Positions 1 through 64,000 of a DNA stretch of 64,000 nt are shown here, piece after piece. The stretch spans positions 6,109-70,108 of the IMG/VR virus record IMGVR_UViG_3300032373_000004. One strand, given 5' to 3'. A model generated the notes under the pieces. It had not been told where the DNA came from, did no database searches, and was given only the letters and a program-made list of their open reading frames with translations. Origin of the DNA: a virus. The position numbers and the translations under genes were made by a program. Position 1 is the first letter of the stretch. The number at the start of each line of letters is the position of its first letter.

Positions 1-135
1 GAAGAATATGCTAAAGATTTAGGTTATGAAATTTTATTTACAACATCTAATACAAAACCAATAGAAGATATTATGGGTAATTTAAACTATAGTATTGGAG
101 ATATAGATGTAAAACATTATTTAAAACAATTATAA
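1..135 (+). CDS. 3' end of upstream gene (partial), hypothetical protein
   Basis: Open frame from window start to TAA at 133-135 (..GDIDVKHYLKQL*); same strand and spacing as downstream genes. Confidence 0.4.
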   Translation, partial: EEYAKDLGYEILFTTSNTKPIEDIMGNLNYSIGDIDVKHYLKQL

Positions 136-142
136 AAAAGAT

Positions 143-685
143 ATGGCAGTAGGAACAGCAGCAGTAGGCGCAGCAGGTGGAATAGGTAAGTTTTTCGAAG
201 GAAGAGCTATGCAAAGAAAAGCTCAAAAGCTTATTGATAATTTCGAATGGCAAGATTTAGAAAATCCTTATGAAAATCAACAGGTTAGTACGTTAGGAGC
301 TGATTTAAGAACAGAACAGGCTAATATTACTACAGCAGGTAATGTTGAAGCATTACGTGGTGGAGGTAATAGAGCTATCGTTGGAGGATTAGGGAGAGTT
401 CAAGCACAGAATAATGTATTGAATAGAGATATAGCAGCTACATTAGATGAACAACAAAAAAGAATTGATTTTGCTAAATCAGGTCAAGATGTTAGAAATC
501 AAAATATTATTGAAAAACGTCAAGGAGATGAGTTAGCTGGATATGGTAATATGTTAGGAGCTGGTCAACAGTTGAAATACGGTGGTATGACTGATATATT
601 AAATACAGCAGGTTTCGTAGGACAAACAGAAATGGGTAAGAGTGCAGATGCTGGGATTATGAATTTATTTAAAGGAACTAGTTAA
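143..685 (+). CDS. hypothetical protein, Gly/Ala-rich N-terminus (possible virion protein)
   Basis: 180-aa ORF tightly packed with downstream genes; N-term MAVGTAAVGAAGGIG. Confidence 0.5.
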   Translation: MAVGTAAVGAAGGIGKFFEGRAMQRKAQKLIDNFEWQDLENPYENQQVSTLGADLRTEQANITTAGNVEALRGGGNRAIVGGLGRVQAQNNVLNRDIAATLDEQQKRIDFAKSGQDVRNQNIIEKRQGDELAGYGNMLGAGQQLKYGGMTDILNTAGFVGQTEMGKSADAGIMNLFKGTS

Positions 686-687
686 TT

Positions 688-2337
688 ATGGCAGAAGTTA
701 GTGGTGGAGCAGCCTATAAAGGCTATCAAAAAATAGATAATGGTATATCTCAAGGTTTACAACATTGGGGAGGAATAAAGGCTAGAGAAAATGCTGCACA
801 AAAATTAGCAGATGAAAGAGCTGGGGTTCGTGAACAACAACGTAAGGATGATTGGATGAAAAATCACCAGTGGGAGGATTTTGAAAATGAAATCACCAAC
901 TATGAGAATTTCGATGATTTATCAAGAACCCTGTTTAATGATGTAAGAAACCAGACTACTGATTTATATCGTCAATCTATAAAACTTAGAAACGAAGGTA
1001 AGACCTTAGAAGCTGATACAGTATGGAATCAGTATTTAAAGACTAAAGGTGCATTTAAAGACTTTGCTAAAATTGAACCTATATTAGCAAAACATAATGA
1101 GAGTTTTGTTAATGATTTTAAAGCAGGTAAAGTATCTGGGGTAGATGATGATTATTTATCATTTATTCAAGCTCAGGAAAATGTAGATGTTAAACCTAAA
1201 GTTGTTAATGGTACATTAAAATATCAAGTAGCTTTTAAAGATAAAGAAGGTAAAATAACAGATGTGAAAGAAATGTCACATTATGATTTAGTTAATAATA
1301 AATATTCGTATATTCCTAAGAATGATGTTTTAGGTAAAGAAGGTATTGTTACTAATATTCTTAAAACAGTTGGTAAAAGAACTTATGATGAGACAAGAGG
1401 TTTGTATAAATACACTCTTCAAAAATGGGATGATAAAGCTATAGCACTAGTTGATAGTTACGTTGATGGATTAGTTGAGAATGATAGAGCTATGTCCGAT
1501 TTACTTTTCCAAGCTACAGGTAAGAAGAAATTTGGAAATATTAAATATAGAAGAAGAGGTGAACAAGATAATTTTACTGATTCTGATAAAAAGCAAGTAA
1601 AAGATTGGATTAAAACTCAAGTTGAGGGTGGATATGATTCTAAACAATCAAAGACGTTTGAATCAGGTAAAGCAGCTAATATTAGAGGTAATGAAGCTAA
1701 TAGAATAAGTCAAGGTCGTTTAAATGAAACTATTCGTCATAATAAAGCTATGGAAGGAATTTCCAGAGATAAGATGAAAGATGAGGATAAGGTTACAATG
1801 AGTAGGTTAAATTATGATGCTGACCAATTTGTTAATGGAGATTATTCAGGTTTATTAGGTAGATTCAAAAATGAATTCGACGAAGAAACAAATATCAGAA
1901 AGGTAGTTAAAGCACCTAATGGTAATTACGTTGTAGCTATCACAGAAACAGGTGAAAAAATTGAAATACCTAATACTAAAAGAGGATTCTTAGAATTCAA
2001 AATTAGAGGTAATGCTGAATATAAGAAATTTAACCCAGATGGAGTTATGTCTAACCCAGCAATTAAATATAGAAATGATAATGTAACAGGTTCTGATATA
2101 TCAGATATTGCAGGTGATTTATTCAATGAAGAAGGTAAACCTAAAGTTGATGATGAGAAAATATTACAATCATTAAAAAGATACTTAGATATTGAAGGAG
2201 AAGATAATTTTACATGGAGTGGTAATTCATTAAAAATTAATGGTAAAAATGTTGATACTTCAACTAAAGCTAAGTTTGAAAAAACATTAAAGAAAGCACT
2301 TGAAACTAATAAAGACCCTTTAGGTCTTGGAATATAA
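688..2337 (+). CDS. hypothetical protein (549 aa)
   Basis: Long ORF; 3-nt spacing to neighbours; no recognisable motif. Confidence 0.5.
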   Translation: MAEVSGGAAYKGYQKIDNGISQGLQHWGGIKARENAAQKLADERAGVREQQRKDDWMKNHQWEDFENEITNYENFDDLSRTLFNDVRNQTTDLYRQSIKLRNEGKTLEADTVWNQYLKTKGAFKDFAKIEPILAKHNESFVNDFKAGKVSGVDDDYLSFIQAQENVDVKPKVVNGTLKYQVAFKDKEGKITDVKEMSHYDLVNNKYSYIPKNDVLGKEGIVTNILKTVGKRTYDETRGLYKYTLQKWDDKAIALVDSYVDGLVENDRAMSDLLFQATGKKKFGNIKYRRRGEQDNFTDSDKKQVKDWIKTQVEGGYDSKQSKTFESGKAANIRGNEANRISQGRLNETIRHNKAMEGISRDKMKDEDKVTMSRLNYDADQFVNGDYSGLLGRFKNEFDEETNIRKVVKAPNGNYVVAITETGEKIEIPNTKRGFLEFKIRGNAEYKKFNPDGVMSNPAIKYRNDNVTGSDISDIAGDLFNEEGKPKVDDEKILQSLKRYLDIEGEDNFTWSGNSLKINGKNVDTSTKAKFEKTLKKALETNKDPLGLGI

Positions 2338-2343
2338 TATAAT

Positions 2344-5300
2344 ATGGAAGATGAAATCTTAGATGGTATAACACCTGCTGAATTTGCAGCAAAAATAAAA
2401 GCTAAATATCCTCAGTATAAAAATATTGAGGATTCTATCTTAGTTGATAAAATGATAACTAAATATCCTGAATATAAGGGTAAAATTAATTACGATGACC
2501 CAACAAAGGGGGGGAAAGCCAAAACAATAAAAAATGGGGATTCCAACTCTGTTTTGGCAGATACAACTTCTTCATTGGAATCAACAAAGACAAATAAATT
2601 TAGATTACCGACAGATGATGAAATGAACACCTTCATAGATAATGGAGGTGTAGTCACTGATTCACCTATGGTTAAAAAAGTTGAGAATATACGTAAAAAG
2701 ATTGAAGCTGAAAATGCTACAAAGAAAAAACAAGCTGCTAAAGAATTAACAGATGATATAGTTTTAAGAACTAAATATCCTGAATTAACTACAGAAAGAG
2801 ATTCTTTAATGAAAGAATTGAAATCAAGGTCTGTAATGAACGATAATTCTGATTTGGAAGATAGACTCTCTGAAATTGATAAAGTGCTTAAATCAGCTCC
2901 TAAGAGCTTTAGAAAGATACGTAAAGAGAAATTAGATGAGATTGATTCCCAAATGAATCAATTAGAAAGAAAAGGATATGCTTTAACAGGTAATTCTGAT
3001 TTTATTGACAGTAGTGGAACGTATCAACAATTGAAAAAAGAACGTGAAGGTGTTCAATATGATATTGATAAAGAAAATGAGACGTTAAATAAACTTACAG
3101 AAGATACTACTATTACTGACCAATTTATTAGATTTTACACGCCTAAATTTTTAGGTAATTGGTTAACACCTGAAAATGAAACAGTTAAATTAGATGAGAA
3201 AGTTGAAGAAAAACTTTTAGCTGAATTAGATTCTAACAAAAGGTTAAAATCTAAAGTTAATTTAGGTGGAAAAAATAGAAATTATTTATCTCTACAAGAT
3301 AGGGAGAATATGATTAAATCTGCTAAAGAGCAAGTATTATTAGATGAAAGTAAATTAATCAAACAAGAGTACGATGAGATAATCAAAGATTCTCAAGGAT
3401 TAAAACCTGATTCAAAAGAATATTTTGAATTACAAAAAAGAATAGAAGGGTTAAATGAAAGAAATAATACTCTTTTATTTAACTACGGTTATGATAAAGT
3501 AAATAATCAATTCAACGATGTTTTCAAAAGAACAACTAGAGGTAAAGATTATGATGAAGCTTTAGGTCAAGGAGGATTGGATGTAGGTTCAACGTTTATT
3601 GAAAGTATGACTAATACTATCTTAGACGGTACAGTAGGTTTTGCTGGGTGGTTAGGTTCTTTAGGAGACGGTTTTACTGACGATGATTCATACTCAATAT
3701 TTGATGCTATGGGTGACACGGCTTATGAGTTATCTAATAATAATTTATTACCTTCTTCTAAATCAGATAAAGGTAATATTGTTGATAAAGATGGTAATTG
3801 GAATTTATCATTATATTCTGTAGGTAAAGCAGGTGCAGAAGGTTTACCTTTTACGTTAGCATTAATTAATAGTGCTCGTAAAGGTAATGTAAAAGAAGCA
3901 TATAAAAAATTAGGAGGACTTATATCTCCTAACAGAGCTAAAACTATATCTCAAAGTTTACAGATGGCTGATAAAGCTTATAGGTTAACTGTATCAGACA
4001 ATAGAAAAGAAGCTTTAAATAACGGACTAGATGGTATACAAGCAATAGCATATGCTAATTTTCAATCTATGGCTACAGGTTTAAGTCAAATGATTATGCC
4101 TGATACTAAATTCTTAAAAACACCTGCTGGAAAAGCAATATTAGGTAAATTCACTAATGATTTAAAAACTGCTACTACTAAAGAAGCTATATCGAAAGCT
4201 TCTAAAGCTTTTATCGGTAATCTAGCTAGAGAGTTAGGTGAAGAAGAGATTGAAGGGGCTATGTCTGAAATGATTAAGTTTGGAATGCTTCAAAATCATT
4301 CTAATGAGTTTTTAACAGCTAGATATCAAAAAGAACTAATTGGTAAAACTCTAATTGTTACAGGTATGGTTGGGGGTGCTGGTATTAAATCTAATATTAA
4401 TGCTACAAAAGATGCTTTATATAAAGATTTAAATAAAAATTATGATGATTTAATTGTAGATATTGATAATATGATGGAATCATCTGACGATGTTACATTT
4501 AAAAAAATATTAAACAACTCTAAAAGATTAATAGGTGATATCAAAGATGTTACCAGTAAGTCTCCTGAAAATGTTAATGGTAAACAAATTGATTTACTAA
4601 TTGAAAAAAAACATTTAATACAAGAGATGAAATCTTTAGATGATTCGTTTCATCCAGAATATAAAGAAAAAATTGAAAACATAAATGAAAAAATTAGAAA
4701 AGAAAGCTCCCTTAAAAGTGAAGCTGATAAAAAGGATTCTGACAAATCCAAAACGAAAACCAACAAAGGGAAGGTCGAAACAAAGACGAATGAGAAGGTA
4801 AAATACGATGTAAATGAACAATTAAAATCTCATAATGAAAATGAAGGTTCTACTTTTACATTAGATGGTAAAAACAGGAGTGGTGAAAAAGGAGTTTCAT
4901 CTGTATCAATATTTCCAGAAAGAAGTAAAATTATTGATGGGAGTATTACTGAGAAAGACATTTCAGATTTTAAAGAAGTTAATAAAGATATATTAAAAGG
5001 AAATGAAGATGTTTTAGCTATAGGTACTTGGTATGATAAATCATCAGGTAAAACTTATTTAGATGTATCTGCTGTTACAGATACTGAATCAGCCACTCGA
5101 TTAGGAGAGCAATATAATCAAAAAGCAATTTTTAATTTAGAAACATTTGAAGAAATTGATACTAAAGGTGATGGTAAACCTGTAAAAAATTTAAAACCAG
5201 AATTAGATAGAGTTTCTGATATTAGAGAAGTATTGAAAAAATCTAAAGGTTATAAAAAAATAGCTGATGAGGTTAGAAAAGTTAAGATTAATAAATCTGT

Positions 5301-8241
5301 TAAAGATTCTATGTCTAAACTTCAATCTAATCCTGTAGGTGGATTATTTTCAGCAGTATGGGATGGGGCTGTAGAAACAGTTGCAAAATCAATAGAAGTT
5401 ACTGGAGATATTAAAGTAGCCATTGAAAAAGGTATTGAATATTTAAAAAATACTGACTGGTATAAAAATCTTTCGAATGAAGGTAAGCAAAGTGCTGAAA
5501 ATATATTTAGAAAAGATGCTTTCAATTCAGTTAATAAACCTGATACAGTTGGAAAAATTGATATTAAAGCAAAGACTAAATTAGGAGAAATTAAAGATGA
5601 TTTAACTAGTAAGTTAATTGATAAATATCATTTTATTAGAAAAGTTCAAAATCAATTAGAAACCATTCAAGGTAAACCATTAGATAAAGAAAGTAATTTC
5701 TCTCAAGCTGAGGTAGCTCTGTATGGTAAAGCATCTAATGATTTAGACATATTTGAAAAAGATATAAAAGAACTTGTGAAAAAAATAAGTAGTAAAAAAC
5801 TTAATCGTAAACAAGTTTCAAAATATTTATATGCTAAACACGCTGTTGAAAGAAATGCTTATGTTAAAGCTAATATAGACCCTAATACAGATAAGGGTTC
5901 TGGTATGACTGATAAAGAAGCCAAAGAGATATTAGATTTATTTACTGATGAACAATTAACTGATTTAAGAGACATATCTATAGATATCGAGGTGATATTA
6001 AATAAAACTCGTAAGAATTTAGTTAAGTTTGGATTAATGTCTCAAAAAGCTGTAGATGCTTTAGAGCAGCGTTATGAGAATTATGTTCCATTAACTAATT
6101 TTGCAGATGTAGATAAAGAAAGTAGTAATTTCATTGATACAGGAGGTAAAATTTCTATAAAAGGAAAAGAGTTTAGAAAAACTAAAGGGCGTTCATCAGA
6201 GGCTGGAGATGTTTTAGCTAATGTTTTATCACAACATCAAGAAATCATTGTAAGAGGTAGAAAAAATGAAGTAATGCAGTCTCTTTACAACATGGTTAAA
6301 GAGAACCCTGATAAAGAATTTTATAGAATATATTCTAGGAACAACCCTGATATGACGAGAGGTATCGGTGCTAATGGTCAAGTTACTCAAGTTAGACAAC
6401 CTATGGAAATGAATAATGATTATGTAGGTGTTAAAGTTGATGGAGAATCATTTTTTATTAAGTTTGCTAATAAAAGATTTGCTCATATACTAAATGCTTC
6501 TAATCTTGAAAAAACAAGGTTTATTGAAAGAACATTCGGTAGAGTTAATAGATATTTAAGTTCAATGTTAACATCATTAAATCCAGAATTCGTTCTATCT
6601 AATTTTTCAAGAGATATTCAAACGGCTGTGATTAATATGATGTCGGAATCAGATATATCGAATAACTCTGTTAAAGACACTAAGATTATAGGTAAAATTA
6701 TAAAATCGACTTTACCTTCTCTTAAAACAATATATAATTCTGAAACAGGTAAGAAGAAAGATACTGAATTAACTAAGTATTATAATGAGTTTAAAGAAGA
6801 TGGTGCTAAAACTGGATGGTTTTATGCTAAAAACACAGAGGATTTAAAAACTGATATAGATAATATTTTTAAATTACAAGACAGTAAGAAAATATCAGCA
6901 ACTAGAGCTAAGGCTGGGTTAAAATCAATATTGAATTATGTAGATAATGTAAATAGTTCAGTTGAAAACGCTGTTAGATTAGCTACATACACAGAAGCTA
7001 GAAAAACTGGTGTGACTAGAGAAGATGCAGCAACATTAGCTAAAGAGCTGACAGTTAACTTTAATAGAAGTGGTGAATGGGGAACGATAGCTAATTCGTT
7101 TTATCTATTCTTTAACGCATCTATTCAAGGTACAGCTAGATTTTGGAGAGCCATGGCTACACTTAAAAAAGTATATGATAGTGAAGGTAACATTACTGGT
7201 AGAAAGTTAAACGCTGGTCAAAAAGTAGCTATGGGAATAGTAGCCTTTTCATCATTAGCTACTATAATGAATCAAATGATGTCTGATGATGACGACGATG
7301 GTAGAAGTTTCTATAGTAAAATCCCTGATTATGAGAAGGAGAGAAATTTAATTATAATGAATCCTAATGGTAAAGATTATTTTAAAATACCTCTACCTTA
7401 TGGTTATAATATATTTCATAATTTAGGTAGTATTACAACAGAAGTATCTACAGGAGAAAGAAGTGTTGGAGATGGAGCAGGTTTTCTATTTAATAGTGCT
7501 GTTGGTGCATTCTCACCTGTTAGCTTTTCGAAATCAGATGATTTATCTGTACAAGGAGCTAAGGCTTTAGTTCCAACTGCTTTTAAACCTATTGTAGAAT
7601 TAGCTGTTAATGAGAATCATTTTGGAGCATCTATTTATAATGAAAATATGCCATTTGATAAAAGTCCTGAACCCGATTCAAATTTAGGTAGACCTAATAC
7701 GAATGCTATATTTAAAAATATGAGTAAATTCATGAATGAAGCTACTGGAGGTTCTGATTATGTTTCTGGAGGAATAGATGTTAATCCTAATACTTTAGAA
7801 TATTTAATGGAGTATTATAGTGGAGGATTAGGTAAGTTTGTAAATAGAACTGCTGCAACTATAAACACAGCTAAAGATAAAATAGAAGGTAAACCTGTAG
7901 ATTTCGAAATGAATAAAATTCCTTTTGTTAGAAAATTTGTTGGGGAGAAAAATAAATATGTCGATAAATCAGATTATTTTGAAGGTTCGACAGAAGTTAG
8001 ACAATTATATGAAGAATATAAAAATAATACTCCTGAGAATAGAAGAAAGGATAAATATAAAAGCGTAGCTCGATTAAAGAAAATGGCTGATGCTATTGAT
8101 AGAGACCTTAAAAAAATAAGGAAACAGAGAAAGAGATTAATGGAGAATAAATCAATTGCTAATCTAGTCAAGTTAAATGAGCTTGAAACCAAAGAGTTGA
8201 AGTTAATATCTAAATTCAACAGAGTTTATGCTGAAAAGTAA
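2344..8241 (+). CDS. giant 1965-aa protein, probable virion-associated (tape-measure/ejection-like) protein
   Basis: Uninterrupted 5.9-kb ORF; coiled-coil-like charged segments, Lys-rich low-complexity stretch (KKDSDKSKTKTNKGKVETKTNEK), Gly-rich segment; strong hairpin terminator immediately downstream. Confidence 0.55.
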   Translation: MEDEILDGITPAEFAAKIKAKYPQYKNIEDSILVDKMITKYPEYKGKINYDDPTKGGKAKTIKNGDSNSVLADTTSSLESTKTNKFRLPTDDEMNTFIDNGGVVTDSPMVKKVENIRKKIEAENATKKKQAAKELTDDIVLRTKYPELTTERDSLMKELKSRSVMNDNSDLEDRLSEIDKVLKSAPKSFRKIRKEKLDEIDSQMNQLERKGYALTGNSDFIDSSGTYQQLKKEREGVQYDIDKENETLNKLTEDTTITDQFIRFYTPKFLGNWLTPENETVKLDEKVEEKLLAELDSNKRLKSKVNLGGKNRNYLSLQDRENMIKSAKEQVLLDESKLIKQEYDEIIKDSQGLKPDSKEYFELQKRIEGLNERNNTLLFNYGYDKVNNQFNDVFKRTTRGKDYDEALGQGGLDVGSTFIESMTNTILDGTVGFAGWLGSLGDGFTDDDSYSIFDAMGDTAYELSNNNLLPSSKSDKGNIVDKDGNWNLSLYSVGKAGAEGLPFTLALINSARKGNVKEAYKKLGGLISPNRAKTISQSLQMADKAYRLTVSDNRKEALNNGLDGIQAIAYANFQSMATGLSQMIMPDTKFLKTPAGKAILGKFTNDLKTATTKEAISKASKAFIGNLARELGEEEIEGAMSEMIKFGMLQNHSNEFLTARYQKELIGKTLIVTGMVGGAGIKSNINATKDALYKDLNKNYDDLIVDIDNMMESSDDVTFKKILNNSKRLIGDIKDVTSKSPENVNGKQIDLLIEKKHLIQEMKSLDDSFHPEYKEKIENINEKIRKESSLKSEADKKDSDKSKTKTNKGKVETKTNEKVKYDVNEQLKSHNENEGSTFTLDGKNRSGEKGVSSVSIFPERSKIIDGSITEKDISDFKEVNKDILKGNEDVLAIGTWYDKSSGKTYLDVSAVTDTESATRLGEQYNQKAIFNLETFEEIDTKGDGKPVKNLKPELDRVSDIREVLKKSKGYKKIADEVRKVKINKSVKDSMSKLQSNPVGGLFSAVWDGAVETVAKSIEVTGDIKVAIEKGIEYLKNTDWYKNLSNEGKQSAENIFRKDAFNSVNKPDTVGKIDIKAKTKLGEIKDDLTSKLIDKYHFIRKVQNQLETIQGKPLDKESNFSQAEVALYGKASNDLDIFEKDIKELVKKISSKKLNRKQVSKYLYAKHAVERNAYVKANIDPNTDKGSGMTDKEAKEILDLFTDEQLTDLRDISIDIEVILNKTRKNLVKFGLMSQKAVDALEQRYENYVPLTNFADVDKESSNFIDTGGKISIKGKEFRKTKGRSSEAGDVLANVLSQHQEIIVRGRKNEVMQSLYNMVKENPDKEFYRIYSRNNPDMTRGIGANGQVTQVRQPMEMNNDYVGVKVDGESFFIKFANKRFAHILNASNLEKTRFIERTFGRVNRYLSSMLTSLNPEFVLSNFSRDIQTAVINMMSESDISNNSVKDTKIIGKIIKSTLPSLKTIYNSETGKKKDTELTKYYNEFKEDGAKTGWFYAKNTEDLKTDIDNIFKLQDSKKISATRAKAGLKSILNYVDNVNSSVENAVRLATYTEARKTGVTREDAATLAKELTVNFNRSGEWGTIANSFYLFFNASIQGTARFWRAMATLKKVYDSEGNITGRKLNAGQKVAMGIVAFSSLATIMNQMMSDDDDDGRSFYSKIPDYEKERNLIIMNPNGKDYFKIPLPYGYNIFHNLGSITTEVSTGERSVGDGAGFLFNSAVGAFSPVSFSKSDDLSVQGAKALVPTAFKPIVELAVNENHFGASIYNENMPFDKSPEPDSNLGRPNTNAIFKNMSKFMNEATGGSDYVSGGIDVNPNTLEYLMEYYSGGLGKFVNRTAATINTAKDKIEGKPVDFEMNKIPFVRKFVGEKNKYVDKSDYFEGSTEVRQLYEEYKNNTPENRRKDKYKSVARLKKMADAIDRDLKKIRKQRKRLMENKSIANLVKLNELETKELKLISKFNRVYAEK

Positions 8242-8244
8242 ACA

Positions 8245-8277
8245 AAAACCCCCAACCAATTCAGGAAGGGGGTTTTC
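8245..8277 (+). terminator. rho-independent terminator hairpin (aaaaccccc..gggggtttt)
   Basis: 9-bp GC-rich stem with 14-nt loop followed by T-run, directly after stop of giant ORF. Confidence 0.7.
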
Positions 8278-8325
8278 TAATTAATAACCTTAAAACATAG
8301 TTTACAATGACAAAACAAACTATTG

Positions 8326-8399
8326 TGGACTATAATGGATTCGAACCAATGACCTTCTCCTTATGAGGGAGCTGCTCTAACCAACTGAGCTAAAAGTCC
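8326..8399 (-). tRNA. tRNA-Met/Ile2 (anticodon CAU)
   Basis: Acceptor ggactat/aaagtcc, D-arm GCUC..GAGC, anticodon stem GCUCC/GGAGA with loop CUCAUAA, T-loop UUCGAAU. Confidence 0.8.
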
Positions 8400-8616
8400 A
8401 ATTAAAATACTTGCTTAAATTTCAGTTATAAGATACTTAGCAGAACTCCAAACCATTCCACACCCTATTCATAACATCTCCAGTCGAAGTGTTAGTTTTA
8501 AGTACATTTACAATAAATACAACTGCTGATACAGTTTAATAATAACCCTTTTCTTTTAATGTGGTCGAATCACTCTAGGGAATCTCTTATTATTTATCTT
8601 CAATCAAATATTTTAG

Positions 8617-8700
8617 AACAGTAGGAGGGATTCGAACCCCCATTTTCAACTCCAATTACGGTTAACAATTTAGAAAAATGCCTCGGTTACAACTGCTTGA
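8617..8700 (-). tRNA. tRNA-like element, anticodon unresolved (possible pseudo-tRNA)
   Basis: Canonical T-arm gaggg-attcgaa-ccccc on minus strand, but no clean 5' acceptor complement found. Confidence 0.3.
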
Positions 8701-8922
8701 TTTATAATATTTCAATATATTCGATTCCTTTAGGTGTACTTAAAGGCTCACTTATATTAGTAGGTTCTTTCTCCTGTTCAAAGAGAATATCGTACGTTAC
8801 TTTTAACATAAATATCATAATGATATAATTGTTAAAGTGATTAATACTATACATAAAATGAGATAAGTCACTCTATTAAATTTTACATTTTTTGTTATCA
8901 TTTTATTTAATTTTAAAATTTG

Positions 8923-8997
8923 TACTTGAGGTAAGAATCGAACTTACGACCTCTTGTGTGTAAAACAAGTGCTACTGAACCACTGAGCTACTCAAGC
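8923..8997 (-). tRNA. tRNA-Val (anticodon UAC)
   Basis: Acceptor acttgag/ctcaagc (G1-U72), anticodon stem CUUGU/ACAAG loop UUUACAC, T-loop UUCGAUU. Confidence 0.8.
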
Positions 8998-9365
8998 ATT
9001 TTTTCGTGAACTTCTCTATGACAATTTGAACATAATAAATCACATTTATCTAATTCTTTTTTTATGTCTTCAACAGTCTTACCATAATGATTAGATAGTG
9101 TGAAATCTTTTTCATTAGGGTCTTTATGATGAAATTCTAAAGCTGAATTACATTTATTATATCCACAAATAAAACATTTACCACCCTTATAATTTATAAG
9201 TGCTTGTTTTTTATTCTTTCTATTCATATTTTGTCTCAAAATCACTCTATTTTTAACATCGTTATTACAATGATATGATATTGTTGATTTACTACATTTT
9301 AAAATAGAAGCAATTTGGTCATATGTCTTACCTTCTTCTCTTAATTTCAATATTTGTTCTTTCAT
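8988..9365 (-). CDS. HNH homing-type endonuclease with N-terminal HTH
   Basis: CFICGYNKC..EFHHKDPNEKDF..CSNCHREVHE motif. Start trimmed to the internal Met (MKEQILKL), because the table ORF's upstream N-terminus overlaps tRNA-Thr; the C-terminal 10 nt still overlaps tRNA-Val. Confidence 0.6.
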   Translation of the reverse strand: MKEQILKLREEGKTYDQIASILKCSKSTISYHCNNDVKNRVILRQNMNRKNKKQALINYKGGKCFICGYNKCNSALEFHHKDPNEKDFTLSNHYGKTVEDIKKELDKCDLLCSNCHREVHEKMLE

Positions 9366-9410
9366 AATACAAATATAATAAATATTCGAATACGGTAATT
9401 TTCGAACTAG

Positions 9411-9482
9411 AGCCCAATGCAAGAATCGAACTTGCTTCCAGTGATTACAAAACACTACATCATCCCTAAATGCTTATCGGAC
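9411..9482 (-). tRNA. tRNA-Thr (anticodon UGU)
   Basis: Acceptor gcccaat pairs atcggac with G-U wobbles; T-arm gcaag-aatcgaa-cttgc; anticodon loop UUUGUAA; D-stem weak. Confidence 0.55.
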
Positions 9483-9753
9483 ATTTGAGGAATTTCGTTT
9501 CCTCAATTACGTGCTTAGGCAACCATTCTAAATGATTGTGTAGCAAAAACATTAACTCTTTTTCCAGTTAATTAAATAAGAATATTCTCTTTAATACTTT
9601 TATAATGCAATCAAATCCAGACACCCCCATGGAAGAGTAGTTTTTAAATAGAACACTCCTGAGAAAACTATAGGACTACTGATTAACAGTTGTCTCCACC
9701 ATTCATTTTTGAAAGAAATGAAAAACTTAATTAGGTATACCACTACATAATTG

Positions 9754-9818
9754 TGGAGGTGGAGGGATTCGAACCCTCGTCTTACAAAAAATCATATTAC
9801 GTCAATGAACAATTCTTG
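9754..9818 (-). tRNA. truncated tRNA-like fragment (T-arm plus 3' acceptor strand only)
   Basis: gaggg-attcgaa-ccctc T-arm but only about 40 nt before next tRNA; contains CTTACAAAAAA, the reverse orientation of the repeat motif seen at 12.7-13.4 kb. Confidence 0.3.
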
Positions 9819-9895
9819 CGGTCTAAGAGGGATTCGAACCCTCGTTTTAGAGCAGTGACAGTGCAATTCCCCACACCAATGGAGCATATTAAACC
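9819..9895 (-). tRNA. tRNA, probably Asp (anticodon GUC)
   Basis: Acceptor ggtctaa/ttaaacc (one G-U), T-arm gaggg-attcgaa-ccctc, loop CUGUCAC as in bacterial tRNA-Asp but anticodon stem only 3 bp. Confidence 0.45.
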
Positions 9896-10032
9896 AGATA
9901 GGAGACTTGTTCACAATTTCTAGTATTTGCTGTCTCCTAAAAATAATTAAGGGTAAGTTCTACCGAGCATAGTGCCTACTCATCGGTGATTAAGGGTTTG
10001 ACACATCCCTTCTCTTACCTTACATTACTTAG

Positions 10033-10110
10033 TAGCGGAGGTGGGAGTCGAACCCAGTAAGACGAGCTTATGAGACTGTCTAGCAACCCTGCTTCCTACA
10101 ACCGCAATGT
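10033..10110 (-). tRNA. tRNA-like element, unresolved (T-arm gtggg-agtcgaa-cccag)
   Basis: Clear T-arm and CUCAUAA-like loop but acceptor and anticodon stems do not close; promoter-like box immediately upstream at 10115-10122. Confidence 0.3.
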
Positions 10111-10114
10111 TATG

Positions 10115-10122
10115 CAAATATA
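10115..10122 (-). promoter_or_regulatory. putative -7 promoter element (TAnnTTTG type) inside tRNA array
   Basis: Reverse complement of caaatata = TATATTTG, embedded in ..ttcttatatttgcat.. Confidence 0.35.
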
Positions 10123-10167
10123 AGAATAGTTTTTAAACTATCAAATATTTTTCATATTTATTTTTAG

Positions 10168-10241
10168 ACGGAGTAGTGGGAATCGAACCCACTCTATTTC
10201 TGATTGGAAGTCAGATGCACCACCAACTATGCGTTACTCCG
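10168..10241 (-). tRNA. tRNA-Gly (anticodon UCC)
   Basis: Acceptor cggagta/tactccg perfect, D-stem GCAU/GUGC, anticodon stem UCUGA/UCAGA with loop CUUCCAA, T-arm gtggg-aatcgaa-cccac. Confidence 0.65.
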
Positions 10242-10294
10242 TGGAGAAGGACAGGTTATTTATACCTTTAAGGGAGTCCTTCACACCCTTCTTG

Positions 10295-10368
10295 TAGGAA
10301 TAGATGGATTCGAACCATCAACTTCCACCTTATCAGGGTGGTGCTCTAACCTGTTGAACTATACTCCT
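10295..10368 (-). tRNA. tRNA-Ile (anticodon GAU)
   Basis: Acceptor aggaata/tactcct, D-stem GUUC/GAGC, anticodon stem CCACC/GGUGG with loop CUGAUAA, perfect T-arm. Confidence 0.8.
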
Positions 10369-10476
10369 ATTTGTTATCCCTAACAGTTCTCCTTGTAATG
10401 GTCTAGTGTGACCATACTTAGTGTGTTTTTCGGGGTTTCTGGTTTAGATAACAGTACTATAAACCCTTTTTCCTTG

Positions 10477-10549
10477 TTCCCCCAGAAGGACTCGAACCTA
10501 CGACTCTTCCGTTAAAAGCGGAATACTCTACCAACTGAGTTATGAGGGA
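10477..10549 (-). tRNA. tRNA-Lys (anticodon UUU)
   Basis: Acceptor tccccca/tgaggga, D-stem ACUC/GAGU, anticodon stem UUCCG/CGGAA with loop CUUUUAA. Confidence 0.8.
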
Positions 10550-10556
10550 ATATTTG

Positions 10557-10630
10557 TGGAACAGGTGGGTCTTGAACCCACAACTCTCGGAATGCAAAAC
10601 CAAGATACGAGCCACTTGTTTATCTGCCCC
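10557..10630 (-). tRNA. tRNA-Ala (anticodon UGC)
   Basis: Acceptor ggaacag/ctgcccc with two G-U pairs; T-arm gtggg-tcttgaa-cccac; loop UUUGCAU; anticodon stem 4 bp. Confidence 0.55.
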
Positions 10631-10635
10631 AAATA

Positions 10636-10665
10636 AAAAGCTCCAATCTTTCGAGAGGAGCTTCT
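10636..10665 (-). terminator. hairpin terminator downstream of vWA gene (bidirectional-looking)
   Basis: Stem aagctcc/ggagctt with T-run on the minus strand (..gctttttatttgggg) between gene end 10817 and tRNA-Ala. Confidence 0.5.
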
Positions 10666-10816
10666 GTTTTATAATATATGATTATTATATATCAGTTTTA
10701 CTCCAAAGGAATTGTCCTTTAGTTCTACCATCAATCGCTATTTTAATAACCGTATTCATTTTTCTTTATTAATTGAGGTACAAATATAAGTAAAATATCT
10801 GTACCTCAGAAACTTT

Positions 10817-12655
10817 TTAAATATTATTTTTAACAAACTCTCTAACAGGTGCATACCTATTAGTACGTGATAGTGATAATAATGGTGTATACACATCATA
10901 TGTGTCCATATCCCTAAAATTAGTTAGTAACATTTCGATACTAGCTGGATTAGGTGGTACAACCATAATATTATCAATTCCTGAGAAACGTGTCACTTTA
11001 GCTGACATACTTCTACTAACATCAATCAATACTATATATGGCTTAAAACCGAAATATTTTTCACATTTTCTCATGAAATCATTCATGCTAGATTCTGGAG
11101 AACGCATATTATTAAACTCACCATCAGAAATTAAAGTCCAAATAGGGTACTTTTGTAATTCTTCAAGTTTATTAGGGTCTCCATTAACCCAAGCATTAAT
11201 ACCTTCTGGAATAGATGATATGTTTGTCATACCATTATTACATTTACCATTTAACCAGCTAGACATTCTTTTTAAATTATTTAAAAATGTATCTTCTGGG
11301 TCTATCAATGGTTTAGTAGGTGTTCCATAAGTTCTACCTTTCATTAAAGAATTAGGTCTAACTGTTTGACTACTAATACCATTATACATTCTACAGTTAC
11401 CTGCAAACAATCCAATCATATTACGAGCATCCACATCAGGGTTTTTCATCATTGTGATTGTAGCCATAAAAGCTGCAAACTGATAAGGTTTATAACCCAT
11501 ATTATGTCCTCCCCATCCCATACTACCAGAATCATCCATAAAAATTAAAGAATTATAAGGTAAGTTAATACTATCTAAAAATGGCTGAATCTTTATTTCA
11601 TCAACTCTACCGTTAATAATATCTTCAAACATTTTTGTAAAAGAATTAGCTCCTACATTAACCTTAGCCTCTTTCTTAACTTTTGCTAAACTATCTTTTT
11701 CTGCTTTAGTAGCTGTTCCTTGAGTAATTTTTTCTTCAAGTTTACGTTGTTCAGCTTGTTTAGTTTCTTTATAAGATTCCCAAGCCTGATAGTATTCTTT
11801 AAATTTAACCCATTTCTCTCCGAACATAACTCTATTACGAACTCTAAAACGAGCATCAGATGGCATTTTATCAATCATTTCAATGAAAGCTTCTTTATCC
11901 ATGTCTTTAATTGCCCCAGAAGAGAATATTACAGACTCAAAACCTTGATTAAATTCTTTTCTCCAATTATAAAAACCTGTAAAGTCTACATAAGTTCCTT
12001 TATCTTCAAATGGTAATCTAGCTTGTGTTGAAATTTCAGTCAGTAATTTAGCCTTAGTTTCCATTACTTTAACCGTTTCTGGTAACATTTGTGTATTACC
12101 ACTACGTTTAGAAAACCTAGGACGAGTAACAAATTTAGCTACACATATCTTTTGGAAAGGAGTACCTTTATTAATTATATTACTAACATAACTAGCTACA
12201 TCTTTTAAACCAAATAAGTTTACCATATCAATAACAGATATTACTGACTTTGTTCCTTTTTTAGTTTTAACTCTCACAGATAAAATATTATCCATAGTTG
12301 TATATTCAGTAATTAAGGTCATTAGAGCTATTCTCTTAGGTTTTCTAAGAGTTTTAATCTTAGATATTAAGAATGGTATAATAGTGTCTCTAAACACTTC
12401 TCTTTGACCATTTCCACCACCGTCTACTTTACCATCAAAAATATTATGTTGTCTATTTGTAACATCACCTACAAAGAACAATACTGTAACTAATGTAGCT
12501 AATTGTTCTTTATTTTCACATTCATTCCAAGCAGCTTCTAATTTTGAAGTTGTTGGAGTCATTCCTTTAGATGCTGATTGATATAGCTCTAAAGTGTTCT
12601 TCATCCCATAAAAAGGATTACTATCTTTCGTATTGAATTCTACTTGTTTAATCAT
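10817..12655 (-). CDS. von Willebrand factor A (vWA) domain protein, 612 aa
   Basis: MIDAS motif FMDDSGSMGWGG (DxSxS) in C-terminal half; long ORF with terminator downstream. Confidence 0.6.
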   Translation of the reverse strand: MIKQVEFNTKDSNPFYGMKNTLELYQSASKGMTPTTSKLEAAWNECENKEQLATLVTVLFFVGDVTNRQHNIFDGKVDGGGNGQREVFRDTIIPFLISKIKTLRKPKRIALMTLITEYTTMDNILSVRVKTKKGTKSVISVIDMVNLFGLKDVASYVSNIINKGTPFQKICVAKFVTRPRFSKRSGNTQMLPETVKVMETKAKLLTEISTQARLPFEDKGTYVDFTGFYNWRKEFNQGFESVIFSSGAIKDMDKEAFIEMIDKMPSDARFRVRNRVMFGEKWVKFKEYYQAWESYKETKQAEQRKLEEKITQGTATKAEKDSLAKVKKEAKVNVGANSFTKMFEDIINGRVDEIKIQPFLDSINLPYNSLIFMDDSGSMGWGGHNMGYKPYQFAAFMATITMMKNPDVDARNMIGLFAGNCRMYNGISSQTVRPNSLMKGRTYGTPTKPLIDPEDTFLNNLKRMSSWLNGKCNNGMTNISSIPEGINAWVNGDPNKLEELQKYPIWTLISDGEFNNMRSPESSMNDFMRKCEKYFGFKPYIVLIDVSRSMSAKVTRFSGIDNIMVVPPNPASIEMLLTNFRDMDTYDVYTPLLSLSRTNRYAPVREFVKNNI

Positions 12656-12914
12656 CTTTCGTTTTAATTTAATTGTTATTATTGTAAGTAAAAAATTTTA
12701 CATTATTAATGATATAAAAAGGGAGATTTCTCTCCCTAATTACAAAATTCCAAAAACTATGTTACTATCAACGGAAACATAACTCTTTTAAGATACTTGT
12801 TTTGTATAATTGATTTTAAGTCAATCGCCTTAACCACTTGGCAACAAAAGCATTATGGAGCTTTCGACAGGAATCGAACCTGCGTTTATAGTAGTTTTTG
12901 TAAGTATCTATTTG

Positions 12915-13026
12915 TGGCGAGGGTTGGACTCGAACCAACAGTTTTAGTTTATGAGACTAACGTTTTACCTATATGTTGTTTTTGTAAGTAACATCGTTAC
13001 TTAAATTGTTTTTAAACAACCTCGCC
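12915..13026 (-). tRNA. tRNA (anticodon CAU) carrying an about 40-nt insertion in the D-loop region
   Basis: Acceptor ggcgagg at 12916-22 and perfect complement cctcgcc at 13020-26; T-arm gttgg-actcgaa-ccaac; anticodon stem UUAGU/ACUAA with loop CUCAUAA; insert contains hairpin AGUAAC-GAU-GUUACU and UACUUACAAAAA. Confidence 0.55.
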
Positions 13027-13035
13027 ATATTTTAG

Positions 13036-13153
13036 GGGGGAGTGTAGGATTCGAACCTACGACATCGTGCATCCAAAGCAAATGTAGTTTGATTTTGTAA
13101 GTATCATTAGATACTTGTTACGTTACGTGCTCTACCAACTGAGCTAACTCCCC
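13036..13153 (-). tRNA. tRNA with about 45-nt internal insertion, anticodon unresolved
   Basis: Acceptor ggggagt (13037-43) with perfect complement actcccc (13147-53) preceded by gagcta; canonical D-arm GCUC-AGUUGGUA-GAGC; perfect T-arm gtagg-attcgaa-cctac; insert carries hairpin AGUAUC-UAAU-GAUACU plus UACUUACAAAA. Confidence 0.5.
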
Positions 13154-13172
13154 CATATAAAAGCTACTTATG

Positions 13173-13259
13173 TTTACAATGTGGGATTCGAACCCACTAC
13201 CTTAATTATTGAAAAATTACGTTCTAACCAAATGAACTAAATGTATTTTTGTATTGTAA
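13173..13259 (-). tRNA. tRNA with anticodon UCA (opal-reading/suppressor-like) and a 13-nt 5' insertion
   Basis: Acceptor ttacaat/attgtaa perfect; D-arm GUUC-AUUUGGUUA-GAAC; anticodon stem UAAUU/AAUUA with loop UUUCAAU; T-arm gtggg-attcgaa-cccac; 13 extra nt between acceptor and D-arm. Confidence 0.5.
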
Positions 13260-13447
13260 GTAGCTATATTTTATTATTTTAAAGAACTTGGTAAGTCACT
13301 TGTTAAATACGGAATTGAACCGCTTAGTTTGCTTAAAAGGCAAATGATGAACCAAACATCAAATTTAGTTTGATTGTAAGTGACTATATTACTGATTTTA
13401 TTCTACGGTGTAAAGATATATTTAATATTCTTAACTACCAAACTTTT

Positions 13448-13864
13448 TTAAGAATATTTTTTAATCTCGTTTTCAATATCTTCTAAAGACATTTTACCAA
13501 GCTTCTCTAATTCTTTTTCTGTTTTGATTTTACTCAATACAGCTAATTTTTCAGCAGCTTCTGATTTCAATTTTTCTTTAGCTTTCTCAGCTTTACTAAC
13601 CTCTTGTTTGTAATCAAATACTTCTTTCAAAGTATCTAATTGTAATTTTAAACCAGTTGCTTTAGCTGAATTTGAATTTTCATATAAAGAATCTGTAGAC
13701 AAACTATCTAATTCTTTTTTAGTTCTTCTCCACATATTGTTGATACTTTTAATACCTACATTATGGAATAAATCTTGAATTGTGTACACTGTTCCAACAG
13801 AACCTGAGAAAACAATGTTCTCAATAACACATTTTGATACGGATGTTTTTAAATTTTCATTCAT
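13448..13864 (-). CDS. hypothetical coiled-coil protein
   Basis: ORF trimmed to internal Met (MNENLKT) at 13864, which sits 33 nt downstream of a TATATTTG box; KE-rich C-terminus. Confidence 0.5.
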   Translation of the reverse strand: MNENLKTSVSKCVIENIVFSGSVGTVYTIQDLFHNVGIKSINNMWRRTKKELDSLSTDSLYENSNSAKATGLKLQLDTLKEVFDYKQEVSKAEKAKEKLKSEAAEKLAVLSKIKTEKELEKLGKMSLEDIENEIKKYS

Positions 13865-13896
13865 AATATATTTTGTTTTAATTATTAATTCTGATG

Positions 13897-13904
13897 CAAA
13901 TATA
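13897..13904 (-). promoter_or_regulatory. putative -7 promoter box (TATATTTG)
   Basis: caaatata on + strand, 33 nt upstream of start codon at 13864. Confidence 0.4.
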
Positions 13905-13954
13905 AAACAGATATATTTAACCACCAAATTTTTCGATAAATATTTTTATCATTG

Positions 13955-14026
13955 ACTTTCTGGAAGGAGTCGAACCTTCGTCTAAAGCTTCGTAGGCAAT
14001 GGTTTTTCCAATTAAACTACAGAAAG
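13955..14026 (-). tRNA. tRNA-Arg (anticodon ACG)
   Basis: Acceptor ctttctg/cagaaag perfect, D-stem GUUU/AAAC, loop CUACGAA, T-arm gaagg-agtcgaa-ccttc. Confidence 0.6.
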
Positions 14027-14064
14027 ATTTTGTCACAAATATATGCTATAATTGTGACAATTTG

Positions 14065-14138
14065 TACCCCAGACAGGGCTCGAACCTGTAAAACTCAATG
14101 CTTAAAACTGATATGTATTCCAATTCCATCACTGGGGC
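14065..14138 (-). tRNA. tRNA with anticodon UAA (Leu-type anticodon, short variable arm)
   Basis: Acceptor accccag/ctggggc, anticodon stem UCAGU/AUUGA with loop UUUAAGC, perfect T-arm acagg-gctcgaa-cctgt. Confidence 0.5.
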
Positions 14139-14151
14139 ATAAACAACATTG

Positions 14152-14224
14152 TACTCCAAGTAGGATTCGAACCTACAAATTTCAGGGTCTAAACCTGTTG
14201 CCTATTCCATTCGGCTATTGGAGT
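14152..14224 (-). tRNA. tRNA with anticodon UAG (Leu-type anticodon, short variable arm)
   Basis: Acceptor actccaa/ttggagt perfect, anticodon stem ACAGG/CCUGA with loop UUUAGAC, perfect T-arm. Confidence 0.5.
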
Positions 14225-14229
14225 ATTAG

Positions 14230-14315
14230 GGTGAAAGATGGGATTCGAACCCACGAAATCTTTTCAGATGCCAGAATCACAATCTGGTGCATTTGACCAC
14301 TCTGCTACAATCACC
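14230..14315 (-). tRNA. tRNA-His (anticodon GUG) with encoded G-1:C73 and 16-nt variable region
   Basis: Anticodon stem CCAGA/UCUGG perfect with loop UUGUGAU; extra 5' G opposite discriminator C; acceptor has two U-U mismatches. Confidence 0.6.
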
Positions 14316-14322
14316 ATATTAG

Positions 14323-14395
14323 TAGGAATATCAAGACTCGAACTTGAAATATGGAATTCAAAGTTCCATGTGTTAACCAGTTACACTATACTCCA
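14323..14395 (-). tRNA. tRNA-Gln (anticodon UUG)
   Basis: D-stem GUGU/ACAC, anticodon stem UGGAA/UUCCA with loop CUUUGAA, perfect T-arm tcaag-actcgaa-cttga. Confidence 0.7.
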
Positions 14396-14435
14396 ATATA
14401 CTTGGACACTATGTCTAAGATAATGTCCAAGTTAG

Positions 14436-14515
14436 TACTCCCTGTGGGAATCGAACCCACTCTCCAAAAAGGCTAGGTTGAAAGCCTAGTCGCTCACCCA
14501 ATTGCATTAAGGAGC
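14436..14515 (-). tRNA. tRNA-Glu (anticodon UUC) with extended variable region
   Basis: Anticodon stem CUAGG/CCUAG perfect with loop CUUUCAA; acceptor actccct/aaggagc with G-U pairs; 12-nt variable region. Confidence 0.5.
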
Positions 14516-14523
14516 AGTAATAG

Positions 14524-14599
14524 TCTGAGAAGTTGGATTCGAACCAACGGAATATCTATCTTCCAAAGATAGCGAGTACAGCCTCTGCATTGTTCCCAG
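14524..14599 (-). tRNA. tRNA-Pro (anticodon UGG)
   Basis: Anticodon stem CUAUC/GAUAG perfect with loop UUUGGAA, perfect T-arm gttgg-attcgaa-ccaac, acceptor ctgagaa/ttcccag. Confidence 0.55.
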
Positions 14600-14606
14600 A
14601 AATGAA

Positions 14607-14639
14607 AATCCCTGCTAATTTTATTTAACAGGGATTTCT
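14607..14639. other. 9-bp perfect inverted repeat (aaatccctg..cagggattt) flanking a 14-nt loop
   Basis: Located just upstream (transcriptionally) of the minus-strand tRNA array. Confidence 0.4.
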
Positions 14640-14761
14640 TAATAATTAATCTAAAAATTTAGTATGAGCATTTTCACAAAAAATTAGACAACATAAGCCC
14701 TGCCGTTAATCGTAACGGTTGTTCTAAAAGACCTGTATGTAGCTGTATATTTTTCATACTG

Positions 14762-14769
14762 CAAATATA
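14762..14769 (-). promoter_or_regulatory. putative -7 promoter box (TATATTTG) reading into the minus-strand tRNA array
   Basis: + strand ..actgcaaatataag..; reverse complement TTATATTTGCAG. Confidence 0.35.
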
Positions 14770-15118
14770 AGTAAAATTTCTTTACTAGCAAAATTTATTC
14801 AGGTAATTTTTTATACCAGTTATATGCAAAGTAAAAAGGAATAAAACTTTTCTTAAATTCAGTCTTACTTTTGAAGACTATAGACCTATCACCTGTTATT
14901 TGTTTTATAAATAACCCTAATAAGTATACAACCACATATATTTGAATTATAATCATATTATTAATTTTTTATAATGGTTAATAAGCTTATTTAATTTAGA
15001 TTCATAATATAATTCAAATTCTACAAATCCTTCATCATCTTGTTCCCATAACACAAAGAAAACGTTTCTAAGTTTCTTTGATGGAGATTCTTTAGGTATT
15101 TTCTTTGTACGACTCATA

Positions 15119-15466
15119 TTAATCTAATATTACCCAATCATTCTCTAAAACATCTGATGGAGATGCTACCCATCCATAAATAGTATTATCTGGATAAACC
15201 ATTGCTAATTGGTTTTTATAATCAATCGTACTATGATTATGTGCACCTCCTCCAGTACTAATATCAGTAATACTTAATCTTCTTAAAAATTCATCTTTTA
15301 CTGATTGTGGTAAAGATTGCATTTTTGGTACTGTTTCTGCAACATTAATTCTAGCAGGTACTTGCATAAAAATGAATAATTCTTTCCCATTCCAACCTAC
15401 TCTAGCAACTCTTTTACCTTGCTTTAAAGCGATTACCGCTTTTCCAAAACTTACTTGTTCGTTCAT
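15119..15466 (-). CDS. hypothetical protein (115 aa)
   Basis: ORF overlapping the next gene by 4 nt (operon-like packing). Confidence 0.5.
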   Translation of the reverse strand: MNEQVSFGKAVIALKQGKRVARVGWNGKELFIFMQVPARINVAETVPKMQSLPQSVKDEFLRRLSITDISTGGGAHNHSTIDYKNQLAMVYPDNTIYGWVASPSDVLENDWVILD

Positions 15467-16143
15467 ATTAATCCGTTTAAACTTAAATATAATTTATAAT
15501 ATTGAGATATTTCTAAGGCTATCTCTTGTACCTCTTTTAATACTGTATCTACTCTTTCTTGCGTTACATTTTTAGTGATAGTGACAAACCTATCACCTAA
15601 CTTTAATCTTTCGTTCTTAAAAGCGTTACCTGTTCTATGAATTAGAAAGACTTTGACATCAGATGGTAATACACCTGTCTCCTGTTTAATAGCTCCAGCA
15701 TAAATATCTAGTTGAGTATATTCATCACTTTCATATTCAGCAGTTTTTTTATCAACATCTCCAGTTTTATAATCTGCTATCTTATCTACCATTTCAACCT
15801 CGACTCCACACGACTGTTGTAAATCCAACGTATTGGTGTCAATAAAACCTTTAATATAGAAACCATCCAACTGTAGTTTAATTTCTCTTTCAAATTCATC
15901 ATATCTAGGTATTGTTTTTAAAAATTTCTTCTCTTTAACTGTGAACCCACTATAATCATTATTCTCTAAAGCTTCACCTACTTTAGAACCAAATTCTGTA
16001 TACGCATTCCCTTCAAAAGCTTCACCAAAGAAATATTGTCTTATATATTCTCGTTTGCTTTTCTTCCAAGTTGATATTTGAGAATATGATAAATAAGGGA
16101 ATCCTTCATCATCAACTCTAGGTAAAATTAAATTATTATTCAT
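15463..16143 (-). CDS. putative PD-(D/E)XK-family nuclease
   Basis: N-terminal YLSYSQISTWKKSKREY resembles the SxSxL..CP..Y motif of Cas4/RecB-like nucleases (Cys absent); sits among replication genes. Confidence 0.4.
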   Translation of the reverse strand: MNNNLILPRVDDEGFPYLSYSQISTWKKSKREYIRQYFFGEAFEGNAYTEFGSKVGEALENNDYSGFTVKEKKFLKTIPRYDEFEREIKLQLDGFYIKGFIDTNTLDLQQSCGVEVEMVDKIADYKTGDVDKKTAEYESDEYTQLDIYAGAIKQETGVLPSDVKVFLIHRTGNAFKNERLKLGDRFVTITKNVTQERVDTVLKEVQEIALEISQYYKLYLSLNGLI

Positions 16144-17059
16144 AAGATGTTTTCAATGTTTTAATATGAGCTTTTGTTAACTTTGTTTTCTTTCCTTTAG
16201 CTGTAGACACAGCAGCATTAAGTATAACATAACCTAATTGTCTCTCTTCATCAGACATTTTATCAAAAATAGTTTTTAATTCTTTCTTTTCTTTAACACC
16301 ATAAGAACCTCCATCAAAAAGACTTCTTATTAAAGGTATCTTCTCAAAAGGTGTTTTCTTATCTTTACCTAAATTCTTAAAACTATCTATAATTTTATAA
16401 ACTGCTACAACATCTCTTTCACAATATTCTGATATTCTTTCAATATTACCTTCTGGGTCAGCCCAAAAATATTGTGGAACATCCTTACCTTGTAAATCTT
16501 GCTTTGGAGAATCAATACCTAAACTATTGGTTAGAGCAATTAAAGATGTTCTATCGAAACTTCCCATTTGCCATAATTCTTTAGTATCTAATAACCAATC
16601 CATTGTCCAAGGTTTCTCACCAGATGTATCTAACATACTATGTGGAATAATATTATTTATCATTCCTCTTTTAGCAATATATGGGATATCGAATTGTTTA
16701 ATATTATGACCACATAAATAATCTAATTCAAATGATTTAGATGAATCAAAACCATCTAATGTTTTATAGAAATCATTTATTAATGTTTTCTCATTCAAAT
16801 CATTAAATGTTTTTAACCTGAATTCACTACCATCATAAAAACCTACAGATATACAAACTACTCTACCGAAATCTGAAAATAAGGCAGCTTCATCTTTATA
16901 TAACTGAGCTAATTCTTCATCTGTTTCACCGTTTCTTCTTTTTTTATACGCCCAAGCATCGAACTCAGAACTACTAAGGTCTAATTCTTTACTATTTGTT
17001 GATGTTTCTATATCAAGAAACAAAATGTTTTCAATTTTAACTTTTTTTAATATTTTCAT
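16136..17059 (-). CDS. DnaQ-like DEDD 3'-5' exonuclease
   Basis: Exo I LFLDIETS, Exo II YLCGHNIKQFDIPYI, Exo III Y..ERD region. Confidence 0.65.
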   Translation of the reverse strand: MKILKKVKIENILFLDIETSTNSKELDLSSSEFDAWAYKKRRNGETDEELAQLYKDEAALFSDFGRVVCISVGFYDGSEFRLKTFNDLNEKTLINDFYKTLDGFDSSKSFELDYLCGHNIKQFDIPYIAKRGMINNIIPHSMLDTSGEKPWTMDWLLDTKELWQMGSFDRTSLIALTNSLGIDSPKQDLQGKDVPQYFWADPEGNIERISEYCERDVVAVYKIIDSFKNLGKDKKTPFEKIPLIRSLFDGGSYGVKEKKELKTIFDKMSDEERQLGYVILNAAVSTAKGKKTKLTKAHIKTLKTSYE

Positions 17060-17072
17060 TATGTTTAATTAT

Positions 17073-17519
17073 TTAAAATGGTAAATTACCATCATCTGTT
17101 AATTCGTATTTACTAGGGTCTATATTTCTTGAAATATTATCCTTATAATTAACCCATCGTATATTCGATAATACATACCCATCTTTAGGTACTATTCTAT
17201 CAATTGATGGTTTATATTCATCATCCCAATTAGTTTTTTTCCACTTATCAAACAAAGCATTGAATATTGGGTCATTCAATGAAAATTCATAAAATTCATC
17301 TTTGGAACAAATATCTAATCCTAAATATAAATCACTACGTCCTGTTTGACCAAGTACTCTGGCTTTCATATCTTTATAGATAATTGTTACTTTACCTTTT
17401 TTAGTGTGGACGTAATCTCTAACCTTATCTTTATAACACGGTTTACAAGTTTTACGTCCACTGTAAAAATGAATTATAAATTTGTCTTTACCACAAACAT
17501 TACAAATCTTCTTTTCCAT
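17073..17519 (-). CDS. HNH endonuclease with N-terminal zinc ribbon
   Basis: CNVCGKD..CKPC and DRIVPKDGYVLSNIRWVNYKDN (HNH-like). Confidence 0.5.
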   Translation of the reverse strand: MEKKICNVCGKDKFIIHFYSGRKTCKPCYKDKVRDYVHTKKGKVTIIYKDMKARVLGQTGRSDLYLGLDICSKDEFYEFSLNDPIFNALFDKWKKTNWDDEYKPSIDRIVPKDGYVLSNIRWVNYKDNISRNIDPSKYELTDDGNLPF

Positions 17520-18462
17520 TTTTTATTTGATAATCTAAGAAGTTCATATACGTTTTATTTGTAACCTTATATGTTACATTATCAACATTACATTTCATAA
17601 TTCTCTGAACAGTTCCAGCAGGTGTAACTGTTGTATCATGTAACTTAACATCTAACGAACCACAATTAGGACAACTATATTTTTCACCACCATTTAAAAC
17701 TCCGAAATGTATTTTATGACCCATATATTTACGAAGAGTTAAATACATATCTTCGGTAGCTACAATATCTTGACGATTATAATCAACCATTTTTTGTAAA
17801 TATTCAGCTTGTTCATCTGGTGTACCAAATTGAATTTTATCCCACATTTTAATACCTTCATGCTCTAATTTAGTTTCAACTCCTAAAAACTTAGTAATGT
17901 AACTCATAGAATAACTAGGGAGTCTGAATAATCGTTTAGTTTCTTTCATTATATCAAATGATTTAACGTAAGTATTAACTTCTAAACCATACTTCATTGC
18001 TCTGGCATTAACCCAACGGTTATCAAATCTATCATTATTTTGACCGATAACCATGTTAGCTTTATTATAAACTTGTAAAAATTCCTCTAACATTTTTTCA
18101 TCCGAATGATGTTTATCCCATGTCAAATCATGAACTTCATCTTCACCTAACCATTTATAAGCTATAGTAATTATTTTAGGCTCTTCTAATAATTGATGAT
18201 GACTGATATATTGTTTACCTGTCCACCACACCATAGCTGGTATACGACCTGTCTCAATATCATACACAAGTATTTTAGAAGGGTTCATTTCATTTTTAGC
18301 CATAACACCTACACCTATCTTCTTAGCCCATCCTCGAATAGTTCTTTCTGATACATTGTAGTGAGATGATAATGATTCTTGAGCTAATTTTTTAGAAGGT
18401 TTTTCTTTATATTCTTTTTGAATTAAATCAAAATCTCCTTCTGTTAAATTATTAAAATTCAT
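17500..18462 (-). CDS. DEDDy-type 3'-5' exonuclease domain protein with N-terminal HTH and C-terminal zinc ribbon
   Basis: Exo I VYDIETG, Exo II GQNNDRFDNRWV, Exo III YNRQD; CPNCGS motif. Confidence 0.5.
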   Translation of the reverse strand: MNFNNLTEGDFDLIQKEYKEKPSKKLAQESLSSHYNVSERTIRGWAKKIGVGVMAKNEMNPSKILVYDIETGRIPAMVWWTGKQYISHHQLLEEPKIITIAYKWLGEDEVHDLTWDKHHSDEKMLEEFLQVYNKANMVIGQNNDRFDNRWVNARAMKYGLEVNTYVKSFDIMKETKRLFRLPSYSMSYITKFLGVETKLEHEGIKMWDKIQFGTPDEQAEYLQKMVDYNRQDIVATEDMYLTLRKYMGHKIHFGVLNGGEKYSCPNCGSLDVKLHDTTVTPAGTVQRIMKCNVDNVTYKVTNKTYMNFLDYQIKNGKEDL

Positions 18463-18624
18463 ATTTCTTCTTTTTTAATTAAATTATCTTTAAATGCTTT
18501 CAATTTTCTTCTTAGTTCATCAATCATTTTAAATGTTTCATCTATATCTCCATCAGAAGACGATTCATAAATATTATCAATATCTGTATGAAACTCATTA
18601 GTTAATGAAAAAATTATTTTCTCT

Positions 18625-19101
18625 TTACTCATTATTCTTCAATATTAATTTAATAGTTTCATCACATTCTTTCCTATTTTGAGGTTTATATATTATTGTA
18701 TTTATTGACTCTCTATGGATTAAATATTTAAACATTTTCCATTTCATAGGGAAAGATTCATTAGCATATCCTTTTGTTTCAATTATAAAGTTCTCACCTA
18801 CGAAATCTGGAGTGTATGTTATAGGTAATACTATTTTTTCACCTCTATTTTTAAACTCTCCTTTACTATTGGATTGTCTTTCATAACTCTTACTTTCAAA
18901 TTTAAACTTTGGTTGAATTACATATTTAGTAGGTTCATATTGAAATTCTATTTTGTTCTCATATAATACTTGAGCCATGTATTTCTCTAAACCACTTTTG
19001 TAATCTATACCTCGATATGTATATTTTTTAGCTTTGGATAAACTAGTTCCTTTTTTACGTTTATATTTTCTAAATGCCATCTTCAAATACAGCAGATTCA
19101 T
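18625..19101 (-). CDS. hypothetical protein (158 aa)
   Basis: ORF in minus-strand gene train. Confidence 0.45.
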   Translation of the reverse strand: MNLLYLKMAFRKYKRKKGTSLSKAKKYTYRGIDYKSGLEKYMAQVLYENKIEFQYEPTKYVIQPKFKFESKSYERQSNSKGEFKNRGEKIVLPITYTPDFVGENFIIETKGYANESFPMKWKMFKYLIHRESINTIIYKPQNRKECDETIKLILKNNE

Positions 19102-19384
19102 CTGCCTGTCTTAATAATTTAGAGAATACATCTACAAACTTCTCATTACTAGATAGCTCTCTTTCATTCATCATATCTAATATAGAATGTGTTCTTTCAT
19201 GATAAAAAGTATCTAATATTCTATCTTCACTTAATTCATCTATTCCCTGAGTAGTACTCAAAGTTATTTCAGTTTTAGCATAGTCTGATAAACCATAATT
19301 TTGTCTATCATTCATCCTTTCGTTGTTAAAAACTACATTTACGGTAGTTCCAAAAAGCCTAAAACTTTTAGGTATTTTTTTCAT
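19070..19384 (-). CDS. hypothetical protein (104 aa)
   Basis: ORF 3 nt upstream of the polymerase gene end. Confidence 0.45.
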   Translation of the reverse strand: MKKIPKSFRLFGTTVNVVFNNERMNDRQNYGLSDYAKTEITLSTTQGIDELSEDRILDTFYHERTHSILDMMNERELSSNEKFVDVFSKLLRQADESAVFEDGI

Positions 19385-19387
19385 ATA

Positions 19388-21442
19388 TTATCTAGGTGTT
19401 ACTTCACCATACTTTTCAATCAACCAGTCTTTACCATAAAGTTCTAATTGTCTAACAGTAGGTTTTTTATTAATACAATACTTCAAGAATTTTTCTTCTT
19501 GAGCTTCTCTTTTAGCTTTTTCTTTAGCTTCTTTCTTAGCTATCATTAAACGTTCTTCTGTACCATCAATTTTATGAATTATTTTATAACATTCCTTAAT
19601 GTAATAATCATAATCAATATTATAATCAAGTATAGAATCTTTCTTTTCAAACGTATTGAAAATAGTAACTAATGTTCCACCAGCTTCTATTTCAATAACT
19701 CTTTCATCTTTTAATTTTCTAAAAATCTCACCATCTGTAGATACAAAATATCTATTAGTTTTCTGACGTTGGGTTATTCCCCAATCCTCTTCTCCTTCAA
19801 TATTAGAAGAATTAGCTGTTTCACAAGTCCATCCATGAGTAGCATTAAACGTTTTACAAAACTCATAAATATCATCACATTCCATAATTGTCTCCTCAAC
19901 AGGTTTATCTTCTAAAAAATATTTAGCAATTGCCTCTGGTACAATCATTTGTGATAGTGATTTATGATATTCTCCTTCATCCATCATCTCAGAATAAATT
20001 CTCAATGCTCCTTTATATTTTAACTTACCATCAACTCCTTGAGCAATGTAAGAATTAACATCTCGAATAATCATTTGATTATAAGCTTGATATTCCAATA
20101 CTAAATCGGTCTTCTTTTCCCAAGCTAAACATTGGTTATAAAAATTACGTTTTTCAGTTTTAGGTATGATAGCTGTTAAACCATCTGTATTAATCTGTAA
20201 CATTGTCATATCATCAACATTAGTCATTAACATTTCAGATAACATTACTAATGATAGTTGACCAGCTAATGTGGTTTTCAACGTATAAAGTGGGTCATAT
20301 AACCAGCTATATTCAGAATTAGATTTACCATACACAGAATTTAATGAAAGTTTAAACCCTGTATTCATAACCTTATCACCATTCTTTTTAGCTTCTAAAC
20401 GAGGTTTTAATAAACCATTCTCATATACATCTAAAAACACTTCCCCTAAATGCTTAGGATATAAACCATTAACGATAGCTAAACTAGGGTATAATGATGC
20501 TACATCAACATCTACAATCATATGAGTATCTGTTTCTTTATATACTCCAGATTTAATACATCCATGAATACCTCCAGTTCCTAAATCAAATGTAAAACCT
20601 TCATATTCAAAACTATATTTAAAAGAACCTTTTATTTCATCTACTTCGATATCATTAAGATAATCTAATAAATCATTAAAATCTTTAGTCTCAAAATCAA
20701 TATAAGTAGGTACACATTCAGAAAATTTAAAATTATCCCTATGTGTTCTACGTTTTTTTACTTGAGAATAATTTTCACCAGTCTCATCACAATACAATTT
20801 AAGGGTTAATTCCTCCCCTATTTTTGAATCTGGATAGTTCATACATTTTAATCCATATCTTTCATATAAACCCTTCCTAAGCTCTATTTTAGGTATTGTT
20901 TTAAGGTAAAATTCTAATGTTGAATCTACATCATTTAAATTATAATCTAATATTTCTTGAACTTGTTCTTTAGTATTAATTGTATCATAATGTTTATACG
21001 GCATATCCTGAACATTATGATATCTAAAAGCTATTTGTAACTTTTTTAAAGATGTCATTCTTGCTCTATTATTATAATGCCATATTCTAAATAAATCAAG
21101 CTGAGGTATCTTAATATATTTATCTCGTATTCCTGACCATTCATCTTCAATAATCTCTTGAGCTTTAGTATATATTTCTTTAGCTATTTCATCACCTGTT
21201 GGATAACCATATTTCCATCTTTCTGCTGAATTTAGTATGAAATGTAAAACAGGGTAATCAAAACTAAGATTATTGAATCCGATAAGTCCTCTGACAGAGT
21301 TTAAATGAGCTAGAAATTCATCCAGCTCATTTATATCTTGCCATATCGTAAATTGAATCACTTCTTTTGAATCACGTTCCATTGCTGTATACGTGAAACA
21401 ATTAGATAATGTTTCAACATCATAGACCCATACCTTATCCAT
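19388..21442 (-). CDS. family B DNA polymerase with 3'-5' exonuclease domain (compact, 684 aa)
   Basis: Exo I YDVETLSN, Exo II NNLSFDYPVL, Exo III YNLNDVDS; PolB motif A DVASLYPSLA, motif B KLSLNSVYGKS, motif C QINTDGL. Confidence 0.85.
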   Translation of the reverse strand: MDKVWVYDVETLSNCFTYTAMERDSKEVIQFTIWQDINELDEFLAHLNSVRGLIGFNNLSFDYPVLHFILNSAERWKYGYPTGDEIAKEIYTKAQEIIEDEWSGIRDKYIKIPQLDLFRIWHYNNRARMTSLKKLQIAFRYHNVQDMPYKHYDTINTKEQVQEILDYNLNDVDSTLEFYLKTIPKIELRKGLYERYGLKCMNYPDSKIGEELTLKLYCDETGENYSQVKKRRTHRDNFKFSECVPTYIDFETKDFNDLLDYLNDIEVDEIKGSFKYSFEYEGFTFDLGTGGIHGCIKSGVYKETDTHMIVDVDVASLYPSLAIVNGLYPKHLGEVFLDVYENGLLKPRLEAKKNGDKVMNTGFKLSLNSVYGKSNSEYSWLYDPLYTLKTTLAGQLSLVMLSEMLMTNVDDMTMLQINTDGLTAIIPKTEKRNFYNQCLAWEKKTDLVLEYQAYNQMIIRDVNSYIAQGVDGKLKYKGALRIYSEMMDEGEYHKSLSQMIVPEAIAKYFLEDKPVEETIMECDDIYEFCKTFNATHGWTCETANSSNIEGEEDWGITQRQKTNRYFVSTDGEIFRKLKDERVIEIEAGGTLVTIFNTFEKKDSILDYNIDYDYYIKECYKIIHKIDGTEERLMIAKKEAKEKAKREAQEEKFLKYCINKKPTVRQLELYGKDWLIEKYGEVTPR

Positions 21443-21443
21443 A

Positions 21444-21815
21444 TTAAAATTTCTTACCTCCTTCTTTCTCTCTATTCTTCGCTTTATGGTCTGCTCTATT
21501 ACGATTATACTGTATTTTTTCTACAATAGCTCCACCAATATCATATCCCCATCTACCACAATAGTCCATAATTCTAATTACAGCATCTGCCATTTCAACT
21601 TCTGCCATAGGTCTATGAGGTAAATGTTCATCCTGTAAGCCTTTTCTCTCACCTTCAAGGGCTTCTGAAATCTCACTATGTATTAATGAAATCATTTCTC
21701 CTTTATTTCTATCTTTAAGTTCTCCAGTAGTAGGGTCAGTATGCCAACCTCCATTTAAAGATTCTTGATAACAAATATCTCTTAACGTATTAATTCCTAT
21801 AATATCTTGCTTCAT
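21444..21815 (-). CDS. MazG-like nucleoside triphosphate pyrophosphohydrolase
   Basis: Glu-rich helices IHSEISEALEGE and EVEMADAVIRIMDY typical of the all-alpha NTP-PPase fold. Confidence 0.5.
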   Translation of the reverse strand: MKQDIIGINTLRDICYQESLNGGWHTDPTTGELKDRNKGEMISLIHSEISEALEGERKGLQDEHLPHRPMAEVEMADAVIRIMDYCGRWGYDIGGAIVEKIQYNRNRADHKAKNREKEGGKKF

Positions 21816-21822
21816 GTTTAAT

Positions 21823-23379
<1,557 letters not shown>

Positions 23380-23385
23380 TTATTT

Positions 23386-25287
23386 TTATTTAATTGGACA
23401 TCCTCCTAAACCACAAGCACCTAACTCTTCAATATCTTCTTCATTTATTTCAATAGATGTTATAGGTTTTGTTAATTTTGTTAAATATTCATATTGTTCT
23501 TTACTAATTTCTTCAAAAGGTAATTGTTTAAATCCACTAGCACCTTGTTTTAATAAAAAACTCAATGTTTTAAAATTAGTACCGAAATTATCTTCAATAT
23601 ATTTCTTTAATTCTGGTAAATCTTCTTTCTCATAATATGCTGTAACAGATACTGAGTTATCAGACCAATTCTTTTGCATAAATTGAACTGTATCTAATTG
23701 TTCAAATACAGTCATATCATCTGCTGAAATTGTTCCATCAGGATATTTACAAGGAAATTCAACAACATAAGTTGTTCTATCTAAAGACCCATCAAAATTC
23801 TCTTGAAATTCAACATGATACCCATGAGATTTACAAACTTCTACTAATGGTGATTCTGCTGATATCCTTATCCTACGAATATAATATTGACCTGCTGTAG
23901 CTGGGTGTACACCTGATGTAACACCTGCTAATAATGACAAAGTACCTGATGGTTTCACTGTAGTAAGTTTAATACTCTCAGGGAATCCCATATTCTTAGA
24001 ATATTCTTTATCATAAGCTCTTAAATATTTATACCCTCCGTCTAACCAGCTCAATTGTTCTTCTGATGACATCATAACTCCAGTAATTCCTATACCCATA
24101 CGCATATTAGCATTAACAATTTCTTGAGTCTCTTTATGATGAGATTTCAAAGATAATGAATGTTTGTTTACCCTATACAATATTGTTATTACTTTTATAA
24201 ATTCTTCATAACTAGTAATATTAGGTAAATAAACTTCTGCTAAACAGCAAGTTTCATGATTAGCTAATGATTGTTCAGCACAAGGGTTATAACCTTCTAC
24301 ATCTGGGTCTGGATATTCTGTTTCACCAGTACGACCTTCTTTCTTAGATAACTCAACATTAACTAAACCATAAGGCTCACCCTGCTCATAAGTTTCCCAA
24401 AACTCTTGTGGTAACAATTTAGCATCAGACACATCTACAGAATTATTTGACATATTTCTCCAATTCGGAATATTACCTAAATCCCATCTTTTAGCTTTAA
24501 GATATTCCAAATCATCATAATCACCAATAGCTATTTGAGCTGAACGTCTTACGTTACCAGCTACCACTATCATACCTAGAATATTCATTATATCTAAAGC
24601 ATCTATAGGTCTTATTTGCTTACCTCTTCGATTATTTAATATATCACTAATCAATCCTACTCCTTCAACTAATATAGCTGCTCCAGAAGCTGTTCCACCA
24701 AAACCTTTAATTGGTTCACCAGCTCCTCTAATTAACTGAGTACTATATGTAAATCCTTCACCTCCATAAAAATGAGCTTTAAGAACTTTACCTAATAATT
24801 TAACCCAACCCTCTCTAGTATCTGGAACTATATAATCGGACTGTTTATCATCAACTCTTTCAATTTTTACTTTTTTTCGAACTACTTTAGGTAATTTATA
24901 AATATGCTCTCTTTTAATTGAAAACCCTACTCCAGAACCTAACATTAACATATCCATAGCCCACGTAAATGGTCTAATAGGTTCATCAATTACTACAAAA
25001 GCACAATTTTGTAGAGAAGGTAACCCTAATTGGTCAACTGTTTTCGTACCTAATTGCCACATGAATCTACCTGCTACAGAACCTTTCATATCATGTCTCA
25101 TATCACGATAAAACTCTTTTTCTTTTTCAGTTAAATCTAATTTTAATTGTTTATCAATACCATATAATTCTCTTTCTACAGTATCACTAAATGTTTCCTT
25201 AGAGCCATCTTTTTTAAATCTTGAATACGTTCTAGCAAATGTAACATACCCTAATTCACCCCATTTTACTTCTCTATCCTCTATCAT
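23386..25287 (-). CDS. ribonucleotide reductase catalytic subunit (class II-like)
   Basis: Active-site YNPCAEQSL (NPC[GA]E) motif, C-terminal Cys-rich tail GACGLGGCPIK; 633 aa with no separate small subunit nearby. Confidence 0.7.
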   Translation of the reverse strand: MIEDREVKWGELGYVTFARTYSRFKKDGSKETFSDTVERELYGIDKQLKLDLTEKEKEFYRDMRHDMKGSVAGRFMWQLGTKTVDQLGLPSLQNCAFVVIDEPIRPFTWAMDMLMLGSGVGFSIKREHIYKLPKVVRKKVKIERVDDKQSDYIVPDTREGWVKLLGKVLKAHFYGGEGFTYSTQLIRGAGEPIKGFGGTASGAAILVEGVGLISDILNNRRGKQIRPIDALDIMNILGMIVVAGNVRRSAQIAIGDYDDLEYLKAKRWDLGNIPNWRNMSNNSVDVSDAKLLPQEFWETYEQGEPYGLVNVELSKKEGRTGETEYPDPDVEGYNPCAEQSLANHETCCLAEVYLPNITSYEEFIKVITILYRVNKHSLSLKSHHKETQEIVNANMRMGIGITGVMMSSEEQLSWLDGGYKYLRAYDKEYSKNMGFPESIKLTTVKPSGTLSLLAGVTSGVHPATAGQYYIRRIRISAESPLVEVCKSHGYHVEFQENFDGSLDRTTYVVEFPCKYPDGTISADDMTVFEQLDTVQFMQKNWSDNSVSVTAYYEKEDLPELKKYIEDNFGTNFKTLSFLLKQGASGFKQLPFEEISKEQYEYLTKLTKPITSIEINEEDIEELGACGLGGCPIK

Positions 25288-25478
25288 ATCACTATATCAT
25301 TTTTGAATTCAGATAATTCTTTTAAAGCATTTTCTCCTATAAATAAAGATGCCGTGTGGTTTTTACCGATACCTATAATAATCTCATAAGTTTTTTCTGA
25401 AAAACTAACACTAGTAATTCCTGATGTTAGTTCAGTATTTGCAGGGATTATGATTTCCCTCTTTAATGTTTTACTCAT
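25284..25478 (-). CDS. hypothetical small protein
   Basis: 64-aa ORF overlapping the RNR start by 4 nt. Confidence 0.4.
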   Translation of the reverse strand: MSKTLKREIIIPANTELTSGITSVSFSEKTYEIIIGIGKNHTASLFIGENALKELSEFKNDIVI

Positions 25479-26330
25479 TTATAATATCTCTTTTAAATTT
25501 TTAATTCTTTTAAATCCTACATTGTATCTTTGATTATGAGGAGCATCCATTAAGAAGCAGCAAATACCTGCATCATTTAATTGTTTAAAATTATGAAACG
25601 CATCATCTACAAAAATATCTATACCTTCTCTTTTAGCAATGTCTACTTTAGTATTACCTACACCTACTGTGTACACTGGTCTAGCAGGGAATCCGTGCAT
25701 ATCTAACCATTTTTCACTAATTTGACTGTCTACAGGTCTTGATGTAATGTAACAATGAGGTTCAAACGGTATGTCTTCTGGTTTAATTAAAGGTTTTAAA
25801 CCAAGATAAAAAATATCTAACTTACCTTCTTCTTTCATTGTATCAAATTTATTTAATATTTCTCTATCGAAATACCAACTAGCAGGTCTATCTCCTTCTG
25901 ACCAATCGCCTATCCAATCACATAATACCTCATCAATATCTAAAGCTATTTTAGGCTGTTTCAGGTAACTATGAGGTCTATCATCTCCTTGAGGATATAT
26001 TTTATAATAAGCTGTAAGGAAATGTGCATTACAAGCTATATGAGCTGCGTGTAACTCCCCTGTTTCTGGGTCGTAATCTTCACCACTCTCTACAGCATTT
26101 AAGTGACGTTTAAGTGATGCTATGACATTACTCCAAGCCATACCTCTTTCCCAATTACGGTCTTTGTATTTAATTGCTCCAGCAGTTAATACGTTAACCA
26201 TTTGTTCATGTGACCACGGATGAACCAAATCAAATCTGGCTTTTCCTTGGTTAAACCTCAGTCCTTTATGCTTAGATTGTTCTTGGTCTACTTTATCTAA
26301 AATTTCATCTCTAGTCTCTATTGTCTTCAT
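25479..26330 (-). CDS. fusion of a dATP/dGTP pyrophosphohydrolase-like N-domain with a 5'(3')-deoxyribonucleotidase (HAD/NT5C)
   Basis: HAD motif I IALDIDEVL (DxDxV) in C-half; N-half all-alpha with conserved W/H/E residues. Confidence 0.55.
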   Translation of the reverse strand: MKTIETRDEILDKVDQEQSKHKGLRFNQGKARFDLVHPWSHEQMVNVLTAGAIKYKDRNWERGMAWSNVIASLKRHLNAVESGEDYDPETGELHAAHIACNAHFLTAYYKIYPQGDDRPHSYLKQPKIALDIDEVLCDWIGDWSEGDRPASWYFDREILNKFDTMKEEGKLDIFYLGLKPLIKPEDIPFEPHCYITSRPVDSQISEKWLDMHGFPARPVYTVGVGNTKVDIAKREGIDIFVDDAFHNFKQLNDAGICCFLMDAPHNQRYNVGFKRIKNLKEIL

Positions 26331-26344
26331 GATTTATTTCTTAA

Positions 26345-28237
26345 TTATCCAAAAGCCTCTTCGGCTGTCATTCTTTTTAACTTTGCTCTAACCCCCATTT
26401 TAGACACCATCGCCTTATACATAGGATTATCACCATTACTATCCCAATACCCTAAAAAACCATCTCTGGTCTCATAGATTAATTCACTCCACTCACCATT
26501 TGAGTGTACTTTCCCACCAGTTTCAATTTCTTTAATCTTCTCAACAACGACCTGCATTGTTCTTCTAACATCAGAATCTTCATGATTCACAATCCTATGG
26601 AAAACAAAGAAATCATCAACACGATATGGAAAATCAGCTCCTCCTTGAATACTATATTTAGAAGGTGGTTTCAAATAACCTGTCAAGTCTTTATTTTCTC
26701 TAGGTGCTTGTGATGACGGATGAGCCATAACGTACACAGAACAATAAGTTTCTGAAAAAACCCTCATTTTAGATAACATTTCATTATTAAAACTATAACC
26801 ATTACCAGTAACCTTAAAGAAATTGTAAGGGTCAATTAATAAAGCATCAATACCATATTTCTCATACAAACGTTTACCCATCTCAAGAACTTCATCTATC
26901 GAATAATGTTTTTTATTAGACATTATCTTAAAATTCTCTCTCGATTCTTTTTTATATTTGTCAAATAATATCTCATTATTTTTATAATATTTAATAGGTT
27001 TACCATATTTTAATTCAATCAACCTACGTCTAGTCATACCTGTTTTGTTTTCTGGAGCAATTATTCCCCATTTCCAATCATGTAATGTTTCTGTAGCTGC
27101 TACCATTGATAACATACCTAAAGACTTTCCTACACCATCATAACCAAGTCCTATATTCAATGAATTTGCTTTAGCTAATATATAATCATCTAAATCTCTC
27201 CACCCAAATGTTAATCCTTGAGGTACTTCATCTTTACGAACCTGTTCTAAATATGTGTTTTCTTCAACATCATCAGATAAAAATGATAGTGATTCTAAAC
27301 TTTCCTCCCAATCTTGTTCATCCTGTTCAACTTTAGTTTTATCTTCATCATTTTTATCACCATATCCATCCTCATATAATTTAGCATACGCAATATCATA
27401 ACGACCCTCACATTCTAATTCAGCAAATATAGCGTGATTATTATAAGCCCTTTCTAATTCAAAAGTATTTTGAGAAGTAGAGAATACAAAGAAAAATTTA
27501 CCATCTTTATTATAACCTCCTGATATACCGTCTTTTACACTTTTCTCAGGTCTTGTTAAATTTACCCATACAGAATCTTCCGAGTGTTTTGTCCATCCAT
27601 TCTTATAAAGAATATCTAAACCTATATCTAAATCATTGTTATAATCAGGGAATTTTTTAAGATATTTATTATCCTCTGCCGTAGCTCTTTTACGTGCTTC
27701 TTTAATTAAAGTAGCATTAAGCATTTTAGCAGATATAAATAATTGTAATCTTTCTTTCGGTTGTAAAATAGGTATTTTATCAAAAGAACCCTGTAGTAAT
27801 TTATATCCTTTTGATGGAGCACATTTAATATATCCTCCCTCACCTCTTGTCTCAATAATTGCTAATCCTTCACTATTCTTAGCTAATTTACGTGATGAAG
27901 ATACATCTTCACATCTATAAATCATATGAAATCCACCAGAAATTGTTTGTTGAACGATAACTTTATTAAGTATGTCAATAGGTACTTTTGATTTGAATAT
28001 TTTCATAATCAATTTAGGGTCTTCTGCATTCTTTAAATCGAAATCAATCGCTTCTAAACCTCCAGATATAATACCAGTACTAATACCAATATTATCAAAA
28101 TCATACTCTAATACCTCATCTTCTTGTATCAACAAAGAGCTATGTTTTTCTCGTAGAGGTGTTTTATCATCTGCTACAGGAACAGGGTTTAACCCATAAG
28201 AAAGATATTCTAATGCTTTATTTTGAAATCCTTGCAT
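26345..28237 (-). CDS. primase-helicase: archaeo-eukaryotic primase (PrimPol) domain plus P-loop NTPase
   Basis: AEP motifs AIDFDLKN (DxD) and SGGFHMIYR, then Walker A GYDGVGKS. Confidence 0.6.
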   Translation of the reverse strand: MQGFQNKALEYLSYGLNPVPVADDKTPLREKHSSLLIQEDEVLEYDFDNIGISTGIISGGLEAIDFDLKNAEDPKLIMKIFKSKVPIDILNKVIVQQTISGGFHMIYRCEDVSSSRKLAKNSEGLAIIETRGEGGYIKCAPSKGYKLLQGSFDKIPILQPKERLQLFISAKMLNATLIKEARKRATAEDNKYLKKFPDYNNDLDIGLDILYKNGWTKHSEDSVWVNLTRPEKSVKDGISGGYNKDGKFFFVFSTSQNTFELERAYNNHAIFAELECEGRYDIAYAKLYEDGYGDKNDEDKTKVEQDEQDWEESLESLSFLSDDVEENTYLEQVRKDEVPQGLTFGWRDLDDYILAKANSLNIGLGYDGVGKSLGMLSMVAATETLHDWKWGIIAPENKTGMTRRRLIELKYGKPIKYYKNNEILFDKYKKESRENFKIMSNKKHYSIDEVLEMGKRLYEKYGIDALLIDPYNFFKVTGNGYSFNNEMLSKMRVFSETYCSVYVMAHPSSQAPRENKDLTGYLKPPSKYSIQGGADFPYRVDDFFVFHRIVNHEDSDVRRTMQVVVEKIKEIETGGKVHSNGEWSELIYETRDGFLGYWDSNGDNPMYKAMVSKMGVRAKLKRMTAEEAFG

Positions 28238-28967
28238 ATTCTTTTTTAAGTTCTTTATTGATTAAAAAATCTTTTGATTGAGGTAATCCATTTTTCCAAT
28301 AATCTGGATAATAGACATTACCTTTAACTTCAACATAAAAATGCTCAAATCCTTTAGGAGCACCTTTAGATTGTTTTAATTTGTTCTCATCTTTAAACCA
28401 TACGTTTCTTAACGTAGCTTTCCAATCTCGAACTACTTTACCTCTACTATTTATCCATACATCACTACGACCTCTTTTATCGGCTTCATTTTGATAATAA
28501 TTAATAAAGTTTTCAGCATTAATATTATAACCTTGTTGTATACAATAGTCTAATACTTGTTTTTTAGACGGTTTTACGAATACTCTAGCTTTACTTAATG
28601 TATTTATACTAAGAGTGTCTAAAAAGTCTCTTAAATCAACTGGTAAAGCTTCTAAATCCTTAGTAATTTTTAATATTGTTGAATCACTTTTAGCTAACGT
28701 ATTAAAATGAGCTGGTACAACAAAATAAACATCACTATCATATTGTTTAACGTGCAAATAACCATCACTAATTAATTCTCTAGTACTAATTCTTATATCA
28801 TCTATAGTTAAATTTAACTGTGCTTGAGCAACAGGAAAATTAATTGATAACACCCCAACAGTATTAATGCTAGGGTGTGTTATCAAATAAATGTAAAACA
28901 ATTTTGAATTGTTAGTAAGATTATTAAACTTGTTATTTCCCCAAAGCTTACTAATCTTTACTGCCAT
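28218..28967 (-). CDS. hypothetical protein (249 aa), possible replication accessory
   Basis: ORF between primase and SSB-like gene. Confidence 0.45.
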   Translation of the reverse strand: MAVKISKLWGNNKFNNLTNNSKLFYIYLITHPSINTVGVLSINFPVAQAQLNLTIDDIRISTRELISDGYLHVKQYDSDVYFVVPAHFNTLAKSDSTILKITKDLEALPVDLRDFLDTLSINTLSKARVFVKPSKKQVLDYCIQQGYNINAENFINYYQNEADKRGRSDVWINSRGKVVRDWKATLRNVWFKDENKLKQSKGAPKGFEHFYVEVKGNVYYPDYWKNGLPQSKDFLINKELKKEYARISK

Positions 28968-29744
28968 TTAGAATGGTAAATCGTCTTTATCATCTGCATC
29001 TGGGTCAGTAGGTGGAGTAGGTACTGATTCAGTTACTTCTACTGTAGTTCCACTAACACCATCAAAATAAGACTGTAATTTCTCATCTTCTTCAACAGCT
29101 AATTCTGATTGTTCCTCTGTTAAATCTTCTACTTGAAACTCTAACACATAAAACCAGATAGGCTGTTTAGCACGAGGATTCTTCTTCAACTTAGCATCTA
29201 AAGCAGCTTCCTCTTTCTTAGTAACTAAGACATTAGCACCTTTTTCTCTCTTAGATAAACCTCCTTTACCAATTGTAATAGCATAATCATAAAAAGCATC
29301 ATTAGGATGTTCAGCAGCGAATTCAATCCAACTACCTAAAGCAACTCCAGTTAACTGAATATTAACCATCTCCATACCATCTCCTACATCAGCTAAACAA
29401 ATTAAATTTGTTGTAAATTTACCTCCAAAAGAAGATAAATCAGATTTAATATCCTGATATAAACCTTCTGCAAGAACATTTGGTTTACCATTATTAAAAG
29501 AAACAACTTTTAATTCTTCTTTAGTTGTATTAGCGACCATGTTTGACGAAACCCCTACACCTAAACCTTCATTAAATCCTGTAACAGATGCTCTTGTGTC
29601 TAAGACTATTACATCTATTGTTTCTAATTCTACATTTTCTTTAGCATCTTTATCCCAATACTTGAAAGTTCCTGTACTACCACTAAAAGAAATGTACTTT
29701 TGAATTGGTGATTTACTACCACCTCTTTTTTGAGTTCTACTCAT
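28968..29744 (-). CDS. putative ssDNA-binding protein (acidic C-terminal tail)
   Basis: C-terminus ..DPDADDKDDLPF resembles the SSB acidic tip DDDIPF; sits in replication module. Confidence 0.35.
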   Translation of the reverse strand: MSRTQKRGGSKSPIQKYISFSGSTGTFKYWDKDAKENVELETIDVIVLDTRASVTGFNEGLGVGVSSNMVANTTKEELKVVSFNNGKPNVLAEGLYQDIKSDLSSFGGKFTTNLICLADVGDGMEMVNIQLTGVALGSWIEFAAEHPNDAFYDYAITIGKGGLSKREKGANVLVTKKEEAALDAKLKKNPRAKQPIWFYVLEFQVEDLTEEQSELAVEEDEKLQSYFDGVSGTTVEVTESVPTPPTDPDADDKDDLPF

Positions 29745-29748
29745 AATT

Positions 29749-30282
29749 TTACTTGATTAAATATTTAACGTTATTTACAATTAAGTAATTAATTGTTCTA
29801 GGGTCAACTAAACGATTAGGGTTTCCTTTATCAATGTTCATATCAACAAACGACACTCTACCATTAACATCAGGGTTACCATAATGTCTTCCGACCATTA
29901 CACGCTCATCTCCTTTTAAATTAATTACACCTTTTACTTGTTTGGTAAAATCAGCTTGAGTCATTCCAATACCTAATTTACCATAAATAGTACTAATACT
30001 ATCTGTAACTTTCTTATTATCCAATTTTTTATTGAACATTACAGTCATGGCTACACGAGAATGTTGTAAGAAAATCTCAGCTAATTCTGTTTTTGTAACT
30101 TTTTTAACCTCATCATGTTGTGAAGCTGATGACAATGATTGATTGACATAATTATCATCTACAACCACCCTATTACCGTCACCATTGATAAGCTGTACTT
30201 TTTTTCCAACTATCTTTTCTACTTTGTAATATTGAGACTCACTTAAAATCTCACCTACTACTAACTTTTTAAATTCTGACAT
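29749..30282 (-). CDS. hypothetical protein (177 aa)
   Basis: ORF in operon-like train. Confidence 0.45.
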   Translation of the reverse strand: MSEFKKLVVGEILSESQYYKVEKIVGKKVQLINGDGNRVVVDDNYVNQSLSSASQHDEVKKVTKTELAEIFLQHSRVAMTVMFNKKLDNKKVTDSISTIYGKLGIGMTQADFTKQVKGVINLKGDERVMVGRHYGNPDVNGRVSFVDMNIDKGNPNRLVDPRTINYLIVNNVKYLIK

Positions 30283-30295
30283 ATTATTTATTAAA

Positions 30296-31081
30296 TTAAA
30301 TTGTTCCTGATTGTTTATAAAACCCTGTTAATACATCCTCACCTCTAAGTACTTTACTAGCGTATGTTTTAGTTGAACGTGTAGTAGCTTCAAAAGATTC
30401 TTTTATTGAACTAGTATCATTTTTATGACTAAGGGTATTAGATTCATCTATTTTTAATACAGATATTACGTGTCTGACATCTTTTTCTGTTCCAACAAAT
30501 GTTACAGTAATATTATCCCTTTTACAGATATTTATTAATTTCTTAGCTTTTTCTAAGCTTCCCCAATTACTATCATTATCTCTACCATCTGTAAAAATCT
30601 TAACAATTACTTTTTCATTATCTTTTTTATTATCTAATAAATTAGATAATGTTTCAACTATAGCATCATATAATGCAGTATTACCATGATATACATTTAA
30701 TGGAAAACCAGCTTCTTTTATAGGTAATTTAGAATATTCTAAATTATACCTACCTTGTGAAGAAAATGTAATTAATGTTTGAATATAATTTACATTTGTT
30801 TCTTTTTGTAACTCAGCTATTTCTATCTCAATCCCTGATTTAGCAGCTTGAAATTTGGTTTGGTCACTGCCATTATACCATGTCATAGAAGCAGAAGAGT
30901 CTAAAATATGTACATTATGGACAGTAACATTACTTTCAACATTAGATATTTGATTAATTAAATGTTGACGATATTCGTCTGGTGTATCAAAACCAGCTCT
31001 GTTTGCAAGAACTAACCTACGATTTTTATTTGCTTTCTTAAAGTCGTAAAGTAATTCTTCTTTAGTTTTTAATTTTTTCAT
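30296..31081 (-). CDS. vWA domain protein (261 aa)
   Basis: MIDAS HILDSSASMTW (DxSxS), later T and D ligands. Confidence 0.55.
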   Translation of the reverse strand: MKKLKTKEELLYDFKKANKNRRLVLANRAGFDTPDEYRQHLINQISNVESNVTVHNVHILDSSASMTWYNGSDQTKFQAAKSGIEIEIAELQKETNVNYIQTLITFSSQGRYNLEYSKLPIKEAGFPLNVYHGNTALYDAIVETLSNLLDNKKDNEKVIVKIFTDGRDNDSNWGSLEKAKKLINICKRDNITVTFVGTEKDVRHVISVLKIDESNTLSHKNDTSSIKESFEATTRSTKTYASKVLRGEDVLTGFYKQSGTI

Positions 31082-31526
31082 TTAAATTGTATTTTAAATT
31101 ATATTGTTCAATTCTAGTTTTATACAAGAATAATAAATCTATATTCCTATAGATACTTTCTTGACAATTCTTTAATTTTTTCTGGTAAAAAGCTCTAGTA
31201 ATTTTAGGACGTAATTTAGACTTATATTCTTTTTTTTCAGAATAAAGCCTTTCTAATATTCTAGTATATATTCCAATTCTCTTTAAATTTCTTTTATTGA
31301 CAATCCAATCTATACCTTTTATAAAACCTAATTTTAAAATAGTTTTATATTCTTTATCTTTAACGTCATCATAAAAATCACTTCGTCGAACATCCTCTAA
31401 CTTAAATAAATTAGAGGATTTCGATAACTTAAAACCTTTGTAGATTATAAATTCATTTTCACCTGAGCCAAAGATTGTAACATTAGCCTTTTTAGCTTCA
31501 TTAAACCAATCTTGTAATATACTCAT
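31062..31526 (-). CDS. hypothetical protein (154 aa)
   Basis: ORF overlapping downstream vWA gene by 20 nt. Confidence 0.45.
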   Translation of the reverse strand: MSILQDWFNEAKKANVTIFGSGENEFIIYKGFKLSKSSNLFKLEDVRRSDFYDDVKDKEYKTILKLGFIKGIDWIVNKRNLKRIGIYTRILERLYSEKKEYKSKLRPKITRAFYQKKLKNCQESIYRNIDLLFLYKTRIEQYNLKYNLNEKIKN

Positions 31527-31591
31527 ATCTTTATCTTTGTTTATAATACAAATATATAAAGCGAATATTTAATAACCTAATTTTTTAGTAA

Positions 31592-32401
31592 TTAATTTAT
31601 ACCTTTTAAACCTTTTACAATAGCTGTTTCTGAACCGAACACATTATTATTACCATACATTGATATACCTGCTTTAGCGAATGATTCCATCACTTCTAAC
31701 TCACGTAATTTAAGTACTGCTGGTCTCGATAATAACTCTTTGGTTTTATAATCCCATTGAGCTTTTTCAAAATCTCCTTTACCTTGAGCTGCTTTTGCTT
31801 TAGCTAACGCTGTTTGTTCTGCTTCTTTTTTACTGGCTAACTCATTTTTACCTATTTGTACTGCTGTTTCTTCGGCTAATCTTGATATACCTTCTGGTAT
31901 GTTAATATCTGTAAACCTAACACGTTTAAATTCAACAAAAAATTCTGGTAACTCTTTTTTCAATATCTCAGCTAATTTATCTTCCCCTTCGGCTCTTTTA
32001 TTTTTATTTAAATCAACTGCTGAATATTGAGGAACTACCTCTTTAGCTGCTGATGATAGTGATGTTACAATCTTAACGTCTATGTCACTAATACCAACGT
32101 GTAATTTATTAACACTTGCTGGGTCTAAATTATAATCTAAAGCGACAGAAACAGTAGTAATCATATCATTCTTATCATTAAATGAGAATTCTTTAACTAC
32201 AGTATGTTCTCTAACATCGTATTCTACGACATCATCCCATAACCAATGGAATCCTCCATTCATACCTTCTGGTAAAATTGTTTTCATATTGGTTTCACCT
32301 CCCCAAGAAACTTCAACTCCTTTATGTCCAGAGCTTACTGTTGTACAGGACATTACAGTAAATAATAATCCTAATGTTAATAGTTTAAATAAATGTTTCA
32401 T
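31592..32401 (-). CDS. SPFH/band-7-like lipoprotein (putative)
   Basis: Lipoprotein signal MKHLFKLLTLGLLFTVMSC; Ala/Lys-rich coiled segment LAKAKAAQGKGDFEKAQ typical of HflK/C-type proteins. Confidence 0.4.
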   Translation of the reverse strand: MKHLFKLLTLGLLFTVMSCTTVSSGHKGVEVSWGGETNMKTILPEGMNGGFHWLWDDVVEYDVREHTVVKEFSFNDKNDMITTVSVALDYNLDPASVNKLHVGISDIDVKIVTSLSSAAKEVVPQYSAVDLNKNKRAEGEDKLAEILKKELPEFFVEFKRVRFTDINIPEGISRLAEETAVQIGKNELASKKEAEQTALAKAKAAQGKGDFEKAQWDYKTKELLSRPAVLKLRELEVMESFAKAGISMYGNNNVFGSETAIVKGLKGIN

Positions 32402-32422
32402 AATTCTTTAATTGTTTTAAAT

Positions 32423-32743
32423 TTAACTTTCTTTTTTTGAATATGTTTTTTTAAGTAGCCACATCACTACTAACCCTAATATTAATACTGGATAAATTAA
32501 TACAATAATCCAATATAATACGAAAGACACGATTAATATACCTATTATACCTAATAAAAATACAAAAGCTGCTCCTAAATTATCAATCTCTTTATCTTCA
32601 ATAGACTCAAATAAATCATAATATATTGAATCTTCAAAGATTTCCCAGCTCATAAATAATCTTCTTATTTTACCTACAAATGGTGATAAAATAAGTATTA
32701 TTGCTGGAACAAATGCTAAAATCTTACCTAATGTCCAATACAT
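32423..32743 (-). CDS. small integral membrane protein
   Basis: Two hydrophobic helices (ILAFVPAIILILSPFV, AFVFLLGIIGILIVSFVLYWIIVLIYPVLILGLVVMWLL). Confidence 0.45.
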   Translation of the reverse strand: MYWTLGKILAFVPAIILILSPFVGKIRRLFMSWEIFEDSIYYDLFESIEDKEIDNLGAAFVFLLGIIGILIVSFVLYWIIVLIYPVLILGLVVMWLLKKTYSKKES

Positions 32744-32858
32744 AATTATTTATCTTTAGATTTCTTCCAACGTCTATTTGGATTTCTAAGCCACTCCCAA
32801 CTCATCCAAAAAGCCCATACTACCACTGCGATAGCTAATAAACCTAATGCCCCTTTCA

Positions 32859-33059
32859 TTAGAATGATATAACGTTACCTGATATAGAATACCCAGCGTT
32901 TATTAATTCTTTCTCATCTGATTCACTCAAATTCAAATTATTAATAATAGCTGCACTTTCTCCTGATGAAGCTGCTGCACGTATTGTATCAATCACCCTA
33001 CCTAAAGGGGTAACATACGCATCACTTAACTCTCTTGCTTGTTTTGCTGTAAATTTCAT
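32859..33059 (-). CDS. hypothetical small protein
   Basis: 66-aa ORF. Confidence 0.3.
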   Translation of the reverse strand: MKFTAKQARELSDAYVTPLGRVIDTIRAAASSGESAAIINNLNLSESDEKELINAGYSISGNVISF

Positions 33060-33071
33060 ATTTTATTTAAT

Positions 33072-33308
33072 TTATGTTAATTCAAAAAATTCATTAATCT
33101 TGGTAACTAAATTCGAATTCTTATCTCGAATTGCTTCCATACTCTTCTTGCTCTCCTGAGCATCTTTAATAATTTGTTCCTCTATAGCAATATCATCTTC
33201 AATTGCTTGATTAGCAGTTGCTAAATCAGAAACAGTAGCTTGAAATACTTTAAAAGCGTTAGCACTTTTATCAGTATGTTTTTGTACTCTAGTTTTTGTG
33301 TTAAACAT
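33072..33308 (-). CDS. hypothetical small coiled-coil protein
   Basis: 78-aa ORF. Confidence 0.3.
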   Translation of the reverse strand: MFNTKTRVQKHTDKSANAFKVFQATVSDLATANQAIEDDIAIEEQIIKDAQESKKSMEAIRDKNSNLVTKINEFFELT

Positions 33309-33321
33309 AATTGTTTTTAAT

Positions 33322-34833
33322 TTAATTGTTAATTTTATTAATTCTTTCTCTTATTTCAGTAAGAGTTGTTTGATTATGGAATGTTCCATTTTCAAATATT
33401 GTTTGCAAATAACCTAAATGTTCAATATTCCAAGGAATTTGGTCATATAGCTTATACTGTTCAGTATCTTTATCAAAATCAACTGATAATAAACCTTTAG
33501 CAGATTTTTTACTTCCATCAGATGTAATAGGGTCTTTAAAAATTTGTCTTCCAATAGATATAAAAGAACCTTCATTATCTCCTCCATCAATATTCTCTAA
33601 TATCTCAACATAGGTAGCTTTCATAGCGAACCCATGTGTATCTCTGGTAACATATTGATATGTAAAACTACCAATACCTAACACAATATTTGTAGAAGCA
33701 AAACCTTTATCTCTCAGTCTTCGTGTAATGTCTTTAGCTCTTTCAGGAGTTATAGAATCACCGTAAATTGCACCAATATGAGGGTCTAATACCTTATAAC
33801 CCTGTTCATTGATTGTTCCTCCAAATAAATCCCAAAGAACTTCAATGACTCCTTTACCAGAAGGTGATTCTGGAGATACAAATGAATCTACGTTATTTCC
33901 ACAAATAATATCGGCTGGGTCTCCAGAGTCAGGTCTTATTACTATCTTACCATCTCTGGCTAAAATTTCATCTTTAAGCACAGGTAAGTATTTAGTTAAT
34001 ACATCCCATAAATTCCAAGTATCGCTAACAATACTCAATATACCTGTAGGAAACTGCTTCATTAAATACCTAAATGTCTCAAGTTCACTATCATCACCTC
34101 CAGCACACATAACACTATGTTCAGTAGCGTTAACTGAACCTACTACAAATCCTTTCTCATCATAGTATTTACGAGCAGAAGCTATTGTAGGTAATGAATC
34201 ATCTCCTTTAAAAGATGTAGCATGACCTAATCCAGCATAAACTGTAGCATCAATACCTGCCATACCCCTCATCCCAAAATTATGTCCTTGGAAATCTACG
34301 AAGTCAATCGCTTGAGCATCTGTTTGAATACAAGCATCCGTTAAAATATCTTTATAATGATGAGCTGTAGTAGCTGCTGTCATAGGCATCCATAACATAT
34401 TAGAAATTAATGTTTCTAAAAAATTAGTTAACCAAAAGAAATCTGGGTCAGTATTATAAATAGTTAATACTGGTACACCATATGGTACAAATGTACCTTC
34501 TGGTAAAGCTTTAACTTTAATTGGTAAATGACCTAAATCATGTAACCTACCAATATGACTTACATCATAATCAGAATTTAAATATAATGAGTATTCATCT
34601 TTGATTTCAGTTAATACCTTAGTAAAATCTTTATTAAAAAATCCTTCATCAAACATTTCTTTAATTTGTCTCATTACCATTTGTTGACCAAACGATACTA
34701 CTCCTCTACCGCCTCTAACATTAGTATGTTTACCATGTCTAGGTGTAAAATTACTATACACAAGTGTTGTACCTTGTGGGTACATCATGTGATGACCTGT
34801 TTTATAACCATCGGTTATTAAGAATGGATTCAT
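33322..34833 (-). CDS. nadV: nicotinamide phosphoribosyltransferase family protein (NadV/NAMPT-like; possible Namat)
   Basis: Strong similarity to NadV throughout: DGYKTGHHMMYP, HDLGHLPIKVKALPEG, DFFWLTNFLETLIS. Confidence 0.9.
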   Translation of the reverse strand: MNPFLITDGYKTGHHMMYPQGTTLVYSNFTPRHGKHTNVRGGRGVVSFGQQMVMRQIKEMFDEGFFNKDFTKVLTEIKDEYSLYLNSDYDVSHIGRLHDLGHLPIKVKALPEGTFVPYGVPVLTIYNTDPDFFWLTNFLETLISNMLWMPMTAATTAHHYKDILTDACIQTDAQAIDFVDFQGHNFGMRGMAGIDATVYAGLGHATSFKGDDSLPTIASARKYYDEKGFVVGSVNATEHSVMCAGGDDSELETFRYLMKQFPTGILSIVSDTWNLWDVLTKYLPVLKDEILARDGKIVIRPDSGDPADIICGNNVDSFVSPESPSGKGVIEVLWDLFGGTINEQGYKVLDPHIGAIYGDSITPERAKDITRRLRDKGFASTNIVLGIGSFTYQYVTRDTHGFAMKATYVEILENIDGGDNEGSFISIGRQIFKDPITSDGSKKSAKGLLSVDFDKDTEQYKLYDQIPWNIEHLGYLQTIFENGTFHNQTTLTEIRERINKINN

Positions 34834-35240
34834 AAATTATAATTTTTAATTAATTCTTCTTCACTTTGAACCCAACAATCTTTATTATTAGGTTTCTCAT
34901 CACCGTTATAACAAATATAAGAAGGTTTATTAACTTGATAATTAACTACTCCATCTAAAGTTTGCAAACTTACTAATCTTGTATCAGTTATATATTCACC
35001 TATCCATATAGGTAATTTTTGATAACCTTTATCATCTGAAATCCATCCTACAGGAGAAGTTAGATTATCATTAGGTTGTACACCATGAGTAATAATACCT
35101 GCATCATCATGTTTAAGATATGCTCCATTTGGAAATTCCTGTACATTACCTTCTCCCCATTCTTCACTTTTATCAATAGTGACAGGACTAGGACAAAATG
35201 AGAAATTTACATTTCTTTGCTGACTTGTTATTTTTCTCAT
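34830..35240 (-). CDS. hypothetical protein (136 aa)
   Basis: ORF overlapping neighbours by 4 nt. Confidence 0.45.
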   Translation of the reverse strand: MRKITSQQRNVNFSFCPSPVTIDKSEEWGEGNVQEFPNGAYLKHDDAGIITHGVQPNDNLTSPVGWISDDKGYQKLPIWIGEYITDTRLVSLQTLDGVVNYQVNKPSYICYNGDEKPNNKDCWVQSEEELIKNYNL

Positions 35241-35602
35241 GATTTAATACCTTTAATGTATCTACTAGGGTTGTTACTAATTCTTCTTTCCCAAACCTCA
35301 GCTATACCTTTAAATACTCTATTCGTTAAATAATTAACTCCTATGATATCACTAGTTAAATTAGCTTTTGAATCTGCTCTACCTGATGAAATTTTCTCAG
35401 CTAATTCTTGATTAAAAGTATCTTCTTTCACTTTAACAGAATACCCTACTGATACATCTGATGCTGAATGAATAGGTTCTTTCTTAACAAAACTAAAACA
35501 TCCTGTTTCAATATCGTAATAATCTTTTGTTGTTTTTACACATAGTGTAATTTGTCTTTCACCTAATTCAAAAGTGTGAAAAACTGGTTTTTGCTTACTC
35601 AT
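35237..35602 (-). CDS. hypothetical protein (121 aa)
   Basis: ORF. Confidence 0.45.
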   Translation of the reverse strand: MSKQKPVFHTFELGERQITLCVKTTKDYYDIETGCFSFVKKEPIHSASDVSVGYSVKVKEDTFNQELAEKISSGRADSKANLTSDIIGVNYLTNRVFKGIAEVWERRISNNPSRYIKGIKS

Positions 35603-35621
35603 AATATATTGATTTTAATTA

Positions 35622-36410
35622 TTAATTTCTTCCTTTTTCTTCTGGATATAATTCTGTTAACAAATCTGATTGCCAAAACTGTTTAGTGTCTATATCCATA
35701 ATTGTTAATTTACCTTCAAAACCTCCTCCAGTATCTAAATTCCACACATTACTTCTATTCATAGGAACAATTATATTCCCCTGCTTAGGCTGTGTTTTAA
35801 TTTTATATTCTGGATAATGAGGTTTTATTTTCCAATTACCTGTTGAGGTATGACCAATGTAAATCTCTTTATGTTTCTCAAATCTTCTTGATTGAGGTGT
35901 TCCTCCTTCATGAATTCTACCATGAGATAGTAAAGCTAATTGCCATAAATCTCTATCCCAATAATAATCAGATTGATAATGTTCATGACCTAATCCTTTA
36001 CGTGAATGAAATCCACCATGTACAAATCCTCTATTATAATCATCTACATAGAAATTTAAAAGATTCTTAAAGAAAGTCCTATGTTCTTCAACAACTAATA
36101 ATCCTGAATTTACATAAGAATTAATTGTTGATTGACCTCCCTGTTGTGTCCACATTAAAGGTGCTTGACCGTATACTAACCAATCCTCACACCATTTATC
36201 ATGATTTCCTCGTAAGAATATAGGCGTGATAGTGGTATTATCCCTTATTTGGATAAGTTCTTCGATAACTTCTGCCGACTCTCCCCATCCGTCTACATAA
36301 TCTCCTAAAAAAATTAATTGGTCATTCGATGCGTTATATTCACATCTCTCTAAGATTTGTCTTAATGCCCTTAGTCCACCATGTATGTCACCTATTACTA
36401 ATGTTCTCAT
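35622..36410 (-). CDS. calcineurin-like metallophosphoesterase (PPP/ApaH-type)
   Basis: GDIHG, GDYVDGW, GNHD motifs. Confidence 0.75.
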   Translation of the reverse strand: MRTLVIGDIHGGLRALRQILERCEYNASNDQLIFLGDYVDGWGESAEVIEELIQIRDNTTITPIFLRGNHDKWCEDWLVYGQAPLMWTQQGGQSTINSYVNSGLLVVEEHRTFFKNLLNFYVDDYNRGFVHGGFHSRKGLGHEHYQSDYYWDRDLWQLALLSHGRIHEGGTPQSRRFEKHKEIYIGHTSTGNWKIKPHYPEYKIKTQPKQGNIIVPMNRSNVWNLDTGGGFEGKLTIMDIDTKQFWQSDLLTELYPEEKGRN

Positions 36411-36412
36411 AA

Positions 36413-37240
36413 TTAATAAAATAATTGTACAACTTCTAAATTAGTTGGATTATACATTGCTCCTCCTTCTGTGTCAGCCCAATATTCTTTAAATTTACTA
36501 TTAGTAGTAAATACTTTATCGAAATAATTAGTAATAGGGTCTATACCTAAATTCTGAACAGTCATATGACTAACCATTAAGTATAACTTACCACAGTTCC
36601 TTTCTCTCAATAATTTAGCTAACCCTTTAAATGTACCTCCATAAACACTTATATCGTCTACAATAAGTATATCTTTCCCTCCAAAATCTTCCCTATCTAC
36701 AATTTGTGATAGTGATGATTTTCCATTATCATACTGCCTAGCTTTAGATGCTGAATATGTTTCACCTCTCCACCCTATTTTATCAGATAACTTCATTAAA
36801 GGTTTGAATCCACCTGCATCAGAAGACATAAGTATCATGTCATTTACTGGAGATAATTTTCTTAAAACTTCATCTATAAGAATACTATTATCAATAATAT
36901 CTACACCTGTAAATAAAGACTCCACTACTTCTGGATTATGAGGATGGAATATACTCATTGAAATATTATATCCATCAACATATGTATCTAAAATTCTAGC
37001 TAATGTAAGTAAACCAGAAGATTGAAATTCATTAAATCTTTTGTCTGCTTGAGCATCAAGAAGACAAGGTATTGTTATATGTGCTTTAACTCTGTTATGA
37101 ATTAACACATCACAAAGTTGAGCTAAATGTATAACGCTTTTATAATCATTAATTCTAAAAGTAATCTCTTGAGTTGTGTTTTCCCATTCTTCTGGGATAG
37201 TAATATAACTCGTTCCGTCTGGATATTCATTTATCTTCAT
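36413..37240 (-). CDS. ribose-phosphate pyrophosphokinase (Prs)-like PRTase protein (possible ADP-ribose pyrophosphate synthetase, Adps-like)
   Basis: PRPP-binding loop ILIVDDISVYGGT; Prs-like segments PCLLDAQADKRF and MSSDAGGF; shorter (275 aa) than cellular Prs. Confidence 0.6.
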   Translation of the reverse strand: MKINEYPDGTSYITIPEEWENTTQEITFRINDYKSVIHLAQLCDVLIHNRVKAHITIPCLLDAQADKRFNEFQSSGLLTLARILDTYVDGYNISMSIFHPHNPEVVESLFTGVDIIDNSILIDEVLRKLSPVNDMILMSSDAGGFKPLMKLSDKIGWRGETYSASKARQYDNGKSSLSQIVDREDFGGKDILIVDDISVYGGTFKGLAKLLRERNCGKLYLMVSHMTVQNLGIDPITNYFDKVFTTNSKFKEYWADTEGGAMYNPTNLEVVQLFY

Positions 37241-37422
37241 ATACCTGCTCTTAGTTTAAACAATCTATGTAATCCTAATATTTGATAATACCCTTTAGTA
37301 CTACCTTGTACTCTTACAACTGATTTAATATTTAATGCTCTACGTTTCTTCTGTAGATTTTTTCTGGATTCACTCCAGAAATTTCTTTGACTTCTTTCTG
37401 TTTGATACATATATGTTTTCAA
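37237..37422 (-). CDS. hypothetical small protein (likely starts at internal ATG 37410)
   Basis: ORF; TATATTTG-type box 24 nt upstream of 37410. Confidence 0.3.
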   Translation of the reverse strand: MKTYMYQTERSQRNFWSESRKNLQKKRRALNIKSVVRVQGSTKGYYQILGLHRLFKLRAGI

Positions 37423-37433
37423 TTTATTTTATG

Positions 37434-37441
37434 CAAATATA
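37434..37441 (-). promoter_or_regulatory. putative -7 promoter box
   Basis: caaatata on + strand (rc TATATTTG) upstream of 37237-37410 gene. Confidence 0.35.
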
Positions 37442-37474
37442 TATAATAATTTTTATATTCGCAAGTTTTTTTCG

Positions 37475-37684
37475 CTAAATTATTTCTTCAAAACTACAGA
37501 AAGATTTACGAACTGTTAGTTCTTCTCCTTTCCTTTTAGAATTTTCAGGTAACATTGTTCTGGTTGCACCATTTAATATCTCACCTGTTACCCAAGTATC
37601 TCCTGATACATCCGTCATCCTCATTGTAAATATCCCTTTACGAGAATGGTTTATTTTATAAACTTTGTTTTTTTCTAACACCAT
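37475..37684 (-). CDS. hypothetical small protein
   Basis: 69-aa ORF. Confidence 0.3.
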   Translation of the reverse strand: MVLEKNKVYKINHSRKGIFTMRMTDVSGDTWVTGEILNGATRTMLPENSKRKGEELTVRKSFCSFEEII

Positions 37685-37700
37685 GTTATATTTTTTTAAA

Positions 37701-38981
37701 TTATTTACCTCCTATTTTTACCCACATATCTTCAATACGTTGTTCAAATTCTTCTTCTGTTTCATCATGTTTAATTTCAGGCATACCTACTCTCGAACCG
37801 AAAGTGTAAGAATATTCTAACATACATTTTACTGACGGTATCATTCTTTTACCTCCATCAACATAAGTATGTCCATCTAATATACAATCTTGTAAAATCT
37901 TAGGAGTTACAGGAATTACTTCATTAGGAAACATTCTTATCGTACCTTTATCTGTTTGAAATTCAACTGTTGGTATACCATTAAACTTATCATCAATTTT
38001 TAAAGTACACGTACCTATTTCAGCTACACTTGTAGTAACAGTTGTATTAGGATTTTTAACAATCATAAACAAAGCTGTTTCATCATATTCAAAAGCTCTA
38101 ACTAATCTTTCAACTTTTTCATAAGTCGCTTCTTGAACATAATCTGTAAGATGACCCATACCCATATATGTACCTATATTATCTTTCATGTCAGATATCA
38201 TCTGATGTACTTGTCTCCAACTTTTAAGATTTACAAACTTTATATCTTCTGGAGTTAGATTACCTCCTTTACCTAGTCTATAATATACATATCTATCATC
38301 ATCTTCATCATAATAAAGATGATACATTTTAGCAATATCTTCATGCGTTATAGATTCATCAAATATAGCTTTTCTTTTATTCTCTTGAGAGACATCTGTT
38401 AAATCCATTGATAATAAAGAAAATGATAGTGATTCAAATTGTTTTTGATTATCAAGGTAAACTAAATTAGTATCTAAACCTTTAGATTTAGGAACAGATA
38501 ATAATTTTTTATATCTATATTCTAATTCATTATCTTCAACCATGTTTTCAATAATACCTAACACAGTTATACCTTTCTCCTCAAAGAAAGGAACAGTTCT
38601 TTCCACATCTGCTTTAGATAATTCACTTGGTTGACTAACTAATATTGCAGCACTTATTTTCAATTTCTTAATTAAAGCTAAATGAATATCTGTAATACTT
38701 GGTGGTGTATCAATTAATAATATATCTGGATTAACATCCTTAATTTTAGTAACTGACTCTCTCAAAAATAAATTAATCGTCGCTTTATCAAGGAACAACC
38801 CTGTATAATCATGATTAGATATTAAATCTTCACTAATTAAATGGTGCATTGAAGGAGTATTTAAGTCCATATCTAACACCATAACCTTCTTACCTGATTC
38901 TTTAAAAGCTCTATATAAACAATAAGTTGTAGTAGATTTACCTACTCCACCTTTACCTGAATAAGTTAAAAATGATTTCAT
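37701..38981 (-). CDS. ParA/MinD/Mrp-family P-loop ATPase with about 250-aa C-terminal extension
   Basis: Deviant Walker A SGKGGVGKSTT at residues 8-18, VLDMDLNTPS; C-terminal half without recognisable motif. Confidence 0.65.
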   Translation of the reverse strand: MKSFLTYSGKGGVGKSTTTYCLYRAFKESGKKVMVLDMDLNTPSMHHLISEDLISNHDYTGLFLDKATINLFLRESVTKIKDVNPDILLIDTPPSITDIHLALIKKLKISAAILVSQPSELSKADVERTVPFFEEKGITVLGIIENMVEDNELEYRYKKLLSVPKSKGLDTNLVYLDNQKQFESLSFSLLSMDLTDVSQENKRKAIFDESITHEDIAKMYHLYYDEDDDRYVYYRLGKGGNLTPEDIKFVNLKSWRQVHQMISDMKDNIGTYMGMGHLTDYVQEATYEKVERLVRAFEYDETALFMIVKNPNTTVTTSVAEIGTCTLKIDDKFNGIPTVEFQTDKGTIRMFPNEVIPVTPKILQDCILDGHTYVDGGKRMIPSVKCMLEYSYTFGSRVGMPEIKHDETEEEFEQRIEDMWVKIGGK

Positions 38982-39187
38982 ATCTCAAAATGTTTATTTA
39001 ATTGTTTAATTACATAATACTGTAAGTTTGCTAACCTACCTATACCCACAACATTGAATATCCAATGGGAAAATACTTCCCTGAATTGCTCAAATGATAG
39101 TGATATTTTACCTCCCATAATAGTATAATAAAAGAAATATACTTCCATCATATCTGTACTAGGGTCTTGAAACTGTTCTTTTGTCAT
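38978..39187 (-). CDS. hypothetical small protein
   Basis: 69-aa ORF overlapping neighbours by 4 nt. Confidence 0.3.
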   Translation of the reverse strand: MTKEQFQDPSTDMMEVYFFYYTIMGGKISLSFEQFREVFSHWIFNVVGIGRLANLQYYVIKQLNKHFEI

Positions 39188-39621
39188 AATTTCCTTTCAT
39201 AATATTTCAAATACACATAAGACTTATGATACTTTTTAATTCTCTCAAAATCTTTATCTCTAAGTCCTTTTAATCTAGTAATATCAGAATTATCTTCTAA
39301 GTCTGCTAACTTAACCAATATAGCATTAGTATTCATTGAAATACTGTGAATATATTGTTCATAATTCATTTCATTTGGGTCATGAGTTAATAATCTTAAA
39401 GCTGTTACAACTCTATCTGAAAAACCACTTTTAATAAGGTCTTCAAATTCCCATTTAGTATCTTCAACAAGGTCGTGCATAACTGCTATACATCTTAATT
39501 CTTCATCATTTTTAGGCATTTTATCCATGACTCTCAAACAATGTAAAATGTACGGATTACCACCTTTGTCTTTTTTACCTTCGAAGGCTTGTGCTACAAT
39601 TGATATTGCTCTACTTAACAT
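39184..39621 (-). CDS. HD-domain SpoT/MESH1-like small alarmone hydrolase
   Basis: HCLRV (His), IAVMHDLVEDT matching the SpoT hydrolase motif AAxLHDxxEDT; 145 aa. Confidence 0.7.
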   Translation of the reverse strand: MLSRAISIVAQAFEGKKDKGGNPYILHCLRVMDKMPKNDEELRCIAVMHDLVEDTKWEFEDLIKSGFSDRVVTALRLLTHDPNEMNYEQYIHSISMNTNAILVKLADLEDNSDITRLKGLRDKDFERIKKYHKSYVYLKYYERKL

Positions 39622-39628
39622 ACTTTAT

Positions 39629-40069
39629 CTATTTATAAGTTAGAAATAATACTTTAATTAATTTATTAGCTGAAAAAACTTCATTCAAAGCTTTTAATCT
39701 ATGGTTACCATCAATAACAATATAATTACCATTATCATTAAATACCTTAATTCTTTTGTAATTATCAGGGTCTTGTTTTAAATCATTTATTAATTTATCA
39801 ACCCAATCAGGATAATTAATTTCATGAGAATAATTTATATCTCCTAATTTCATTTCAATTTTACGAGCTGATAGTTTACCTTTAGATAAAATATCCCTAA
39901 GATGTTTAATATCTTTACGATATGATTTCTTATAATAAAATTTAGCTATTGATTTCCATTTACCCATCATAGCTTCTTGAAATATTATCATAATAGTCCA
40001 ACGAGTCTTTCTAAATCTGATTTTCTTACCTGACGGAAAGAAAAAATCATAAACTTTTTGTTTTTTCAT
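39629..40069 (-). CDS. ParB/sulfiredoxin-like nuclease (NTP-binding) domain protein
   Basis: YIVIDGNHRLKAL (GxxR box of ParB N-domain). Confidence 0.55.
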   Translation of the reverse strand: MKKQKVYDFFFPSGKKIRFRKTRWTIMIIFQEAMMGKWKSIAKFYYKKSYRKDIKHLRDILSKGKLSARKIEMKLGDINYSHEINYPDWVDKLINDLKQDPDNYKRIKVFNDNGNYIVIDGNHRLKALNEVFSANKLIKVLFLTYK

Positions 40070-40129
40070 GTTATTTAATTTAATTAGGTAAATAGAGGGG
40101 AATCGAACCCCTCATTACACACCAGTTAT

Positions 40130-40552
40130 TTATTTTATAAGACTTTTAAATCTTAAATATCTTCTATAATATTTAATAGTAGTTTTCTTCCTATATCCTT
40201 TATAAAATCCACCGTTCCACATCCTTACTATATCCTGTTCAGTAGGTTGTTTACTATAACGTTTAACAAACCTCTTAATCCCAGCATTTATGTATAATGT
40301 GAATATTTCCTCAGCGCAATGTTCATTAAAAGCATCTTGATGAGTGTAATCAGTTCCATATATTCGATTTACATCATCTATACAGATTTTATGTATTTGA
40401 AGAATTCCAAAAGCCTTACCGTTATCTCCTATAGCTTTTATATCACCATTCGACTCTGTTTGTTTGAGCACTGTTATAATCTTAGATATATCAGATGCTT
40501 GACAAAACGATGATAGTGATAATAATATTATTAGGATTAACTTAGGTTTCAT
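40130..40552 (-). CDS. secreted lytic transglycosylase (SLT-domain) protein
   Basis: Signal peptide MKPKLILIILLSLSSFCQA; catalytic-Glu motif KQTESNGD and GILQIH. Confidence 0.55.
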   Translation of the reverse strand: MKPKLILIILLSLSSFCQASDISKIITVLKQTESNGDIKAIGDNGKAFGILQIHKICIDDVNRIYGTDYTHQDAFNEHCAEEIFTLYINAGIKRFVKRYSKQPTEQDIVRMWNGGFYKGYRKKTTIKYYRRYLRFKSLIK

Positions 40553-40755
40553 TACTCTAAAACAATTTTACATTGGTATTTAGGGTATTGAGTTTTAACT
40601 ACAAAATCTACTAACTTACCTAACATACTTTGTTTCTGTTCTCTGTAAACCGTAGGGTTATTCACTTTAAAAAAATTATGCTCTCTAATAGCTGCTTTCT
40701 TTTTAGCTCTCCTACGCTGTTTCTGCTCTCTTTTTAATTCTAATTCTCGTGTCAT
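40552..40755 (-). CDS. small basic protein
   Basis: 67 aa, KRR-rich N-terminus. Confidence 0.35.
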   Translation of the reverse strand: MTRELELKREQKQRRRAKKKAAIREHNFFKVNNPTVYREQKQSMLGKLVDFVVKTQYPKYQCKIVLE

Positions 40756-41000
40756 ACTTGTTCTATTTTAGTTATTTTACAATTCAAATCTACGAATACT
40801 GGCTCTTTACCAACGGCTTCGTTATACCCTTTATTAAAGGACACATAAACAGGCTGGTTCATTTTAGACCTGTCTAAATCCACATAGGTTCTTTCCCAAT
40901 CTCCTTTACGAGTATCACCTGTTTCCAGAATTTTACCTCGTCTATCAACTGTGAAAAAACCTATTTTTGGATTACTTAAATATATTTTTGTTTTACTCAT
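40752..41000 (-). CDS. hypothetical small protein
   Basis: 82-aa ORF. Confidence 0.4.
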   Translation of the reverse strand: MSKTKIYLSNPKIGFFTVDRRGKILETGDTRKGDWERTYVDLDRSKMNQPVYVSFNKGYNEAVGKEPVFVDLNCKITKIEQV

Positions 41001-41003
41001 CCG

Positions 41004-42467
41004 CTAATCAAATTTAACATGATAAATAGCATTAGCAGGTGTCATATAATTAATTTCATTAGGGTCATCAGGAACTAAATATCCTTTATCATCTTCATGT
41101 AAATCATGAAGATTACAAGGTATGATTGTAGTCTTAATTTCCTTAACATCACAACTATGCTCTTTCATAAAATCTGCTATAATAACAGCAAATTGTTTAC
41201 TCATTACCTCACATGATAACATCGGATTATCTTTAATATGAGCTAATATTTTATCATGTAATAGCCAATGGTCAATGATAAAACCTTCATCATTTAATTT
41301 ATAACCGCATAATATTTCGGCTTGGTAATTGTAAGCTTCGTGACCTTCAACATTACATTGTGTTTCAGTATGATTTTCTGTTTGGAAAAAACCTCTTCGA
41401 TTTAATGTAATTAATTCTGTAACAGAATCTTCAAAATTATATGATTTGATAATTTTTTCAGATTCATCATATAAATCATAACCTTTAAAATATTCTTTAA
41501 AAGATATTGGATTATATTCTGATTTATTACGACTGAAAAATTCAAAACTACTAAATGAGTTTCTAGGACTATCGTAGAACGTAAATCCTTGTTTAGAATA
41601 CTCTCGCTCCCAAGGAGTGTTATCATATAATTCTGTATTATTTATTTTAAAAGGGAAATCTAAACTGAATAATAATTTAGCTTCTTCTTTAGTATCACAT
41701 ATAATAGTGATACTATCGTCTTTTAATTTTTGAAGTTTTTTCTTCAAACCTTTTTTCTTCTTAGGATATGTATTAAAGAATAATGTATAATTTCTATCTT
41801 CTAAAACACTTCTCCAAAAAGCATGACCTTCAATTGTATCAAGCCATGTAAAACCACCTCCACCATCATCTGCCCCTCTTCTACTCTCTTCAAAAATGCT
41901 AATGTTTTCAGGATTACCTTGTTCAACTTGACGTTTTAGTAATAACTTTACTACTTCTTTAGGTGTGTTTTTAAGATATCCTTTAAACTTTGATTTAGTT
42001 TTAGATATTTTATCAAAGAATAAATTAAAATTCTCATTTATTATAACATCTTCCCAAAAATCATTACCTTCTTTAGTTTTTTCCCACTTGAATCCTCCAT
42101 CATCAACGGATGCGTGTCTATCGTTTTCAAACACTTTAACATTTTTAGGGTTACCGTCTTTTACTTGACGTTTAAGCATTTCTTTAACAATTCGTTTTGG
42201 AAACCCTTTAATATCACCTTTATATTTAGATTTAGTTTTCTTAGGGTATTTTTCAAAAAACCTATCGAAATTTCTATCAATTAAAACAGTAGACCAAAAA
42301 CCATGACCTTCTTTTGTATCACTCCACCCAAAACCATTCCCTAAAGAACTTGCTGATATATGGTCTTCAAAAACAGATACGTCTTCATTGTTACCTTGTT
42401 TAACCTGATGTTTTAAAATTGCTTTTACGATTTCTTTTGGGAAACCTTTTAATTTTCCTTTGTACAT
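41004..42467 (-). CDS. protein with three tandem about 80-aa repeats plus about 240-aa C-terminal domain
   Basis: Repeat unit GFPKxIVKxxLKxQVxxGNxxNVxVFExxxxAxxDxGGFxWxxTxEGxxFWxxVxxxxNFxxFF occurs 3 times (residues about 3-75, 84-160, 164-245). Confidence 0.6.
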   Translation of the reverse strand: MYKGKLKGFPKEIVKAILKHQVKQGNNEDVSVFEDHISASSLGNGFGWSDTKEGHGFWSTVLIDRNFDRFFEKYPKKTKSKYKGDIKGFPKRIVKEMLKRQVKDGNPKNVKVFENDRHASVDDGGFKWEKTKEGNDFWEDVIINENFNLFFDKISKTKSKFKGYLKNTPKEVVKLLLKRQVEQGNPENISIFEESRRGADDGGGGFTWLDTIEGHAFWRSVLEDRNYTLFFNTYPKKKKGLKKKLQKLKDDSITIICDTKEEAKLLFSLDFPFKINNTELYDNTPWEREYSKQGFTFYDSPRNSFSSFEFFSRNKSEYNPISFKEYFKGYDLYDESEKIIKSYNFEDSVTELITLNRRGFFQTENHTETQCNVEGHEAYNYQAEILCGYKLNDEGFIIDHWLLHDKILAHIKDNPMLSCEVMSKQFAVIIADFMKEHSCDVKEIKTTIIPCNLHDLHEDDKGYLVPDDPNEINYMTPANAIYHVKFD

Positions 42468-42494
42468 TTTATTTGATTTTAATTATTATTCGTT

Positions 42495-42713
42495 TTAATT
42501 AGGTTTAAATTCAAATATTACATAACCGTTACCATAACCTACTCTTCTCATTTGAAATAGTAAGATTGCTAAACCCTCTTCGGTTTCAATCATATACTTC
42601 TCAAACACGTTGTCTTTACTTACAACTTGGTCAATGAAACGATGAGATATATACTTATCTAATCGTTGTGCTATTTCTTCTTGTGGTTTAAAAAACCATT
42701 TTAAATTTGACAT
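42495..42713 (-). CDS. hypothetical small protein
   Basis: 72-aa ORF. Confidence 0.4.
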   Translation of the reverse strand: MSNLKWFFKPQEEIAQRLDKYISHRFIDQVVSKDNVFEKYMIETEEGLAILLFQMRRVGYGNGYVIFEFKPN

Positions 42714-42931
42714 AATATTTAATTTAGTGTAACAGTTGGTATTGCTCCAATTAATTAGTCTTTCTAACTGTTACTATTTTAAGGATATTTAACCAATTAT
42801 TTTAACTAGTTTTTTACCATGTTGAGTCCTAACCCATTTATGGGTTTTAGATTCTAATTTATCACGTTCATTTAAACGTGCCTTTTTAGCATTTTCTTTT
42901 GCTTGTTTTCTGTCGAAATGATTGTCTTTTG

Positions 42932-43171
42932 TCATGATTGTTTATTTATAAATTCTTCATTAGGTGTTACTTTTGAAAGTAATTCTATACCTGTACAATA
43001 CCTATTCTCATAAGTAAATAGAGCTTCACAAACTCTTAAAACTAATTCTTTATCAGCAGATAAATCAAAATCTAACATCCAATATCCTTTTTGATTAGAT
43101 GCTATTATATAATTTTGAGGAACTTGTCGAATAGTTTGTGAATATTGATTGAATACTAATATGTTTTGCAT
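42932..43171 (-). CDS. hypothetical small protein
   Basis: 79-aa ORF. Confidence 0.4.
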   Translation of the reverse strand: MQNILVFNQYSQTIRQVPQNYIIASNQKGYWMLDFDLSADKELVLRVCEALFTYENRYCTGIELLSKVTPNEEFINKQS

Positions 43172-43173
43172 AA

Positions 43174-43335
43174 TTAGTAATTTTCATTATAAACTCTAGT
43201 TGCTAACTGTAATGCGTGTGCATTAATTTGTGCCATTCTACCTGCTGTCTGACAACTTGGTAACTGGATTCCATTATAGGTTGTTTCACCTCTTAGGATT
43301 GCTCTTTGGATGTTGTTAATTTCTATTGTGTTCAT
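43174..43335 (-). CDS. hypothetical 53-aa protein (not in supplied ORF track)
   Basis: ATG at 43335 (cat on + strand) to TAA at 43174; MNTIEINNIQRAILRGETTYNGIQLPSCQTAGRMAQINAHALQLATRVYNENY; abuts preceding gene with 2-nt spacing. Confidence 0.3.
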   Translation of the reverse strand: MNTIEINNIQRAILRGETTYNGIQLPSCQTAGRMAQINAHALQLATRVYNENY

Positions 43336-43979
43336 GATTGATAATTTTAGTCAGTAGTGTGTGTATTGCTCACATCAATAAGTCATTCTTACACTACTGT
43401 TTCTGTGTTTTAATTTTATTGTAAAGACTATTACTCTACTTCTTTAATACTTGTACTCACATACCTATATCGGATTTCTAATTACCCATATTTAAGGATT
43501 AGGCAAATTATACTTGTATCAACGCATTTGCTACGCTATTAGCTCTCTATGGTTTTGCTAACACTACCCCTATTTTAAACTGTTTGGTCAGTACTGTTTG
43601 ACGTTACAAAGATAAAGTCTATTATTGAGATACACAAGTGAAAAGTAAAATATTTTACGTTTAATAGTAAAAAAAGTCTTTGTTGCTTACTTATTACCTT
43701 GTTTAACCATACTGCATAGCGTAACGTGCTAACAACTAGTGTACATAACTTGGCAAAGTACTTTTTATAGTATTCTACTTTTCTACTGTATATTTCAAAG
43801 AACTAAACTTTATGTTTAACTTCGGTACAAAGATATAACGAGTTTTTGAATCTCACAAGAGAAAAGTGAAAAACTTTTATTTTGTTATGTTATATAATGT
43901 ATTAAAATTAAAGAACTTGCCTAACTCATCAGTGTATTCTTAAAGGCTGAATACAGACAGGTTGTTACACCTGTTTCGT

Positions 43980-44123
43980 TTATTTATTATCACTTCTAAT
44001 TATAGCCTGTTCAATACTATCTATAATTTCATTCTTTAAACTAATTCCTTCATTAATTGTTAAACCTGATAAACTAAATCCTAATTTCTCAGCCATTTCA
44101 AATACTATTGTTAATTTTTCCAT
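43980..44123 (-). CDS. hypothetical 47-aa protein (not in ORF track) with duplicated promoter/leader module
   Basis: ATG at 44123 preceded by the same about 40-nt upstream sequence as gene 44236-44436; MEKLTIVFEMAEKLGFSLSGLTINEGISLKNEIIDSIEQAIIRSDNK. Confidence 0.3.
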   Translation of the reverse strand: MEKLTIVFEMAEKLGFSLSGLTINEGISLKNEIIDSIEQAIIRSDNK

Positions 44124-44150
44124 AATATAATGTTTAAGTTATTACTGATG

Positions 44151-44158
44151 CAAATATA
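44151..44158 (-). promoter_or_regulatory. putative -7 promoter box (TATATTTG) 28 nt upstream of start 44123
   Basis: + strand ..ttactgatgcaaatataaatatg.. Confidence 0.4.
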
Positions 44159-44235
44159 AATATGTTATTTTAATCTCACAAGACATTTTTGCATTATTTT
44201 AATAAAAAAGGGGCTTTTAAACCCCTTTAATAACA

Positions 44236-44436
44236 TCAATGTAAATCTTTTTGTTCGTTGTAGTAATCCCAAGCTTCTTGCTCTGTATTTCTCCAACCTA
44301 AAGTTGTTACATTGTTTTTTGTTCCTTTAGTTGATTTAACACGTATTATCCAACGTCCATCTTTCAACTGTGAAACTCCTTCGGTTTTGTTACGGTCATT
44401 TCTTTTAAAGCTGTTTCCGTAGTTTAATCCTGCCAT
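44236..44436 (-). CDS. hypothetical small protein (66 aa)
   Basis: ORF preceded by a duplicate of the 44124-44165 upstream module (variant box ACATTTGT at 44464-44471). Confidence 0.4.
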   Translation of the reverse strand: MAGLNYGNSFKRNDRNKTEGVSQLKDGRWIIRVKSTKGTKNNVTTLGWRNTEQEAWDYYNEQKDLH

Positions 44437-45780
44437 AATATAATGTTTAAGTTATTACTGATACAAATGTATGTATAATAATTGTGTCGTGCAAGTGACA
44501 ATTTGTCAGTGCATGGTGAAGTCAGTGGTAGTGGGATGTTGAGGTGTTAAATAAATTATTATATGTCATGATGTCATGAATAATATGTGTATTTAAATAG
44601 CTGATTATAACATACAGACCTTAATCGCTCGTCCTCCCTGAGTAAAAAACTATTCAATAAATATAATTAGCCTCATAACATTATAGTAACAACTGATTCT
44701 AAAATGTTAGCTTTTCCTTTTTATATATCATACGTACAATTTTAAACCTTCTGATAATCAACAGTTTAAAATAGCTTTGTAAATTATTAGATAATGTTTA
44801 CACCACAAATAAAAGTCTGAATTTATCCCTTAAAAGTTCAATCGTAGACCCCACCACCCCAAAATAAAAATGGATTTCCTTTCAGGTCTCAGGGGGGTCT
44901 ATTCAACTATAGACCCTAAAGCCTCTTTTTGATTTAATTTTTTTGAAAAAATTTTATAAAAAAAATATGGAGCATTAGAATCATAACTAACACTCCATTT
45001 AAGCATCACAGAACGTGATTTAAGGAAAGAAAAAATAAATCTGGGTATATCATACCACAAAGTCTTTTAAAACGTCTTAAAACGGCAATTTTAAAAACCC
45101 TTATTAGACCATAAATTTATCTCATAAAAAATCCCACTGAACAAATGGGATGTAGGGCAAAGATAATAAAAAAATGCTTATATATTAAGTATTAATATAT
45201 AAATTAATATTTAATTAGTTATAATTAAGAAGTTATAATGTAATAAAGTAGATATTGTTTAATAAACTTAAATATCTAATAAGAAGTAGTAGGTTTTCTT
45301 TGCTTCTTTCTTTTGGTTTTCTCTCTTCACAAAGTTACACTTTTTTATTGAATAATGATTTATAAGATATTTGATTAATAATCAATGGTTTAATCAAAAA
45401 CACATCATTTTTACCAAGTAAAATATTTTACAAAAAAGTCAGATAAATAATTTTAATAATACTATATATAAAAACTATAATTTAACCATGAACTATAAAA
45501 ATAATCTATAGTATATTAAAAACATCAATAAAATCAACACTTCACCACATAACAACATATATGGTCAGTAAAAATATTTACATTTTCTTTGGTCAGTAAA
45601 ATATTTTACATTATCTTTACACCAGAATTAAAAATCAAAATAAAATATGAATCTAACAACATTACAATATATAACATTATTCTTCTGGTCAATATTTAGT
45701 CCAACTAAATATAATCAGTATGAATACTACCTGAATATAGGATTACAAGCTAAATATGCTTTCGAAAAAGCTCAAGAATC

Positions 45781-46488
45781 ATGATTAAGAAACAATATAT
45801 AGGTTATTATAGAGTTTCCACTAAAAGACAAGGTGACTCTGGATTGAGTTTAGAGTCTCAAAAACAAGATGTACAAAGATTTGTACCAAATGACGGTACA
45901 TTGATTAATGAATATACGGAAGTTGAATCGGGTAGAAAAAACAACAGGAAACAATTATCTAAAGCATTACAGGAATGTAGAGATACAGGTGCAACTTTGG
46001 TAATAGCTAAATTAGATAGATTATCACGTAATGCTCCTTTTACAATAATGTTAAGGGATTCTAGTGTAGATTTTTTATGTGCAGATATGCCAGAAGCTAA
46101 TAGTTTAACAATAGGTATATTAGCATTAATAGCTCAAGATGAAGCTGATAAAATATCTAGGAGAGTTAAGGATGCTTTATCTGTTATTAAAGGTAAAATT
46201 GAAAGAGGTGAAGAGCATATATCTAAATCAGGTAATGTTATAACTAAATTAGGTGCTTGGAGTACTATGTCAGATTTTGCTAGGGAAAGAGGGTTACAAA
46301 TAAGAAAGGAAAACGCTAAGAATAATCCAGAAAGTAAAAAAGCTGGAGCATTTATAGTGACTGCTAAGAATGCAGGTAATAATTTTAGTCAAATTACTAA
46401 AATGTTAAATAATTCTGGGTTTAGTACCCCTAGAGGGGGTAAATTTTCTCAGGTGCAAACAAAGAGATTATATGAGCGTTATAAATAA
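45781..46488 (+). CDS. small serine recombinase (resolvase/invertase family)
   Basis: Catalytic domain YYRVSTKRQGDSGLSLESQ (nucleophile Ser) and LVIAKLDRLSRN; 235 aa, no large-serine-integrase C-terminal domain. Confidence 0.75.
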   Translation: MIKKQYIGYYRVSTKRQGDSGLSLESQKQDVQRFVPNDGTLINEYTEVESGRKNNRKQLSKALQECRDTGATLVIAKLDRLSRNAPFTIMLRDSSVDFLCADMPEANSLTIGILALIAQDEADKISRRVKDALSVIKGKIERGEEHISKSGNVITKLGAWSTMSDFARERGLQIRKENAKNNPESKKAGAFIVTAKNAGNNFSQITKMLNNSGFSTPRGGKFSQVQTKRLYERYK

Positions 46489-46693
46489 AATAATTAACTG
46501 GATGAGACCTAAATCACCATGTCATAGTTTATCTATGAAGAGTGTTGGTTGTCATGATAATTTTGGAGATATTCCGATTTATCAATGTCCTAAATGTAAA
46601 AAAGAATGGATATGAAAAATAATAAAGATGAAATGATAGATTCATATGTATTATTGATTGTTGTAATATGGATTATAATCACACTGGTTTAAT

Positions 46694-46894
46694 ATGAAAC
46701 ATTGTCCAAATTGCGTAACAGAGTTACAAGAAAATAAGAAAAAATTAGGTAGAAACACTAAATGGTTAGTGTGCCCTAATTGTGGTCTTAGGGTTAAACC
46801 TACGATAGATATAGAAACACCTCATATAGTAAAAGGTGTTAAACGAGATAAAACTTTTATAGAGGATGAAGCAAACGGTAGATATAACCTATAA
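46694..46894 (+). CDS. zinc-ribbon small protein
   Basis: CPNC..CPNCG pair. Confidence 0.4.
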   Translation: MKHCPNCVTELQENKKKLGRNTKWLVCPNCGLRVKPTIDIETPHIVKGVKRDKTFIEDEANGRYNL

Positions 46895-47057
46895 GGTTAA
46901 TGAGATATTAAAACGAAGTGTTTTTAATACTAAAAAGTTATTATCAGAAGGTTTAGATATTAGTAGACCTACTTTAGATTCGAGAATGAGTGGTAAAACT
47001 AAATGGGGTAAATTAGAGAAACATTGGATTAATTATATTTATAAAAAATTAAAATAA
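46866..47057 (+). CDS. hypothetical small protein
   Basis: 63-aa ORF overlapping previous by 29 nt. Confidence 0.3.
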   Translation: MKQTVDITYKVNEILKRSVFNTKKLLSEGLDISRPTLDSRMSGKTKWGKLEKHWINYIYKKLK

Positions 47058-47176
47058 TATGGCACGATATATAGTAAAAAGTATTAAATTAGGAATTAAA
47101 ACTATTAAGATATTAATTATTACTATAATAGTAGTAGTGTTTGTTTTAGGGGTATTACTATTCTAATAATGTTAGT

Positions 47177-47404
47177 ATGTTAACAAAAGAAATAATTAAA
47201 GATAATAGGGCTTATATAGATAATATGGCTTCTAAAGTAATGGTAACGTATTTGGAACGTTCACCATTAAAAGGATTTGAAGACTCAATGAGTGTTGCTA
47301 GAATTAGTTATAAACAAGCATTAGCTATGTTAGAGGTAAGAGATAATTCCTTATTGAATTTAGCTAAAGAACATAATTTAATTAAAGAAGATAATAGTGA
47401 GTAA
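47177..47404 (+). CDS. hypothetical small protein
   Basis: 75-aa ORF. Confidence 0.35.
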   Translation: MLTKEIIKDNRAYIDNMASKVMVTYLERSPLKGFEDSMSVARISYKQALAMLEVRDNSLLNLAKEHNLIKEDNSE

Positions 47405-47581
47405 TTATCCAACAGGTTCTGAACATAACCCACAAGCTCCTTGGAATGAGGAAGATAAAAATAATAATTGTTATTTTTGTGGAGAGCCTATTTCTGGAAA
47501 ATACTACTGTAATAAAATATGTGAAAAATCGGATATGAGTGATTAGTATTTTTTGTACATTTGTTATATAAATGAAATAGA

Positions 47582-47815
47582 ATGGGTCAATCTAAAACAG
47601 TTAAAATTAATTTAAAACAATTAATTGCTAATTTGATTTTTGCATTTGCAGATAAGAATCAAGAAAATGTAGAAAGGATAAAAAATGATTTTGAATTAAT
47701 TTATAATAATGAGTCTGTTAGTATGAAAGGTAATATTATACAGTATTTATTAAGTAATAAAATTGTTCAGGATAATGAAAAATTATTAAATTATTTTAAT
47801 ACATTTTCAAATTAA
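47582..47815 (+). CDS. hypothetical small protein
   Basis: 77-aa ORF. Confidence 0.35.
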   Translation: MGQSKTVKINLKQLIANLIFAFADKNQENVERIKNDFELIYNNESVSMKGNIIQYLLSNKIVQDNEKLLNYFNTFSN

Positions 47816-47826
47816 AAATATTTTTG

Positions 47827-47834
47827 TATATTTG
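47827..47834 (+). promoter_or_regulatory. putative -7 promoter box TATATTTG
   Basis: 30 nt upstream of ATG 47864 in ..gtatatttgcatcat.. Confidence 0.4.
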
Positions 47835-47863
47835 CATCATATTAAAAAACTAAAAATAATAAT

Positions 47864-48142
47864 ATGAGTCATTTAAACAAAGGAAGAGGTTTACAAGTAA
47901 TTTTTGATTACACAGCAGGTAATGTGTCAATTGATGGGCATAAAGCAGCGTTAACAAGAGTTGAGCAGTTAGAAGCTATGAACGATAAAGTTCCACAAAC
48001 TGATATTGTAGCAGCATCTACAGTTCTTACAGGAGCTACACCATATAAAGTGTATGCTTATACGTTAACTGTGAATTTCACAACAGGGGTTTATACTTTC
48101 GTGTTTGTTGAAGAAGCACCTAATGTAGAAAGTTTAAGTTAA
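47864..48142 (+). CDS. hypothetical protein (92 aa)
   Basis: ORF with promoter box upstream. Confidence 0.4.
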   Translation: MSHLNKGRGLQVIFDYTAGNVSIDGHKAALTRVEQLEAMNDKVPQTDIVAASTVLTGATPYKVYAYTLTVNFTTGVYTFVFVEEAPNVESLS

Positions 48143-48299
48143 TAATAAAACATATTATGAAAATATATAATACATATTGTAATTCGTTTAGTTGGAATAT
48201 TCCGATAGGGAGAGGTATGTGTTATGATTTTACAAGTATGTAGTTATTTACTTAATAAAACATAAAATCCTCTCAAGAAATTGGGGGGATTTTTTATTT

Positions 48300-48382
48300 G
48301 GGGATGGAAAGCTATTCGGATATAGCAGCAGGTCTGTAAAACCTGTCCTTAATTGGGAGTGGTTCGAGTCCACCCAGCCCCA
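48300..48382 (+). tRNA. tRNA-Tyr (anticodon GUA), long variable arm
   Basis: Anticodon stem caggt/acctg perfect with loop CUGUAAA; acceptor ggggatg/cagcccc; T-loop TTCGAGT; 12-nt variable region. Confidence 0.55.
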
Positions 48383-48470
48383 CGAGGCTGATAACTTACA
48401 GAAAGAAAGAAACAGGAAAAAGAGTTAGTGATTTTTGGTGGTTATGCACTTGATTATGAAACCATCGCAG

Positions 48471-48562
48471 GGAAGAGTTATCCGAAAGATTCTGGGTAGC
48501 GGAGACGGTCTTGAAAACCGTTTGTTGTAAAAGATGTGAGGGTTCGAATCCCTTCTCTTCCT
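48471..48562 (+). tRNA. tRNA-Ser (anticodon UGA), type II
   Basis: Acceptor ggaagag/ctcttcc perfect; anticodon stem acggt/accgt with loop CUUGAAA; 16-nt variable arm; T-arm gaggg-ttcgaat-ccctt. Confidence 0.7.
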
Positions 48563-48656
48563 CAAATAGAAAGTAAACCAGTAAGGTACTGGACTCCCCT
48601 GCTAAGGGATGTGAGGGTAAAACCTTGAGAATCGTGTTCTCTTCTTTCTGCTAAAA

Positions 48657-48728
48657 TCTTCTCTCGTATAAAGGTTATTACGTGTGACTGTTAATCACTT
48701 TATCAAGGTTCGAGTCCTTGGGGAAGAG
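48657..48728 (+). tRNA. tRNA-Asn (anticodon GUU)
   Basis: Acceptor tcttctc/gggaaga, loop CUGUUAA, perfect T-arm caagg-ttcgagt-ccttg. Confidence 0.65.
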
Positions 48729-48735
48729 CTAAAAT

Positions 48736-48808
48736 ACACATAGTGTCGTCTGGGAGCGACAGCAGTCTCCAAAACTGTGAGCTTAGGGTTCGAATCCTTA
48801 TATGTGTG
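48736..48808 (+). tRNA. tRNA-Trp (anticodon CCA)
   Basis: Acceptor acacata/tatgtgt perfect, D-stem gtcg/cgac, anticodon stem gcagt/actgt with loop CUCCAAA. Confidence 0.75.
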
Positions 48809-48822
48809 CTAATATATTAATT

Positions 48823-48895
48823 GGGGAAGAAGCTAACTCGGTAGAAGCGTTAGTCTGAAAAACTAAAGGAATGTGTTCGACTCACATCTTTCCCA
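48823..48895 (+). tRNA. tRNA-Phe (anticodon GAA)
   Basis: Acceptor ggggaag/ctttccc, anticodon stem ttagt/actaa with loop CUGAAAA, perfect T-arm atgtg-ttcgact-cacat. Confidence 0.75.
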
Positions 48896-48900
48896 CAATA

Positions 48901-48971
48901 CACCATAATCCTGATGGTGAAGGGTTGCCTCTGCAAAAGGTAAAGTGTCAGTTCGATTCTGACTGTGGTGT
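48901..48971 (+). tRNA. tRNA-Cys (anticodon GCA)
   Basis: Acceptor caccata/tgtggtg, loop CUGCAAA, perfect T-arm gtcag-ttcgatt-ctgac. Confidence 0.7.
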
Positions 48972-49008
48972 CAATTATTTTTATTATCTTTGTGTAAAAT
49001 ATAATAAA

Positions 49009-49647
49009 ATGAATAAAGGTCAATTCGAAAAAAGAATAACCGAAGAACAAATACAAGAAATATTATATCTTTACTCAAAAGGTTTTTCTTATAGGGCTAT
49101 AGCAGCTAAAATAGGTTTTTCACATGAAACTGTTAGGAGATATATAAAATTAAATACTCCTAAAGATAAGCTGATATATAATCATACTAAGACTAGAAAG
49201 AAAAAACCTAAACCTCGACATAAGTCTACTAGAGATTATGATTTTTTACAATATGTTAGACCAGTGTTTAGATGGGCTACTAAAAATTCAAATTTAAATA
49301 GGTCTCAAGTAGAATTATTATTATATTTATACCCAAAAGGTGTATTTACTAAAAAAGAATTTTATGATTATCATAAAATAATGGGGATTTACCAAATTAA
49401 AACTTTTAATTTATTTATGGAAAATGGATTCATGAATGTTTGGAGACCTAAGAAAGTAGGTCAAAAAGCTTTATACGTATTAACAAATAAAGCTAAACAG
49501 CTTTGTGATAAAATGCACAAATTTTTAACAGGTGAGAAAGAAATACCTGTTAGTCCTCAACATAATATTTTAGCTAAAGATACAGGTGTTAGGATAAATA
49601 CTTATTATATGGATATTATTAAAAAAATGAATAAAGATAGAGATTAA
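49009..49647 (+). CDS. HTH DNA-binding protein (possible transcription regulator)
   Basis: Start trimmed to MNKGQF (49009), since the ORF-track N-terminus overlaps tRNA-Phe/Cys; HTH-like ILYLYSKGFSYRAIAAKIGFSHETVRRYIK. Confidence 0.5.
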   Translation: MNKGQFEKRITEEQIQEILYLYSKGFSYRAIAAKIGFSHETVRRYIKLNTPKDKLIYNHTKTRKKKPKPRHKSTRDYDFLQYVRPVFRWATKNSNLNRSQVELLLYLYPKGVFTKKEFYDYHKIMGIYQIKTFNLFMENGFMNVWRPKKVGQKALYVLTNKAKQLCDKMHKFLTGEKEIPVSPQHNILAKDTGVRINTYYMDIIKKMNKDRD

Positions 49648-49684
49648 AAAAAGTGTATAGTTCAATAACTATACACTTTTCATT

Positions 49685-49993
49685 TTATTTCTTTTTCTTT
49701 CTCCCACCTTCTCCAGCTCTACCACGATTAGTAGATGATTTTACAAATCTATTAGTGGCATGGTCATAATCTTTTCCTTTTATATTTTTTCCTTTTTTTG
49801 TAGCCTCTCTTCTTTTTTTGTTAGCTTCTGCTCTTTTTTTCTTTTGAGCTGGTCTAGCATTTATTTTTTTATCAGTAGCTGCTTTTTTCTTTCTCGCTGC
49901 TGAGTTCTTTTTATAATACTGTGTGCTTGTACCCATATTTCTACTCTTAATTTTTATTCGTATATTTGCAAATATAATAAAAAATAACAACAT
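49685..49993 (-). CDS. highly basic histone-like/DNA-binding protein (probable true start at internal Met, about 49934)
   Basis: KKKAATDKKINARPAQKKKRAEANKKRREATKKGK..GRKKKK; palindromic promoter box sits between the internal Met and the divergent + gene. Confidence 0.5.
   Translation of the reverse strand: MLLFFIIFANIRIKIKSRNMGTSTQYYKKNSAARKKKAATDKKINARPAQKKKRAEANKKRREATKKGKNIKGKDYDHATNRFVKSSTNRGRAGEGGRKKKK
49959..49974. promoter_or_regulatory. palindromic bidirectional promoter element TATATTTGCAAATATA
   Basis: Perfect 16-nt palindrome giving a TAnnTTTG box in both orientations, about 30 nt upstream of ATG 49996 (+) and of the internal Met of the divergent minus gene. Confidence 0.5.
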
Positions 49994-49995
49994 TT

Positions 49996-51750
49996 ATGAT
50001 TTTTATAAAGAAAAGTGTTATAGATGAAGAAAAGTTGTTCTATCTTAATGGGTTAGATTACGAAAAAGGTCTTTTTAAACTATATTATAATAAAGTAAAT
50101 AGAAACAGTGATAACCTTAGTTTAGATAATATCAGAGTAGGTATACGTTCTATAGAACAGGAGAATGATATTTTAACAATCCCTGCTAATTTTACAGAGT
50201 TTACGAAAGATGGTGTAAATCCATATTCTTCTTTTAATGAATTAATTCTCGATTTATCTGATTTATTGGGTTTTGAAAATGGCGGTAGGTTGGGGAGTGG
50301 TATCAATATTGTCCAAAGAGTAAATGGTTTTTCTGATTTAGAAGCTGGGGAAGATGTAGGTGATTTAGCGTTTGTAGAAAATTCAGAAGGTACACAATGG
50401 TTACCTAATTCTTTAGGAGGAACTTATTATCCTTCTGGGTGGTATCTGTGGAATGACCCTAATTGGGTTTCTGATAAAAACGCAATAGCTAATCAATTAG
50501 AACAAAGTATATTAGATATAAATAATCATACGCATACTTTATCAGATATTACAGATTTTGAAGATTATGAGTATAGAGTTAAGGTTAAACAGGCTTCTGA
50601 TTTACAAGGAGTATTAGATAGTAATAAAATCTATGTAGTAGATGGTAAAATAGATATGGGCTCTATAGAAATAGAAGTTCCATCAGGAGGTTTATTTATT
50701 GAAGGATTTGATTATTTTGTATCTTGTTTATATTCTAGTGAAGATAATCATACTATGTTTAAGAATTCAACTGGTCAAGCAGCAGGTAATTTCAAATTAG
50801 GAAATATAAGTATATATTCTTCTGGAAATAATTCAAAAATATTTGAATTAGATAATCAATTAAATTTCGGAGCTATTGAATTTAATAGTGTAAATATAGG
50901 AGATTTTTCTGTATTAACAACAGAAATAGGTCAGTTAAATCAATATAGACAATTTAGAACTAATGATTGTGCTTTTATTAGGATAGGAGATGGTTTAAAT
51001 TTCGGAGGAGTTTGGGCTGGAGGATTTAGAATTACAGATACTATATTATTAGCTATCCCAGCTAATACTTCTGTTTTTAAAGAAGGTGTTAATTTGAATT
51101 TCTTAGGAAGTTCTTTATCAGACTTAAATGCTGTTAGTATAGATAACACCACTATTGTATTTGATTTTCAAGATTCTAATTTTTCTATGGATGAAGGTTT
51201 TTCAATGAATGGGGCTAGGTTTAATATTAGTTCAAATCCTGTTCCTAATATGACGTTGAGTTCTACTAAAAGAAATTTTTCTAATTGTACAGGTGTAACA
51301 AATACATTTGAAGGAGCTAAGTGGGAATTAACTACTCAACAGGAAACTGGATTAACATTAAATACTTTGACTAAATTAGAAGGTGTAACAACATATAGTA
51401 ATTTAGTTTATTTTGGTACAAATGGTAATAATAGCATAGTTTATAATTCTTCTATAATTAAAGATTATGTAGTATCAGGTCAATTAGTAATTGATGGAGG
51501 AGCTAATGATGACATTGAAATAATTGTTAGAAAATGGAATAATTTAACATCATCATATACTGATGAGTCTGTCTTTTTAAGACGTATATCGAATATTGTA
51601 GGTGGATTAGATATAGCTTATTTTAATCCTTATACTAACGTTAGTCTTAATATAAATGATAGAATTGAAATATGGGTTAGAAATATAACTGATAATACAA
51701 ACGTTACTTTATTAGAAGGTTCTTTTATAAATATAATATCAAGAAATTAA
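49996..51750 (+). CDS. structural protein, tail-fiber/receptor-binding-like (584 aa)
   Basis: N/S/T/G-rich beta-type composition, follows divergent promoter, heads a + strand late-gene block. Confidence 0.5.
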   Translation: MIFIKKSVIDEEKLFYLNGLDYEKGLFKLYYNKVNRNSDNLSLDNIRVGIRSIEQENDILTIPANFTEFTKDGVNPYSSFNELILDLSDLLGFENGGRLGSGINIVQRVNGFSDLEAGEDVGDLAFVENSEGTQWLPNSLGGTYYPSGWYLWNDPNWVSDKNAIANQLEQSILDINNHTHTLSDITDFEDYEYRVKVKQASDLQGVLDSNKIYVVDGKIDMGSIEIEVPSGGLFIEGFDYFVSCLYSSEDNHTMFKNSTGQAAGNFKLGNISIYSSGNNSKIFELDNQLNFGAIEFNSVNIGDFSVLTTEIGQLNQYRQFRTNDCAFIRIGDGLNFGGVWAGGFRITDTILLAIPANTSVFKEGVNLNFLGSSLSDLNAVSIDNTTIVFDFQDSNFSMDEGFSMNGARFNISSNPVPNMTLSSTKRNFSNCTGVTNTFEGAKWELTTQQETGLTLNTLTKLEGVTTYSNLVYFGTNGNNSIVYNSSIIKDYVVSGQLVIDGGANDDIEIIVRKWNNLTSSYTDESVFLRRISNIVGGLDIAYFNPYTNVSLNINDRIEIWVRNITDNTNVTLLEGSFINIISRN

Positions 51751-51751
51751 T

Positions 51752-52348
51752 ATGGAAGAAGGTGTAATATTTTATATAAATAATCGAAGAGAATTAAGAA
51801 TATATGAACTATTAAAAAATATGTCATATATACCATTGATAGAACATTTCGATTTTACAACAATAGGTCTTAGGACTGAAACTCCTGTATATGGTAATGG
51901 AGGTGTTAAAATAAGTTCTTCATATACAATGAATGGGAATGAAGTAGTTAAAAAATTATTTAGTTATGTGGATGACGGTGTTTGGGTGGAAATTGTTTGG
52001 ATGAAGAAAGATGGAAGTACAGGTATTAAAAAAACAATATTTAAACCTTTGAATATTGTTGAGATACATAAAATAAATAAATCAAATAGAGATAGGACTA
52101 TAACTTATTTACAAGCTAGTGCTATAGGTACACCTATAGAAAATTATGTTAATGATATATTGAAATTTTGTAAAAATGAAATTGATTTGTTTATTTATAA
52201 TAACACTGATGATTTTAAAGAAAAGATAGAAAATACAATATTAGAACCTTACAGGACATATTTAAATGACATAATAGTAGAAGCACCTTCTGAGCAATAT
52301 CCTACAGGTAAGACAGTTAAAGATTCTATATTACAACAAATAAATTAA
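51752..52348 (+). CDS. hypothetical protein (198 aa), possible fiber accessory
   Basis: ORF 2 nt after previous. Confidence 0.45.
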   Translation: MEEGVIFYINNRRELRIYELLKNMSYIPLIEHFDFTTIGLRTETPVYGNGGVKISSSYTMNGNEVVKKLFSYVDDGVWVEIVWMKKDGSTGIKKTIFKPLNIVEIHKINKSNRDRTITYLQASAIGTPIENYVNDILKFCKNEIDLFIYNNTDDFKEKIENTILEPYRTYLNDIIVEAPSEQYPTGKTVKDSILQQIN

Positions 52349-52358
52349 AAAATACAAA

Positions 52359-52772
52359 ATGAAAAAAATTATTAAAATTACAGGGAGTTTATTATTAAAC
52401 TTACTGCTTGTTATAATAGCGATATTTTTATTAAAATATTTATTAATACCAGCTATTATTATAACATTGTTTATTTCCTTTTTTAATAGGAAGGTAGGTA
52501 ATGGGTTTTTGAACATTAGTCAATATCTAAGAGAAGTAGCGTTGTCTATAGACCAATTAGGTAATGTGATATGTTCAGACCTTTTTGATATAACACTTAT
52601 TAATAAAAACGGTTATAAGTTTGGTAACCCTGATGAAACAATATCAGGAGTTATAGGTAAAAATCAAAAATTAAAAACATTAACATTTATAGGTAAAGGG
52701 TTAAATAAAATATTAAATATTATTGAAAAAGACCATTCTATAAACGCTATTGAAGAAGATGAAAAAAATTAG
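52359..52772 (+). CDS. membrane protein, holin candidate
   Basis: N-terminal hydrophobic helices (LLLNLLLVIIAIFLLKYLLIPAIIITLFISFF); immediately upstream of endolysin. Confidence 0.4.
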   Translation: MKKIIKITGSLLLNLLLVIIAIFLLKYLLIPAIIITLFISFFNRKVGNGFLNISQYLREVALSIDQLGNVICSDLFDITLINKNGYKFGNPDETISGVIGKNQKLKTLTFIGKGLNKILNIIEKDHSINAIEEDEKN

Positions 52773-52774
52773 TT

Positions 52775-53263
52775 ATGAAATCAATATTTTTATTTTTTCA
52801 AAATGTAACAATAGGTAAAAAAATATTACTGTTACTAACCCCCATAATAAGTATTATAATTTCTATGAAAGCAGCTATTTTTGGATTATGGTTACTTATA
52901 TTTTTTGATTTATTAACAGGTATAAGAAAATCATTACACGTAAAAAAAATACCATTTAATCCTTTAAATGCTTCTTTTCGGAAAGCTATTAAAAGTTATT
53001 TACTTAGACAAACGTGGAGAAAAACATATGAATATGGATTAGGTATAATAATCATTATTATATTTGAATCATTGATATTAGGTTCAACACCTATAGCTTT
53101 GATAGGTAAATCATTTACTATTGCTGAATTATCGGTTTTAATTCCAGCAGCAGTAGAAGTATGGAGTATTTTTGAGAATTTTGAGGAGGTTTCTGGTAGA
53201 AATGTATTTAAAGTTATAAAGAGTTTATTACCTGCTCCGTTATCAAGATTATTTAATAAATAA
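52775..53263 (+). CDS. multi-pass membrane protein, holin candidate
   Basis: Three to four hydrophobic segments; adjacent to amidase. Confidence 0.45.
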   Translation: MKSIFLFFQNVTIGKKILLLLTPIISIIISMKAAIFGLWLLIFFDLLTGIRKSLHVKKIPFNPLNASFRKAIKSYLLRQTWRKTYEYGLGIIIIIIFESLILGSTPIALIGKSFTIAELSVLIPAAVEVWSIFENFEEVSGRNVFKVIKSLLPAPLSRLFNK

Positions 53264-53275
53264 AAACAAAATTAA

Positions 53276-53872
53276 ATGGGAAAAACAGTAGTTTTAGATG
53301 CAGGTCATGGAGGTATGATAAATGGAGTATATCAAACAGCAGGTAAAAGAAGCCCTAATTATTCAAAAGGAATTCTTTACGAAGGTATGTTTAATAGGTG
53401 GGTAGTAAATAGAGTTAAAGAAGAATTAGATAGATTAACTATACCATATTATTATATATCTGCTGAGGATGCTGATGTTAGTTTACAAGCTAGGGTCAAT
53501 CGAGCAAATAACATATATCAGAGTGATAAGTTTACTTATATTCTTTCTATTCATGCTAATGCTGGAGGAGGTAAAGGAGTTGAAGGATTCACTACTATAG
53601 GGAACACTGATTCTGATAGAATAGGTGAAGTAATTCTTAGTAATTTAGAAAATGACCTAAGAGGTCAAAGAATGAGATTTGATAGAACTGATGGTGATAG
53701 AGATAAAGAAGTTAATTATTACATTTTAAGAAAACCAGCGATGTCCGCTTTTTTGTTAGAATGTGGTTTTATGGATAATGAGTCTGATTACAATAATCTT
53801 TGGGATAAAGATTATTTAAATTCTCTGGTACAATCTTTAGTTAAAAGTATAAAAGAAATTTATGAAAATTAA
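53276..53872 (+). CDS. N-acetylmuramoyl-L-alanine amidase (Amidase_3) endolysin
   Basis: VVLDAGHGG, LSIHANAGGGKG, Zn-ligand pattern of the AmiC/CwlV family. Confidence 0.8.
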   Translation: MGKTVVLDAGHGGMINGVYQTAGKRSPNYSKGILYEGMFNRWVVNRVKEELDRLTIPYYYISAEDADVSLQARVNRANNIYQSDKFTYILSIHANAGGGKGVEGFTTIGNTDSDRIGEVILSNLENDLRGQRMRFDRTDGDRDKEVNYYILRKPAMSAFLLECGFMDNESDYNNLWDKDYLNSLVQSLVKSIKEIYEN

Positions 53873-54482
53873 TGTAACTAATATTTTACTAATAGCTTTA
53901 ATAGTCATAATGGGATGGCAAACTTTTAGTACAAGTTCAGAAGAACCTGTAAAGGATGAAACTATTATTATTCCAGAAGTTAAAGGTAGTACAGGAAAAA
54001 AAGAGGTTGAACAAGTTGTCTTACAACCAATATATTTACCAAGCAGTAATGAAAAAGTAAATGTGGATTCAGTCTTAAAAGATAAATATGAACAGGCTCT
54101 TAAAGAAAAAGACTCTTTGACTCAAAGAACACTTTATTTAGAAGCAATTAAAATTAATAAATATGAACAAATACTCGTTGATAATGATTCTATTGAGATT
54201 AAGGGATATGCTAGGACTCGTGGAAGTCTCTTGGATTACTCCGTTGATTATAGAATTAAGCCCTTTAATTACACATACACTCCTAAAGTAATAAAGAAAA
54301 GACCAAAATTATCTATGGGGTTACAAGTTGAATCAGGAATACCAGTACTACCTACTACTAATTTTTTATTAAAAGGTGGTATTTATTTTGAAAACAATAA
54401 AGGTAATGGTTTCAGTTTAGGTTATGATACTCAACAAAGATTATGGATAGGAGTTAGAAAGACATTTACATTAAAAAAATAA
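53862..54482 (+). CDS. N-terminally membrane-anchored protein (possible spanin-like lysis accessory)
   Basis: TM segment ILLIALIVIMGW then soluble domain; overlaps amidase stop by 11 nt. Confidence 0.35.
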   Translation: MKINVTNILLIALIVIMGWQTFSTSSEEPVKDETIIIPEVKGSTGKKEVEQVVLQPIYLPSSNEKVNVDSVLKDKYEQALKEKDSLTQRTLYLEAIKINKYEQILVDNDSIEIKGYARTRGSLLDYSVDYRIKPFNYTYTPKVIKKRPKLSMGLQVESGIPVLPTTNFLLKGGIYFENNKGNGFSLGYDTQQRLWIGVRKTFTLKK

Positions 54483-54483
54483 T

Positions 54484-55920
54484 ATGGCAAAAATAAATGA
54501 TATTACAAAATATAAACCTGATAATTTAATATCATTAGGAGATATACTTTTAGGTAGTGATTCTGATGATAATTTCAAAACTAAAAATTTTACATTAGAA
54601 GGTATTTATAATTTTATTAATAAACTTAATGGTTCAGATAACAGTAATAACCTTTTAAGATTTTCTACAATTGATTCTTTTGATGAAAACGATGGGGTTT
54701 TTAACACTAATTCAGGAGAATTAGTGTTTACAAATATTAACACGTTAAGTTTTAGTAAAATAGGTAGAGATAATAATGATTTAGAATCATTCTTTGATTT
54801 TTTAATATTAAATAAGGATTTTTTGTTATTAACTATAAACGTACCTAATAATTCTGAAATAATTAATTATTTTTCCATTAATGATATAACTGTTAATTCT
54901 GAAATGGGAGAGGTAAATGGATATGTTATAGATGTTGAATTATTTAATAATATATCATTAGGGGAACTAGTTGATGATAATATATATTCTATAGGTTATA
55001 TATTGAAGAGTGGTGGAGAACCAGTTTTTGACCCAGAAAATGTTTCAGATTCTTTATTCGCTGACGAATCTCATGGAGGGTTACCTGCTGGAACTACAGT
55101 AGGCAGTCAACGAGGTAGATTATTACAAGATATGTTATTAGATATTGTTTTCCCTACCAAATTAGCATATATTAATATTTCAAAGAATGTTAGTTTTACA
55201 GGGATTAGTTCTCAGAGTTTAGAGGTAGGTACTTCTATCAGTAGAATTTTTTCAGTTATTTTAAATAAAGGTTCTATTAATAATGGAGATAATTCTGTAG
55301 CTGGAGATTTAGTAGGAGATTTAAATAATGTAATAATTAAAGATAATATTACTAATATTAATATTATTGATGATAATTCTCCAGTATCGAATAATGAAAC
55401 ATATGATTTATCTAATTATATTGTTAAGCAGGGTAATAATCAGTGGGAATTAACAGCATCGCATTTAGCTGGTACAACAGTATATTTAAATAATAAAGGT
55501 GTTATAGGAACTAATTTATCGACTAGTCAAGTAGCTGGAGATATAATTCGTACATCTTCGATTATAAGTGGTAGGTATAATAGATGGCACTATTTAGGTG
55601 GTCAGAACACATCTCCTAATGATTCTACAAATGTTAGGTTGTTATCAACTAATTCATTGTTATCATCATCTAATACAGGTTCATTTTCCACTAATATACC
55701 TGCTGGAACACAGGAATTCACCGTTTATTATCCTATAGGTAAAACATTAACAGTTATAGATACTGGTAATTTAAATAATAATCTAAGTGGTTCATTTATT
55801 AAAACTCCTATAAATATTGATGATGCAGTAGGTACGAGTGTTAATTATGAGAAAGCAACTATATTTTTAGGATTATCAGGTTTTCCTAGTAGTACTAATT
55901 TTAACATAACAATATCTTAA
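54484..55920 (+). CDS. structural protein (478 aa), fiber/baseplate-like
   Basis: N/S/T/G-rich, in late-gene block. Confidence 0.45.
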   Translation: MAKINDITKYKPDNLISLGDILLGSDSDDNFKTKNFTLEGIYNFINKLNGSDNSNNLLRFSTIDSFDENDGVFNTNSGELVFTNINTLSFSKIGRDNNDLESFFDFLILNKDFLLLTINVPNNSEIINYFSINDITVNSEMGEVNGYVIDVELFNNISLGELVDDNIYSIGYILKSGGEPVFDPENVSDSLFADESHGGLPAGTTVGSQRGRLLQDMLLDIVFPTKLAYINISKNVSFTGISSQSLEVGTSISRIFSVILNKGSINNGDNSVAGDLVGDLNNVIIKDNITNINIIDDNSPVSNNETYDLSNYIVKQGNNQWELTASHLAGTTVYLNNKGVIGTNLSTSQVAGDIIRTSSIISGRYNRWHYLGGQNTSPNDSTNVRLLSTNSLLSSSNTGSFSTNIPAGTQEFTVYYPIGKTLTVIDTGNLNNNLSGSFIKTPINIDDAVGTSVNYEKATIFLGLSGFPSSTNFNITIS

Positions 55921-55923
55921 AAA

Positions 55924-57849
55924 ATGAGTTTAAATTTACCATTTGGAGTATTCAGGTCAACAAGAGGAGACACTGATTTAAAATTTAGAGTTGCAGATGA
56001 TTCTGCTAGAAATAGTCTTATTATAAATGACCTTATAGATATAGGACATATTATATATCATATTGCTGATAATAATCATTATAAGTTAGACACATATCCT
56101 ACATATGGTTCTCTAACAGGAATTGTTTGGAAACCTGTAGGTAATGAAAAATCGAGTTCGATTACTTCGACATCAGAAGATACTGTAGCAACATCTAAAG
56201 CTGTTAATGATTTAAAAATATTAATTGATTCTATAAACACGTTATTATTATCTGATGATGTAACATTGGATGAGTTACAAGAGATAGTAGATTTCATAAA
56301 GCAGAACAAAGATGACTTAGATACATTAACAATATCAAATATTTCAGGGTTATCAGATGCTTTAGATTTAAAATTAGAGAGAGGAGGTTATACAGGAACA
56401 GCACAGGATTTAAAAACATTAATAGATAATATTGATGGTTTTATAAGTGTTACAAAAACAGATACTAATTCTTGGGATGTTAATTATTCTACTAGATTAG
56501 GTAATACTGTGACACTTAATTTTCAAGATTGGTTTGATACTAAAATGAATGTATCAACATCTTTAACACCTAATGCGTTAAAGTTTCAAAATGAGTTAGG
56601 TAATTGGATTGTACCAAAAGCATCTACGTTTTTTCAAACTATTTATATAGATAGCACTATACCTAATAGTACATCTTCTATAATTAATGAATCATCATTC
56701 CCATTTAAGACAATGGAAGATGGTAAAAACGTTTTAATTTCATCAGGTTTAGAGTATTTACCTACTAGATATTATTTTTTAGATGATGCTGTACATCAAG
56801 GTACTGAATTATTACAGACAGATACTATATTTGATGCTAGAAGTACCGCTACTATAGATTTCACAGGTGTAAATGAAGGAACTTCTGTGATATCAACTAT
56901 AGGTGATAGTGATTTTAGTCCAACTTATGATTTTATAGGAGGTAAAATAAATGTACAATGTAATGTTGTTAGTGTTGACCCTTCTTATACTTGTAGTTTT
57001 ACACCTCAATATGGAATACAATCAGTCGCAGCATCTCAGGTTAGTTTAGTCGGTGAAATAGGTTATTTTCATTGGAATTGTAATAATGGTGGAACTACTG
57101 GGTTTTCAGAAAATCCTTTCCTAGCTCTTGGGAGAGGTTCATTAATAATAAGACAATTATATATCACATCGTTAACTAATAATGTGATTCGTTTAACGAA
57201 TCAAAATTTAAATTTAAGTATTACAGAATTAATTGTTACTGGAATAACTAGTCATATTCTTTGGAATTATTATCAAGGTTTTTCTGGAGTATCTACCACA
57301 TCTATTAATATAGATAATATCTCAATAGATGGTGGAGTTATAACTATAGGTTTAAGACCTACTGTTGGAAATATAACAGGTACAGGTAATGTATCTTTAC
57401 CTTCTGCTGTATATAATGATTCAGATATTGATTCTACAATATCTTTAAATACAGTTAATATAGGACGTATAAGTGGTAAAATAAATACAAATACTCCTAT
57501 AACAAGTAATTATTCAGCAGGGGGAGCTATTTTTGAAGATTTTGAAGGTTACATTAGTAATATAACTATGTTTTCTATTAATGTAAATGCTAGAATAATT
57601 TTTCGAGGGAATAATAAAATATTTTTATCAGGTACAAATAGACTAGCTAATTTAAATAGTGTGACTCATAGAGATGATGTTGTGCATATTGAAAGTGGTT
57701 TTACAGTAGTACAGAGAGAGACAGGGCAAGAAGCATCAAATATCTTTCTTAGTAATAATGCAAATCATGAGATGTTAATAACAACTTCTTTTTTTACAAA
57801 TGGTACTAATATTGGAATATCTACTAATAGAATAACTACAGAATACTAA
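55924..57849 (+). CDS. structural protein (641 aa), fiber-like
   Basis: S/T/N-rich repetitive beta-type composition. Confidence 0.45.
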   Translation: MSLNLPFGVFRSTRGDTDLKFRVADDSARNSLIINDLIDIGHIIYHIADNNHYKLDTYPTYGSLTGIVWKPVGNEKSSSITSTSEDTVATSKAVNDLKILIDSINTLLLSDDVTLDELQEIVDFIKQNKDDLDTLTISNISGLSDALDLKLERGGYTGTAQDLKTLIDNIDGFISVTKTDTNSWDVNYSTRLGNTVTLNFQDWFDTKMNVSTSLTPNALKFQNELGNWIVPKASTFFQTIYIDSTIPNSTSSIINESSFPFKTMEDGKNVLISSGLEYLPTRYYFLDDAVHQGTELLQTDTIFDARSTATIDFTGVNEGTSVISTIGDSDFSPTYDFIGGKINVQCNVVSVDPSYTCSFTPQYGIQSVAASQVSLVGEIGYFHWNCNNGGTTGFSENPFLALGRGSLIIRQLYITSLTNNVIRLTNQNLNLSITELIVTGITSHILWNYYQGFSGVSTTSINIDNISIDGGVITIGLRPTVGNITGTGNVSLPSAVYNDSDIDSTISLNTVNIGRISGKINTNTPITSNYSAGGAIFEDFEGYISNITMFSINVNARIIFRGNNKIFLSGTNRLANLNSVTHRDDVVHIESGFTVVQRETGQEASNIFLSNNANHEMLITTSFFTNGTNIGISTNRITTEY

Positions 57850-57861
57850 AAAATAAACAAT

Positions 57862-58422
57862 ATGAATATAGCAACAATTATTATAAATAAATATTTAACA
57901 TCAGAAGAACAATTAAATATAGTTTCTAATGGAGGTGATTTAACTATTACGATTATGGATTCTCAAACAGGTGAACAAGTAGATTTGAATATAGCTGATA
58001 AATTAGCTATTGGAGAAGGTTTATATTTTGTTCAGACTTTTAAAGATGTTGATTATCAGTTAAATAAGAATAATACAACAGTTAAAATTATAAATGATAA
58101 TGATAATTTTAAATTAAAAGCCAGTAAACTTATAGATATTGAGGGTAATAATGAAGAATTATTATCACATATAATCAATCTAAAAATAAGTGTTAATAAT
58201 GGAGATATTAATAATCCTATAACAAGTATTGTTGAGAATGTGGATATATATTCTACAATTTCTCAAGAACAGGTTGATAAGTTTAATAATTTAGGATTAA
58301 CGTTATTAGGTGAATTTTGGAAAGATTTTTCAGTAACAGGTAAATCAAAAATTGAATTTTTAAAAATGAATGACTCTACAATATTTATAGGTAATAATGA
58401 TAATGGTTTTATAACTAATTAA
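57862..58422 (+). CDS. hypothetical protein (186 aa)
   Basis: ORF. Confidence 0.45.
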   Translation: MNIATIIINKYLTSEEQLNIVSNGGDLTITIMDSQTGEQVDLNIADKLAIGEGLYFVQTFKDVDYQLNKNNTTVKIINDNDNFKLKASKLIDIEGNNEELLSHIINLKISVNNGDINNPITSIVENVDIYSTISQEQVDKFNNLGLTLLGEFWKDFSVTGKSKIEFLKMNDSTIFIGNNDNGFITN

Positions 58423-58490
58423 CTAATTTCTTATAAGAATCACCTAATGTGAAAATTTAGTATTTTTGTAATTAATAAAAATATAATATT

Positions 58491-58742
58491 ATGAAAACAC
58501 AAATACGAAAAATATCAGTAGGTAAGGATTATCCAGATGGGGTATTACATTATCAAGTAGGTAAAAATATAAATTTAGCTGGTAAACCTTATGAAATAAC
58601 AGATATATTAACCAATCAAGAATTATTGAATCAAGGTAAATTAGCATATGACGTATACATTGCTAATGTTGATGGAAAAGTTTTATGGAAAACTATTGTG
58701 GATGTACCAGTAGTTATTGAAAACAATATTAATTTTGAGTAA
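58491..58742 (+). CDS. hypothetical protein (83 aa)
   Basis: ORF. Confidence 0.4.
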   Translation: MKTQIRKISVGKDYPDGVLHYQVGKNINLAGKPYEITDILTNQELLNQGKLAYDVYIANVDGKVLWKTIVDVPVVIENNINFE

Positions 58743-58744
58743 TT

Positions 58745-59314
58745 TTGAAAAGTATTAATTATGTAATTGTTGAAGTAGATGATTTATATAATAATATTGA
58801 AGAAGGTATTGTTATTAATGATTCTATAGAGAGTGTTGAAAACATAAATAGAACTGCTAAGGTTATAAGTGCCCCTGATTTTACAATTTTAGAATCAGGG
58901 GATGAAATTATTATACATCATAATATATTTAGAAAAAAATATACTGTTAAAGGTAGACAAATAAATAGTAACTTCTGGATAGAAGGTAATAGATATTTTG
59001 TTCCATTAACAGAAATTTTTATGTATAAACGTGATAGTGAATGGGTGTGTGTAAATCCATATTGTTTTATAAAACCTATTGATGTTGAAGAAAATATACT
59101 AGGTTTTAATGTATTAGAAAACATACATAAAGGTAGATTAAATCACGAAGGAGTAGTATTATATTCTAACCCTGATTTAGAAAAACAAGGTATAATTGAA
59201 GGAACTAAAATTCTTTTCTCAAAGAATAGTGAATATGAATTTAAAATAGATGGTCAATTGTGTTATAAAATGACCACAAATGATATATTAGGGATTGTTG
59301 AATGGAAGGATTAA
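58745..59314 (+). CDS. hypothetical protein (189 aa)
   Basis: ORF. Confidence 0.45.
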   Translation: MKSINYVIVEVDDLYNNIEEGIVINDSIESVENINRTAKVISAPDFTILESGDEIIIHHNIFRKKYTVKGRQINSNFWIEGNRYFVPLTEIFMYKRDSEWVCVNPYCFIKPIDVEENILGFNVLENIHKGRLNHEGVVLYSNPDLEKQGIIEGTKILFSKNSEYEFKIDGQLCYKMTTNDILGIVEWKD

Positions 59315-62166
59315 GTGCTCAAATCGAATCAGGATTAGATACAGTTTTAGAAGGTCTTAATTATGATATAGGAATTGATTATATGATTAGAGATTCTAAT
59401 GAATATAAAAACTATATTGGTTATAATATAATAACTTCTACTTTAAAATCTAAATTTAAAGGTAAACTTGAAAAAGTAAGTGATAAAGGAATAACGATTT
59501 CATATTATATTAAGAAAGATAAAGAAAGAGTTAATAAAAAAATAACTTTATCTTTTTCAAAAGTTTTAGAATCTAGGGTTTATGAGGAAGATTCAGATTT
59601 ATTAGAGGCTGATAAAATGAAAGCTATTATTGATTCTAAAATATCTTCGTTTAGTTTAGCAAAGCAAATGTTAAATAAGTGGGTATCATCTCCTAACTCA
59701 CCTACTGAGAAAAAACAAAGATATTATATTGAAGAAATTATTAAGTCAGGTGAGAAAGCTTTATCTTTTCTTAGGGAAACTTTAGCACATGATATTGATT
59801 ATGATGAAATTGAAAAACATAAAATTAGCGCAGCTATTAAAGCTAAGCCTATAATATTAAATGGGATATTTGAGTTAGATGCTAATTTAATAGAACTAAG
59901 GAATAAATTAGAGGCTAACGATTTAAGTTTATCTGAAAGAGAATTTACTTTAGGTTATCCTGAATTATACGCTAAAGGTAAGTTTATAAATAGAGACCAT
60001 TATTATAAGAAAGTATTAAATAATAATGGAGCTGTTATTATAGACCCTTTTTCTACAGAAGGTAAGAAAATAACATTAGATGATTTAGACATAATACTTC
60101 CAAAAATACCTAATAAATCAGATATATTATTTAATGATTTACCTAAATCCAAACAATTTTGGAAACGACCAGATATTCCAAATATAACTATATCTAATAT
60201 AGATAACCATAAAGATTTTATTATACGTGAGTTTAAAAGACGTATAGAAGGTGTATGGTTTTATAATAATGGTGTACCTACATATCTTACAGGAAATCAT
60301 TATTTTGCTTTAGTTTATGGTAAAATGTTAGATAATGGAGGTTATATGGATTACAGAGAGGCTCAAAGAGACCTTTTTTATTTCATGGAAGCTTGTCTAG
60401 TTGATTATAGAAGTTTAGGTATGCTTTTTGGAAAAAGTCGTAGGACAGGGTTTACATACGCAGCCATTATGGCTATTTTAAACTTTGCTACAATGACTGC
60501 AAATGCTAAAAATGGTCTAATGAGTAAATCAGGTACTGATGGTGGAGAGGCTTTTGCTAAAATATCTTATGCTTTTTTAAATCTCCCTTTTTGGATAAGA
60601 CCTATTGTGAGAGGTAAATTAGACTCTCCTAAAGAATTATATTTCGGACAACCTTTTGATAATAGTAAAGAGAAAAAAAAGACTAAGAGTATCAATATGG
60701 ATGAGTACTTGAATACAAGTATGGATTGGAGAAATACTAAAAACGGTTCTTATGATTCTATTAAATTGAATAGATATCTTTTAGATGAAATTTTTAAAAT
60801 AGAGTCTCCTAATGATGTAGTAGTTCATTTATCAATGGTTACTCCTACAATGATGCCTAACGGAGATGTTGTAGGTAAAATGTTAGCTGGTAGTACTATG
60901 GGTGTCCATTCTAAGGGTGGTTTACAGGGAATTGAGCTTATTAATAACTCTAAAGTAACACTTAGAGACCCTGACACTGAAAAAACCCCTACAGGGCTTT
61001 ATTTTCACTTCTTACCTGCTCATAAAAACATGGAAGCTTTTACTGATAAATACGGTAAATGTTGGGATAAACCACTGACTAAAAAAATATTAAATGTTAA
61101 AGGTAAACCTATTAAGATGATGGGAGCTGAACAGTATTTAATAGCTATAGAACAGCAGAAGAAAAAACAAAGTGATAAAGCGTATAATGAACAGATAAGA
61201 ACATATCCTAGAACATTAGAGCACATGATGAGAGATGATTCTACAGAAAGTGTTTTTAATATGGAAAAATTATTAGAGCAATCTGAATATAACGCTAAAA
61301 TACCAGAAGAATCGAGATATACAGTAGGTAATTTCGATTGGGTAGACGGAGTTGAAGATGGTGATGTAGTATTTAATCCAAATTCAAAAGGTAGATTTAA
61401 AGTATCTTGGATGCCCTCTATAATTGATGGTACAGAAGGTTTGGCTAACAGGGTTAGAGAAGTCAATGGTAAATTTTTTCCATTAAATAAACAATGTGTT
61501 AGAATTGGGGTTGACCCATTTTCTTTAAAGAGTACACATGGTGAAGGGTCTAAAGGGGCTGCTCATGGATTAACTATTATTTTTCCAGAAGGAGGTGCTC
61601 CTTCAAATAAATTTGTATTTGAATATTTAGCTAGACCTTCCGATGAAACAATTTTCTTCGAAGATATGATTAAGGTTATGAGGTATTATGGTGCTCCAGT
61701 ATTAGTTGAGAGCAATCGTATTGATTTGCTTCGTCATATGAGAAATAGGGGTTATAGAGGGTTTGCTATGGATAGATTAGATAGACCTAAACATAAATTG
61801 AATCCTAATGAAATAGAATATGGAGGACAAGTTATGTCAGGTAAAGATATTTTAGATTCACATATGAACGCTATAGGTGCTTGGATTGAAAAATATATAG
61901 GTGTTTATACAAATGAATTAGAGAAATTAAGACCAATTGGTGAAATGGGTGATATGCCGTTTAATAATACACTTAAAGATTGGTTAGGTTTTGACCCAGA
62001 TGATAGAACTAAGTTTGATGCTACAATATCTAGCGGTTTAGCTGTAATGGCTTGTCAGACTGAAAAATATAAAGGTAAAAGAATAAAAAAAGACCGAACT
62101 AAAATTGTATTACCTTTGTTGAGAACATATTCGAACAAAAGTAATTTAAGCGGTTCTATAGGATAA
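59302..62166 (+). CDS. terminase large subunit-like protein with about 370-aa N-terminal extension
   Basis: Walker A-like LFGKSRRTGFTYAAIMAI, Walker B-like YLLDEIF, nuclease-domain motif RIGVDPFSLKS, followed by probable portal gene. Confidence 0.55.
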   Translation: MEGLSAQIESGLDTVLEGLNYDIGIDYMIRDSNEYKNYIGYNIITSTLKSKFKGKLEKVSDKGITISYYIKKDKERVNKKITLSFSKVLESRVYEEDSDLLEADKMKAIIDSKISSFSLAKQMLNKWVSSPNSPTEKKQRYYIEEIIKSGEKALSFLRETLAHDIDYDEIEKHKISAAIKAKPIILNGIFELDANLIELRNKLEANDLSLSEREFTLGYPELYAKGKFINRDHYYKKVLNNNGAVIIDPFSTEGKKITLDDLDIILPKIPNKSDILFNDLPKSKQFWKRPDIPNITISNIDNHKDFIIREFKRRIEGVWFYNNGVPTYLTGNHYFALVYGKMLDNGGYMDYREAQRDLFYFMEACLVDYRSLGMLFGKSRRTGFTYAAIMAILNFATMTANAKNGLMSKSGTDGGEAFAKISYAFLNLPFWIRPIVRGKLDSPKELYFGQPFDNSKEKKKTKSINMDEYLNTSMDWRNTKNGSYDSIKLNRYLLDEIFKIESPNDVVVHLSMVTPTMMPNGDVVGKMLAGSTMGVHSKGGLQGIELINNSKVTLRDPDTEKTPTGLYFHFLPAHKNMEAFTDKYGKCWDKPLTKKILNVKGKPIKMMGAEQYLIAIEQQKKKQSDKAYNEQIRTYPRTLEHMMRDDSTESVFNMEKLLEQSEYNAKIPEESRYTVGNFDWVDGVEDGDVVFNPNSKGRFKVSWMPSIIDGTEGLANRVREVNGKFFPLNKQCVRIGVDPFSLKSTHGEGSKGAAHGLTIIFPEGGAPSNKFVFEYLARPSDETIFFEDMIKVMRYYGAPVLVESNRIDLLRHMRNRGYRGFAMDRLDRPKHKLNPNEIEYGGQVMSGKDILDSHMNAIGAWIEKYIGVYTNELEKLRPIGEMGDMPFNNTLKDWLGFDPDDRTKFDATISSGLAVMACQTEKYKGKRIKKDRTKIVLPLLRTYSNKSNLSGSIG

Positions 62167-62176
62167 AAAATAAGAT

Positions 62177-64000
62177 ATGAATTATAAATTAAAGAATAAA
62201 AAAACTGTTGTTCCTAGAAGCTTCCCTGACCATTTAGCATCGGATGAAGTTAAAAATAGTGATGAATTTGGGTTATCTATGGCAAAAGCTATAGAATCTG
62301 AATGGTTTCTTAGGGTTAATGATAACAGTTGTGCTTTTTATGACAAGAGAGATAAATATCATAATTTAAGATTATATGCTCGTGGAGAACAGTCTACTAA
62401 ATTGTATAAAGATTTACTTAATGGAGGAGATGATTCATCATATACTAATTATGATTGGAGACCTTTGCAAGTAGTACCTAAATTTGTTAAACTTATTGTT
62501 AATCAGATGACTGAAAGGCTATTTGATATAAAAGCAGAAGCTGTAGATAAATATTCAACGGATTTAAAAGATAGTTATAAGAAAAGTCTTGAAGATTTTT
62601 TAATATCGAAACCTATAATGCAAGAAGCTAAAGAATCATTAGGTATTGATATGTTCCCTAATGATTCTGAGGAATTTCCAGAAACACAGGAGGAGATAGA
62701 TTTACATATGGCTCTTAAATATAAACCAGCTATCGAAATAGCTACAGAAGAAGCCATTAAATACACTTTAGAAATGAGTAATTATGATGAAACTCAAAGT
62801 AGAGTTATCGAAGATATCGTTTCTATAGGGTTAGGTGCTATAAAACACACTACAGATAAAACAAAAGGTATTATTATTAAGTATGTTGACCCTTCTAATT
62901 TAATATACTCATATCCTGTCCATCGTAATTTTGAAGATGTACATTATTATGGTGAGGTGAGACGTATTACTATAAATGAATTAAAAAGAATATCTAATGG
63001 GGAATTTGATGATGAACAACTTAGGAAAATTGCTGAAAGCTCGTCAGATTGGACTAGATACCATGGTAATACGAATGAACAATCTCAAACACGTAGAGAT
63101 GAAGATTTAGGTGGTATGATGGTTAACATTATGGATTTTAACTTTAAATCTACTAATACTATATCATATAAGAAAAAATATAATAAAAACAACGGATTCA
63201 AAATGACTAAGAAAGAAAGTACTTTTGAAAAAAAGAATAAAGAATATTCAGGTTTCGACGTTGTTAAAAAAGTAATTGATGTTTGGTATGAAGGAACTTT
63301 AGTTCTAGGTACTGAGTATATGTTTAATTATGGATTATGTGAGAACATGGTTAGACCAAAAGGTTATTTGAATGAAACTATACCTAATTTTATTTTATAT
63401 GCTCCAGAGCTATATCAAAATAGAACTAGAAGTTTAGTTGAACGAATTATACCTTATGTTGACCAGATGCAGCAAATTCATATTAAACTACAGCAATTAA
63501 TTGCTAAATCTCGACCTAATGGAGTATATATTGATGTAGATGGATTAGAAGAAGTTGCCATGGGAGATGGTAGTTTCCTAACACCTTTAGAAGTTATTAA
63601 AATATATAATCAAACAGGTAATATATTAGGTACTTCTGTCACGGCAGAAGGTGATTATAATTACGGTAGAGAACCAATTAAGGAATTGAAAAATGGTGTT
63701 GTAGATGGATTAGATAGATTAATATCTACTTATAATCATTATTTAAATTTACTTAGGGATGCTATAGGTATTCCTCAAGGAGCTGATGCTAGTATGCCTC
63801 ATCCTGATACTTTAGTAGGGGTTCAAGAACAAGTGGTATTGAATTCTAATACTGCAACTAGACATATTTTAGATTCATCATTGAATATATCAGAGAGGTT
63901 AGGTAAAGGATTAGCATTAAGATTGAAAGATATCTTTAAATATTCTGATTTAAAGATGGCATATATTAATGCTATAGGTAAAATTAATTTCGAAGTACTT
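62177..64000 (+). CDS. putative portal protein (5' partial; runs off window)
   Basis: ATG at 62177, open to window end (more than 600 codons); position immediately after terminase-like gene. Confidence 0.4.
   Translation, partial: MNYKLKNKKTVVPRSFPDHLASDEVKNSDEFGLSMAKAIESEWFLRVNDNSCAFYDKRDKYHNLRLYARGEQSTKLYKDLLNGGDDSSYTNYDWRPLQVVPKFVKLIVNQMTERLFDIKAEAVDKYSTDLKDSYKKSLEDFLISKPIMQEAKESLGIDMFPNDSEEFPETQEEIDLHMALKYKPAIEIATEEAIKYTLEMSNYDETQSRVIEDIVSIGLGAIKHTTDKTKGIIIKYVDPSNLIYSYPVHRNFEDVHYYGEVRRITINELKRISNGEFDDEQLRKIAESSSDWTRYHGNTNEQSQTRRDEDLGGMMVNIMDFNFKSTNTISYKKKYNKNNGFKMTKKESTFEKKNKEYSGFDVVKKVIDVWYEGTLVLGTEYMFNYGLCENMVRPKGYLNETIPNFILYAPELYQNRTRSLVERIIPYVDQMQQIHIKLQQLIAKSRPNGVYIDVDGLEEVAMGDGSFLTPLEVIKIYNQTGNILGTSVTAEGDYNYGREPIKELKNGVVDGLDRLISTYNHYLNLLRDAIGIPQGADASMPHPDTLVGVQEQVVLNSNTATRHILDSSLNISERLGKGLALRLKDIFKYSDLKMAYINAIGKINFEVL

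What the first reader, a model, noticed from the sequence alone, without database searches (positions are those of the whole stretch)
12686..13400. tRNA genes split by a family of short hairpin repeats (TTTTGTAAGT-hairpin)
Three tRNA genes at 12915-13026, 13036-13153 and 13173-13259 have perfect 7/7 acceptor-stem complements (ggcgagg/cctcgcc, ggggagt/actcccc, ttacaat/attgtaa) plus canonical T-arms, but are 112, 118 and 87 nt long. The extra 13-45 nt sit in the D-loop region or between acceptor and D-arm and consist of a repeat unit found at least 6 times in this 700-bp locus (12691, 12899, 12982, 13097, 13254, 13374; near-copy at 13291): (T)TTTGTAAGT + 6-7-bp hairpin (e.g. AAGTAAC-atcg-GTTACTT, AAGTATC-atta-GATACTT). 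Two additional T-arm plus 3'-acceptor fragments (12860-12883, 13301-13324) are associated with the same repeat, and the reverse-orientation motif CTTACAAAAAA lies in the truncated tRNA fragment at 9754-9818. These could be miniature introns, processing signals, or a tiny mobile/palindromic element that targets tRNA genes. An HNH endonuclease gene (8988-9365) sits in the same array. Tiny insertions like these in the D-loop or acceptor-proximal part of phage tRNA genes are not something I know to be described.
Basis: seen in the sequence. Interest (0 to 1): 0.8.

Follow-up and report, generated by a model that had tools for sequence, protein, structure and literature searches.

The report
Ro60-like protein's tagged tRNA-shaped RNAs
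The short hairpin repeats are real, but they are best read as a shared RNA "handle" that marks five tRNA-shaped RNAs, and the messenger of the neighbouring gene, for binding by that gene's Ro60-like ring protein; this would be an unusual phage version of the Ro60/Y-RNA particle rather than a mobile element, and whether any handle is also cut out as an intron is still open.

Summary
The repeat is real and far from chance. ACTTACAA (minus strand) occurs 7 times in 64 kb, 6 of them within 700 bp on the tRNA strand. Each copy is the 3' strand of a 7-8 bp helix (AAGUnnn/nnnACUU) followed by single-stranded ACAA.

The helix sits:
- inside two otherwise perfect tRNAs: Pro(UGG) in the anticodon stem, Met(CAU) in the D-loop;
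- as a leader-trailer stem around two tRNA-like genes (UCA, Lys-like);
- around a circularly permuted tRNA-Leu(UAA)-like gene;
- across the start codon of the adjacent 612-aa gene.

Best reading: the module is the recognition stem of a Ro60-like ribonucleoprotein, and the RNAs are Y-RNA-like tRNA mimics or tagged pre-tRNAs. This is inferred; binding was not shown. Excision to give working tRNAs is not excluded. Mobile-element, promoter and pseudogene readings are poorly supported. It is a new variant of a known kind.

The parts
13378..13385 (-). Helix strand B (AGUCACUU), 5' of the Lys-like unit, followed by ACAAUCAA (13377-13370).
   Evidence: Sequence; ACTTACAA match at 13374-13381; pairs with 13294-13301 in the minimum-energy fold.
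13301..13369 (-). tRNA-like gene with anticodon loop CUUUUAA (UUU). The first two acceptor pairs are mismatched.
   Evidence: Rfam tRNA 33.5 bits, full model; conserved in L129 and L130; its T-arm is deleted in L128.
13294..13301 (-). Helix strand A (AAGUGACU), partner of 13378-13385.
   Evidence: 8 of 8 complementary; part of the minimum-energy fold, z -3.6.
13258..13265 (-). Helix strand B (AGCUACUU), 5' of the tRNA(UCA) unit, followed by ACAAUACAAAA. UUACAAU (13259-13253) can also pair 7/7 with the 3' acceptor strand.
13172..13246 (-). tRNA(UCA), an opal-suppressor-type anticodon. The acceptor stem pairs only 5/7 with its proximal 5' strand.
   Evidence: ARAGORN; Rfam 54.9 bits. The orthologous unit carries UCC in L128, UCA in L129 and CAU in L130.
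13162..13169 (-). Helix strand A (AAGUAGCU), partner of 13258-13265.
   Evidence: 8 of 8 complementary. L130 has the compensated pair AGUUACUU/AAGUAACU.
13036..13153 (-). tRNA-Pro(UGG) gene carrying a 45-nt module in the 5' strand of the anticodon stem.
   Evidence: Rfam 49.7 bits, full model. Removing 13124-13080 gives a 73-nt tRNA-Pro with stem CGUGC/GCACG. Orthologues keep the insert.
13080..13124 (-). The insert: spacer AACGUAAC, helix AAGUAUC (13116-13110), loop UAAU, helix GAUACUU (13105-13099), tail ACAAAAUCAAACUACAUUU. The boundary is ambiguous by 1 nt.
   Evidence: The same layout (spacer 6-10 nt, tail 16-19 nt, site 28/29) is seen in L129, L130, L140, L169 and Serratia phage BF.
12915..13026 (-). 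tRNA-Met(CAU)-type gene carrying the module in the D-loop. Acceptor stem GGCGAGG/CCUCGCC.
   Evidence: Not called as it stands; 188 of 442 trial deletions give tRNA-Met(cat). The acceptor stem changes by two compensatory pairs in L129.
12975..13011 (-). Approximate D-loop insert: helix AAGUAAC (13002-12996), loop GAU, helix GUUACUU (12992-12986), then ACAAAAACAAC. The exact boundaries cannot be defined.
   Evidence: The helix becomes AAGUGAUU/AGUCACUU in L129 and AAGUGGAU/AUUCACUU in L130, G-U pairs counted.
12791..12909 (-). Circularly permuted tRNA-Leu(UAA)-like gene. In order: strand B AGAUACUU (12909-12902), 18-nt ACAA tail, T-arm (12883-12867), 3' acceptor CGAAAGC-U-CCA (12866-12856), linker UAAU, 5' acceptor GCUUUUG (12851-12845), D-arm, anticodon arm (12825-12809), UAUACAAAAC, strand A AAGUAUCU (12798-12791).
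   Evidence: Sequence. The minimum-energy fold gives exactly these arms. The rejoined halves give tRNA-Leu(taa) in 129 of 132 joins. A permuted Phe(GAA) version with a compensated acceptor stem is in L124, and 11 more permuted units are in relatives.
12720..12737 (-). Terminator-like hairpin AGGGAGA-gaaa-UCUCCCU followed by a T run, between the RNA cluster and the protein gene.
   Evidence: conserved with compensatory changes in L128-L130.
12638..12693 (-). Module on the 612-aa gene's own mRNA. Strand B UUUUACUU (12693-12686) and ACAAU lie in the 5' UTR. Strand A AAGUAGAA (12645-12638) covers codons 4-6. The helix encloses the AUG (12655-12653).
   Evidence: An equivalent helix in 22 relatives is 90% paired, against 29-59% when the partner columns are shifted. 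At least four different helix sequences occupy this position across subfamilies.
10817..12655 (-). Gene for a 612-aa Ro60-fold protein: a helical ring domain plus a von Willebrand A domain with an invariant DxSxS metal site (D374, S376, S378).

Best explanation
The repeat is a cis-acting RNA module: a 7-8 bp helix whose closing pairs are always AAGU/ACUU, followed on the 3' side by single-stranded ACAA and a G-poor tail. It is most likely the recognition stem of the Ro60-fold protein encoded immediately downstream (10817-12655, minus strand).

The five RNAs upstream of that gene are tRNA-shaped partners that carry this handle at different points on the tRNA body:
- anticodon stem (Pro);
- D-loop (Met);
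- variable region of a circularly permuted gene (Leu-like);
- acceptor end (UCA and Lys-like).

They would correspond to the Y RNAs, in particular the tRNA-like YrlA RNAs, that sit beside Ro60 genes in bacteria and some phages.

The copy on the protein's own mRNA encloses the start codon. It probably acts as an autoregulatory operator: protein binding stabilises a weak helix and blocks initiation.

Shown here: the module, its pairing and covariation, its co-occurrence with the gene, the Ro60 fold of the predicted structure, and the tRNA-like bodies.

Inferred: that the protein binds the module, that the operator regulates translation, and what the particle does. Possibilities include tethering to tRNA-binding enzymes, decoy or repair roles against tRNA-cutting host defences, and control of pre-tRNA maturation.
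For: 1. Clustering. Six of the 7 ACTTACAA copies in 64 kb lie within 700 bp on the tRNA strand.

2. One module, several arrangements: a local hairpin inside two tRNAs; a long-range stem around two tRNA-like genes, a permuted gene, half-tRNAs and non-tRNA RNAs; and around the AUG of the neighbouring gene.

3. The pairing is selected. In 47 loci, 161 of 321 copies have a full 8-bp partner, against 11% when their own 4 variable bases are shuffled. There are 41 distinct complementary variants. Orthologues show compensatory changes.

4. Strand bias: 329 copies on the gene's strand against 45 on the other, with a median of 7 copies per ~10-kb locus.

5. Link to the gene. The 612-aa protein is the only protein conserved across these loci. 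In an IMG/VR pattern scan, genuine multi-copy loci nearly all held a homologue in the same locus of 15 kb or less.

7. Precedent. Y RNAs with tRNA-like domains lie next to Ro60 genes in more than 250 bacteria and phages (PMC4201824). Two Y-like RNA genes lie just upstream of the Thermus phage phiLo Ro60 gene (PMC12135203).

8. The operator helix is conserved but thermodynamically weak (-1.9 kcal/mol, z 0.44), as expected for a protein-dependent switch.

9. In some relatives the module replaces the D arm, so it is a permanent part of those RNAs.
Against: - No binding or expression data exist. The link between protein and module rests on co-occurrence and analogy.
- The module has no sequence likeness to known Ro60 sites. 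The Rfam YrlA model scores only 25.2 and 15.2 bits, against a threshold of 69.
- The RNAs keep canonical 7-nt anticodon loops with U33 and a purine at 37, and a wide range of anticodons. YrlA lacks an anticodon arm, and a pure protein handle would not need one.
- Pro(UGG) is otherwise not supplied by any canonical tRNA gene in the window, which hints that at least this gene is meant to become a working tRNA.
- Serratia phage BF has a very similar insert at the same tRNA position. No homologue of the protein was detected by tblastn, and no large gene lies in its tRNA region.
- Two copies (TACAAT versions) score as weak sigma-70 -10 boxes.
Confidence: 0.55

Rival explanations
1. True intervening sequences and permuted genes. 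The module is cut out by a protein endonuclease and the ends are joined by a host or phage RNA ligase. This would yield working tRNA-Pro and tRNA-Met, with the permuted gene maturing through a circular intermediate. The Ro60-like protein would at most be a chaperone that holds the pieces. This rival overlaps with the best explanation rather than excluding it.
For: - Removing 45 nt restores a perfect tRNA-Pro. Removing the D-loop insert restores tRNA-Met. The rejoined halves give tRNA-Leu.
- GC-rich 7/7 acceptor stems are kept by compensatory changes.
- Anticodon loops are canonical and anticodons diverse, including suppressor types.
- Pro(UGG) is not supplied by any canonical tRNA gene in the window.
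- The layout recurs in six independent tRNAs: site 28/29, spacer 6-10 nt, tail 16-19 nt.
- Lak megaphages have unexplained tRNA 'introns' (PMC6784885).
Against: - Four of the six copies in the window, and most copies in relatives, bracket things that have no exons to join, including the AUG of a protein gene.
- No bulge-helix-bulge structure forms at the junctions, and there is no group I signal.
- No RNA ligase, RtcB or splicing endonuclease was found among ORFs above 130 aa, and no protein neighbour is conserved.
- In some relatives excision would leave no D arm.
- Three of the five tagged RNAs duplicate canonical tRNAs in the same window.
- No insert-free allele was found.
Confidence: 0.25
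2. Generic processing stems. The leader-trailer helices and hairpins are cleavage sites for a host double-strand or stem-specific RNase, as in rRNA or T7 mRNA processing. They would punctuate the polycistronic tRNA transcript and have no connection with the 612-aa protein.
For: The stems flank RNA units and sit between genes. The helix is selected for pairing.
Against: - Helices of 7-8 bp are short for RNase III.
- The invariant AAGU/ACUU-ACAA sequence implies sequence-specific recognition.
- The module is absent from the window's other tRNA clusters (8325-10630, 13954-14515, 48300-48972).
- It tracks the 612-aa gene across loci.
- Cleavage at the operator would sever the start of the gene's own mRNA.
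Confidence: 0.08
3. Promoter or transcription-start element. ACTTACAAT contains TACAAT, a -10-like hexamer, and each unit would have its own promoter. The hairpins would be incidental or terminator-like.
For: - Two copies (13253-13282 and 12681-12709) and one site just upstream of strand B score 9/12 as sigma-70-like promoters.
- A copy follows a terminator and precedes the protein gene.
- GATACTTACAGCC is the -10 region of the T7 A1 promoter (sequence quoted in 10.1101/2020.03.07.982082).
Against: - Promoter-like sites are no more frequent than in shuffled sequence (9 against 10.0 +/- 2.9).
- A promoter does not explain a covarying partner strand 13-110 nt away.
- Copies inside tRNAs have TACAAA.
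- The variable bases fall where a -10 box would be most constrained.
- The motif is missing upstream of the other genes in 64 kb.
Confidence: 0.07
4. Miniature mobile palindromic DNA element (MITE, or like the hairpin elements of the IS200/IS605 family) that inserts into tRNA genes and leaves pseudogenes.
For: It is a short hairpin repeat containing TTAC. The L129 copy is flanked by a 9-nt direct repeat AAAAACAAG. An HNH endonuclease gene lies in the array. BF annotates its copy as tRNA-Pseudo.
Against: - No presence/absence polymorphism among syntenic loci.
- Bodies and helices evolve by compensatory change.
- Half the copies are split, with the partner strand 50-110 nt away.
- No transposase was found.
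- The copies share only an 8-12 nt core rather than an element-length sequence.
Confidence: 0.05

Closest known systems
Ro60 (Rsr) with Y RNAs, especially tRNA-like YrlA (Chen et al. 2014, PMC4201824)
   Same: - A ring-shaped Ro60-fold protein with a von Willebrand A / metal-site domain.
- Several small RNA genes directly beside it.
- RNAs with a stem formed by distant strands plus a tRNA-like body.
- The permuted unit has the YrlA order: T-arm, closed acceptor hairpin, D-arm.
   Different: - The protein is not a TROVE member by sequence (only weak DUF2828; no PDB sequence hit).
- The module sequence is unrelated, and the YrlA covariance model fails (25 bits against 69).
- The RNAs keep a full anticodon arm.
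- The stem can be grafted inside an otherwise complete tRNA.
- There are up to 12 copies per locus.
- A copy sits on the protein's own start codon.
Thermus phage phiLo Ro60 with Yrl1/Yrl2 (PMC12135203)
   Different: The phiLo RNAs are classic stem-bulge-stem Y RNAs with a CGAA motif, not tRNA-shaped. There are two RNAs rather than five or more.
Circularly permuted tRNA genes (Cyanidioschyzon merolae and some archaea) and Nanoarchaeum split tRNAs (reviewed in PMC4090602 and PMC4033280; the mechanism is from my own knowledge)
   Same: The 3' half lies upstream of the 5' half. The acceptor ends are joined by a short linker. A helix formed by the outer flanks brings the break point together.
   Different: Those use a bulge-helix-bulge motif and the archaeal/eukaryotic splicing endonuclease. 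Here there is no such motif, the host is presumably bacterial, and processing is unproven.
'Enigmatic' tRNA introns of Lak megaphages (Devoto et al. 2019, PMC6784885)
   Same: Over-long phage tRNA genes flagged as pseudo-tRNAs, with conserved inserts of unknown mechanism.
   Different: The one Lak insert whose sequence I read (tRNA-Tyr) is 93 nt, sits next to the anticodon, contains a nested tRNA-like sequence and lacks the AAGU/ACUU-ACAA module. No Ro60-like link has been reported.
Translational operators of phage RNA-binding proteins (T4 RegA, gp32, MS2 coat; own knowledge)
   Same: A protein's recognition structure is placed over its own start codon.
   Different: Here this is inferred only from sequence. 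The helix spans the 5' UTR and codons 4-10.

Membership tests
Ro60 / TROVE protein family (for the 612-aa protein) | Helical-repeat ring followed by a von Willebrand A domain with a metal-binding site | tested here: met
Ro60 / TROVE protein family (for the 612-aa protein) | Sequence match to the TROVE domain profile | tested here: not met
   No Pfam TROVE hit. Only DUF2828 (3 of 30 members, best E 1.2e-5) and VWA_2. No PDB sequence hit, even with a profile.
Ro60 / TROVE protein family (for the 612-aa protein) | Binds Y RNA stems or misfolded RNAs | not testable with these tools
   Needs gel-shift assays or pull-down and sequencing.
YrlA / Y RNA | Encoded next to a Ro60 gene | tested here: met
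   Five module-bearing RNAs lie within 750 nt upstream of the Ro60-fold gene. The same is seen in 46 related loci.
YrlA / Y RNA | Stem formed by the 5' and 3' ends of the RNA | tested here: inconclusive
   Three of the five RNAs (Lys-like, UCA, permuted Leu) have a flanking stem. In Pro and Met the stem is an internal hairpin. The true RNA ends are unknown.
YrlA / Y RNA | tRNA-like domain in the order T-arm, closed acceptor, D-arm, without an anticodon arm | tested here: not met
   Only the permuted unit has that order, and it keeps a complete anticodon arm. The others are in normal tRNA order.
YrlA / Y RNA | Scores above the Rfam RF02553 gathering threshold | tested here: not met
   25.2 and 15.2 bits against a threshold of 69.
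Archaeal/eukaryotic protein-spliced tRNA introns | Bulge-helix-bulge motif at the exon-intron junctions | tested here: not met
   The junctions at 13125/13124 and 13080/13079 lie 8-9 nt and 18-19 nt from a plain 7-bp hairpin. No 3-4-3 motif appears in the fold or on inspection.
Archaeal/eukaryotic protein-spliced tRNA introns | The insert is removed from the mature RNA | not testable with these tools
   Needs RNA sequencing or a Northern blot.
Group I self-splicing tRNA introns | Ribozyme core of about 200 nt or more, detectable by covariance model | tested here: not met
   The inserts are 37-45 nt. No intron family appears in Rfam at E up to 10.
Circularly permuted tRNA genes | 3' half upstream of 5' half, with complementary acceptor strands joined by a linker | tested here: met
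   12883-12856 then 12851-12809. Acceptor strands GCUUUUG/CGAAAGC pair 7/7. The rejoined halves are called tRNA-Leu. Eleven further examples in relatives, and L124 has a compensated acceptor stem.
Circularly permuted tRNA genes | Maturation through a circular intermediate to a working tRNA | not testable with these tools
   Needs RNA data.
MITE or IS200/IS605-type palindromic mobile element | Presence/absence polymorphism, target-site duplication, cognate transposase | tested here: not met
   There are no empty sites among the syntenic loci. No transposase was found. One 9-nt direct repeat was seen, in L129 only.

The most novel reading that the evidence does not exclude
Bacteriophages make some of their tRNAs, including stop-codon suppressors, from interrupted and circularly permuted genes. 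The pieces would be brought together by a universal helix tag bound by a Ro60-like chaperone, then cut and re-ligated by host enzymes. That would be the first protein-dependent (non-self-splicing) tRNA introns and permuted tRNA genes in the bacterial world. The Ro60-like protein would time the release of these tRNAs and regulate its own synthesis through the same tag.
Probability: 0.2. Interest if true: 0.9.

Novelty: new variant of a known kind. Interest (0 to 1): 0.72.

Why it matters
Ro60/Y-RNA particles are conserved from bacteria to humans and Ro60 is a major lupus autoantigen. What their tRNA-like Y RNAs do is still unclear.

This locus suggests a previously unlinked protein family (DUF2828 plus von Willebrand A; about 190 clusters at 50% identity, all from metagenomes, and unnamed in every source checked) that has the Ro60 fold. 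It comes with an unusually readable RNA partner code:
- one short helix tag, in 41 covarying variants;
- grafted at four different places on tRNA bodies;
- also placed on the protein's own start codon.

That gives three things:
- a testable recognition motif;
- a natural series of 'tRNA plus handle' designs that shows where a tRNA tolerates an extra arm;
- circularly permuted tRNA-like genes in phages.

It also explains why standard tRNA finders miss or mislabel these genes as pseudo-tRNAs, which matters for counting phage tRNAs and suppressor tRNAs. If the tags prove to be excised, it would add a new kind of RNA splicing to bacteria.

Tried and rejected
- **GenBank phages.** No close relative of the region or of the first 20 kb. 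tblastn of the 612-aa protein found nothing.
- **Serratia phage BF.** Its look-alike insert turned out to be a single copy in a 50-kb tRNA region with no large gene nearby. Its relation to this system is unproven, and I did not use it as support.
- **IMG/VR scan for the hairpin pattern alone.** It gave almost only chance hits: 1 genuine hit in 120.
- **Insert-free allele.** A search for an insert-free tRNA-Pro allele found none.
- **crAss-like promoter idea.** The crAss papers describe a different, tripartite motif. The sigma-70 scan was not enriched.
- **Conserved protein partner.** I looked for a ligase, nuclease or kinase near the gene. None is conserved and none was found among the large ORFs of the window. 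The only candidate is a metallophosphoesterase at 35622-36410.
- **TGA recoding.** I tested it as an explanation for the UCA tRNA and found no clear signal.
- **ARAGORN intron mode on the Pro gene.** It gives a poor Val(AAC) with an anticodon-loop intron. I rejected it in favour of the perfect Pro(UGG) solution.
- **DUF2828 literature.** Nothing relevant.
- **Supplement of the jumbo-phage survey.** Not held in the library.
Full report
**1. What is in the sequence**

All tRNA genes of this array are on the minus strand. It has 7 exact matches in the window, about the number expected by chance for 64 kb. Six of them lie in 12682-13381, all on the tRNA strand. The cluster is therefore far from chance.

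In each copy the bases ...ACUU are the 3' strand ('B') of a 7-8 bp helix. Its 5' strand ('A') reads AAGU... The helix is followed by single-stranded ACAA and a G-poor tail.

**2. Six copies, four arrangements**

(a) tRNA-Pro(UGG), 13153-13036.
- It matches the whole Rfam tRNA model at 49.7 bits, but has 56 nt where 11 are expected.
- Removing 45 nt (13124-13080) after position 28/29 gives a perfect anticodon stem CGUGC/GCACG and loop UUUGGAU. ARAGORN then calls a 73-nt tRNA-Pro.
- The insert consists of spacer AACGUAAC, hairpin AAGUAUC-uaau-GAUACUU and tail ACAAAAUCAAACUACAUUU.

(b) tRNA-Met(CAU) type, 13026-12915.
- The acceptor stem is GGCGAGG/CCUCGCC. The hairpin AAGUAAC-gau-GUUACUU plus ACAAAAAC sits in the D-loop.
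- ARAGORN calls nothing in the intact sequence. It calls tRNA-Met in 188 of 442 trial deletions.

(c) Two tRNA-like genes are bracketed by the helix rather than interrupted by it.
- tRNA(UCA), 13246-13172: AGCUACUU ... AAGUAGCU.
- A weak Lys(UUU)-like gene, 13369-13301 (33.5 bits): AGUCACUU ... AAGUGACU.

(d) 12909-12791 is a circularly permuted tRNA-Leu(UAA)-like gene.
- Its order is: strand B, an 18-nt tail, T-arm, 3' acceptor CGAAAGC-U-CCA, linker UAAU, 5' acceptor GCUUUUG, D-arm, anticodon arm, UAUACAAAAC, strand A.
- The minimum-energy fold returns exactly these arms.
- The computationally rejoined halves are called tRNA-Leu in 129 of 132 joins.

(e) The sixth copy lies in the 5' UTR of the next gene (strand B 12693-12686). 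It pairs with codons 4-6 of that gene (12645-12638), so the helix encloses the AUG.

The reverse-oriented CTTACAAAAAA at 9754-9818 is unrelated; it sits in a tmRNA-3'-end-like fragment.

**3. The RNAs and the helix are under selection**

Close relatives of the neighbouring protein gave syntenic loci: L128 (89% identity), L129 (77%) and L130 (75%). In the alignment:
- Every unit keeps its module at the same place.
- The Pro-type gene keeps the insert while its acceptor stem changes from GGGGAGU/ACUCCCC to GGAGGGG/CCCCUCC. The inner anticodon stem changes from GC/GC to CC/GG. The anticodon itself changes (UGG, UUG, UGA).
- The Met-type gene changes two acceptor pairs by compensation (to ACCGAGG/CCUCGGU). 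Its helix changes from AAGUAAC/GUUACUU to AAGUGAUU/AGUCACUU or AAGUGGAU/AUUCACUU.
- The UCA unit's flanking helix becomes AGUUACUU/AAGUAACU in L130.

These are not decaying pseudogenes, and there are no empty sites.

Across 47 loci:
- ACTTACA occurs 329 times on the gene's strand and 45 times on the other. The median is 7 copies per ~10-kb locus.
- 161 of 321 copies have a full 8-bp partner, against 11% when their own four variable bases are shuffled. There are 41 distinct complementary variants.
- Partners lie either 13-15 nt upstream (hairpins) or about 50-60 nt or about 90-110 nt downstream.

Among 141 distinct helix-bracketed units:
- ARAGORN complete tRNAs.
- It permuted tRNAs, found only when the unit is duplicated in tandem.
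- 38 have a T-arm but no call.
- 67 have no T-arm.

The anticodon-stem insert at 28/29, with a spacer of 6-10 nt and a tail of 16-19 nt, recurs in Trp(CCA) in L140 and Asn(GUU) in L169. The neighbouring protein in L169 is only 37% identical.

**4. The neighbouring gene**

The 612-aa ORF (10817-12655, minus strand) is the only protein conserved across these loci.
- It has no significant Pfam family. There are weak DUF2828 and VWA_2 matches in a few members and a weak hit to phrog_850 'RNA-binding protein'.
- A 30-sequence alignment shows an invariant DxSxS metal site.
- The AlphaFold model is confident (mean pLDDT 84.8, pTM 0.85).
- Viral structural relatives are DUF7788/VWFA proteins of giant viruses and of Acinetobacter phage ME3.
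- The family is small: 190 representatives out of 1.84 billion. It is unnamed in every source checked.

**5. Linking the module to the protein**

Ro60 proteins bind Y RNAs through a stem formed by distant strands. Y RNA genes lie beside Ro60 genes in more than 250 bacteria and phages, and at least one per species has a tRNA-like domain (PMC4201824). Phage phiLo has two Y-like RNA genes directly upstream of its Ro60 gene (PMC12135203).

Here, five stem-bearing tRNA-shaped RNAs lie directly upstream of a Ro60-fold gene. The module is absent from the window's other three tRNA clusters.

The copy on the gene's own mRNA is the most telling.
- In most relatives, (C/U)GUUACUU in the 5' UTR pairs with AAGUAAC(G/A) at about codons 8-10.
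- In the window's subfamily, UUUUACUU pairs with AAGUAGAA at codons 4-6.
- In other subfamilies, GGACACUU/AAGUGUCC or AGAUACUU/AAGUAUUU lie just upstream of the AUG.
- In a 22-locus alignment the helix is 90% paired, against 29-59% when the partner columns are shifted. The terminal pair is U-A in 8, C-G in 5 and U-G in 3.
- The helix is thermodynamically weak (-1.9 kcal/mol).

This is what one expects of an operator that needs its protein. A recognition structure placed over a gene's own start codon is the classic layout of autoregulated RNA-binding proteins (own knowledge).

An IMG/VR scan for 'motif + 12-24 nt + GGTTCGA' returned mostly chance hits. The genuine multi-copy loci nearly all carried a homologue of the protein within the same locus of 15 kb or less.

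**6. Mechanism I consider most likely, and its limits**

The module is the protein's recognition stem. The RNAs are Y-RNA-like tRNA mimics or tagged pre-tRNAs. The handle is attached where a tRNA can carry an extra arm: the D-loop, the variable region, the acceptor end, or one face of the anticodon stem.

Supporting a permanent handle:
- In some relatives the module replaces the D arm.
- Bracketed tRNAs repeatedly have their first two acceptor pairs mismatched.
- Three of the five tagged RNAs duplicate canonical tRNAs of the same window.

Against a pure handle:
- The anticodon loops are canonical and the anticodons diverse, including UCA in several lineages and UUA.
- Pro(UGG) is otherwise not supplied by any canonical tRNA gene in the window.

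Excision, or for bracketed genes ordinary RNase P and 3'-end trimming, may therefore still release working tRNAs. In that case the protein could be controlling when this happens. Nothing here shows binding, transcription boundaries or processing.

**7. Rivals**

- Splicing explains only the two interrupted genes and the permuted one. It lacks any known junction motif or enzyme.
- The promoter reading is weak. Sigma-70-like sites are not enriched (9 against 10.0 +/- 2.9). Two TACAAT copies do score as -10 boxes, but a promoter cannot explain a covarying partner strand.
- The mobile-element reading fails on the lack of polymorphism and of a transposase.
- Serratia phage BF carries a strikingly similar insert at the same tRNA position: 9-nt spacer, hairpin AAGAUUCAAG/CUUGAAUCUU, ACAG..., 18-nt tail. 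It is a single copy with no detectable homologue of the protein. I leave its relation open, and it counts mildly against an exclusive link to the protein.

**8. Unexplained**

The 3' acceptor strand AUUGUAA of the UCA unit pairs 7/7 with UUACAAU inside the motif. It pairs only 5/7 with its proximal 5' strand in the window and 6/7 in the related loci. It may reflect alternative precursor folds or common ancestry of the acceptor stem and the motif.

**9. Verdict**

The locus is best filed as a new variant of the Ro60/Y-RNA system. It is of real interest to RNA biologists and can be tested directly by binding assays and small-RNA sequencing.

Noticed in passing
window 13172-13246 (-), and the whole window: The tagged tRNA has anticodon UCA, which reads UGA. 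TGA ends only 2 of 43 long ORFs (TAA 38, TAG 3). Treating TGA as sense does not clearly merge ORFs. The same helix-bracketed UCA tRNA recurs in several related loci, and one locus has a UUA tRNA.
   Followed up: partly
window 14524-14599 (-): A sub-threshold tRNA (26.9 bits). It has acceptor stem CUGGGAA/UUCUCAG, anticodon loop UUUGGAA (UGG) and an aberrant D region. ARAGORN misses it.
   Followed up: partly
window 9751-9843 (-): A T-arm followed by CCACCUCCA resembles the 3' end of tmRNA (22.8 bits, below threshold). It shares its T-arm sequence with the adjacent tRNA-Asp. A relative (L124 3846-4233) has a full tmRNA by ARAGORN.
   Followed up: partly
window 14229-14314 (-) and 14435-14515 (-): tRNA-His (86 nt) and tRNA-Glu (81 nt) are over-long, apparently through an enlarged variable region. 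They carry no ACUUACAA module.
   Followed up: no
window 15119-15466 (-), 2344-8241 (+), 33322-34833 (-), 36413-37240 (-), 21823-23376 (-): A set of anti-defence and auxiliary genes: a Tad2-like anti-Thoeris domain; a 1965-aa protein with a DarB-like C-terminal region; nicotinamide phosphoribosyltransferase plus PRPP synthase (NAD salvage); and a GroEL homologue.
   Followed up: no
window 45781-46488 (+) and 48300-48972 (+): A serine recombinase/invertase gene lies next to a second tRNA cluster (Tyr, Asn, Trp, Phe, Cys). That cluster is on the opposite strand and has no module copies.
   Followed up: no
L169 ~6604, L146 ~3710, L132 ~846 and ~3087: In relatives, RNAs with perfect GC-rich acceptor stems and a T-arm have the hairpin module in place of the D arm. 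Rfam did not call the one I checked as tRNA (L169 ~6604).
   Followed up: partly
L136 ~5867, L140 ~5865, L152/L153 ~5840 (just after the stop codon of the 612-aa homologue): A conserved ~50-60-nt non-tRNA RNA bracketed by UGAUACUU/AAGUAUCA follows the Ro60-like gene in many relatives. It may be a plain Y-like RNA.
   Followed up: no
L001 1506-1627 (-) = Serratia phage BF 296567-296691: The annotated 'tRNA-Pseudo' is a tRNA-Lys(UUU) with a 49-nt hairpin insert after position 28 (48.6 bits). The Erwinia jumbo phages pEa_SNUABM_12, _47, _19 and _44 give the same BLAST match.
   Followed up: partly
window 59302-62166 (+): The large terminase ORF is 954 aa, but its match to the terminase profile covers only residues 239-947, leaving about 240 N-terminal residues unmatched.
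   Followed up: no

What the first reader, a model, noticed from the sequence alone, without database searches (positions are those of the whole stretch)
33322..37240. Candidate phage NAD+ reconstitution/salvage module (NAMPT-like plus PRPP-synthetase-like, no NMNAT seen)
33322-34833 encodes an unmistakable NadV/NAMPT-family enzyme. 1.6 kb away, in the same orientation, 36413-37240 encodes a shortened Prs-like PRTase (275 aa) that keeps the PRPP loop. No NMN adenylyltransferase motif (GxFxPxHxGH) is visible in the intervening ORFs, which argues against a plain NadV-NMNAT (NARP2-type) salvage route. A shortened Prs-like partner for a NAMPT-like enzyme matches the reported NARP1 arrangement (Adps: ADPR to ADPR-PP; Namat: ADPR-PP plus nicotinamide to NAD+), which phages use to rebuild NAD+ depleted by Thoeris/DSR/SIR2-type defences. 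The intervening metallophosphoesterase (35622-36410) and two unknown ORFs could be accessory.
Basis: partly seen in the sequence, partly recalled or inferred. Interest (0 to 1): 0.7.

Follow-up and report, generated by a model that had tools for sequence, protein, structure and literature searches.

The report
Phage NAD+ rebuilding operon (NARP1), extended
A crAss-like phage carries the known two-enzyme NARP1 pathway, which rebuilds NAD+ after bacterial defences destroy it, but here the two enzymes are split by three conserved extra genes that may be undescribed helpers.

Summary

- **Namat, 33322-34833(-).** This is a Namat, not a NadV/Nampt. It scores 464 bits to the SPbetaL1 Namat crystal structures and about 213 bits to true NAMPTs. 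It carries the Namat-specific adenine clamp, GSFTYQYVTRD.
- **Adps, 36413-37240(-).** It scores 148 bits on an Adps HMM and 56 bits on a Prs HMM. The essential lysine is conserved, and the Prs ribose-5-phosphate loop is missing.
- **No NMNAT.** None exists anywhere in the reconstructed 76.4 kb genome, so NARP2 is rejected.

The core system is therefore already known; this is a new member, in a crAss-like phage that also encodes a Tad2-like anti-Thoeris protein.

The architecture is less ordinary. One tightly packed operon reads o57, Adps, lambda-phosphatase-like metallophosphoesterase (MPE), o121, o136, Namat.

- **MPE.** It recurs beside NARP1 in 13 of 80 viral loci, in several gene orders.
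- **o136.** This orphan all-beta protein sits just upstream of Namat in a second, unrelated phage lineage, and beside an Acb2/Tad1 sponge in a third.

Both also occur without NARP1, so an accessory role remains an inference. One candidate role is dephosphorylating ADPR-1''-phosphate or ADPR-cyclic-phosphate, as the Macro-domain Adpp of NARP1-AP does.

The parts
37434..37464 (-). Candidate Bacteroidota-type promoter (TTG, 20 nt, TATATTTG) upstream of the operon
   Evidence: The motif TTG-N17-21-TAnnTTTG occurs 19 times in the window against 8.5 +/- 2.4 in shuffles, and 9 hits are intergenic. This copy lies 24 nt upstream of the o57 ATG. The next minus-strand copy downstream is at 27489. The consensus itself comes from my own knowledge. 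That this site is used is an inference.
37237..37410 (-). o57: small basic protein (57 aa, ATG at 37410), first gene of the operon; function unknown
   Evidence: It is conserved at about 75% identity in the same position in sister phages L110 and L112. Its stop overlaps the Adps start (ATGA).
36413..37240 (-). Adps (ADP-ribose pyrophosphokinase; Prs-like, 275 aa)
   Evidence: It hits PF00156. TIGR01251 scores 61.9 bits against a cut-off of 113; validated Adps score 96-106 and E. coli Prs scores 423. It scores 148.2 bits on the Adps HMM and 56.0 bits on the Prs HMM. K166 aligns with the essential K162 of SPbetaL1 Adps. The PH[S/N] motif and PRPP loop are kept, while the Prs QGFF loop and the N-terminal ~30 aa are absent.
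35622..36410 (-). Lambda-phosphatase/ApaH-like binuclear metallophosphoesterase (MPE, 262 aa); candidate NARP1 accessory
   Evidence: It hits PF00149 and phrog_246. All metal-ligand motifs are invariant in the family: GDIHG, GDxxDG, GNHD, HGG, GHT. The best solved relative by profile is lambda phosphatase 1G5B, E 3e-16. It lies beside NARP1 genes in 13 of 80 viral loci, in several gene orders.
35237..35602 (-). o121: conserved 121-aa protein of unknown function that always follows the MPE in this phage lineage
   Evidence: It has 10 homologues at 56-73% identity. It follows the MPE directly in L110, L111, L112 and L113, including L111, which lacks NARP1. It has no Pfam, PHROG or PDB match. The AF2 model is unusable at pLDDT 55.
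34830..35240 (-). o136: orphan all-beta protein (136 aa), immediately upstream of Namat and overlapping it; candidate NAD-related counter-defence partner
33322..34833 (-). Namat (nicotinamide ADP-ribose transferase; NAMPT-like, 503 aa)
   Evidence: It scores 464 bits to 9W5X/9W5W (SPbetaL1 Namat) and about 213 bits to NAMPTs. The clamp helix reads GSFTYQYVTRD. The NAD-contact residues of 9W5W are conserved. It is 48-50% identical to validated Namats and 30-32% identical to NARP2-type Nampts.

Best explanation
The locus is a single, tightly packed six-gene operon of a ~76.4 kb crAss-like phage, probably with a Bacteroidota host. Its two outer enzymes form NAD+ reconstitution pathway 1 (NARP1).

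Mechanism, inferred from the characterised homologues:
1. A host NADase defence (Thoeris ThsA, DSR, SIR2-HerA, SEFIR and similar) splits NAD+ into ADP-ribose and nicotinamide.
2. Adps uses ATP to pyrophosphorylate the free ribose of ADP-ribose, giving ADPR-PP.
3. Namat recognises the adenine of ADPR-PP with its selectivity clamp, replaces the pyrophosphate with nicotinamide and releases NAD+. Phage replication can then continue.

Shown here by sequence:
- both proteins belong to the Adps and Namat families;
- catalytic and clamp residues are intact;
- the gene arrangement is one of co-transcription and translational coupling;
- no NMNAT exists in the genome.

Inferred: the enzymatic activities and the anti-defence phenotype.

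The three embedded genes are co-expressed with the pathway. My best guess, at about 0.3-0.35, is that the lambda-phosphatase-like MPE widens the input of the pathway. It would convert phosphorylated ADP-ribose species into ADP-ribose, acting as a non-homologous counterpart of the Macro-domain Adpp of NARP1-AP. Candidate substrates are ADPR-1''-phosphate made by aRES-type defences, and the ADPR-cyclic-phosphate that forms spontaneously from ADPR-PP. I also guess that o136 is a further NAD- or ADPR-signal-directed counter-defence protein. The stated confidence refers to the NARP1 core.
For: **Namat**
- Best PDB matches are 9W5X/9W5W at 464 bits; all NAMPTs score about 213 bits. These entries are the SPbetaL1 Namat structures (PMC12774641).
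- The Namat-only motif GS-X-Phi-X-Phi-X-Phi-TRD is present as GSFTYQYVTRD. NARP2-type phage Nampts read GGYLLQGMTRD, GAGLLQHVNRD or GGALLQATNRD, and mammalian NAMPT reads GSGGALLQKLTRD.
- Catalytic residues F186, D212, R300 and the ATEH histidine are conserved.

**Adps**
- HMM competition gives 148 versus 56 bits, with correct leave-one-out behaviour of controls.
- It falls below all curated Prs models, as do SPbetaL1, FADO and ICP1 Adps.
- K166 aligns with the essential K162.

**Genome and operon**
- There is no NMNAT, NadR, PnuC or Nudix in the whole genome.
- Gene junctions are ATGA overlaps or spacers of 2-19 nt. No terminator lies inside the operon, and one upstream Bacteroidota-type promoter motif is present.
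- A Tad2-like anti-Thoeris gene lies at 15119-15466.

**Accessory hypothesis**
- MPE lies beside NARP1 in 13 of 80 loci, in the orders A-M-N, M-A-N and A-N-M. Positional null P = 9e-5, or 1.6e-3 after dereplication.
- The lambda-phosphatase clade hydrolyses ribose cyclic phosphates and monoesters (PMC2190708).
- NARP1-AP is a precedent for a phosphatase inside NARP1 operons. aRES is present in 4.7% of Bacteroidota genomes.
- o136 lies next to Namat in a second lineage, although the Namats are only 39-44% identical while the o136 copies are 55-58% identical. It also lies next to an Acb2/Tad1 gene in L116.
Against: **Core**
- No biochemistry was done. Namat enzymes keep some PRPP-dependent NMN-forming activity in vitro (PMC12774641).
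- The window Adps is a divergent member: only 40-52 bits pairwise to validated Adps, and 47 bits to an archaeal class III Prs.
- It reads QADK where other Adps read R.DR.
- In Namat, S190 is replaced by G187. The clamp-loop residue is K35-H36, so adenine stacking would fall to a His.
- Adps and Namat are not adjacent, as they are in the classic two-gene operon.

**Accessories**
- 67 of 80 MPE loci have no NARP1 gene within 10 kb.
- NARP1-linked MPEs are interleaved with unlinked ones in 3 of 16 subclades.
- Other frequent MPE neighbours are nucleotide-metabolism genes: dNMP-kinase-like, RNR, ThyX and MazG-like.
- Sister phage L111 keeps MPE-o121 but has neither Adps nor Namat.
- 5-6 of 11 o136 contexts lack NARP1.
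- The slot between o121 and Namat holds Endonuclease VII or a small membrane protein in sister phages. It may simply be an insertion hotspot.
Confidence: 0.85

Rival explanations
1. Plain NARP1 with unrelated passengers. Adps and Namat work as a standard two-enzyme pathway. The three genes between them have nothing to do with NAD+. The MPE would be a generic lambda-type protein phosphatase, an RNA-end-healing enzyme or a nucleotide-metabolism enzyme. The gene o121 would be its partner, and o136 would be an unrelated moron. They would sit there because this genome region tolerates insertions.
For: - Most MPE homologues (67 of 80 loci) have no NARP1 nearby, and linked and unlinked MPEs are interleaved.
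- MPE neighbours are often RNR, dNMP-kinase-like, ThyX and MazG-like genes.
- The MPE homologue in Cellulophaga phage phi38:1 lies near an RtcB ligase and has no NARP1.
- L111 keeps MPE-o121 without NARP1.
- The same inter-gene slots hold homing or Holliday-junction endonucleases in relatives: LAGLIDADG in L003 and Endonuclease VII in L110 and L112.
Against: - MPE stays within 3 genes of Adps in 11 of 13 loci despite three different gene orders. P = 9e-5, or 1.6e-3 after dereplication.
- Tight three-gene units with overlapping or abutting ORFs exist in L065, L071, L050 and L079.
- o136 is found directly upstream of Namat in a lineage whose Namat is only about 40% identical to the window's.
- There are precedents of ADPR-processing accessories inside NARP1 operons: Macro Adpp and RyDEP.
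Confidence: 0.5
2. PRPP/NMN salvage, as in NARP2 or classical NadV. The Prs-like enzyme makes PRPP. The NAMPT-like enzyme makes NMN from nicotinamide. A host NMN adenylyltransferase finishes NAD+.
For: Database names for both proteins say so: nicotinate/nicotinamide phosphoribosyltransferase and ribose-phosphate pyrophosphokinase. Namat retains about half of human NAMPT's NMN-forming activity with PRPP in vitro (PMC12774641).
Against: - The clamp motif that enforces ADPR-PP use is fully present, and it is absent from all three NARP2-type phage Nampts compared.
- The Prs-like protein fails every curated Prs model. It lacks the QGFF ribose-5-phosphate loop and the N-terminal segment, and it scores 92 bits better on Adps than on Prs.
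- 94% of NARP2 phages encode an NMNAT, and this genome has none.
- SPbetaL1 Adps makes no PRPP.
Confidence: 0.06
3. The MPE, with or without o121, is itself an independent counter-defence enzyme. It would destroy a nucleotide-based signal or alarmone such as Ap4A, a cyclic or linear oligonucleotide, or a phosphorylated ADPR signal. Alternatively it would attack host nucleic acid. It would then only share an anti-defence island with NARP1.
For: - Its nearest characterised relatives include ApaH/ALPH Ap4A hydrolases.
- A mycobacteriophage metallophosphoesterase was reported to subvert host immunity by damaging host DNA (PMC12287305).
- The MPE family persists without NARP1.
- The phage carries other counter-defence genes: a Tad2-like protein and a SpoT-like HD hydrolase.
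Against: No signal-degrading activity is known for this clade. The recurring immediate adjacency to Adps is not explained. The Gp48 family was not shown to be related beyond the superfamily level.
Confidence: 0.15

Closest known systems
NARP1 of Bacillus phage SPbetaL1, E. coli phage Bas63 and Bacillus phage FADO (Osterman et al., bioRxiv 10.1101/2024.02.11.579819; Namat structures 9W5X/9W5W, PMC12774641)
   Same: It has the same two enzyme families. Namat is 48-50% identical, with an identical clamp helix apart from one Phi position, and the catalytic core is conserved. Adps is the same size (272-280 aa versus 275 aa) with the same essential Lys, PRPP loop and sub-threshold Prs scores. The pathway is phage-borne, and no NMNAT is present.
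   Different: The two genes are not adjacent. They are separated by 1.58 kb that holds three conserved genes and are preceded by a small basic ORF. Adps is a divergent branch, 24-26% identical to validated Adps. The host range is new: a crAss-like phage, presumably of a Bacteroidota host.
NARP1-AP of Vibrio phage Gary (Adps, Macro-domain Adpp, Namat; bioRxiv 10.64898/2026.01.28.702374)
   Same: A phosphatase-type gene lies between Adps and Namat in one operon. Some relatives (L065) even have the exact three-gene order Adps, phosphoesterase, Namat.
   Different: The enzyme here is a binuclear metallophosphoesterase of the lambda-phosphatase/ApaH clade, not a Macro domain. ADPR-1''-phosphate phosphatase activity is untested. 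The paper's neighbour table lists only Macro proteins.
RyDEP plus NARP1 of mycobacteriophage DyoEdafos (bioRxiv 10.64898/2026.05.28.727677)
   Same: The concept is the same: a small accessory protein next to NARP1 converts an ADPR-derived molecule into ADP-ribose and feeds the pathway.
   Different: Neither o121 nor o136 matches the RyR domain in Pfam. o136 is an all-beta fold with no solved relative.
NARP2 / NadV-NatV of Vibrio phage KVP40 and relatives
   Same: It also uses a NAMPT-superfamily enzyme for NAD+ replenishment by a phage.
   Different: NARP2 Nampts lack the clamp motif, and an NMNAT(-Nudix) accompanies them. Both features were tested here and not met.
Bacteriophage lambda Ser/Thr phosphatase (1G5B), NinI family, ApaH-like phosphatases
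   Same: This is the best solved relative of the MPE (E 3e-16, near full length). The metal-binding motifs are the same. The clade is known to hydrolyse phosphomonoesters, diesters and ribose 2',3'-cyclic phosphates (PMC2190708).
   Different: The motif II arginine (GDxVDRG) is replaced by Gly-Trp/His (GDYVDGW). The family has a conserved C-terminal SDxxxxLYPxxxGR tail. It also shows a recurrent genomic link to Adps and Namat.

Membership tests
Namat (NARP1 second enzyme) | NAMPT-like catalytic core: nicotinamide- and ribose-phosphate-binding residues F189, D215, R306 and D308 and the catalytic His (SPbetaL1 numbering) | tested here: met
   F186, D212, R300, D302 and the ATEH histidine are conserved. 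S190 is replaced by G187.
Namat (NARP1 second enzyme) | [quoted passage not shown] | tested here: met
   The window reads GSFTYQYVTRD (F390, Y394). SPbetaL1 reads GSFTYQYNTRD and ICP1 reads GSYTYQYVTRD. NARP2 Nampts and mammalian NAMPT lack the aromatics.
Namat (NARP1 second enzyme) | Selectivity-clamp loop (beta1-beta2) that is longer than in Nampt, with Arg/Lys/Tyr at the third position and a stacking residue | tested here: inconclusive
   The loop is longer than in the three NARP2 Nampts. K35 aligns with R40 of SPbetaL1, and K is also found in FADO and ICP1. The next residue is His36, where FADO, ICP1 and L003 have Tyr. Stacking by His was not assessed structurally.
Namat (NARP1 second enzyme) | Closer to validated Namats than to Nampts | tested here: met
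   464 versus about 213 bits in the PDB search. 48-50% versus 30-32% identity.
Namat (NARP1 second enzyme) | Prefers ADPR-PP over PRPP and forms NAD+ directly | not testable with these tools
   This needs an enzyme assay.
Adps (NARP1 first enzyme) | Prs-like fold with PRPP loop and the essential catalytic Lys (K162 in SPbetaL1) | tested here: met
   PF00156 is hit. The PRPP loop reads DDISVYGGT. K166 aligns with K162. The PHN histidine is kept.
Adps (NARP1 first enzyme) | Belongs to the phage Adps clade and not to cellular Prs | tested here: met
   The Adps HMM, built without the window protein or L003, gives 148.2 bits. An HMM of the 3 validated Adps gives 76.5 bits, and the Prs HMM gives 56.0 bits. 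Leave-one-out controls sort correctly. The protein is below all curated Prs cut-offs, as the validated Adps are. Caveats: only 3 Prs references were used, two of them fragments, and the bootstrapped tree did not finish.
Adps (NARP1 first enzyme) | A Namat gene in the immediate vicinity (97% of the Adps clade) | tested here: met
   Namat lies 1.58 kb downstream in the same tightly packed operon. It is not directly adjacent.
Adps (NARP1 first enzyme) | Pyrophosphorylates ADP-ribose and not ribose-5-phosphate | not testable with these tools
   This needs an enzyme assay. Loss of the Prs QGFF ribose-5-phosphate loop is consistent with it.
NARP2 (Nampt plus NMNAT) | Phage-encoded NMN adenylyltransferase, often fused to Nudix | tested here: not met
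   There is no HxGH or Nudix motif. tblastn and phmmer with three phage NMNAT/NadR proteins find nothing better than E 0.3 in the window or in the remaining 12.4 kb of the genome.
NARP2 (Nampt plus NMNAT) | Nampt-type enzyme without an adenine clamp | tested here: not met
   The clamp is present.
NARP1-AP (NARP1 with associated phosphatase) | Macro-domain ADPR-1''-phosphate phosphatase (Adpp; PF14519, PF01661 or PF20016) within two genes of NARP1 | tested here: not met
   No operon protein hits a Macro family at E <= 0.01. The embedded phosphoesterase is PF00149, so at most it is a functional analogue.
Lambda-phosphatase/PPP-like metallophosphoesterase | Five binuclear-metal motifs: DxH, GDxxD, GNH[DE], H and GH | tested here: met
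   GDIHG, GDYVDG, GNHD, HGG and GHT are invariant in 9 family members. 1G5B matches at E 3e-16.
Lambda-phosphatase/PPP-like metallophosphoesterase | Motif II arginine (GDxVDRG), which contacts the substrate phosphate | tested here: not met
   The family has Gly-Trp, Gly-His or Gly-Gly at this position. This suggests a different substrate pocket.
RyDEP (RyR-domain cADPR glycosidase) | RyR-repeat domain | tested here: not met
   Pfam gives no hit for o121 or o136. The o136 model is all-beta with no structural relative. The o121 model is too poor to judge.

The most novel reading that the evidence does not exclude
The operon is an undescribed extended form of NARP1. In it, a lambda-phosphatase-type metallophosphoesterase, with its constant partner o121, replaces the Macro-domain Adpp. 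It would convert phosphorylated ADP-ribose species into ADP-ribose for Adps and Namat. Candidate substrates are the aRES product ADPR-1''-phosphate, the dead-end by-product ADPR-cyclic-phosphate, and 2'-phospho-ADPR from NADP+. The orphan all-beta protein o136 would be a new family of NAD- or ADPR-signal-directed counter-defence proteins that travels with Namat or with Tad1/Acb2-type sponges.
Probability: 0.3. Interest if true: 0.65.

Novelty: new member of a known kind. Interest (0 to 1): 0.42.

Why it matters
The core result is confirmatory. It places NARP1, with all its published sequence hallmarks, in a crAss-like phage that also carries a Tad2-like anti-Thoeris gene. This suggests that NAD+-depleting defences are a real pressure on phages of Bacteroidota.

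The analysis also yields concrete, cheap-to-test leads. The first is a metallophosphoesterase family that recurs inside or beside NARP1 operons in at least three gene orders. The second is a small orphan protein family, o136, that tracks Namat across unrelated phage backbones.

If either feeds or protects the pathway, it would extend the recently opened theme of NARP1 accessories (Macro Adpp, RyDEP). It would also predict which non-canonical NAD+ breakdown products bacterial defences make in Bacteroidota.

Tried and rejected
- **Nucleotide search.** Megablast of the locus against 50,697 phage records found nothing.
- **Weak discriminators for Adps versus Prs.** phrog_619 does not separate them, because E. 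coli Prs scores 193 bits. Pairwise phmmer scores are also too weak: 40-52 bits to validated Adps, 22 to E. coli Prs and 47 to an archaeal Prs. Competing HMMs replaced both tests.
- **Tree.** A bootstrapped NJ tree timed out and was not repeated.
- **Transcription signals.** The sigma-70 promoter scan gave 32 hits against 31.5 expected, and the terminator scan was also at chance level.
- **o121.** The only PDB hit was CinA/PncC at E 0.89, which is chance level and was not pursued. The AF2 model has pLDDT 55, so no fold search was run. The longer ~200-aa homologues gave only a borderline KOW hit.
- **Wider locus searches.** IMG/VR holds no relatives of o121 or o136. The metagenome scan for o136 gave 4 loci, all without NARP1, three of them too short to be informative.
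- **Literature.** The mycobacteriophage Gp48 metallophosphoesterase paper describes a nuclease-type role and no NARP1 link. One 2026 preprint that mentions NARP1 and calcineurin-like phosphoesterases could not be opened.
- **Block transfer of o136 with Namat.** Rejected. Namat is 72-80% identical to sister phages but 39-44% identical to the lineage that shares o136.

Full report
**Observation**

ORF 33322-34833 (503 aa) matches the NAMPT/NadV family: NF006629 at E 1e-151, phrog_448 at E 3e-179, and PF04095 plus NAMPT_N. ORF 36413-37240 (275 aa) matches PF00156 and TIGR01251 (ribose-phosphate diphosphokinase) at E 4.5e-17, below the curated cut-off.

Three genes lie between them:
- a metallophosphoesterase at 35622-36410 (PF00149; phrog_246, NinI-like);
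- a 121-aa ORF, o121, at 35237-35602;
- a 136-aa ORF, o136, at 34830-35240.

**Genome context**

The window is phage DNA. It encodes a large terminase, DNA polymerase, RNR, GroEL, primase-helicase and a tail fibre. It also holds 20 tRNA genes. It has no close nucleotide relative among GenBank phages.

Fetching the contig around proteins at the window's two edges showed that the sequence closes on itself. The whole genome is about 76.4 kb. The unseen 12.4 kb is structural and includes crAss_MUZ muzzle proteins.

Several observations point to a crAss-like phage of a Bacteroidota host. This host assignment is an inference.
- GC content is about 30%.
- The best annotated Namat relatives are in Kolpuevirus, DAC15 and crAss-like phages.
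- The Bacteroidota promoter motif TTG-N17-21-TAnnTTTG occurs 19 times against 8.5 +/- 2.4 expected. The consensus comes from my own knowledge.

**Is the NAMPT-like protein a Namat or a Nampt?**

The 2026 structural paper on SPbetaL1 Namat (PMC12774641) defines what separates the two. [quoted passage not shown] The clamp helix carries the Namat-only motif GS-X-Phi1-X-Phi2-X-Phi3-TRD, with aromatic X.

- The window protein's best PDB matches are 9W5X and 9W5W (464 bits). These are the SPbetaL1 Namat structures. Every true NAMPT scores about 213 bits.
- I aligned it with three NARP1 Namats (SPbetaL1, FADO, ICP1) and three NARP2-type phage Nampts, each of which sits next to an NMNAT.
- The window protein reads GSFTYQYVTRD. 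SPbetaL1 reads GSFTYQYNTRD and ICP1 reads GSYTYQYVTRD. The NARP2 enzymes read GGYLLQGMTRD, GAGLLQHVNRD and GGALLQATNRD, and mammalian NAMPT reads GSGGALLQKLTRD.
- Nearly all NAD+-contact residues of 9W5W are conserved. The exceptions are S190 to G187 and R40 to K35; Lys at the R40 position is also seen in FADO and ICP1.
- Identity is 48-50% to Namats and 30-32% to NARP2 Nampts.

I conclude it is a Namat.

**Is the Prs-like protein an Adps?**

No Adps structure exists in the PDB; the best hits are archaeal class III Prs at 47 bits. Adps is a very divergent family, so pairwise scores are weak. The window scores 40-52 bits to validated Adps and 22 bits to E. coli Prs. phrog_619 does not discriminate, because E. 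coli Prs scores 193 bits. Three better tests agree.

1. **Curated Prs models.** TIGR01251 has a cut-off of 113 bits. It gives 61.9 for the window, 96-106 for the three reference Adps and 423 for E. coli Prs.
2. **Competing HMMs.** A model of 19 Adps, built without the window protein or its close relative L003, scores the window at 148.2 bits. A model of only the three reference Adps gives 76.5 bits, and a Prs model gives 56.0 bits. In leave-one-out runs every Adps prefers the Adps model and every Prs prefers the Prs model.
3. **Residues.** K166 aligns with K162 of SPbetaL1 Adps, whose K162A mutant is inactive. The PH[S/N] histidine and the PRPP loop are kept. The Prs QGFF ribose-5-phosphate loop and the N-terminal ~30 residues are absent, as in all Adps.

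Caveats: only three Prs references were used, two of them fragments. The window and L003 read QADK/QADR where other Adps read R.DR.

**NARP2 is rejected**

No ORF in the window has an NMNAT HxGH motif or a Nudix box. NMNAT-Nudix, NadR and PnuC proteins from NARP2 phages find nothing better than E 0.3, either in the window or in the remaining 12.4 kb. The original NARP paper reports that 94% of NARP2 phages encode an NMNAT and that no phage has both pathways.

**Operon anatomy**

A conserved 57-aa basic ORF, o57 (37410-37237), overlaps the Adps start. It is about 75% identical in sister phages L110 and L112. The junctions are:

| Junction | Spacing |
|---|---|
| o57 / Adps | ATGA overlap |
| Adps - MPE | 2 nt |
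| MPE - o121 | 19 nt |
| o121 / o136 | ATGA overlap |
| o136 / Namat | ATGA overlap |

No minus-strand terminator-like site lies inside the operon. One Bacteroidota-type promoter motif lies at 37464-37434, and the next one on that strand is at 27489. Co-transcription from o57 to Namat is therefore likely, though it is an inference.

**The metallophosphoesterase (MPE)**

The family keeps all binuclear-metal motifs (GDIHG, GDxxDG, GNHD, HGG, GHT). It lacks the motif II arginine and has a conserved C-terminal SDxxxxLYPxxxGR tail. By profile, the closest solved relative is lambda phosphatase 1G5B (E 3e-16, near full length). ApaH/ALPH Ap4A hydrolases, RLPH2 and 4J6O follow. This clade is documented to hydrolyse ribose 2',3'-cyclic phosphates as well as mono- and diesters (PMC2190708).

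Evidence for a link with NARP1:
- In 80 IMG/VR loci carrying a family member, 13 have Adps and/or Namat within 10 kb.
- Several orders occur. Adps-MPE-Namat is tight in L065. MPE-Adps-Namat occurs in L024 and L071. Adps-Namat-MPE occurs in L050 and L079. MPE-Adps occurs in L043.
- Split versions like the window occur in L003, L019, L020, L084 and L097.
- Given co-occurrence in a locus, Adps lies within three genes of the MPE in 11 of 13 cases. The positional null gives P = 9e-5, or 1.6e-3 for 8 dereplicated architectures.

Evidence against a dedicated role:
- 67 of 80 loci have no NARP1 gene.
- Linked MPEs are interleaved with unlinked ones in 3 of 16 subclades.
- Other common neighbours are nucleotide-metabolism genes.
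- The closest GenBank homologues, in Cellulophaga and Leptolyngbya phages, have no NARP1 nearby.
- L111 is a sister phage with a Band_7 protein 90% identical to the window's. It keeps MPE-o121 in place but has neither Adps nor Namat.

The literature I could search describes a Macro-domain phosphatase (Adpp; NARP1-AP) and RyDEP as NARP1 accessories. It describes no metallophosphoesterase.

**o121**

It has ten homologues at 56-73% identity, three of them with an N-terminal extension. In every context recovered (L110-L113) it follows the MPE directly. All of these are the window's own lineage, so this may be inherited synteny. It has no family or structure match, and the AF2 model is unusable.

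**o136**

Its genomic contexts are the interesting part.
- In L114, L115, L117 and L118 it lies zero to three genes upstream of Namat. These loci have a different backbone, a Namat-Adps-RNR order and no MPE.
- The window's Namat is 72-80% identical to its sister phages but only 39-44% identical to that lineage. The o136 copies are 55-58% identical. So o136 did not arrive with Namat as a block.
- In L116 the gene directly upstream has an Acb2/Tad1 hairpin domain (37.6 bits against a cut-off of 27).
- The other contexts (L119, L122 and three short contigs) show no NARP1.
- In sister phages the o136 slot holds Endonuclease VII or a small membrane protein.

**How it most likely works**

Shown by sequence: a complete NARP1 enzyme pair with intact catalytic and specificity residues, packed in one operon, in a genome without an NMNAT.

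Inferred from the characterised homologues: Adps plus ATP converts ADP-ribose to ADPR-PP. Namat then joins nicotinamide to it and releases NAD+. This counters NAD+-depleting defences. A Tad2-like gene at 15119-15466 (PF11195, 63.8 bits) shows that the phage also targets Thoeris signalling.

For the embedded genes, I estimate about 0.3-0.35 that the MPE supplies ADP-ribose from phosphorylated forms. One candidate is ADPR-1''-phosphate from aRES, which is reported in 4.7% of Bacteroidota genomes. Another is the ADPR-cyclic-phosphate by-product noted. I give a similar estimate that o136 is a NAD- or ADPR-signal-related counter-defence protein. The passenger reading is at least as likely.

**Novelty**

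The core is a new member of a known system. NARP1 is reported in 859 phage genomes, about 4.3%. The split six-gene architecture and the two recurrently linked families are not described in the papers I could access. Their functional involvement is untested, so I do not rate the locus as a new variant. That possibility is carried in the novel case.

Noticed in passing
window 15119-15466 (-): A 115-aa protein with a clear Tad2-like Thoeris anti-defence domain (PF11195, E 2e-17, 63.8 bits against a cut-off of 25). It is a second NAD/TIR-directed counter-defence gene in the same phage.
   Followed up: partly
window 13172-13246 (-), within tRNA arrays at 8325-14515 (-) and 48300-48972 (+): There are 20 tRNA genes. 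One has anticodon UCA (called tRNA-SeC by ARAGORN), which makes it an opal-suppressor-like tRNA. crAss-like phages are known, from my own knowledge, to recode stop codons late in infection. Three operon genes (o57, o121, o136) end in TGA within ATGA overlaps.
   Followed up: no
window 39184-39621 (-): A 145-aa HD-domain protein resembles the hydrolase domain of SpoT/RelA (TIGR00691, 41.9 bits; phrog_990, 171 bits). It may be a small alarmone hydrolase, and it lies 2 kb upstream of the operon.
   Followed up: no
window 37701-38981 (-): A 426-aa Mrp/ParA-type P-loop ATPase (PF10609, E 1e-29) has a ~250-aa C-terminal region without any family match. It is conserved just upstream of the operon in sister phage L112.
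   Followed up: no
window 25479-26330 (-): A 283-aa protein combines a MazZ-like dATP/dGTP diphosphohydrolase N-domain (PF18909, 102 bits) with an NT5C-type nucleotidase region. This hints at nucleotide-pool editing. No PurZ was looked for.
   Followed up: no
window 30296-32401 (-): An SPFH/Band_7 protein (31592-32401) and a vWA protein (30296-31081) lie downstream of the operon. The same order is conserved in all sister phages (L110-L113).
   Followed up: no
window 2344-8241 (+): This is a giant 1,965-aa protein. Its C-terminal ~880 aa match phrog_14770 and phrog_616, with a weaker DarB-like antirestriction hit (phrog_10089). The source annotation gives PF18857 (LPD38).
   Followed up: no
L111 (Logan SRR12153467 contig, 257-1637): This sister phage has a Band_7 protein 90% identical to the window's. 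It keeps MPE-o121 in the same place but has neither Adps nor Namat. It is a natural NARP1-minus comparator.
   Followed up: partly
L003 6405-7001 and L019 9902-10498: A second, smaller metallophosphoesterase (198 aa, DTHFFH...GNHE) sits immediately upstream of Namat in these split NARP1 loci. The family occurs in 19 of the 80 MPE loci (cluster 5).
   Followed up: no
L114 6710-7636 and 10204-10752: In a 149-kb phage contig, a P-loop kinase fused to a HAD/NT5C phosphatase lies between o136 and Namat. A nucleoside 2-deoxyribosyltransferase-like gene follows Adps. This is another phosphatase type beside NARP1.
   Followed up: no
L116 5469-5885: A protein with an Acb2/Tad1 hairpin domain (PF24729, 37.6 bits against a cut-off of 27) lies directly upstream of an o136 homologue, in a 93-kb contig without NARP1 nearby.
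   Followed up: partly
L107 (Ochrobactrum phage vB_OspM_OC) 2759-3472: A distant MPE homologue, annotated as a Ser/Thr phosphatase, lies four genes from the NMNAT-Nudix gene of a NARP2-type cluster. That cluster also holds NadV, PnuC and NadR.
   Followed up: no
PDB 9KE8/9KEO: A third solved 'nicotinamide phosphoribosyltransferase' scores 406 bits to the window Namat. Its clamp is a variant (GAQTYQRNTRD), with Gln and Arg where Namats have aromatics. I could not establish its identity or specificity.
   Followed up: no
L003 4565-5176; L110 6409-6885; L112 6394-6753: Mobile-type endonuclease genes are inserted between NARP1 genes in relatives: LAGLIDADG in L003 and Endonuclease VII in L110 and L112. 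The intergenic slots of this operon appear to be insertion-prone.
   Followed up: no
window 45781-46488 (+): A serine recombinase/resolvase (PF00239, 82 bits) lies at the switch between the minus-strand and plus-strand gene blocks.
   Followed up: no

Follow-up and report, generated by a model that had tools for sequence, protein, structure and literature searches.

Three neighbouring phage genes for a Mrp-related ATPase, a predicted Aph1-type alarmone hydrolase and a minimal ParB/sulfiredoxin-fold protein are probably separate accessory genes beside a NARP1-like operon

The question raised by this locus is whether a deviant Walker A ATPase, a small HD-domain protein and a ParB-like protein, encoded side by side on the minus strand of a phage genome, work as one machine or are accessory genes that share a neighbourhood. 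A first-pass annotation of the 64,000-nucleotide stretch that was analysed (hereafter, the window) had favoured the former, proposing a ParA/ParB partition pair that had recruited an alarmone hydrolase. The three minus-strand open reading frames on which it relied (426, 145 and 146 amino acids) were found where it had placed them (Table 1), as were the motifs it had quoted, namely SGKGGVGKST at residues 8–17 of the ATPase, IAVMHDLVEDT at residues 45–55 of the HD protein and GNHRLKA at residues 121–127 of the ParB-like protein, and its family assignments for all three proteins stand. The genes are neighbours on one strand as it had stated, but they are not strictly consecutive, because a 69-amino-acid open reading frame (orf69) intervenes, overlapping the stop codon of the HD gene by 4 nt and the start codon of the ATPase gene by 4 nt. 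Five other homologues of orf69 were found, all metagenomic and with 63–72% identity. Taken together, our results make it likely that the three phage genes are separate accessory genes, and neither parts of one machine nor a partition system.

Table 1. Coordinates of the three genes, orf69 and the adjoining NARP1-like block in the window
Feature	Position	Strand	Length	Description
Mini ParB/sulfiredoxin-fold protein	39629..40069	-	146 aa	Three basic helices (N-terminal), ParB/Srx core
Aph1-type small alarmone hydrolase, HD domain	39184..39621	-	145 aa	Predicted (p)ppApp 3'-pyrophosphohydrolase
orf69, small ORF	38978..39187	-	69 aa	Separates the HD and ATPase genes
ATPase gene, whole ORF	37701-38981	-	426 aa	
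ATPase N-terminal domain (residues ~1-205)	38367..38981	-		Mrp/NBP35-MinD-clade deviant Walker A P-loop, signature lysine
ATPase C-terminal domain (residues ~206-426)	37701..38366	-		Acidic alpha/beta, family-specific
NARP1-like NAD+-reconstitution block (context)	33322..37240	-		Directly downstream, same transcription direction
Adps-like gene	36413-37240	-		In NARP1-like block; PRPS-like candidate
Metallophosphoesterase, calcineurin-like	35622-36410	-		In NARP1-like block
Two small ORFs	within 33322..37240	-		In NARP1-like block
Namat-like gene	33322-34833	-		In NARP1-like block; four genes from the Adps-like gene

The three genes are not kept together in related phages. Co-occurrence look-ups, whose reach was +/-6 to 10 kb from a given gene depending on the look-up, showed that the ParB-like gene is missing in L105 and L003, the nearest relatives with the ATPase, and that the ParB-like and ATPase genes are both missing in three further relatives of the lineage (L106–L108). 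SLT-HD-orf69 is kept in all of these relatives, and orf69 is thus retained even in L106, in which the ATPase is missing. In L003 and L106, whose sequences reach the Namat gene, the Adps, metallophosphoesterase and Namat genes are also kept and are syntenic with the HD gene; in L105, the Adps and metallophosphoesterase genes are kept before the contig ends. Of the 81 loci that carry an ATPase homologue, a single one, from a close relative, has the HD gene, and none has the ParB-like gene within 10 kb. Loci with mini-ParB homologues have neither the ATPase gene nor the HD gene within 10 kb.

We hold it highly improbable that the locus is a true partition or positioning system of the ParA/ParB type, with the ATPase as motor, the mini ParB/Srx protein as adaptor and a nearby repeat as centromere, maintaining a plasmid-like prophage; this reading, and with it the recruitment proposed in the first-pass annotation, is largely refuted by the synteny. 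Such a system would be consistent with the deviant Walker A motif and signature lysine of the ATPase, with a ParB/Srx fold encoded two genes upstream in the same operon, a combination shared with type I ParA/ParB systems (P1, TP228 and actinobacteriophage parABS), and with net charges of opposite sign (-14 for the ATPase, +18 for the whole ParB-like protein) that would permit interaction. The two families also lie ~8 kb apart on one distant phage contig (JAWVHB010000272.1), a small serine recombinase is encoded at 45781-46488, and the 14-nt palindrome GTAAAATATTTTAC occurs in three exact copies in a divergent control region 3.6–5.5 kb upstream. That palindrome is, however, the only significant repeat: repeats near the genes, whether direct, inverted or tandem, do not exceed chance level, and no iterated, centromere-like array lies within or flanks 37.4–40.7 kb. 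In contrast to type I systems, two other genes separate the pair, and the mini-ParB has neither an HTH, DNA-binding or dimerisation domain, its predicted structure consisting of three helices and a core, nor the ParA-binding peptide motif [LFI]G[KR]G[LFI] (as defined in PMC12704722), which is found in 0 of the 37 members of its family. The two-domain ATPase, nearest in sequence to Mrp/ApbC and not to partition ParA, does not occur on any of 72,556 plasmids; its carriers of the LoVEphage type look integrative, as integrase and CI-like repressor genes adjoin the ATPase gene. Because of the co-occurrence on JAWVHB010000272.1 and the opposite charges, a loose functional link between the ATPase and the mini-ParB may exist. 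The 'ParA/ParB' labels used here, like the name 'ParA-like partition protein' carried by homologues from Bacteroides phages in GenBank, are not evidence of partition or of a plasmid lifestyle.

A minimal ParB/sulfiredoxin fold is predicted with high confidence for the 146-amino-acid protein, and this structure prediction bears out the earlier description of its ParB-like domain as an NTP-binding ParB/Srx fold. The N-terminal ~65 residues would form three basic helices (net charge +16), followed at residues ~66–145 by a ParB/Srx core of ~80 residues in which the motifs SHEINYP and DGNHR are invariant. The second of these is a Box II-like GxxR phosphate-binding motif (D120-G-N-H-R124), invariant in 37 sequences and aligned with IDGVHR of SbnI; the glutamate aligned to Glu20 of SbnI is not invariant in the family. 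The Pfam scan gave no match to PF02195 (ParBc) at E <= 0.1, and the sole Pfam match was GmrSD_N (0.0054). Single-domain phage proteins with the ParB-CTPase fold are already recognised (PMC12704722), and the mini-ParB shares with them, with sulfiredoxin and with the free serine kinases SerK and SbnI the same ~80-residue core and DGxHR motif; like the phage proteins, it is short, phage-encoded and an orphan with respect to ParA. It differs from these proteins in escaping detection by PF02195 and in its additional, highly basic three-helix N-terminal region. The protein is not a centromere-binding ParB; as a single-domain fold with a very basic helical extension, it would bind nucleotide and, in addition, probably nucleic acid or an acidic partner.

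The ATPase appears from its sequence to be a partnerless member of the Mrp/NBP35-MinD clade. Both K10 and K15 of its deviant Walker A motif are invariant in 69 homologues, as are the catalytic residues across homologues, and its P-loop domain matches Pfam PF10609 (Mrp-type) above the gathering score. The protein nevertheless falls far under every curated NCBIfam equivalog cut-off (81 bits versus 450 for MrpORP and 68 versus 348 for ApbC). The nearest families are the Mrp/NBP35/ApbC Fe-S carriers and the Ni-insertion ATPases; plasmid ParA is more distant from the protein than Mrp/NBP35/ApbC are, which corrects the earlier label 'ParA/MinD-like'. Unlike the Mrp/NBP35/ApbC carriers and MinD (SIMIBI class, deviant Walker A), the ATPase has no DUF59 or DUF971 domain, no CxxC motif and no conserved cysteine ligand: none of its 4 cysteines is conserved, and the homologue L006 has zero. 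In the Fe-S carriers, conserved CxxC cysteines that follow the ENM strand bridge the cluster; the lack of such ligands precludes a role for the ATPase as a classical Fe-S carrier.

A further difference from those families is an acidic C-terminal domain of ~220 amino acids that is seen only in this phage family. The division into a P-loop domain and an extra domain had been recognised correctly, but the P-loop domain extends to residue ~205, beyond the ~170 residues originally allotted to it. Although the predicted structure of the C-terminal domain has a pLDDT mostly >85, searches with it returned little: its profile had no match below E 0.35 among PDB sequences, a Pfam scan of 16 family members gave nothing consistent in this region, and Foldseek against BFVD gave only weak matches to P-loop kinases. 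A hidden Markov model of the domain, run against 1.84 billion representatives, matched almost only at positions ~200–420 of proteins of ~400–440 amino acids; matches to giant cadherin and Big-repeat proteins were rejected as a similarity limited to a short beta-hairpin and inflated by the number of repeats. The net charge is -14, compared with a family median of -11. More than 1,000 homologues exist, which currently go under the mistaken name 'ParA-like partition protein', and the two-domain form is present in 7 Bacteroides/Phocaeicola phage records. The downstream 'integrase' of the LoVEphage genomes was considered as a possible mis-annotated radical SAM gene and proved to be a real tyrosine-recombinase-like gene.

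The surroundings of the ATPase homologues vary. Neighbour clustering found no conserved neighbour common to more than 3 of 16 non-redundant groups, the small open reading frames upstream of the homologues are mutually unrelated, and the accessory-region neighbours of solitary homologues include Gad1, Gad2, AcrVA2-like, Tad2-like and NARP1 genes. Through its signature lysine, the ATPase would form an ATP-dependent sandwich dimer, with its own acidic C-terminal domain serving as a built-in adaptor. We offer tentatively, as an idea with a minority chance of being right, that the two-domain ATPase could be a new phage-specific class of self-contained ATP-switch effectors for host takeover or counter-defence, in keeping with the way it occurs alone in accessory regions. 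In a weaker variant of this idea, the mini ParB/Srx protein could serve NAD+-reconstitution islands as an accessory enzyme that handles nucleotides, because Prs-like or NAMPT-like genes lie within 10 kb at 3 of 9 mini-ParB loci.

The HD protein is, on sequence grounds, an Aph1-family small alarmone hydrolase. It aligns almost end to end with the crystallised '(p)ppApp hydrolase' Aph1 (PDB 7SMG; E 1.2e-26; residues 2–141 of 145 with 8–144 of 149), matches phrog_990 at E 1e-49 and scores just below threshold for Pfam HD_4 (25.7 bits versus 27.2). The metal and catalytic residues of RelA/SpoT-type hydrolases are found at the aligned positions (H27, H49-D50, E53-D54, D107 and N111), and the roles of these H, HD, ED, D and N residues are established for the RelA/SpoT hydrolases. 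Five of the six Aph1 signature residues are kept, all five being near the active site (D24/D116/R119/K133/Y134, corresponding to D18/D113/R116/K130/Y131), and the sixth, R96, is replaced by a serine (S93). Residue roles in Aph1-type hydrolases are also described in PMC10083569, in which 12 of 12 purified Aph1 homologues hydrolysed ppApp. The window protein thus shares with Aph1 (adenosine 3'-pyrophosphohydrolase 1, from a Bacteroides caccae prophage) a single HD domain of ~145 amino acids, the H/HD/D metal ligands and the ED dyad; it differs in that its gene is not beside a MuF-Apk toxin or Tis1-like immunity gene and is instead linked, in a phage that is apparently of lytic type, with a NARP1 operon. 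Like the PbcSpo-type small alarmone hydrolases of phages, it is phage-encoded and stand-alone; homologues occur in 282 phage records, and it is 51% identical to gp220 of Salmonella phage PVP-SE1, which we take to be the hydrolase of a published neutralisation test. In that test, the stand-alone hydrolase of PVP-SE1 neutralised every toxic alarmone synthetase tested, namely CapRel, PhRel, PhRel2, FaRel and FaRel2 (PMC7229694 Table 1).

From the homology to Aph1 and the PVP-SE1 hydrolase, and from the stable place of the gene beside the NARP1 operon, we infer that the HD protein counters host alarmone-synthetase toxins, a role that had been suggested at the outset as an alternative to a part in partition. 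The H...HD...D metal site and ED dyad would strip the 3'-pyrophosphate from (p)ppApp, and the protein may also act on the 3'-pyrophosphorylated products of toxic alarmone synthetases, as other phage small alarmone hydrolases do. During infection, this activity would cancel the growth arrest or ATP depletion that the host brings about through toxSAS or (p)ppApp-synthetase toxins.

Other functions can be envisaged for both enzymes. The HD protein might mainly degrade host (p)ppGpp rather than (p)ppApp, thereby lifting the stringent response and sustaining host metabolism; membership of the RelA/SpoT hydrolase superfamily (TIGR00691, 4e-11), the frequent annotation of homologues as ppGpp pyrophosphohydrolase and the modest ppGpp activity of 2 of 12 Aph homologues (PMC10083569) all point in this direction. 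We judge it unlikely, given that Aph1 has no detectable ppGpp hydrolysis and gains it only on mutation of D24 and R119, the residues that set specificity for ppApp over ppGpp (PMC10083569), and that both are conserved in the HD protein. Slightly less probable still is that the protein provides immunity against a (p)ppApp-synthetase toxin of the phage itself, of the MuF-Apk2 type. Aph1 plays such a role in the Bacteroides caccae prophage (PMC10083569), and the MuF-RelA_SpoT toxin of a pneumococcal phage is paired with an immunity gene for a hydrolase, but only 0.4% of Aph homologues are close to MuF genes (PMC10083569), and the HD gene lies in the early accessory region by NARP1 and not beside head-morphogenesis genes. 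In addition, scans with Pfam or PHROGs of ~40 of the larger open reading frames of the window, which covers all but ~12 kb of the 76.6-kb contig, detected neither a RelA/SpoT synthetase nor a MuF domain. For the ATPase, a function as a cofactor- or metal-delivery NTPase for phage metalloenzymes would accord with a Mrp/NBP35/HypB ancestry and with its nearest families, the Fe-S carriers and Ni-insertion ATPases. At 10 of 87 loci, all belonging to one of three divergent groups (BS-TP1-like phages and two others), a radical SAM gene is found at most two genes away from the ATPase homologue, and these radical-SAM-linked homologues carry a cysteine-rich 'CG..NCG.VENMC' segment. The window ATPase and its near relatives, however, have neither those cysteines nor a CxxC motif, the window has no radical SAM homologue and the family has no constant neighbour, and we therefore consider delivery of this kind improbable.

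Directly downstream of the three genes lies the NARP1-like block. Matches in this block include phrog_619 (1e-32) and PF00149 (3e-16), and the Namat-like protein matches the Namat crystal structures 9W5X/9W5W at E 6e-138, compared with 6e-62 for NAMPT. The block has the PRPS-like Adps candidate and the Namat match of NARP1 and NARP1-AP (Adps and Namat, to which the Macro-domain phosphatase Adpp may be added), but the phosphatase embedded in it is a metallophosphoesterase of the calcineurin-like type and not a Macro-domain Adpp. No minus-strand terminator was predicted between 44207 and 33000. The three genes were probably acquired separately, and they lie in a single long early unit, transcribed leftward, of a large phage (~30% G+C), immediately upstream of what would be a NARP1 NAD+-reconstitution, or counter-defence, operon. 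A Bacteroidota-type promoter motif, looked for as a possible clue to the host, has 6 matches compared with 2.07 expected, a number reached in 1 of 100 shuffles. No nucleotide similarity to cultured phages was found, and PADLOC defence-system models gave only weak, partial matches to the P-loop and the ParB core. Overall, the most fitting reading of the region is an island of counter-defence and accessory genes.

Stand-alone alarmone hydrolases of phages and the Aph1 family have already been described and partly tested, and the HD protein adds another member. What its gene contributes is that, in its lineage, it travels with the NARP1 NAD+-reconstitution operon, in line with the notion of counter-defence islands. 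The ATPase family with its phage-only acidic domain and the 37-member mini-ParB/Srx family are well folded and conserved, and both could sensibly be included in screens for anti-defence or host-takeover functions.

The window is phage DNA of about 30% G+C. Its gene products include a terminase, a DNA polymerase, a primase-polymerase, a class II ribonucleotide reductase and a GroEL-like chaperonin, and a comparison with 50,697 phage records gave no relative at the nucleotide level. The three minus-strand ORFs of the first-pass annotation lie where it placed them and carry the motifs that it quoted, but they are not strictly consecutive, as a 69-aa ORF (orf69) separates the HD gene from the ATPase gene. 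We consider orf69 to be a real gene because five further homologues, 63–72% identical, were found. No intrinsic terminator is predicted on the minus strand between 44.2 kb and 33 kb; the genes therefore share a single extended leftward transcription unit with over 20 further genes, so that their being neighbours says little by itself. The window also encodes a polyvalent protein that contains an LPD38 domain and weakly matches a DarB-like antirestriction PHROG; it is probably a virion protein that is injected and could act against restriction. A further ORF, of 487 aa, contains three internal repeats, each about 80 aa long (240-nt spacing); it matches only PHROG families of unknown function and has shorter versions in the related loci L003 and L105.

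Features of the window discussed in the text
Feature	Position	Strand	Remarks
Polyvalent protein	2344–8241	plus	1965 aa
NARP1-like NAD+-reconstitution operon	33322–37240	minus	directly downstream of the three genes
Namat-like (NAMPT-like)	33322–34833	minus	9W5X/9W5W match
Calcineurin-like metallophosphoesterase	35622–36410	minus	with two small ORFs, between Adps-like and Namat-like genes
Adps-like (PRPS-like)	36413–37240	minus	phrog_619
ATPase	37701–38981	minus	426 aa
ATPase C-domain	37701–38366	minus	acidic
orf69	38978–39187	minus	between HD and ATPase genes, 4-nt overlap with each
HD protein	39184–39621	minus	145 aa
ParB-like protein	39629–40069	minus	146 aa
SLT-like protein	40130–40552	minus	140 aa
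Repeat-containing ORF	41004–42467	minus	487 aa
Palindrome, one mismatch	12688–12701
Palindrome, perfect	43645–43658; 45418–45431; 45596–45609
Serine recombinase	45781–46488		235 aa

The three genes do not form one module, as is seen most clearly within the window's own lineage. The order in the window is SLT-like, ParB-like, HD, orf69, ATPase, small ORF(s), Adps, metallophosphoesterase, two small ORFs and Namat. In L105, the ATPase of which is 87% identical, the order is SLT, HD, orf69, ATPase and Adps, and in L003 (61% identical) it is SLT, HD, an unrelated 144-aa gene, orf68, ATPase, Adps, metallophosphoesterase and Namat; both are without the ParB-like gene. Loci L106–L108 have SLT, HD, a 159-aa gene, orf68, a 57-aa ORF and Adps, with neither the ParB-like gene nor the ATPase. 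These gene orders identify HD, orf69 and the NARP1 block as the stable core; the ParB-like and ATPase genes are inserts, each dispensable separately. Genes are replaced especially often at the position between HD and orf69, which is empty in the window and L105 and occupied by the 144-aa gene in L003 (7361–7795) and by the 159-aa, Metallophos_2-like gene in L106–L108 (7519–7998 in L106). The SLT-like gene, which has a signal-peptide-like N terminus and a weak match to SLT (lytic transglycosylase), is directly upstream of the HD gene in the relatives whose fetched DNA extends that far (L003, L105, L106 and L107).

The wider comparison bears directly on the headline of the first-pass annotation, a ParA/ParB partition pair that had recruited an alarmone hydrolase. 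Across 81 loci with ATPase homologues (flanks of up to 10 kb), an HD gene occurs once (L003) and a ParB-like gene never; among 16 non-redundant ATPase groups no neighbour family is common to more than three, and the small ORFs directly upstream of the homologues are mutually unrelated. Neither an ATPase nor an HD gene lies within 10 kb of the ParB-like gene in its other loci, although in one distant phage contig the ATPase and ParB-like genes do occur together, separated by about 8 kb. The 146-aa protein has no HTH or dimerization domain in its AlphaFold model, and the ParA-binding motif [LFI]G[KR]G[LFI], as used in a 2025 survey of the ParB/Srx fold, is found in 0 of 37 family members. Centromere-like repeats had been suggested as something to look for, and no such array was found near the three genes. 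On these grounds the partition reading is wrong.

The ATPase has a P-loop domain that spans approximately residues 1–205, rather than the first 170 or so. Its top Pfam family is PF10609 (NUBPL/Mrp iron-transfer P-loop NTPase; 104 bits), and in NCBIfam both MrpORP (81 bits) and ApbC (68 bits) outscore partition ParA (42 bits), with every score far under its cut-off. Unlike Fe–S carriers of the Mrp/ApbC type, the protein lacks the defining CxxC, and its four cysteines are not conserved. Catalytic and dimer-forming residues are invariant across 69 homologues, and the AlphaFold model is confident (pLDDT 90.9). Residues from about 206 to 426 are confidently predicted to fold into an acidic domain (net charge −14; family median −11), for which neither Pfam nor PDB sequences gave a match. 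When 1.84 billion representatives were searched exhaustively, the domain turned up almost exclusively at the same position in proteins of about 400–440 aa; the family numbers over 1,000 members. The domain is missing from all 72,556 plasmid records searched and occurs in seven Bacteroides/Phocaeicola phage genomes under the label 'ParA-like partition protein'. Most likely, ATP-dependent dimerization would regulate binding by the acidic C-domain. A generic radical SAM gene (about 270 aa, Cx3Cx2C) lies within two genes of the homologue in L001, L055, L058, L060, L063, L068, L069, L072, L074 and L081, loci from BS-TP1-like Bacteroides phages and from two divergent groups. A cysteine-rich 'CG..NCG.VENMC' segment occurs in the ATPases of three of these (L001, L058 and L069), as well as in L002, L009 and L089, which have no radical SAM neighbour, and is missing from the window protein. 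Together these features of some relatives hint at an ancestral cofactor-related role that is not possible for the window protein.

The ParB-like protein belongs to a small family of 37 metagenomic proteins, with no Pfam domain and no members among cultured phages. Its sequence-based matches are no more than marginal (GmrSD_N, 0.005; phrog_1033, 0.003; PD-Lambda-5_A, 4e-4), and all span the DGNHR segment, which is invariant in the family together with SHEINYP. The model, built from the family alignment, is confident (pLDDT 90.7), and the N-terminal 65 residues form three helices with a net charge of +16. The 2025 survey already noted very short single-domain phage proteins of this fold and likened them to sulfiredoxin. 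The most economical guess is nucleotide binding combined with charge-driven nucleic-acid binding. The charge of the whole protein (+18) is opposite to that of the ATPase C-domain, which would allow an interaction even though the genes are not co-inherited. Three of nine loci have a Prs-like or NAMPT-like gene no more than 10 kb from the ParB-like gene (L015/L091, 5105–6837; L092, 9983–12775; window, 33322–40069), a weak and unexplained association with NAD salvage.

Of the two proposals in the first-pass annotation, the supported one is the fallback, that the hydrolase counters alarmone-synthetase toxins. Judged by sequence, the HD gene is an ordinary new member of a known family. It falls slightly short of Pfam HD_4 (25.7 bits; threshold 27.2), matches phrog_990 (1e-49) and aligns along its full length with PDB 7SMG, '(p)ppApp hydrolase' (E = 1.2e-26), which is Aph1 from a Bacteroides caccae prophage (PMC10083569). 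Six Aph1 residues (D24, R96, D116, R119, K133 and Y134) distinguish ppApp from ppGpp hydrolases, and a D24R/R119A variant acquires ppGpp activity (PMC10083569). Their equivalents in a HMMER alignment are D18, S93, D113, R116, K130 and Y131; five of six are thus retained, namely those close to the active site, with R96 replaced by S93. The protein also has the metal and catalytic residues (H27, H49-D50, E53-D54, D107 and N111). A total of 282 phage records contain homologues, and Salmonella phage PVP-SE1 gp220 is 51% identical over 94% of the query. The stand-alone PVP-SE1 hydrolase, which we assume to be gp220, neutralized all five toxic alarmone synthetases tested, and phage-borne hydrolases were proposed to bypass alarmone-based abortive infection (Jimmy et al., PMC7229694).

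The setting looks like a counter-defence one. The Namat-like protein matches phage Namat crystal structures 9W5X/9W5W at E = 6e-138, compared with 6e-62 for true NAMPT. In the published extended pathway, NARP1-AP, a Macro-domain phosphatase stands where the window has the metallophosphoesterase, and the block may be a variant with a different phosphatase. It is syntenic in L003 and L106, and L105 extends only to the metallophosphoesterase. The adjoining NARP1 operon, and the distant ATPase homologues in accessory regions with Gad1, Gad2, AcrVA2-like and Tad2-like genes, support an island of counter-defence and accessory genes that are gained and lost singly. Away from the ATPase, three perfect copies of the 14-nt palindrome GTAAAATATTTTAC (0.15 expected) lie in a divergent intergenic control region adjoining a serine recombinase gene, with a further one-mismatch copy elsewhere; they look like operators for a phage regulator.

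In the overall picture, which we think fairly probable, the HD enzyme would hydrolyse the 3'-pyrophosphate group on (p)ppApp produced by host toxSAS or secreted-toxin enzymes, so that ATP pools and translation would recover during infection. What is still of interest is the pair of uncharacterized accessory families, the ATPase and the mini-ParB/Srx protein, and the correction of 'ParA/ParB' annotations.
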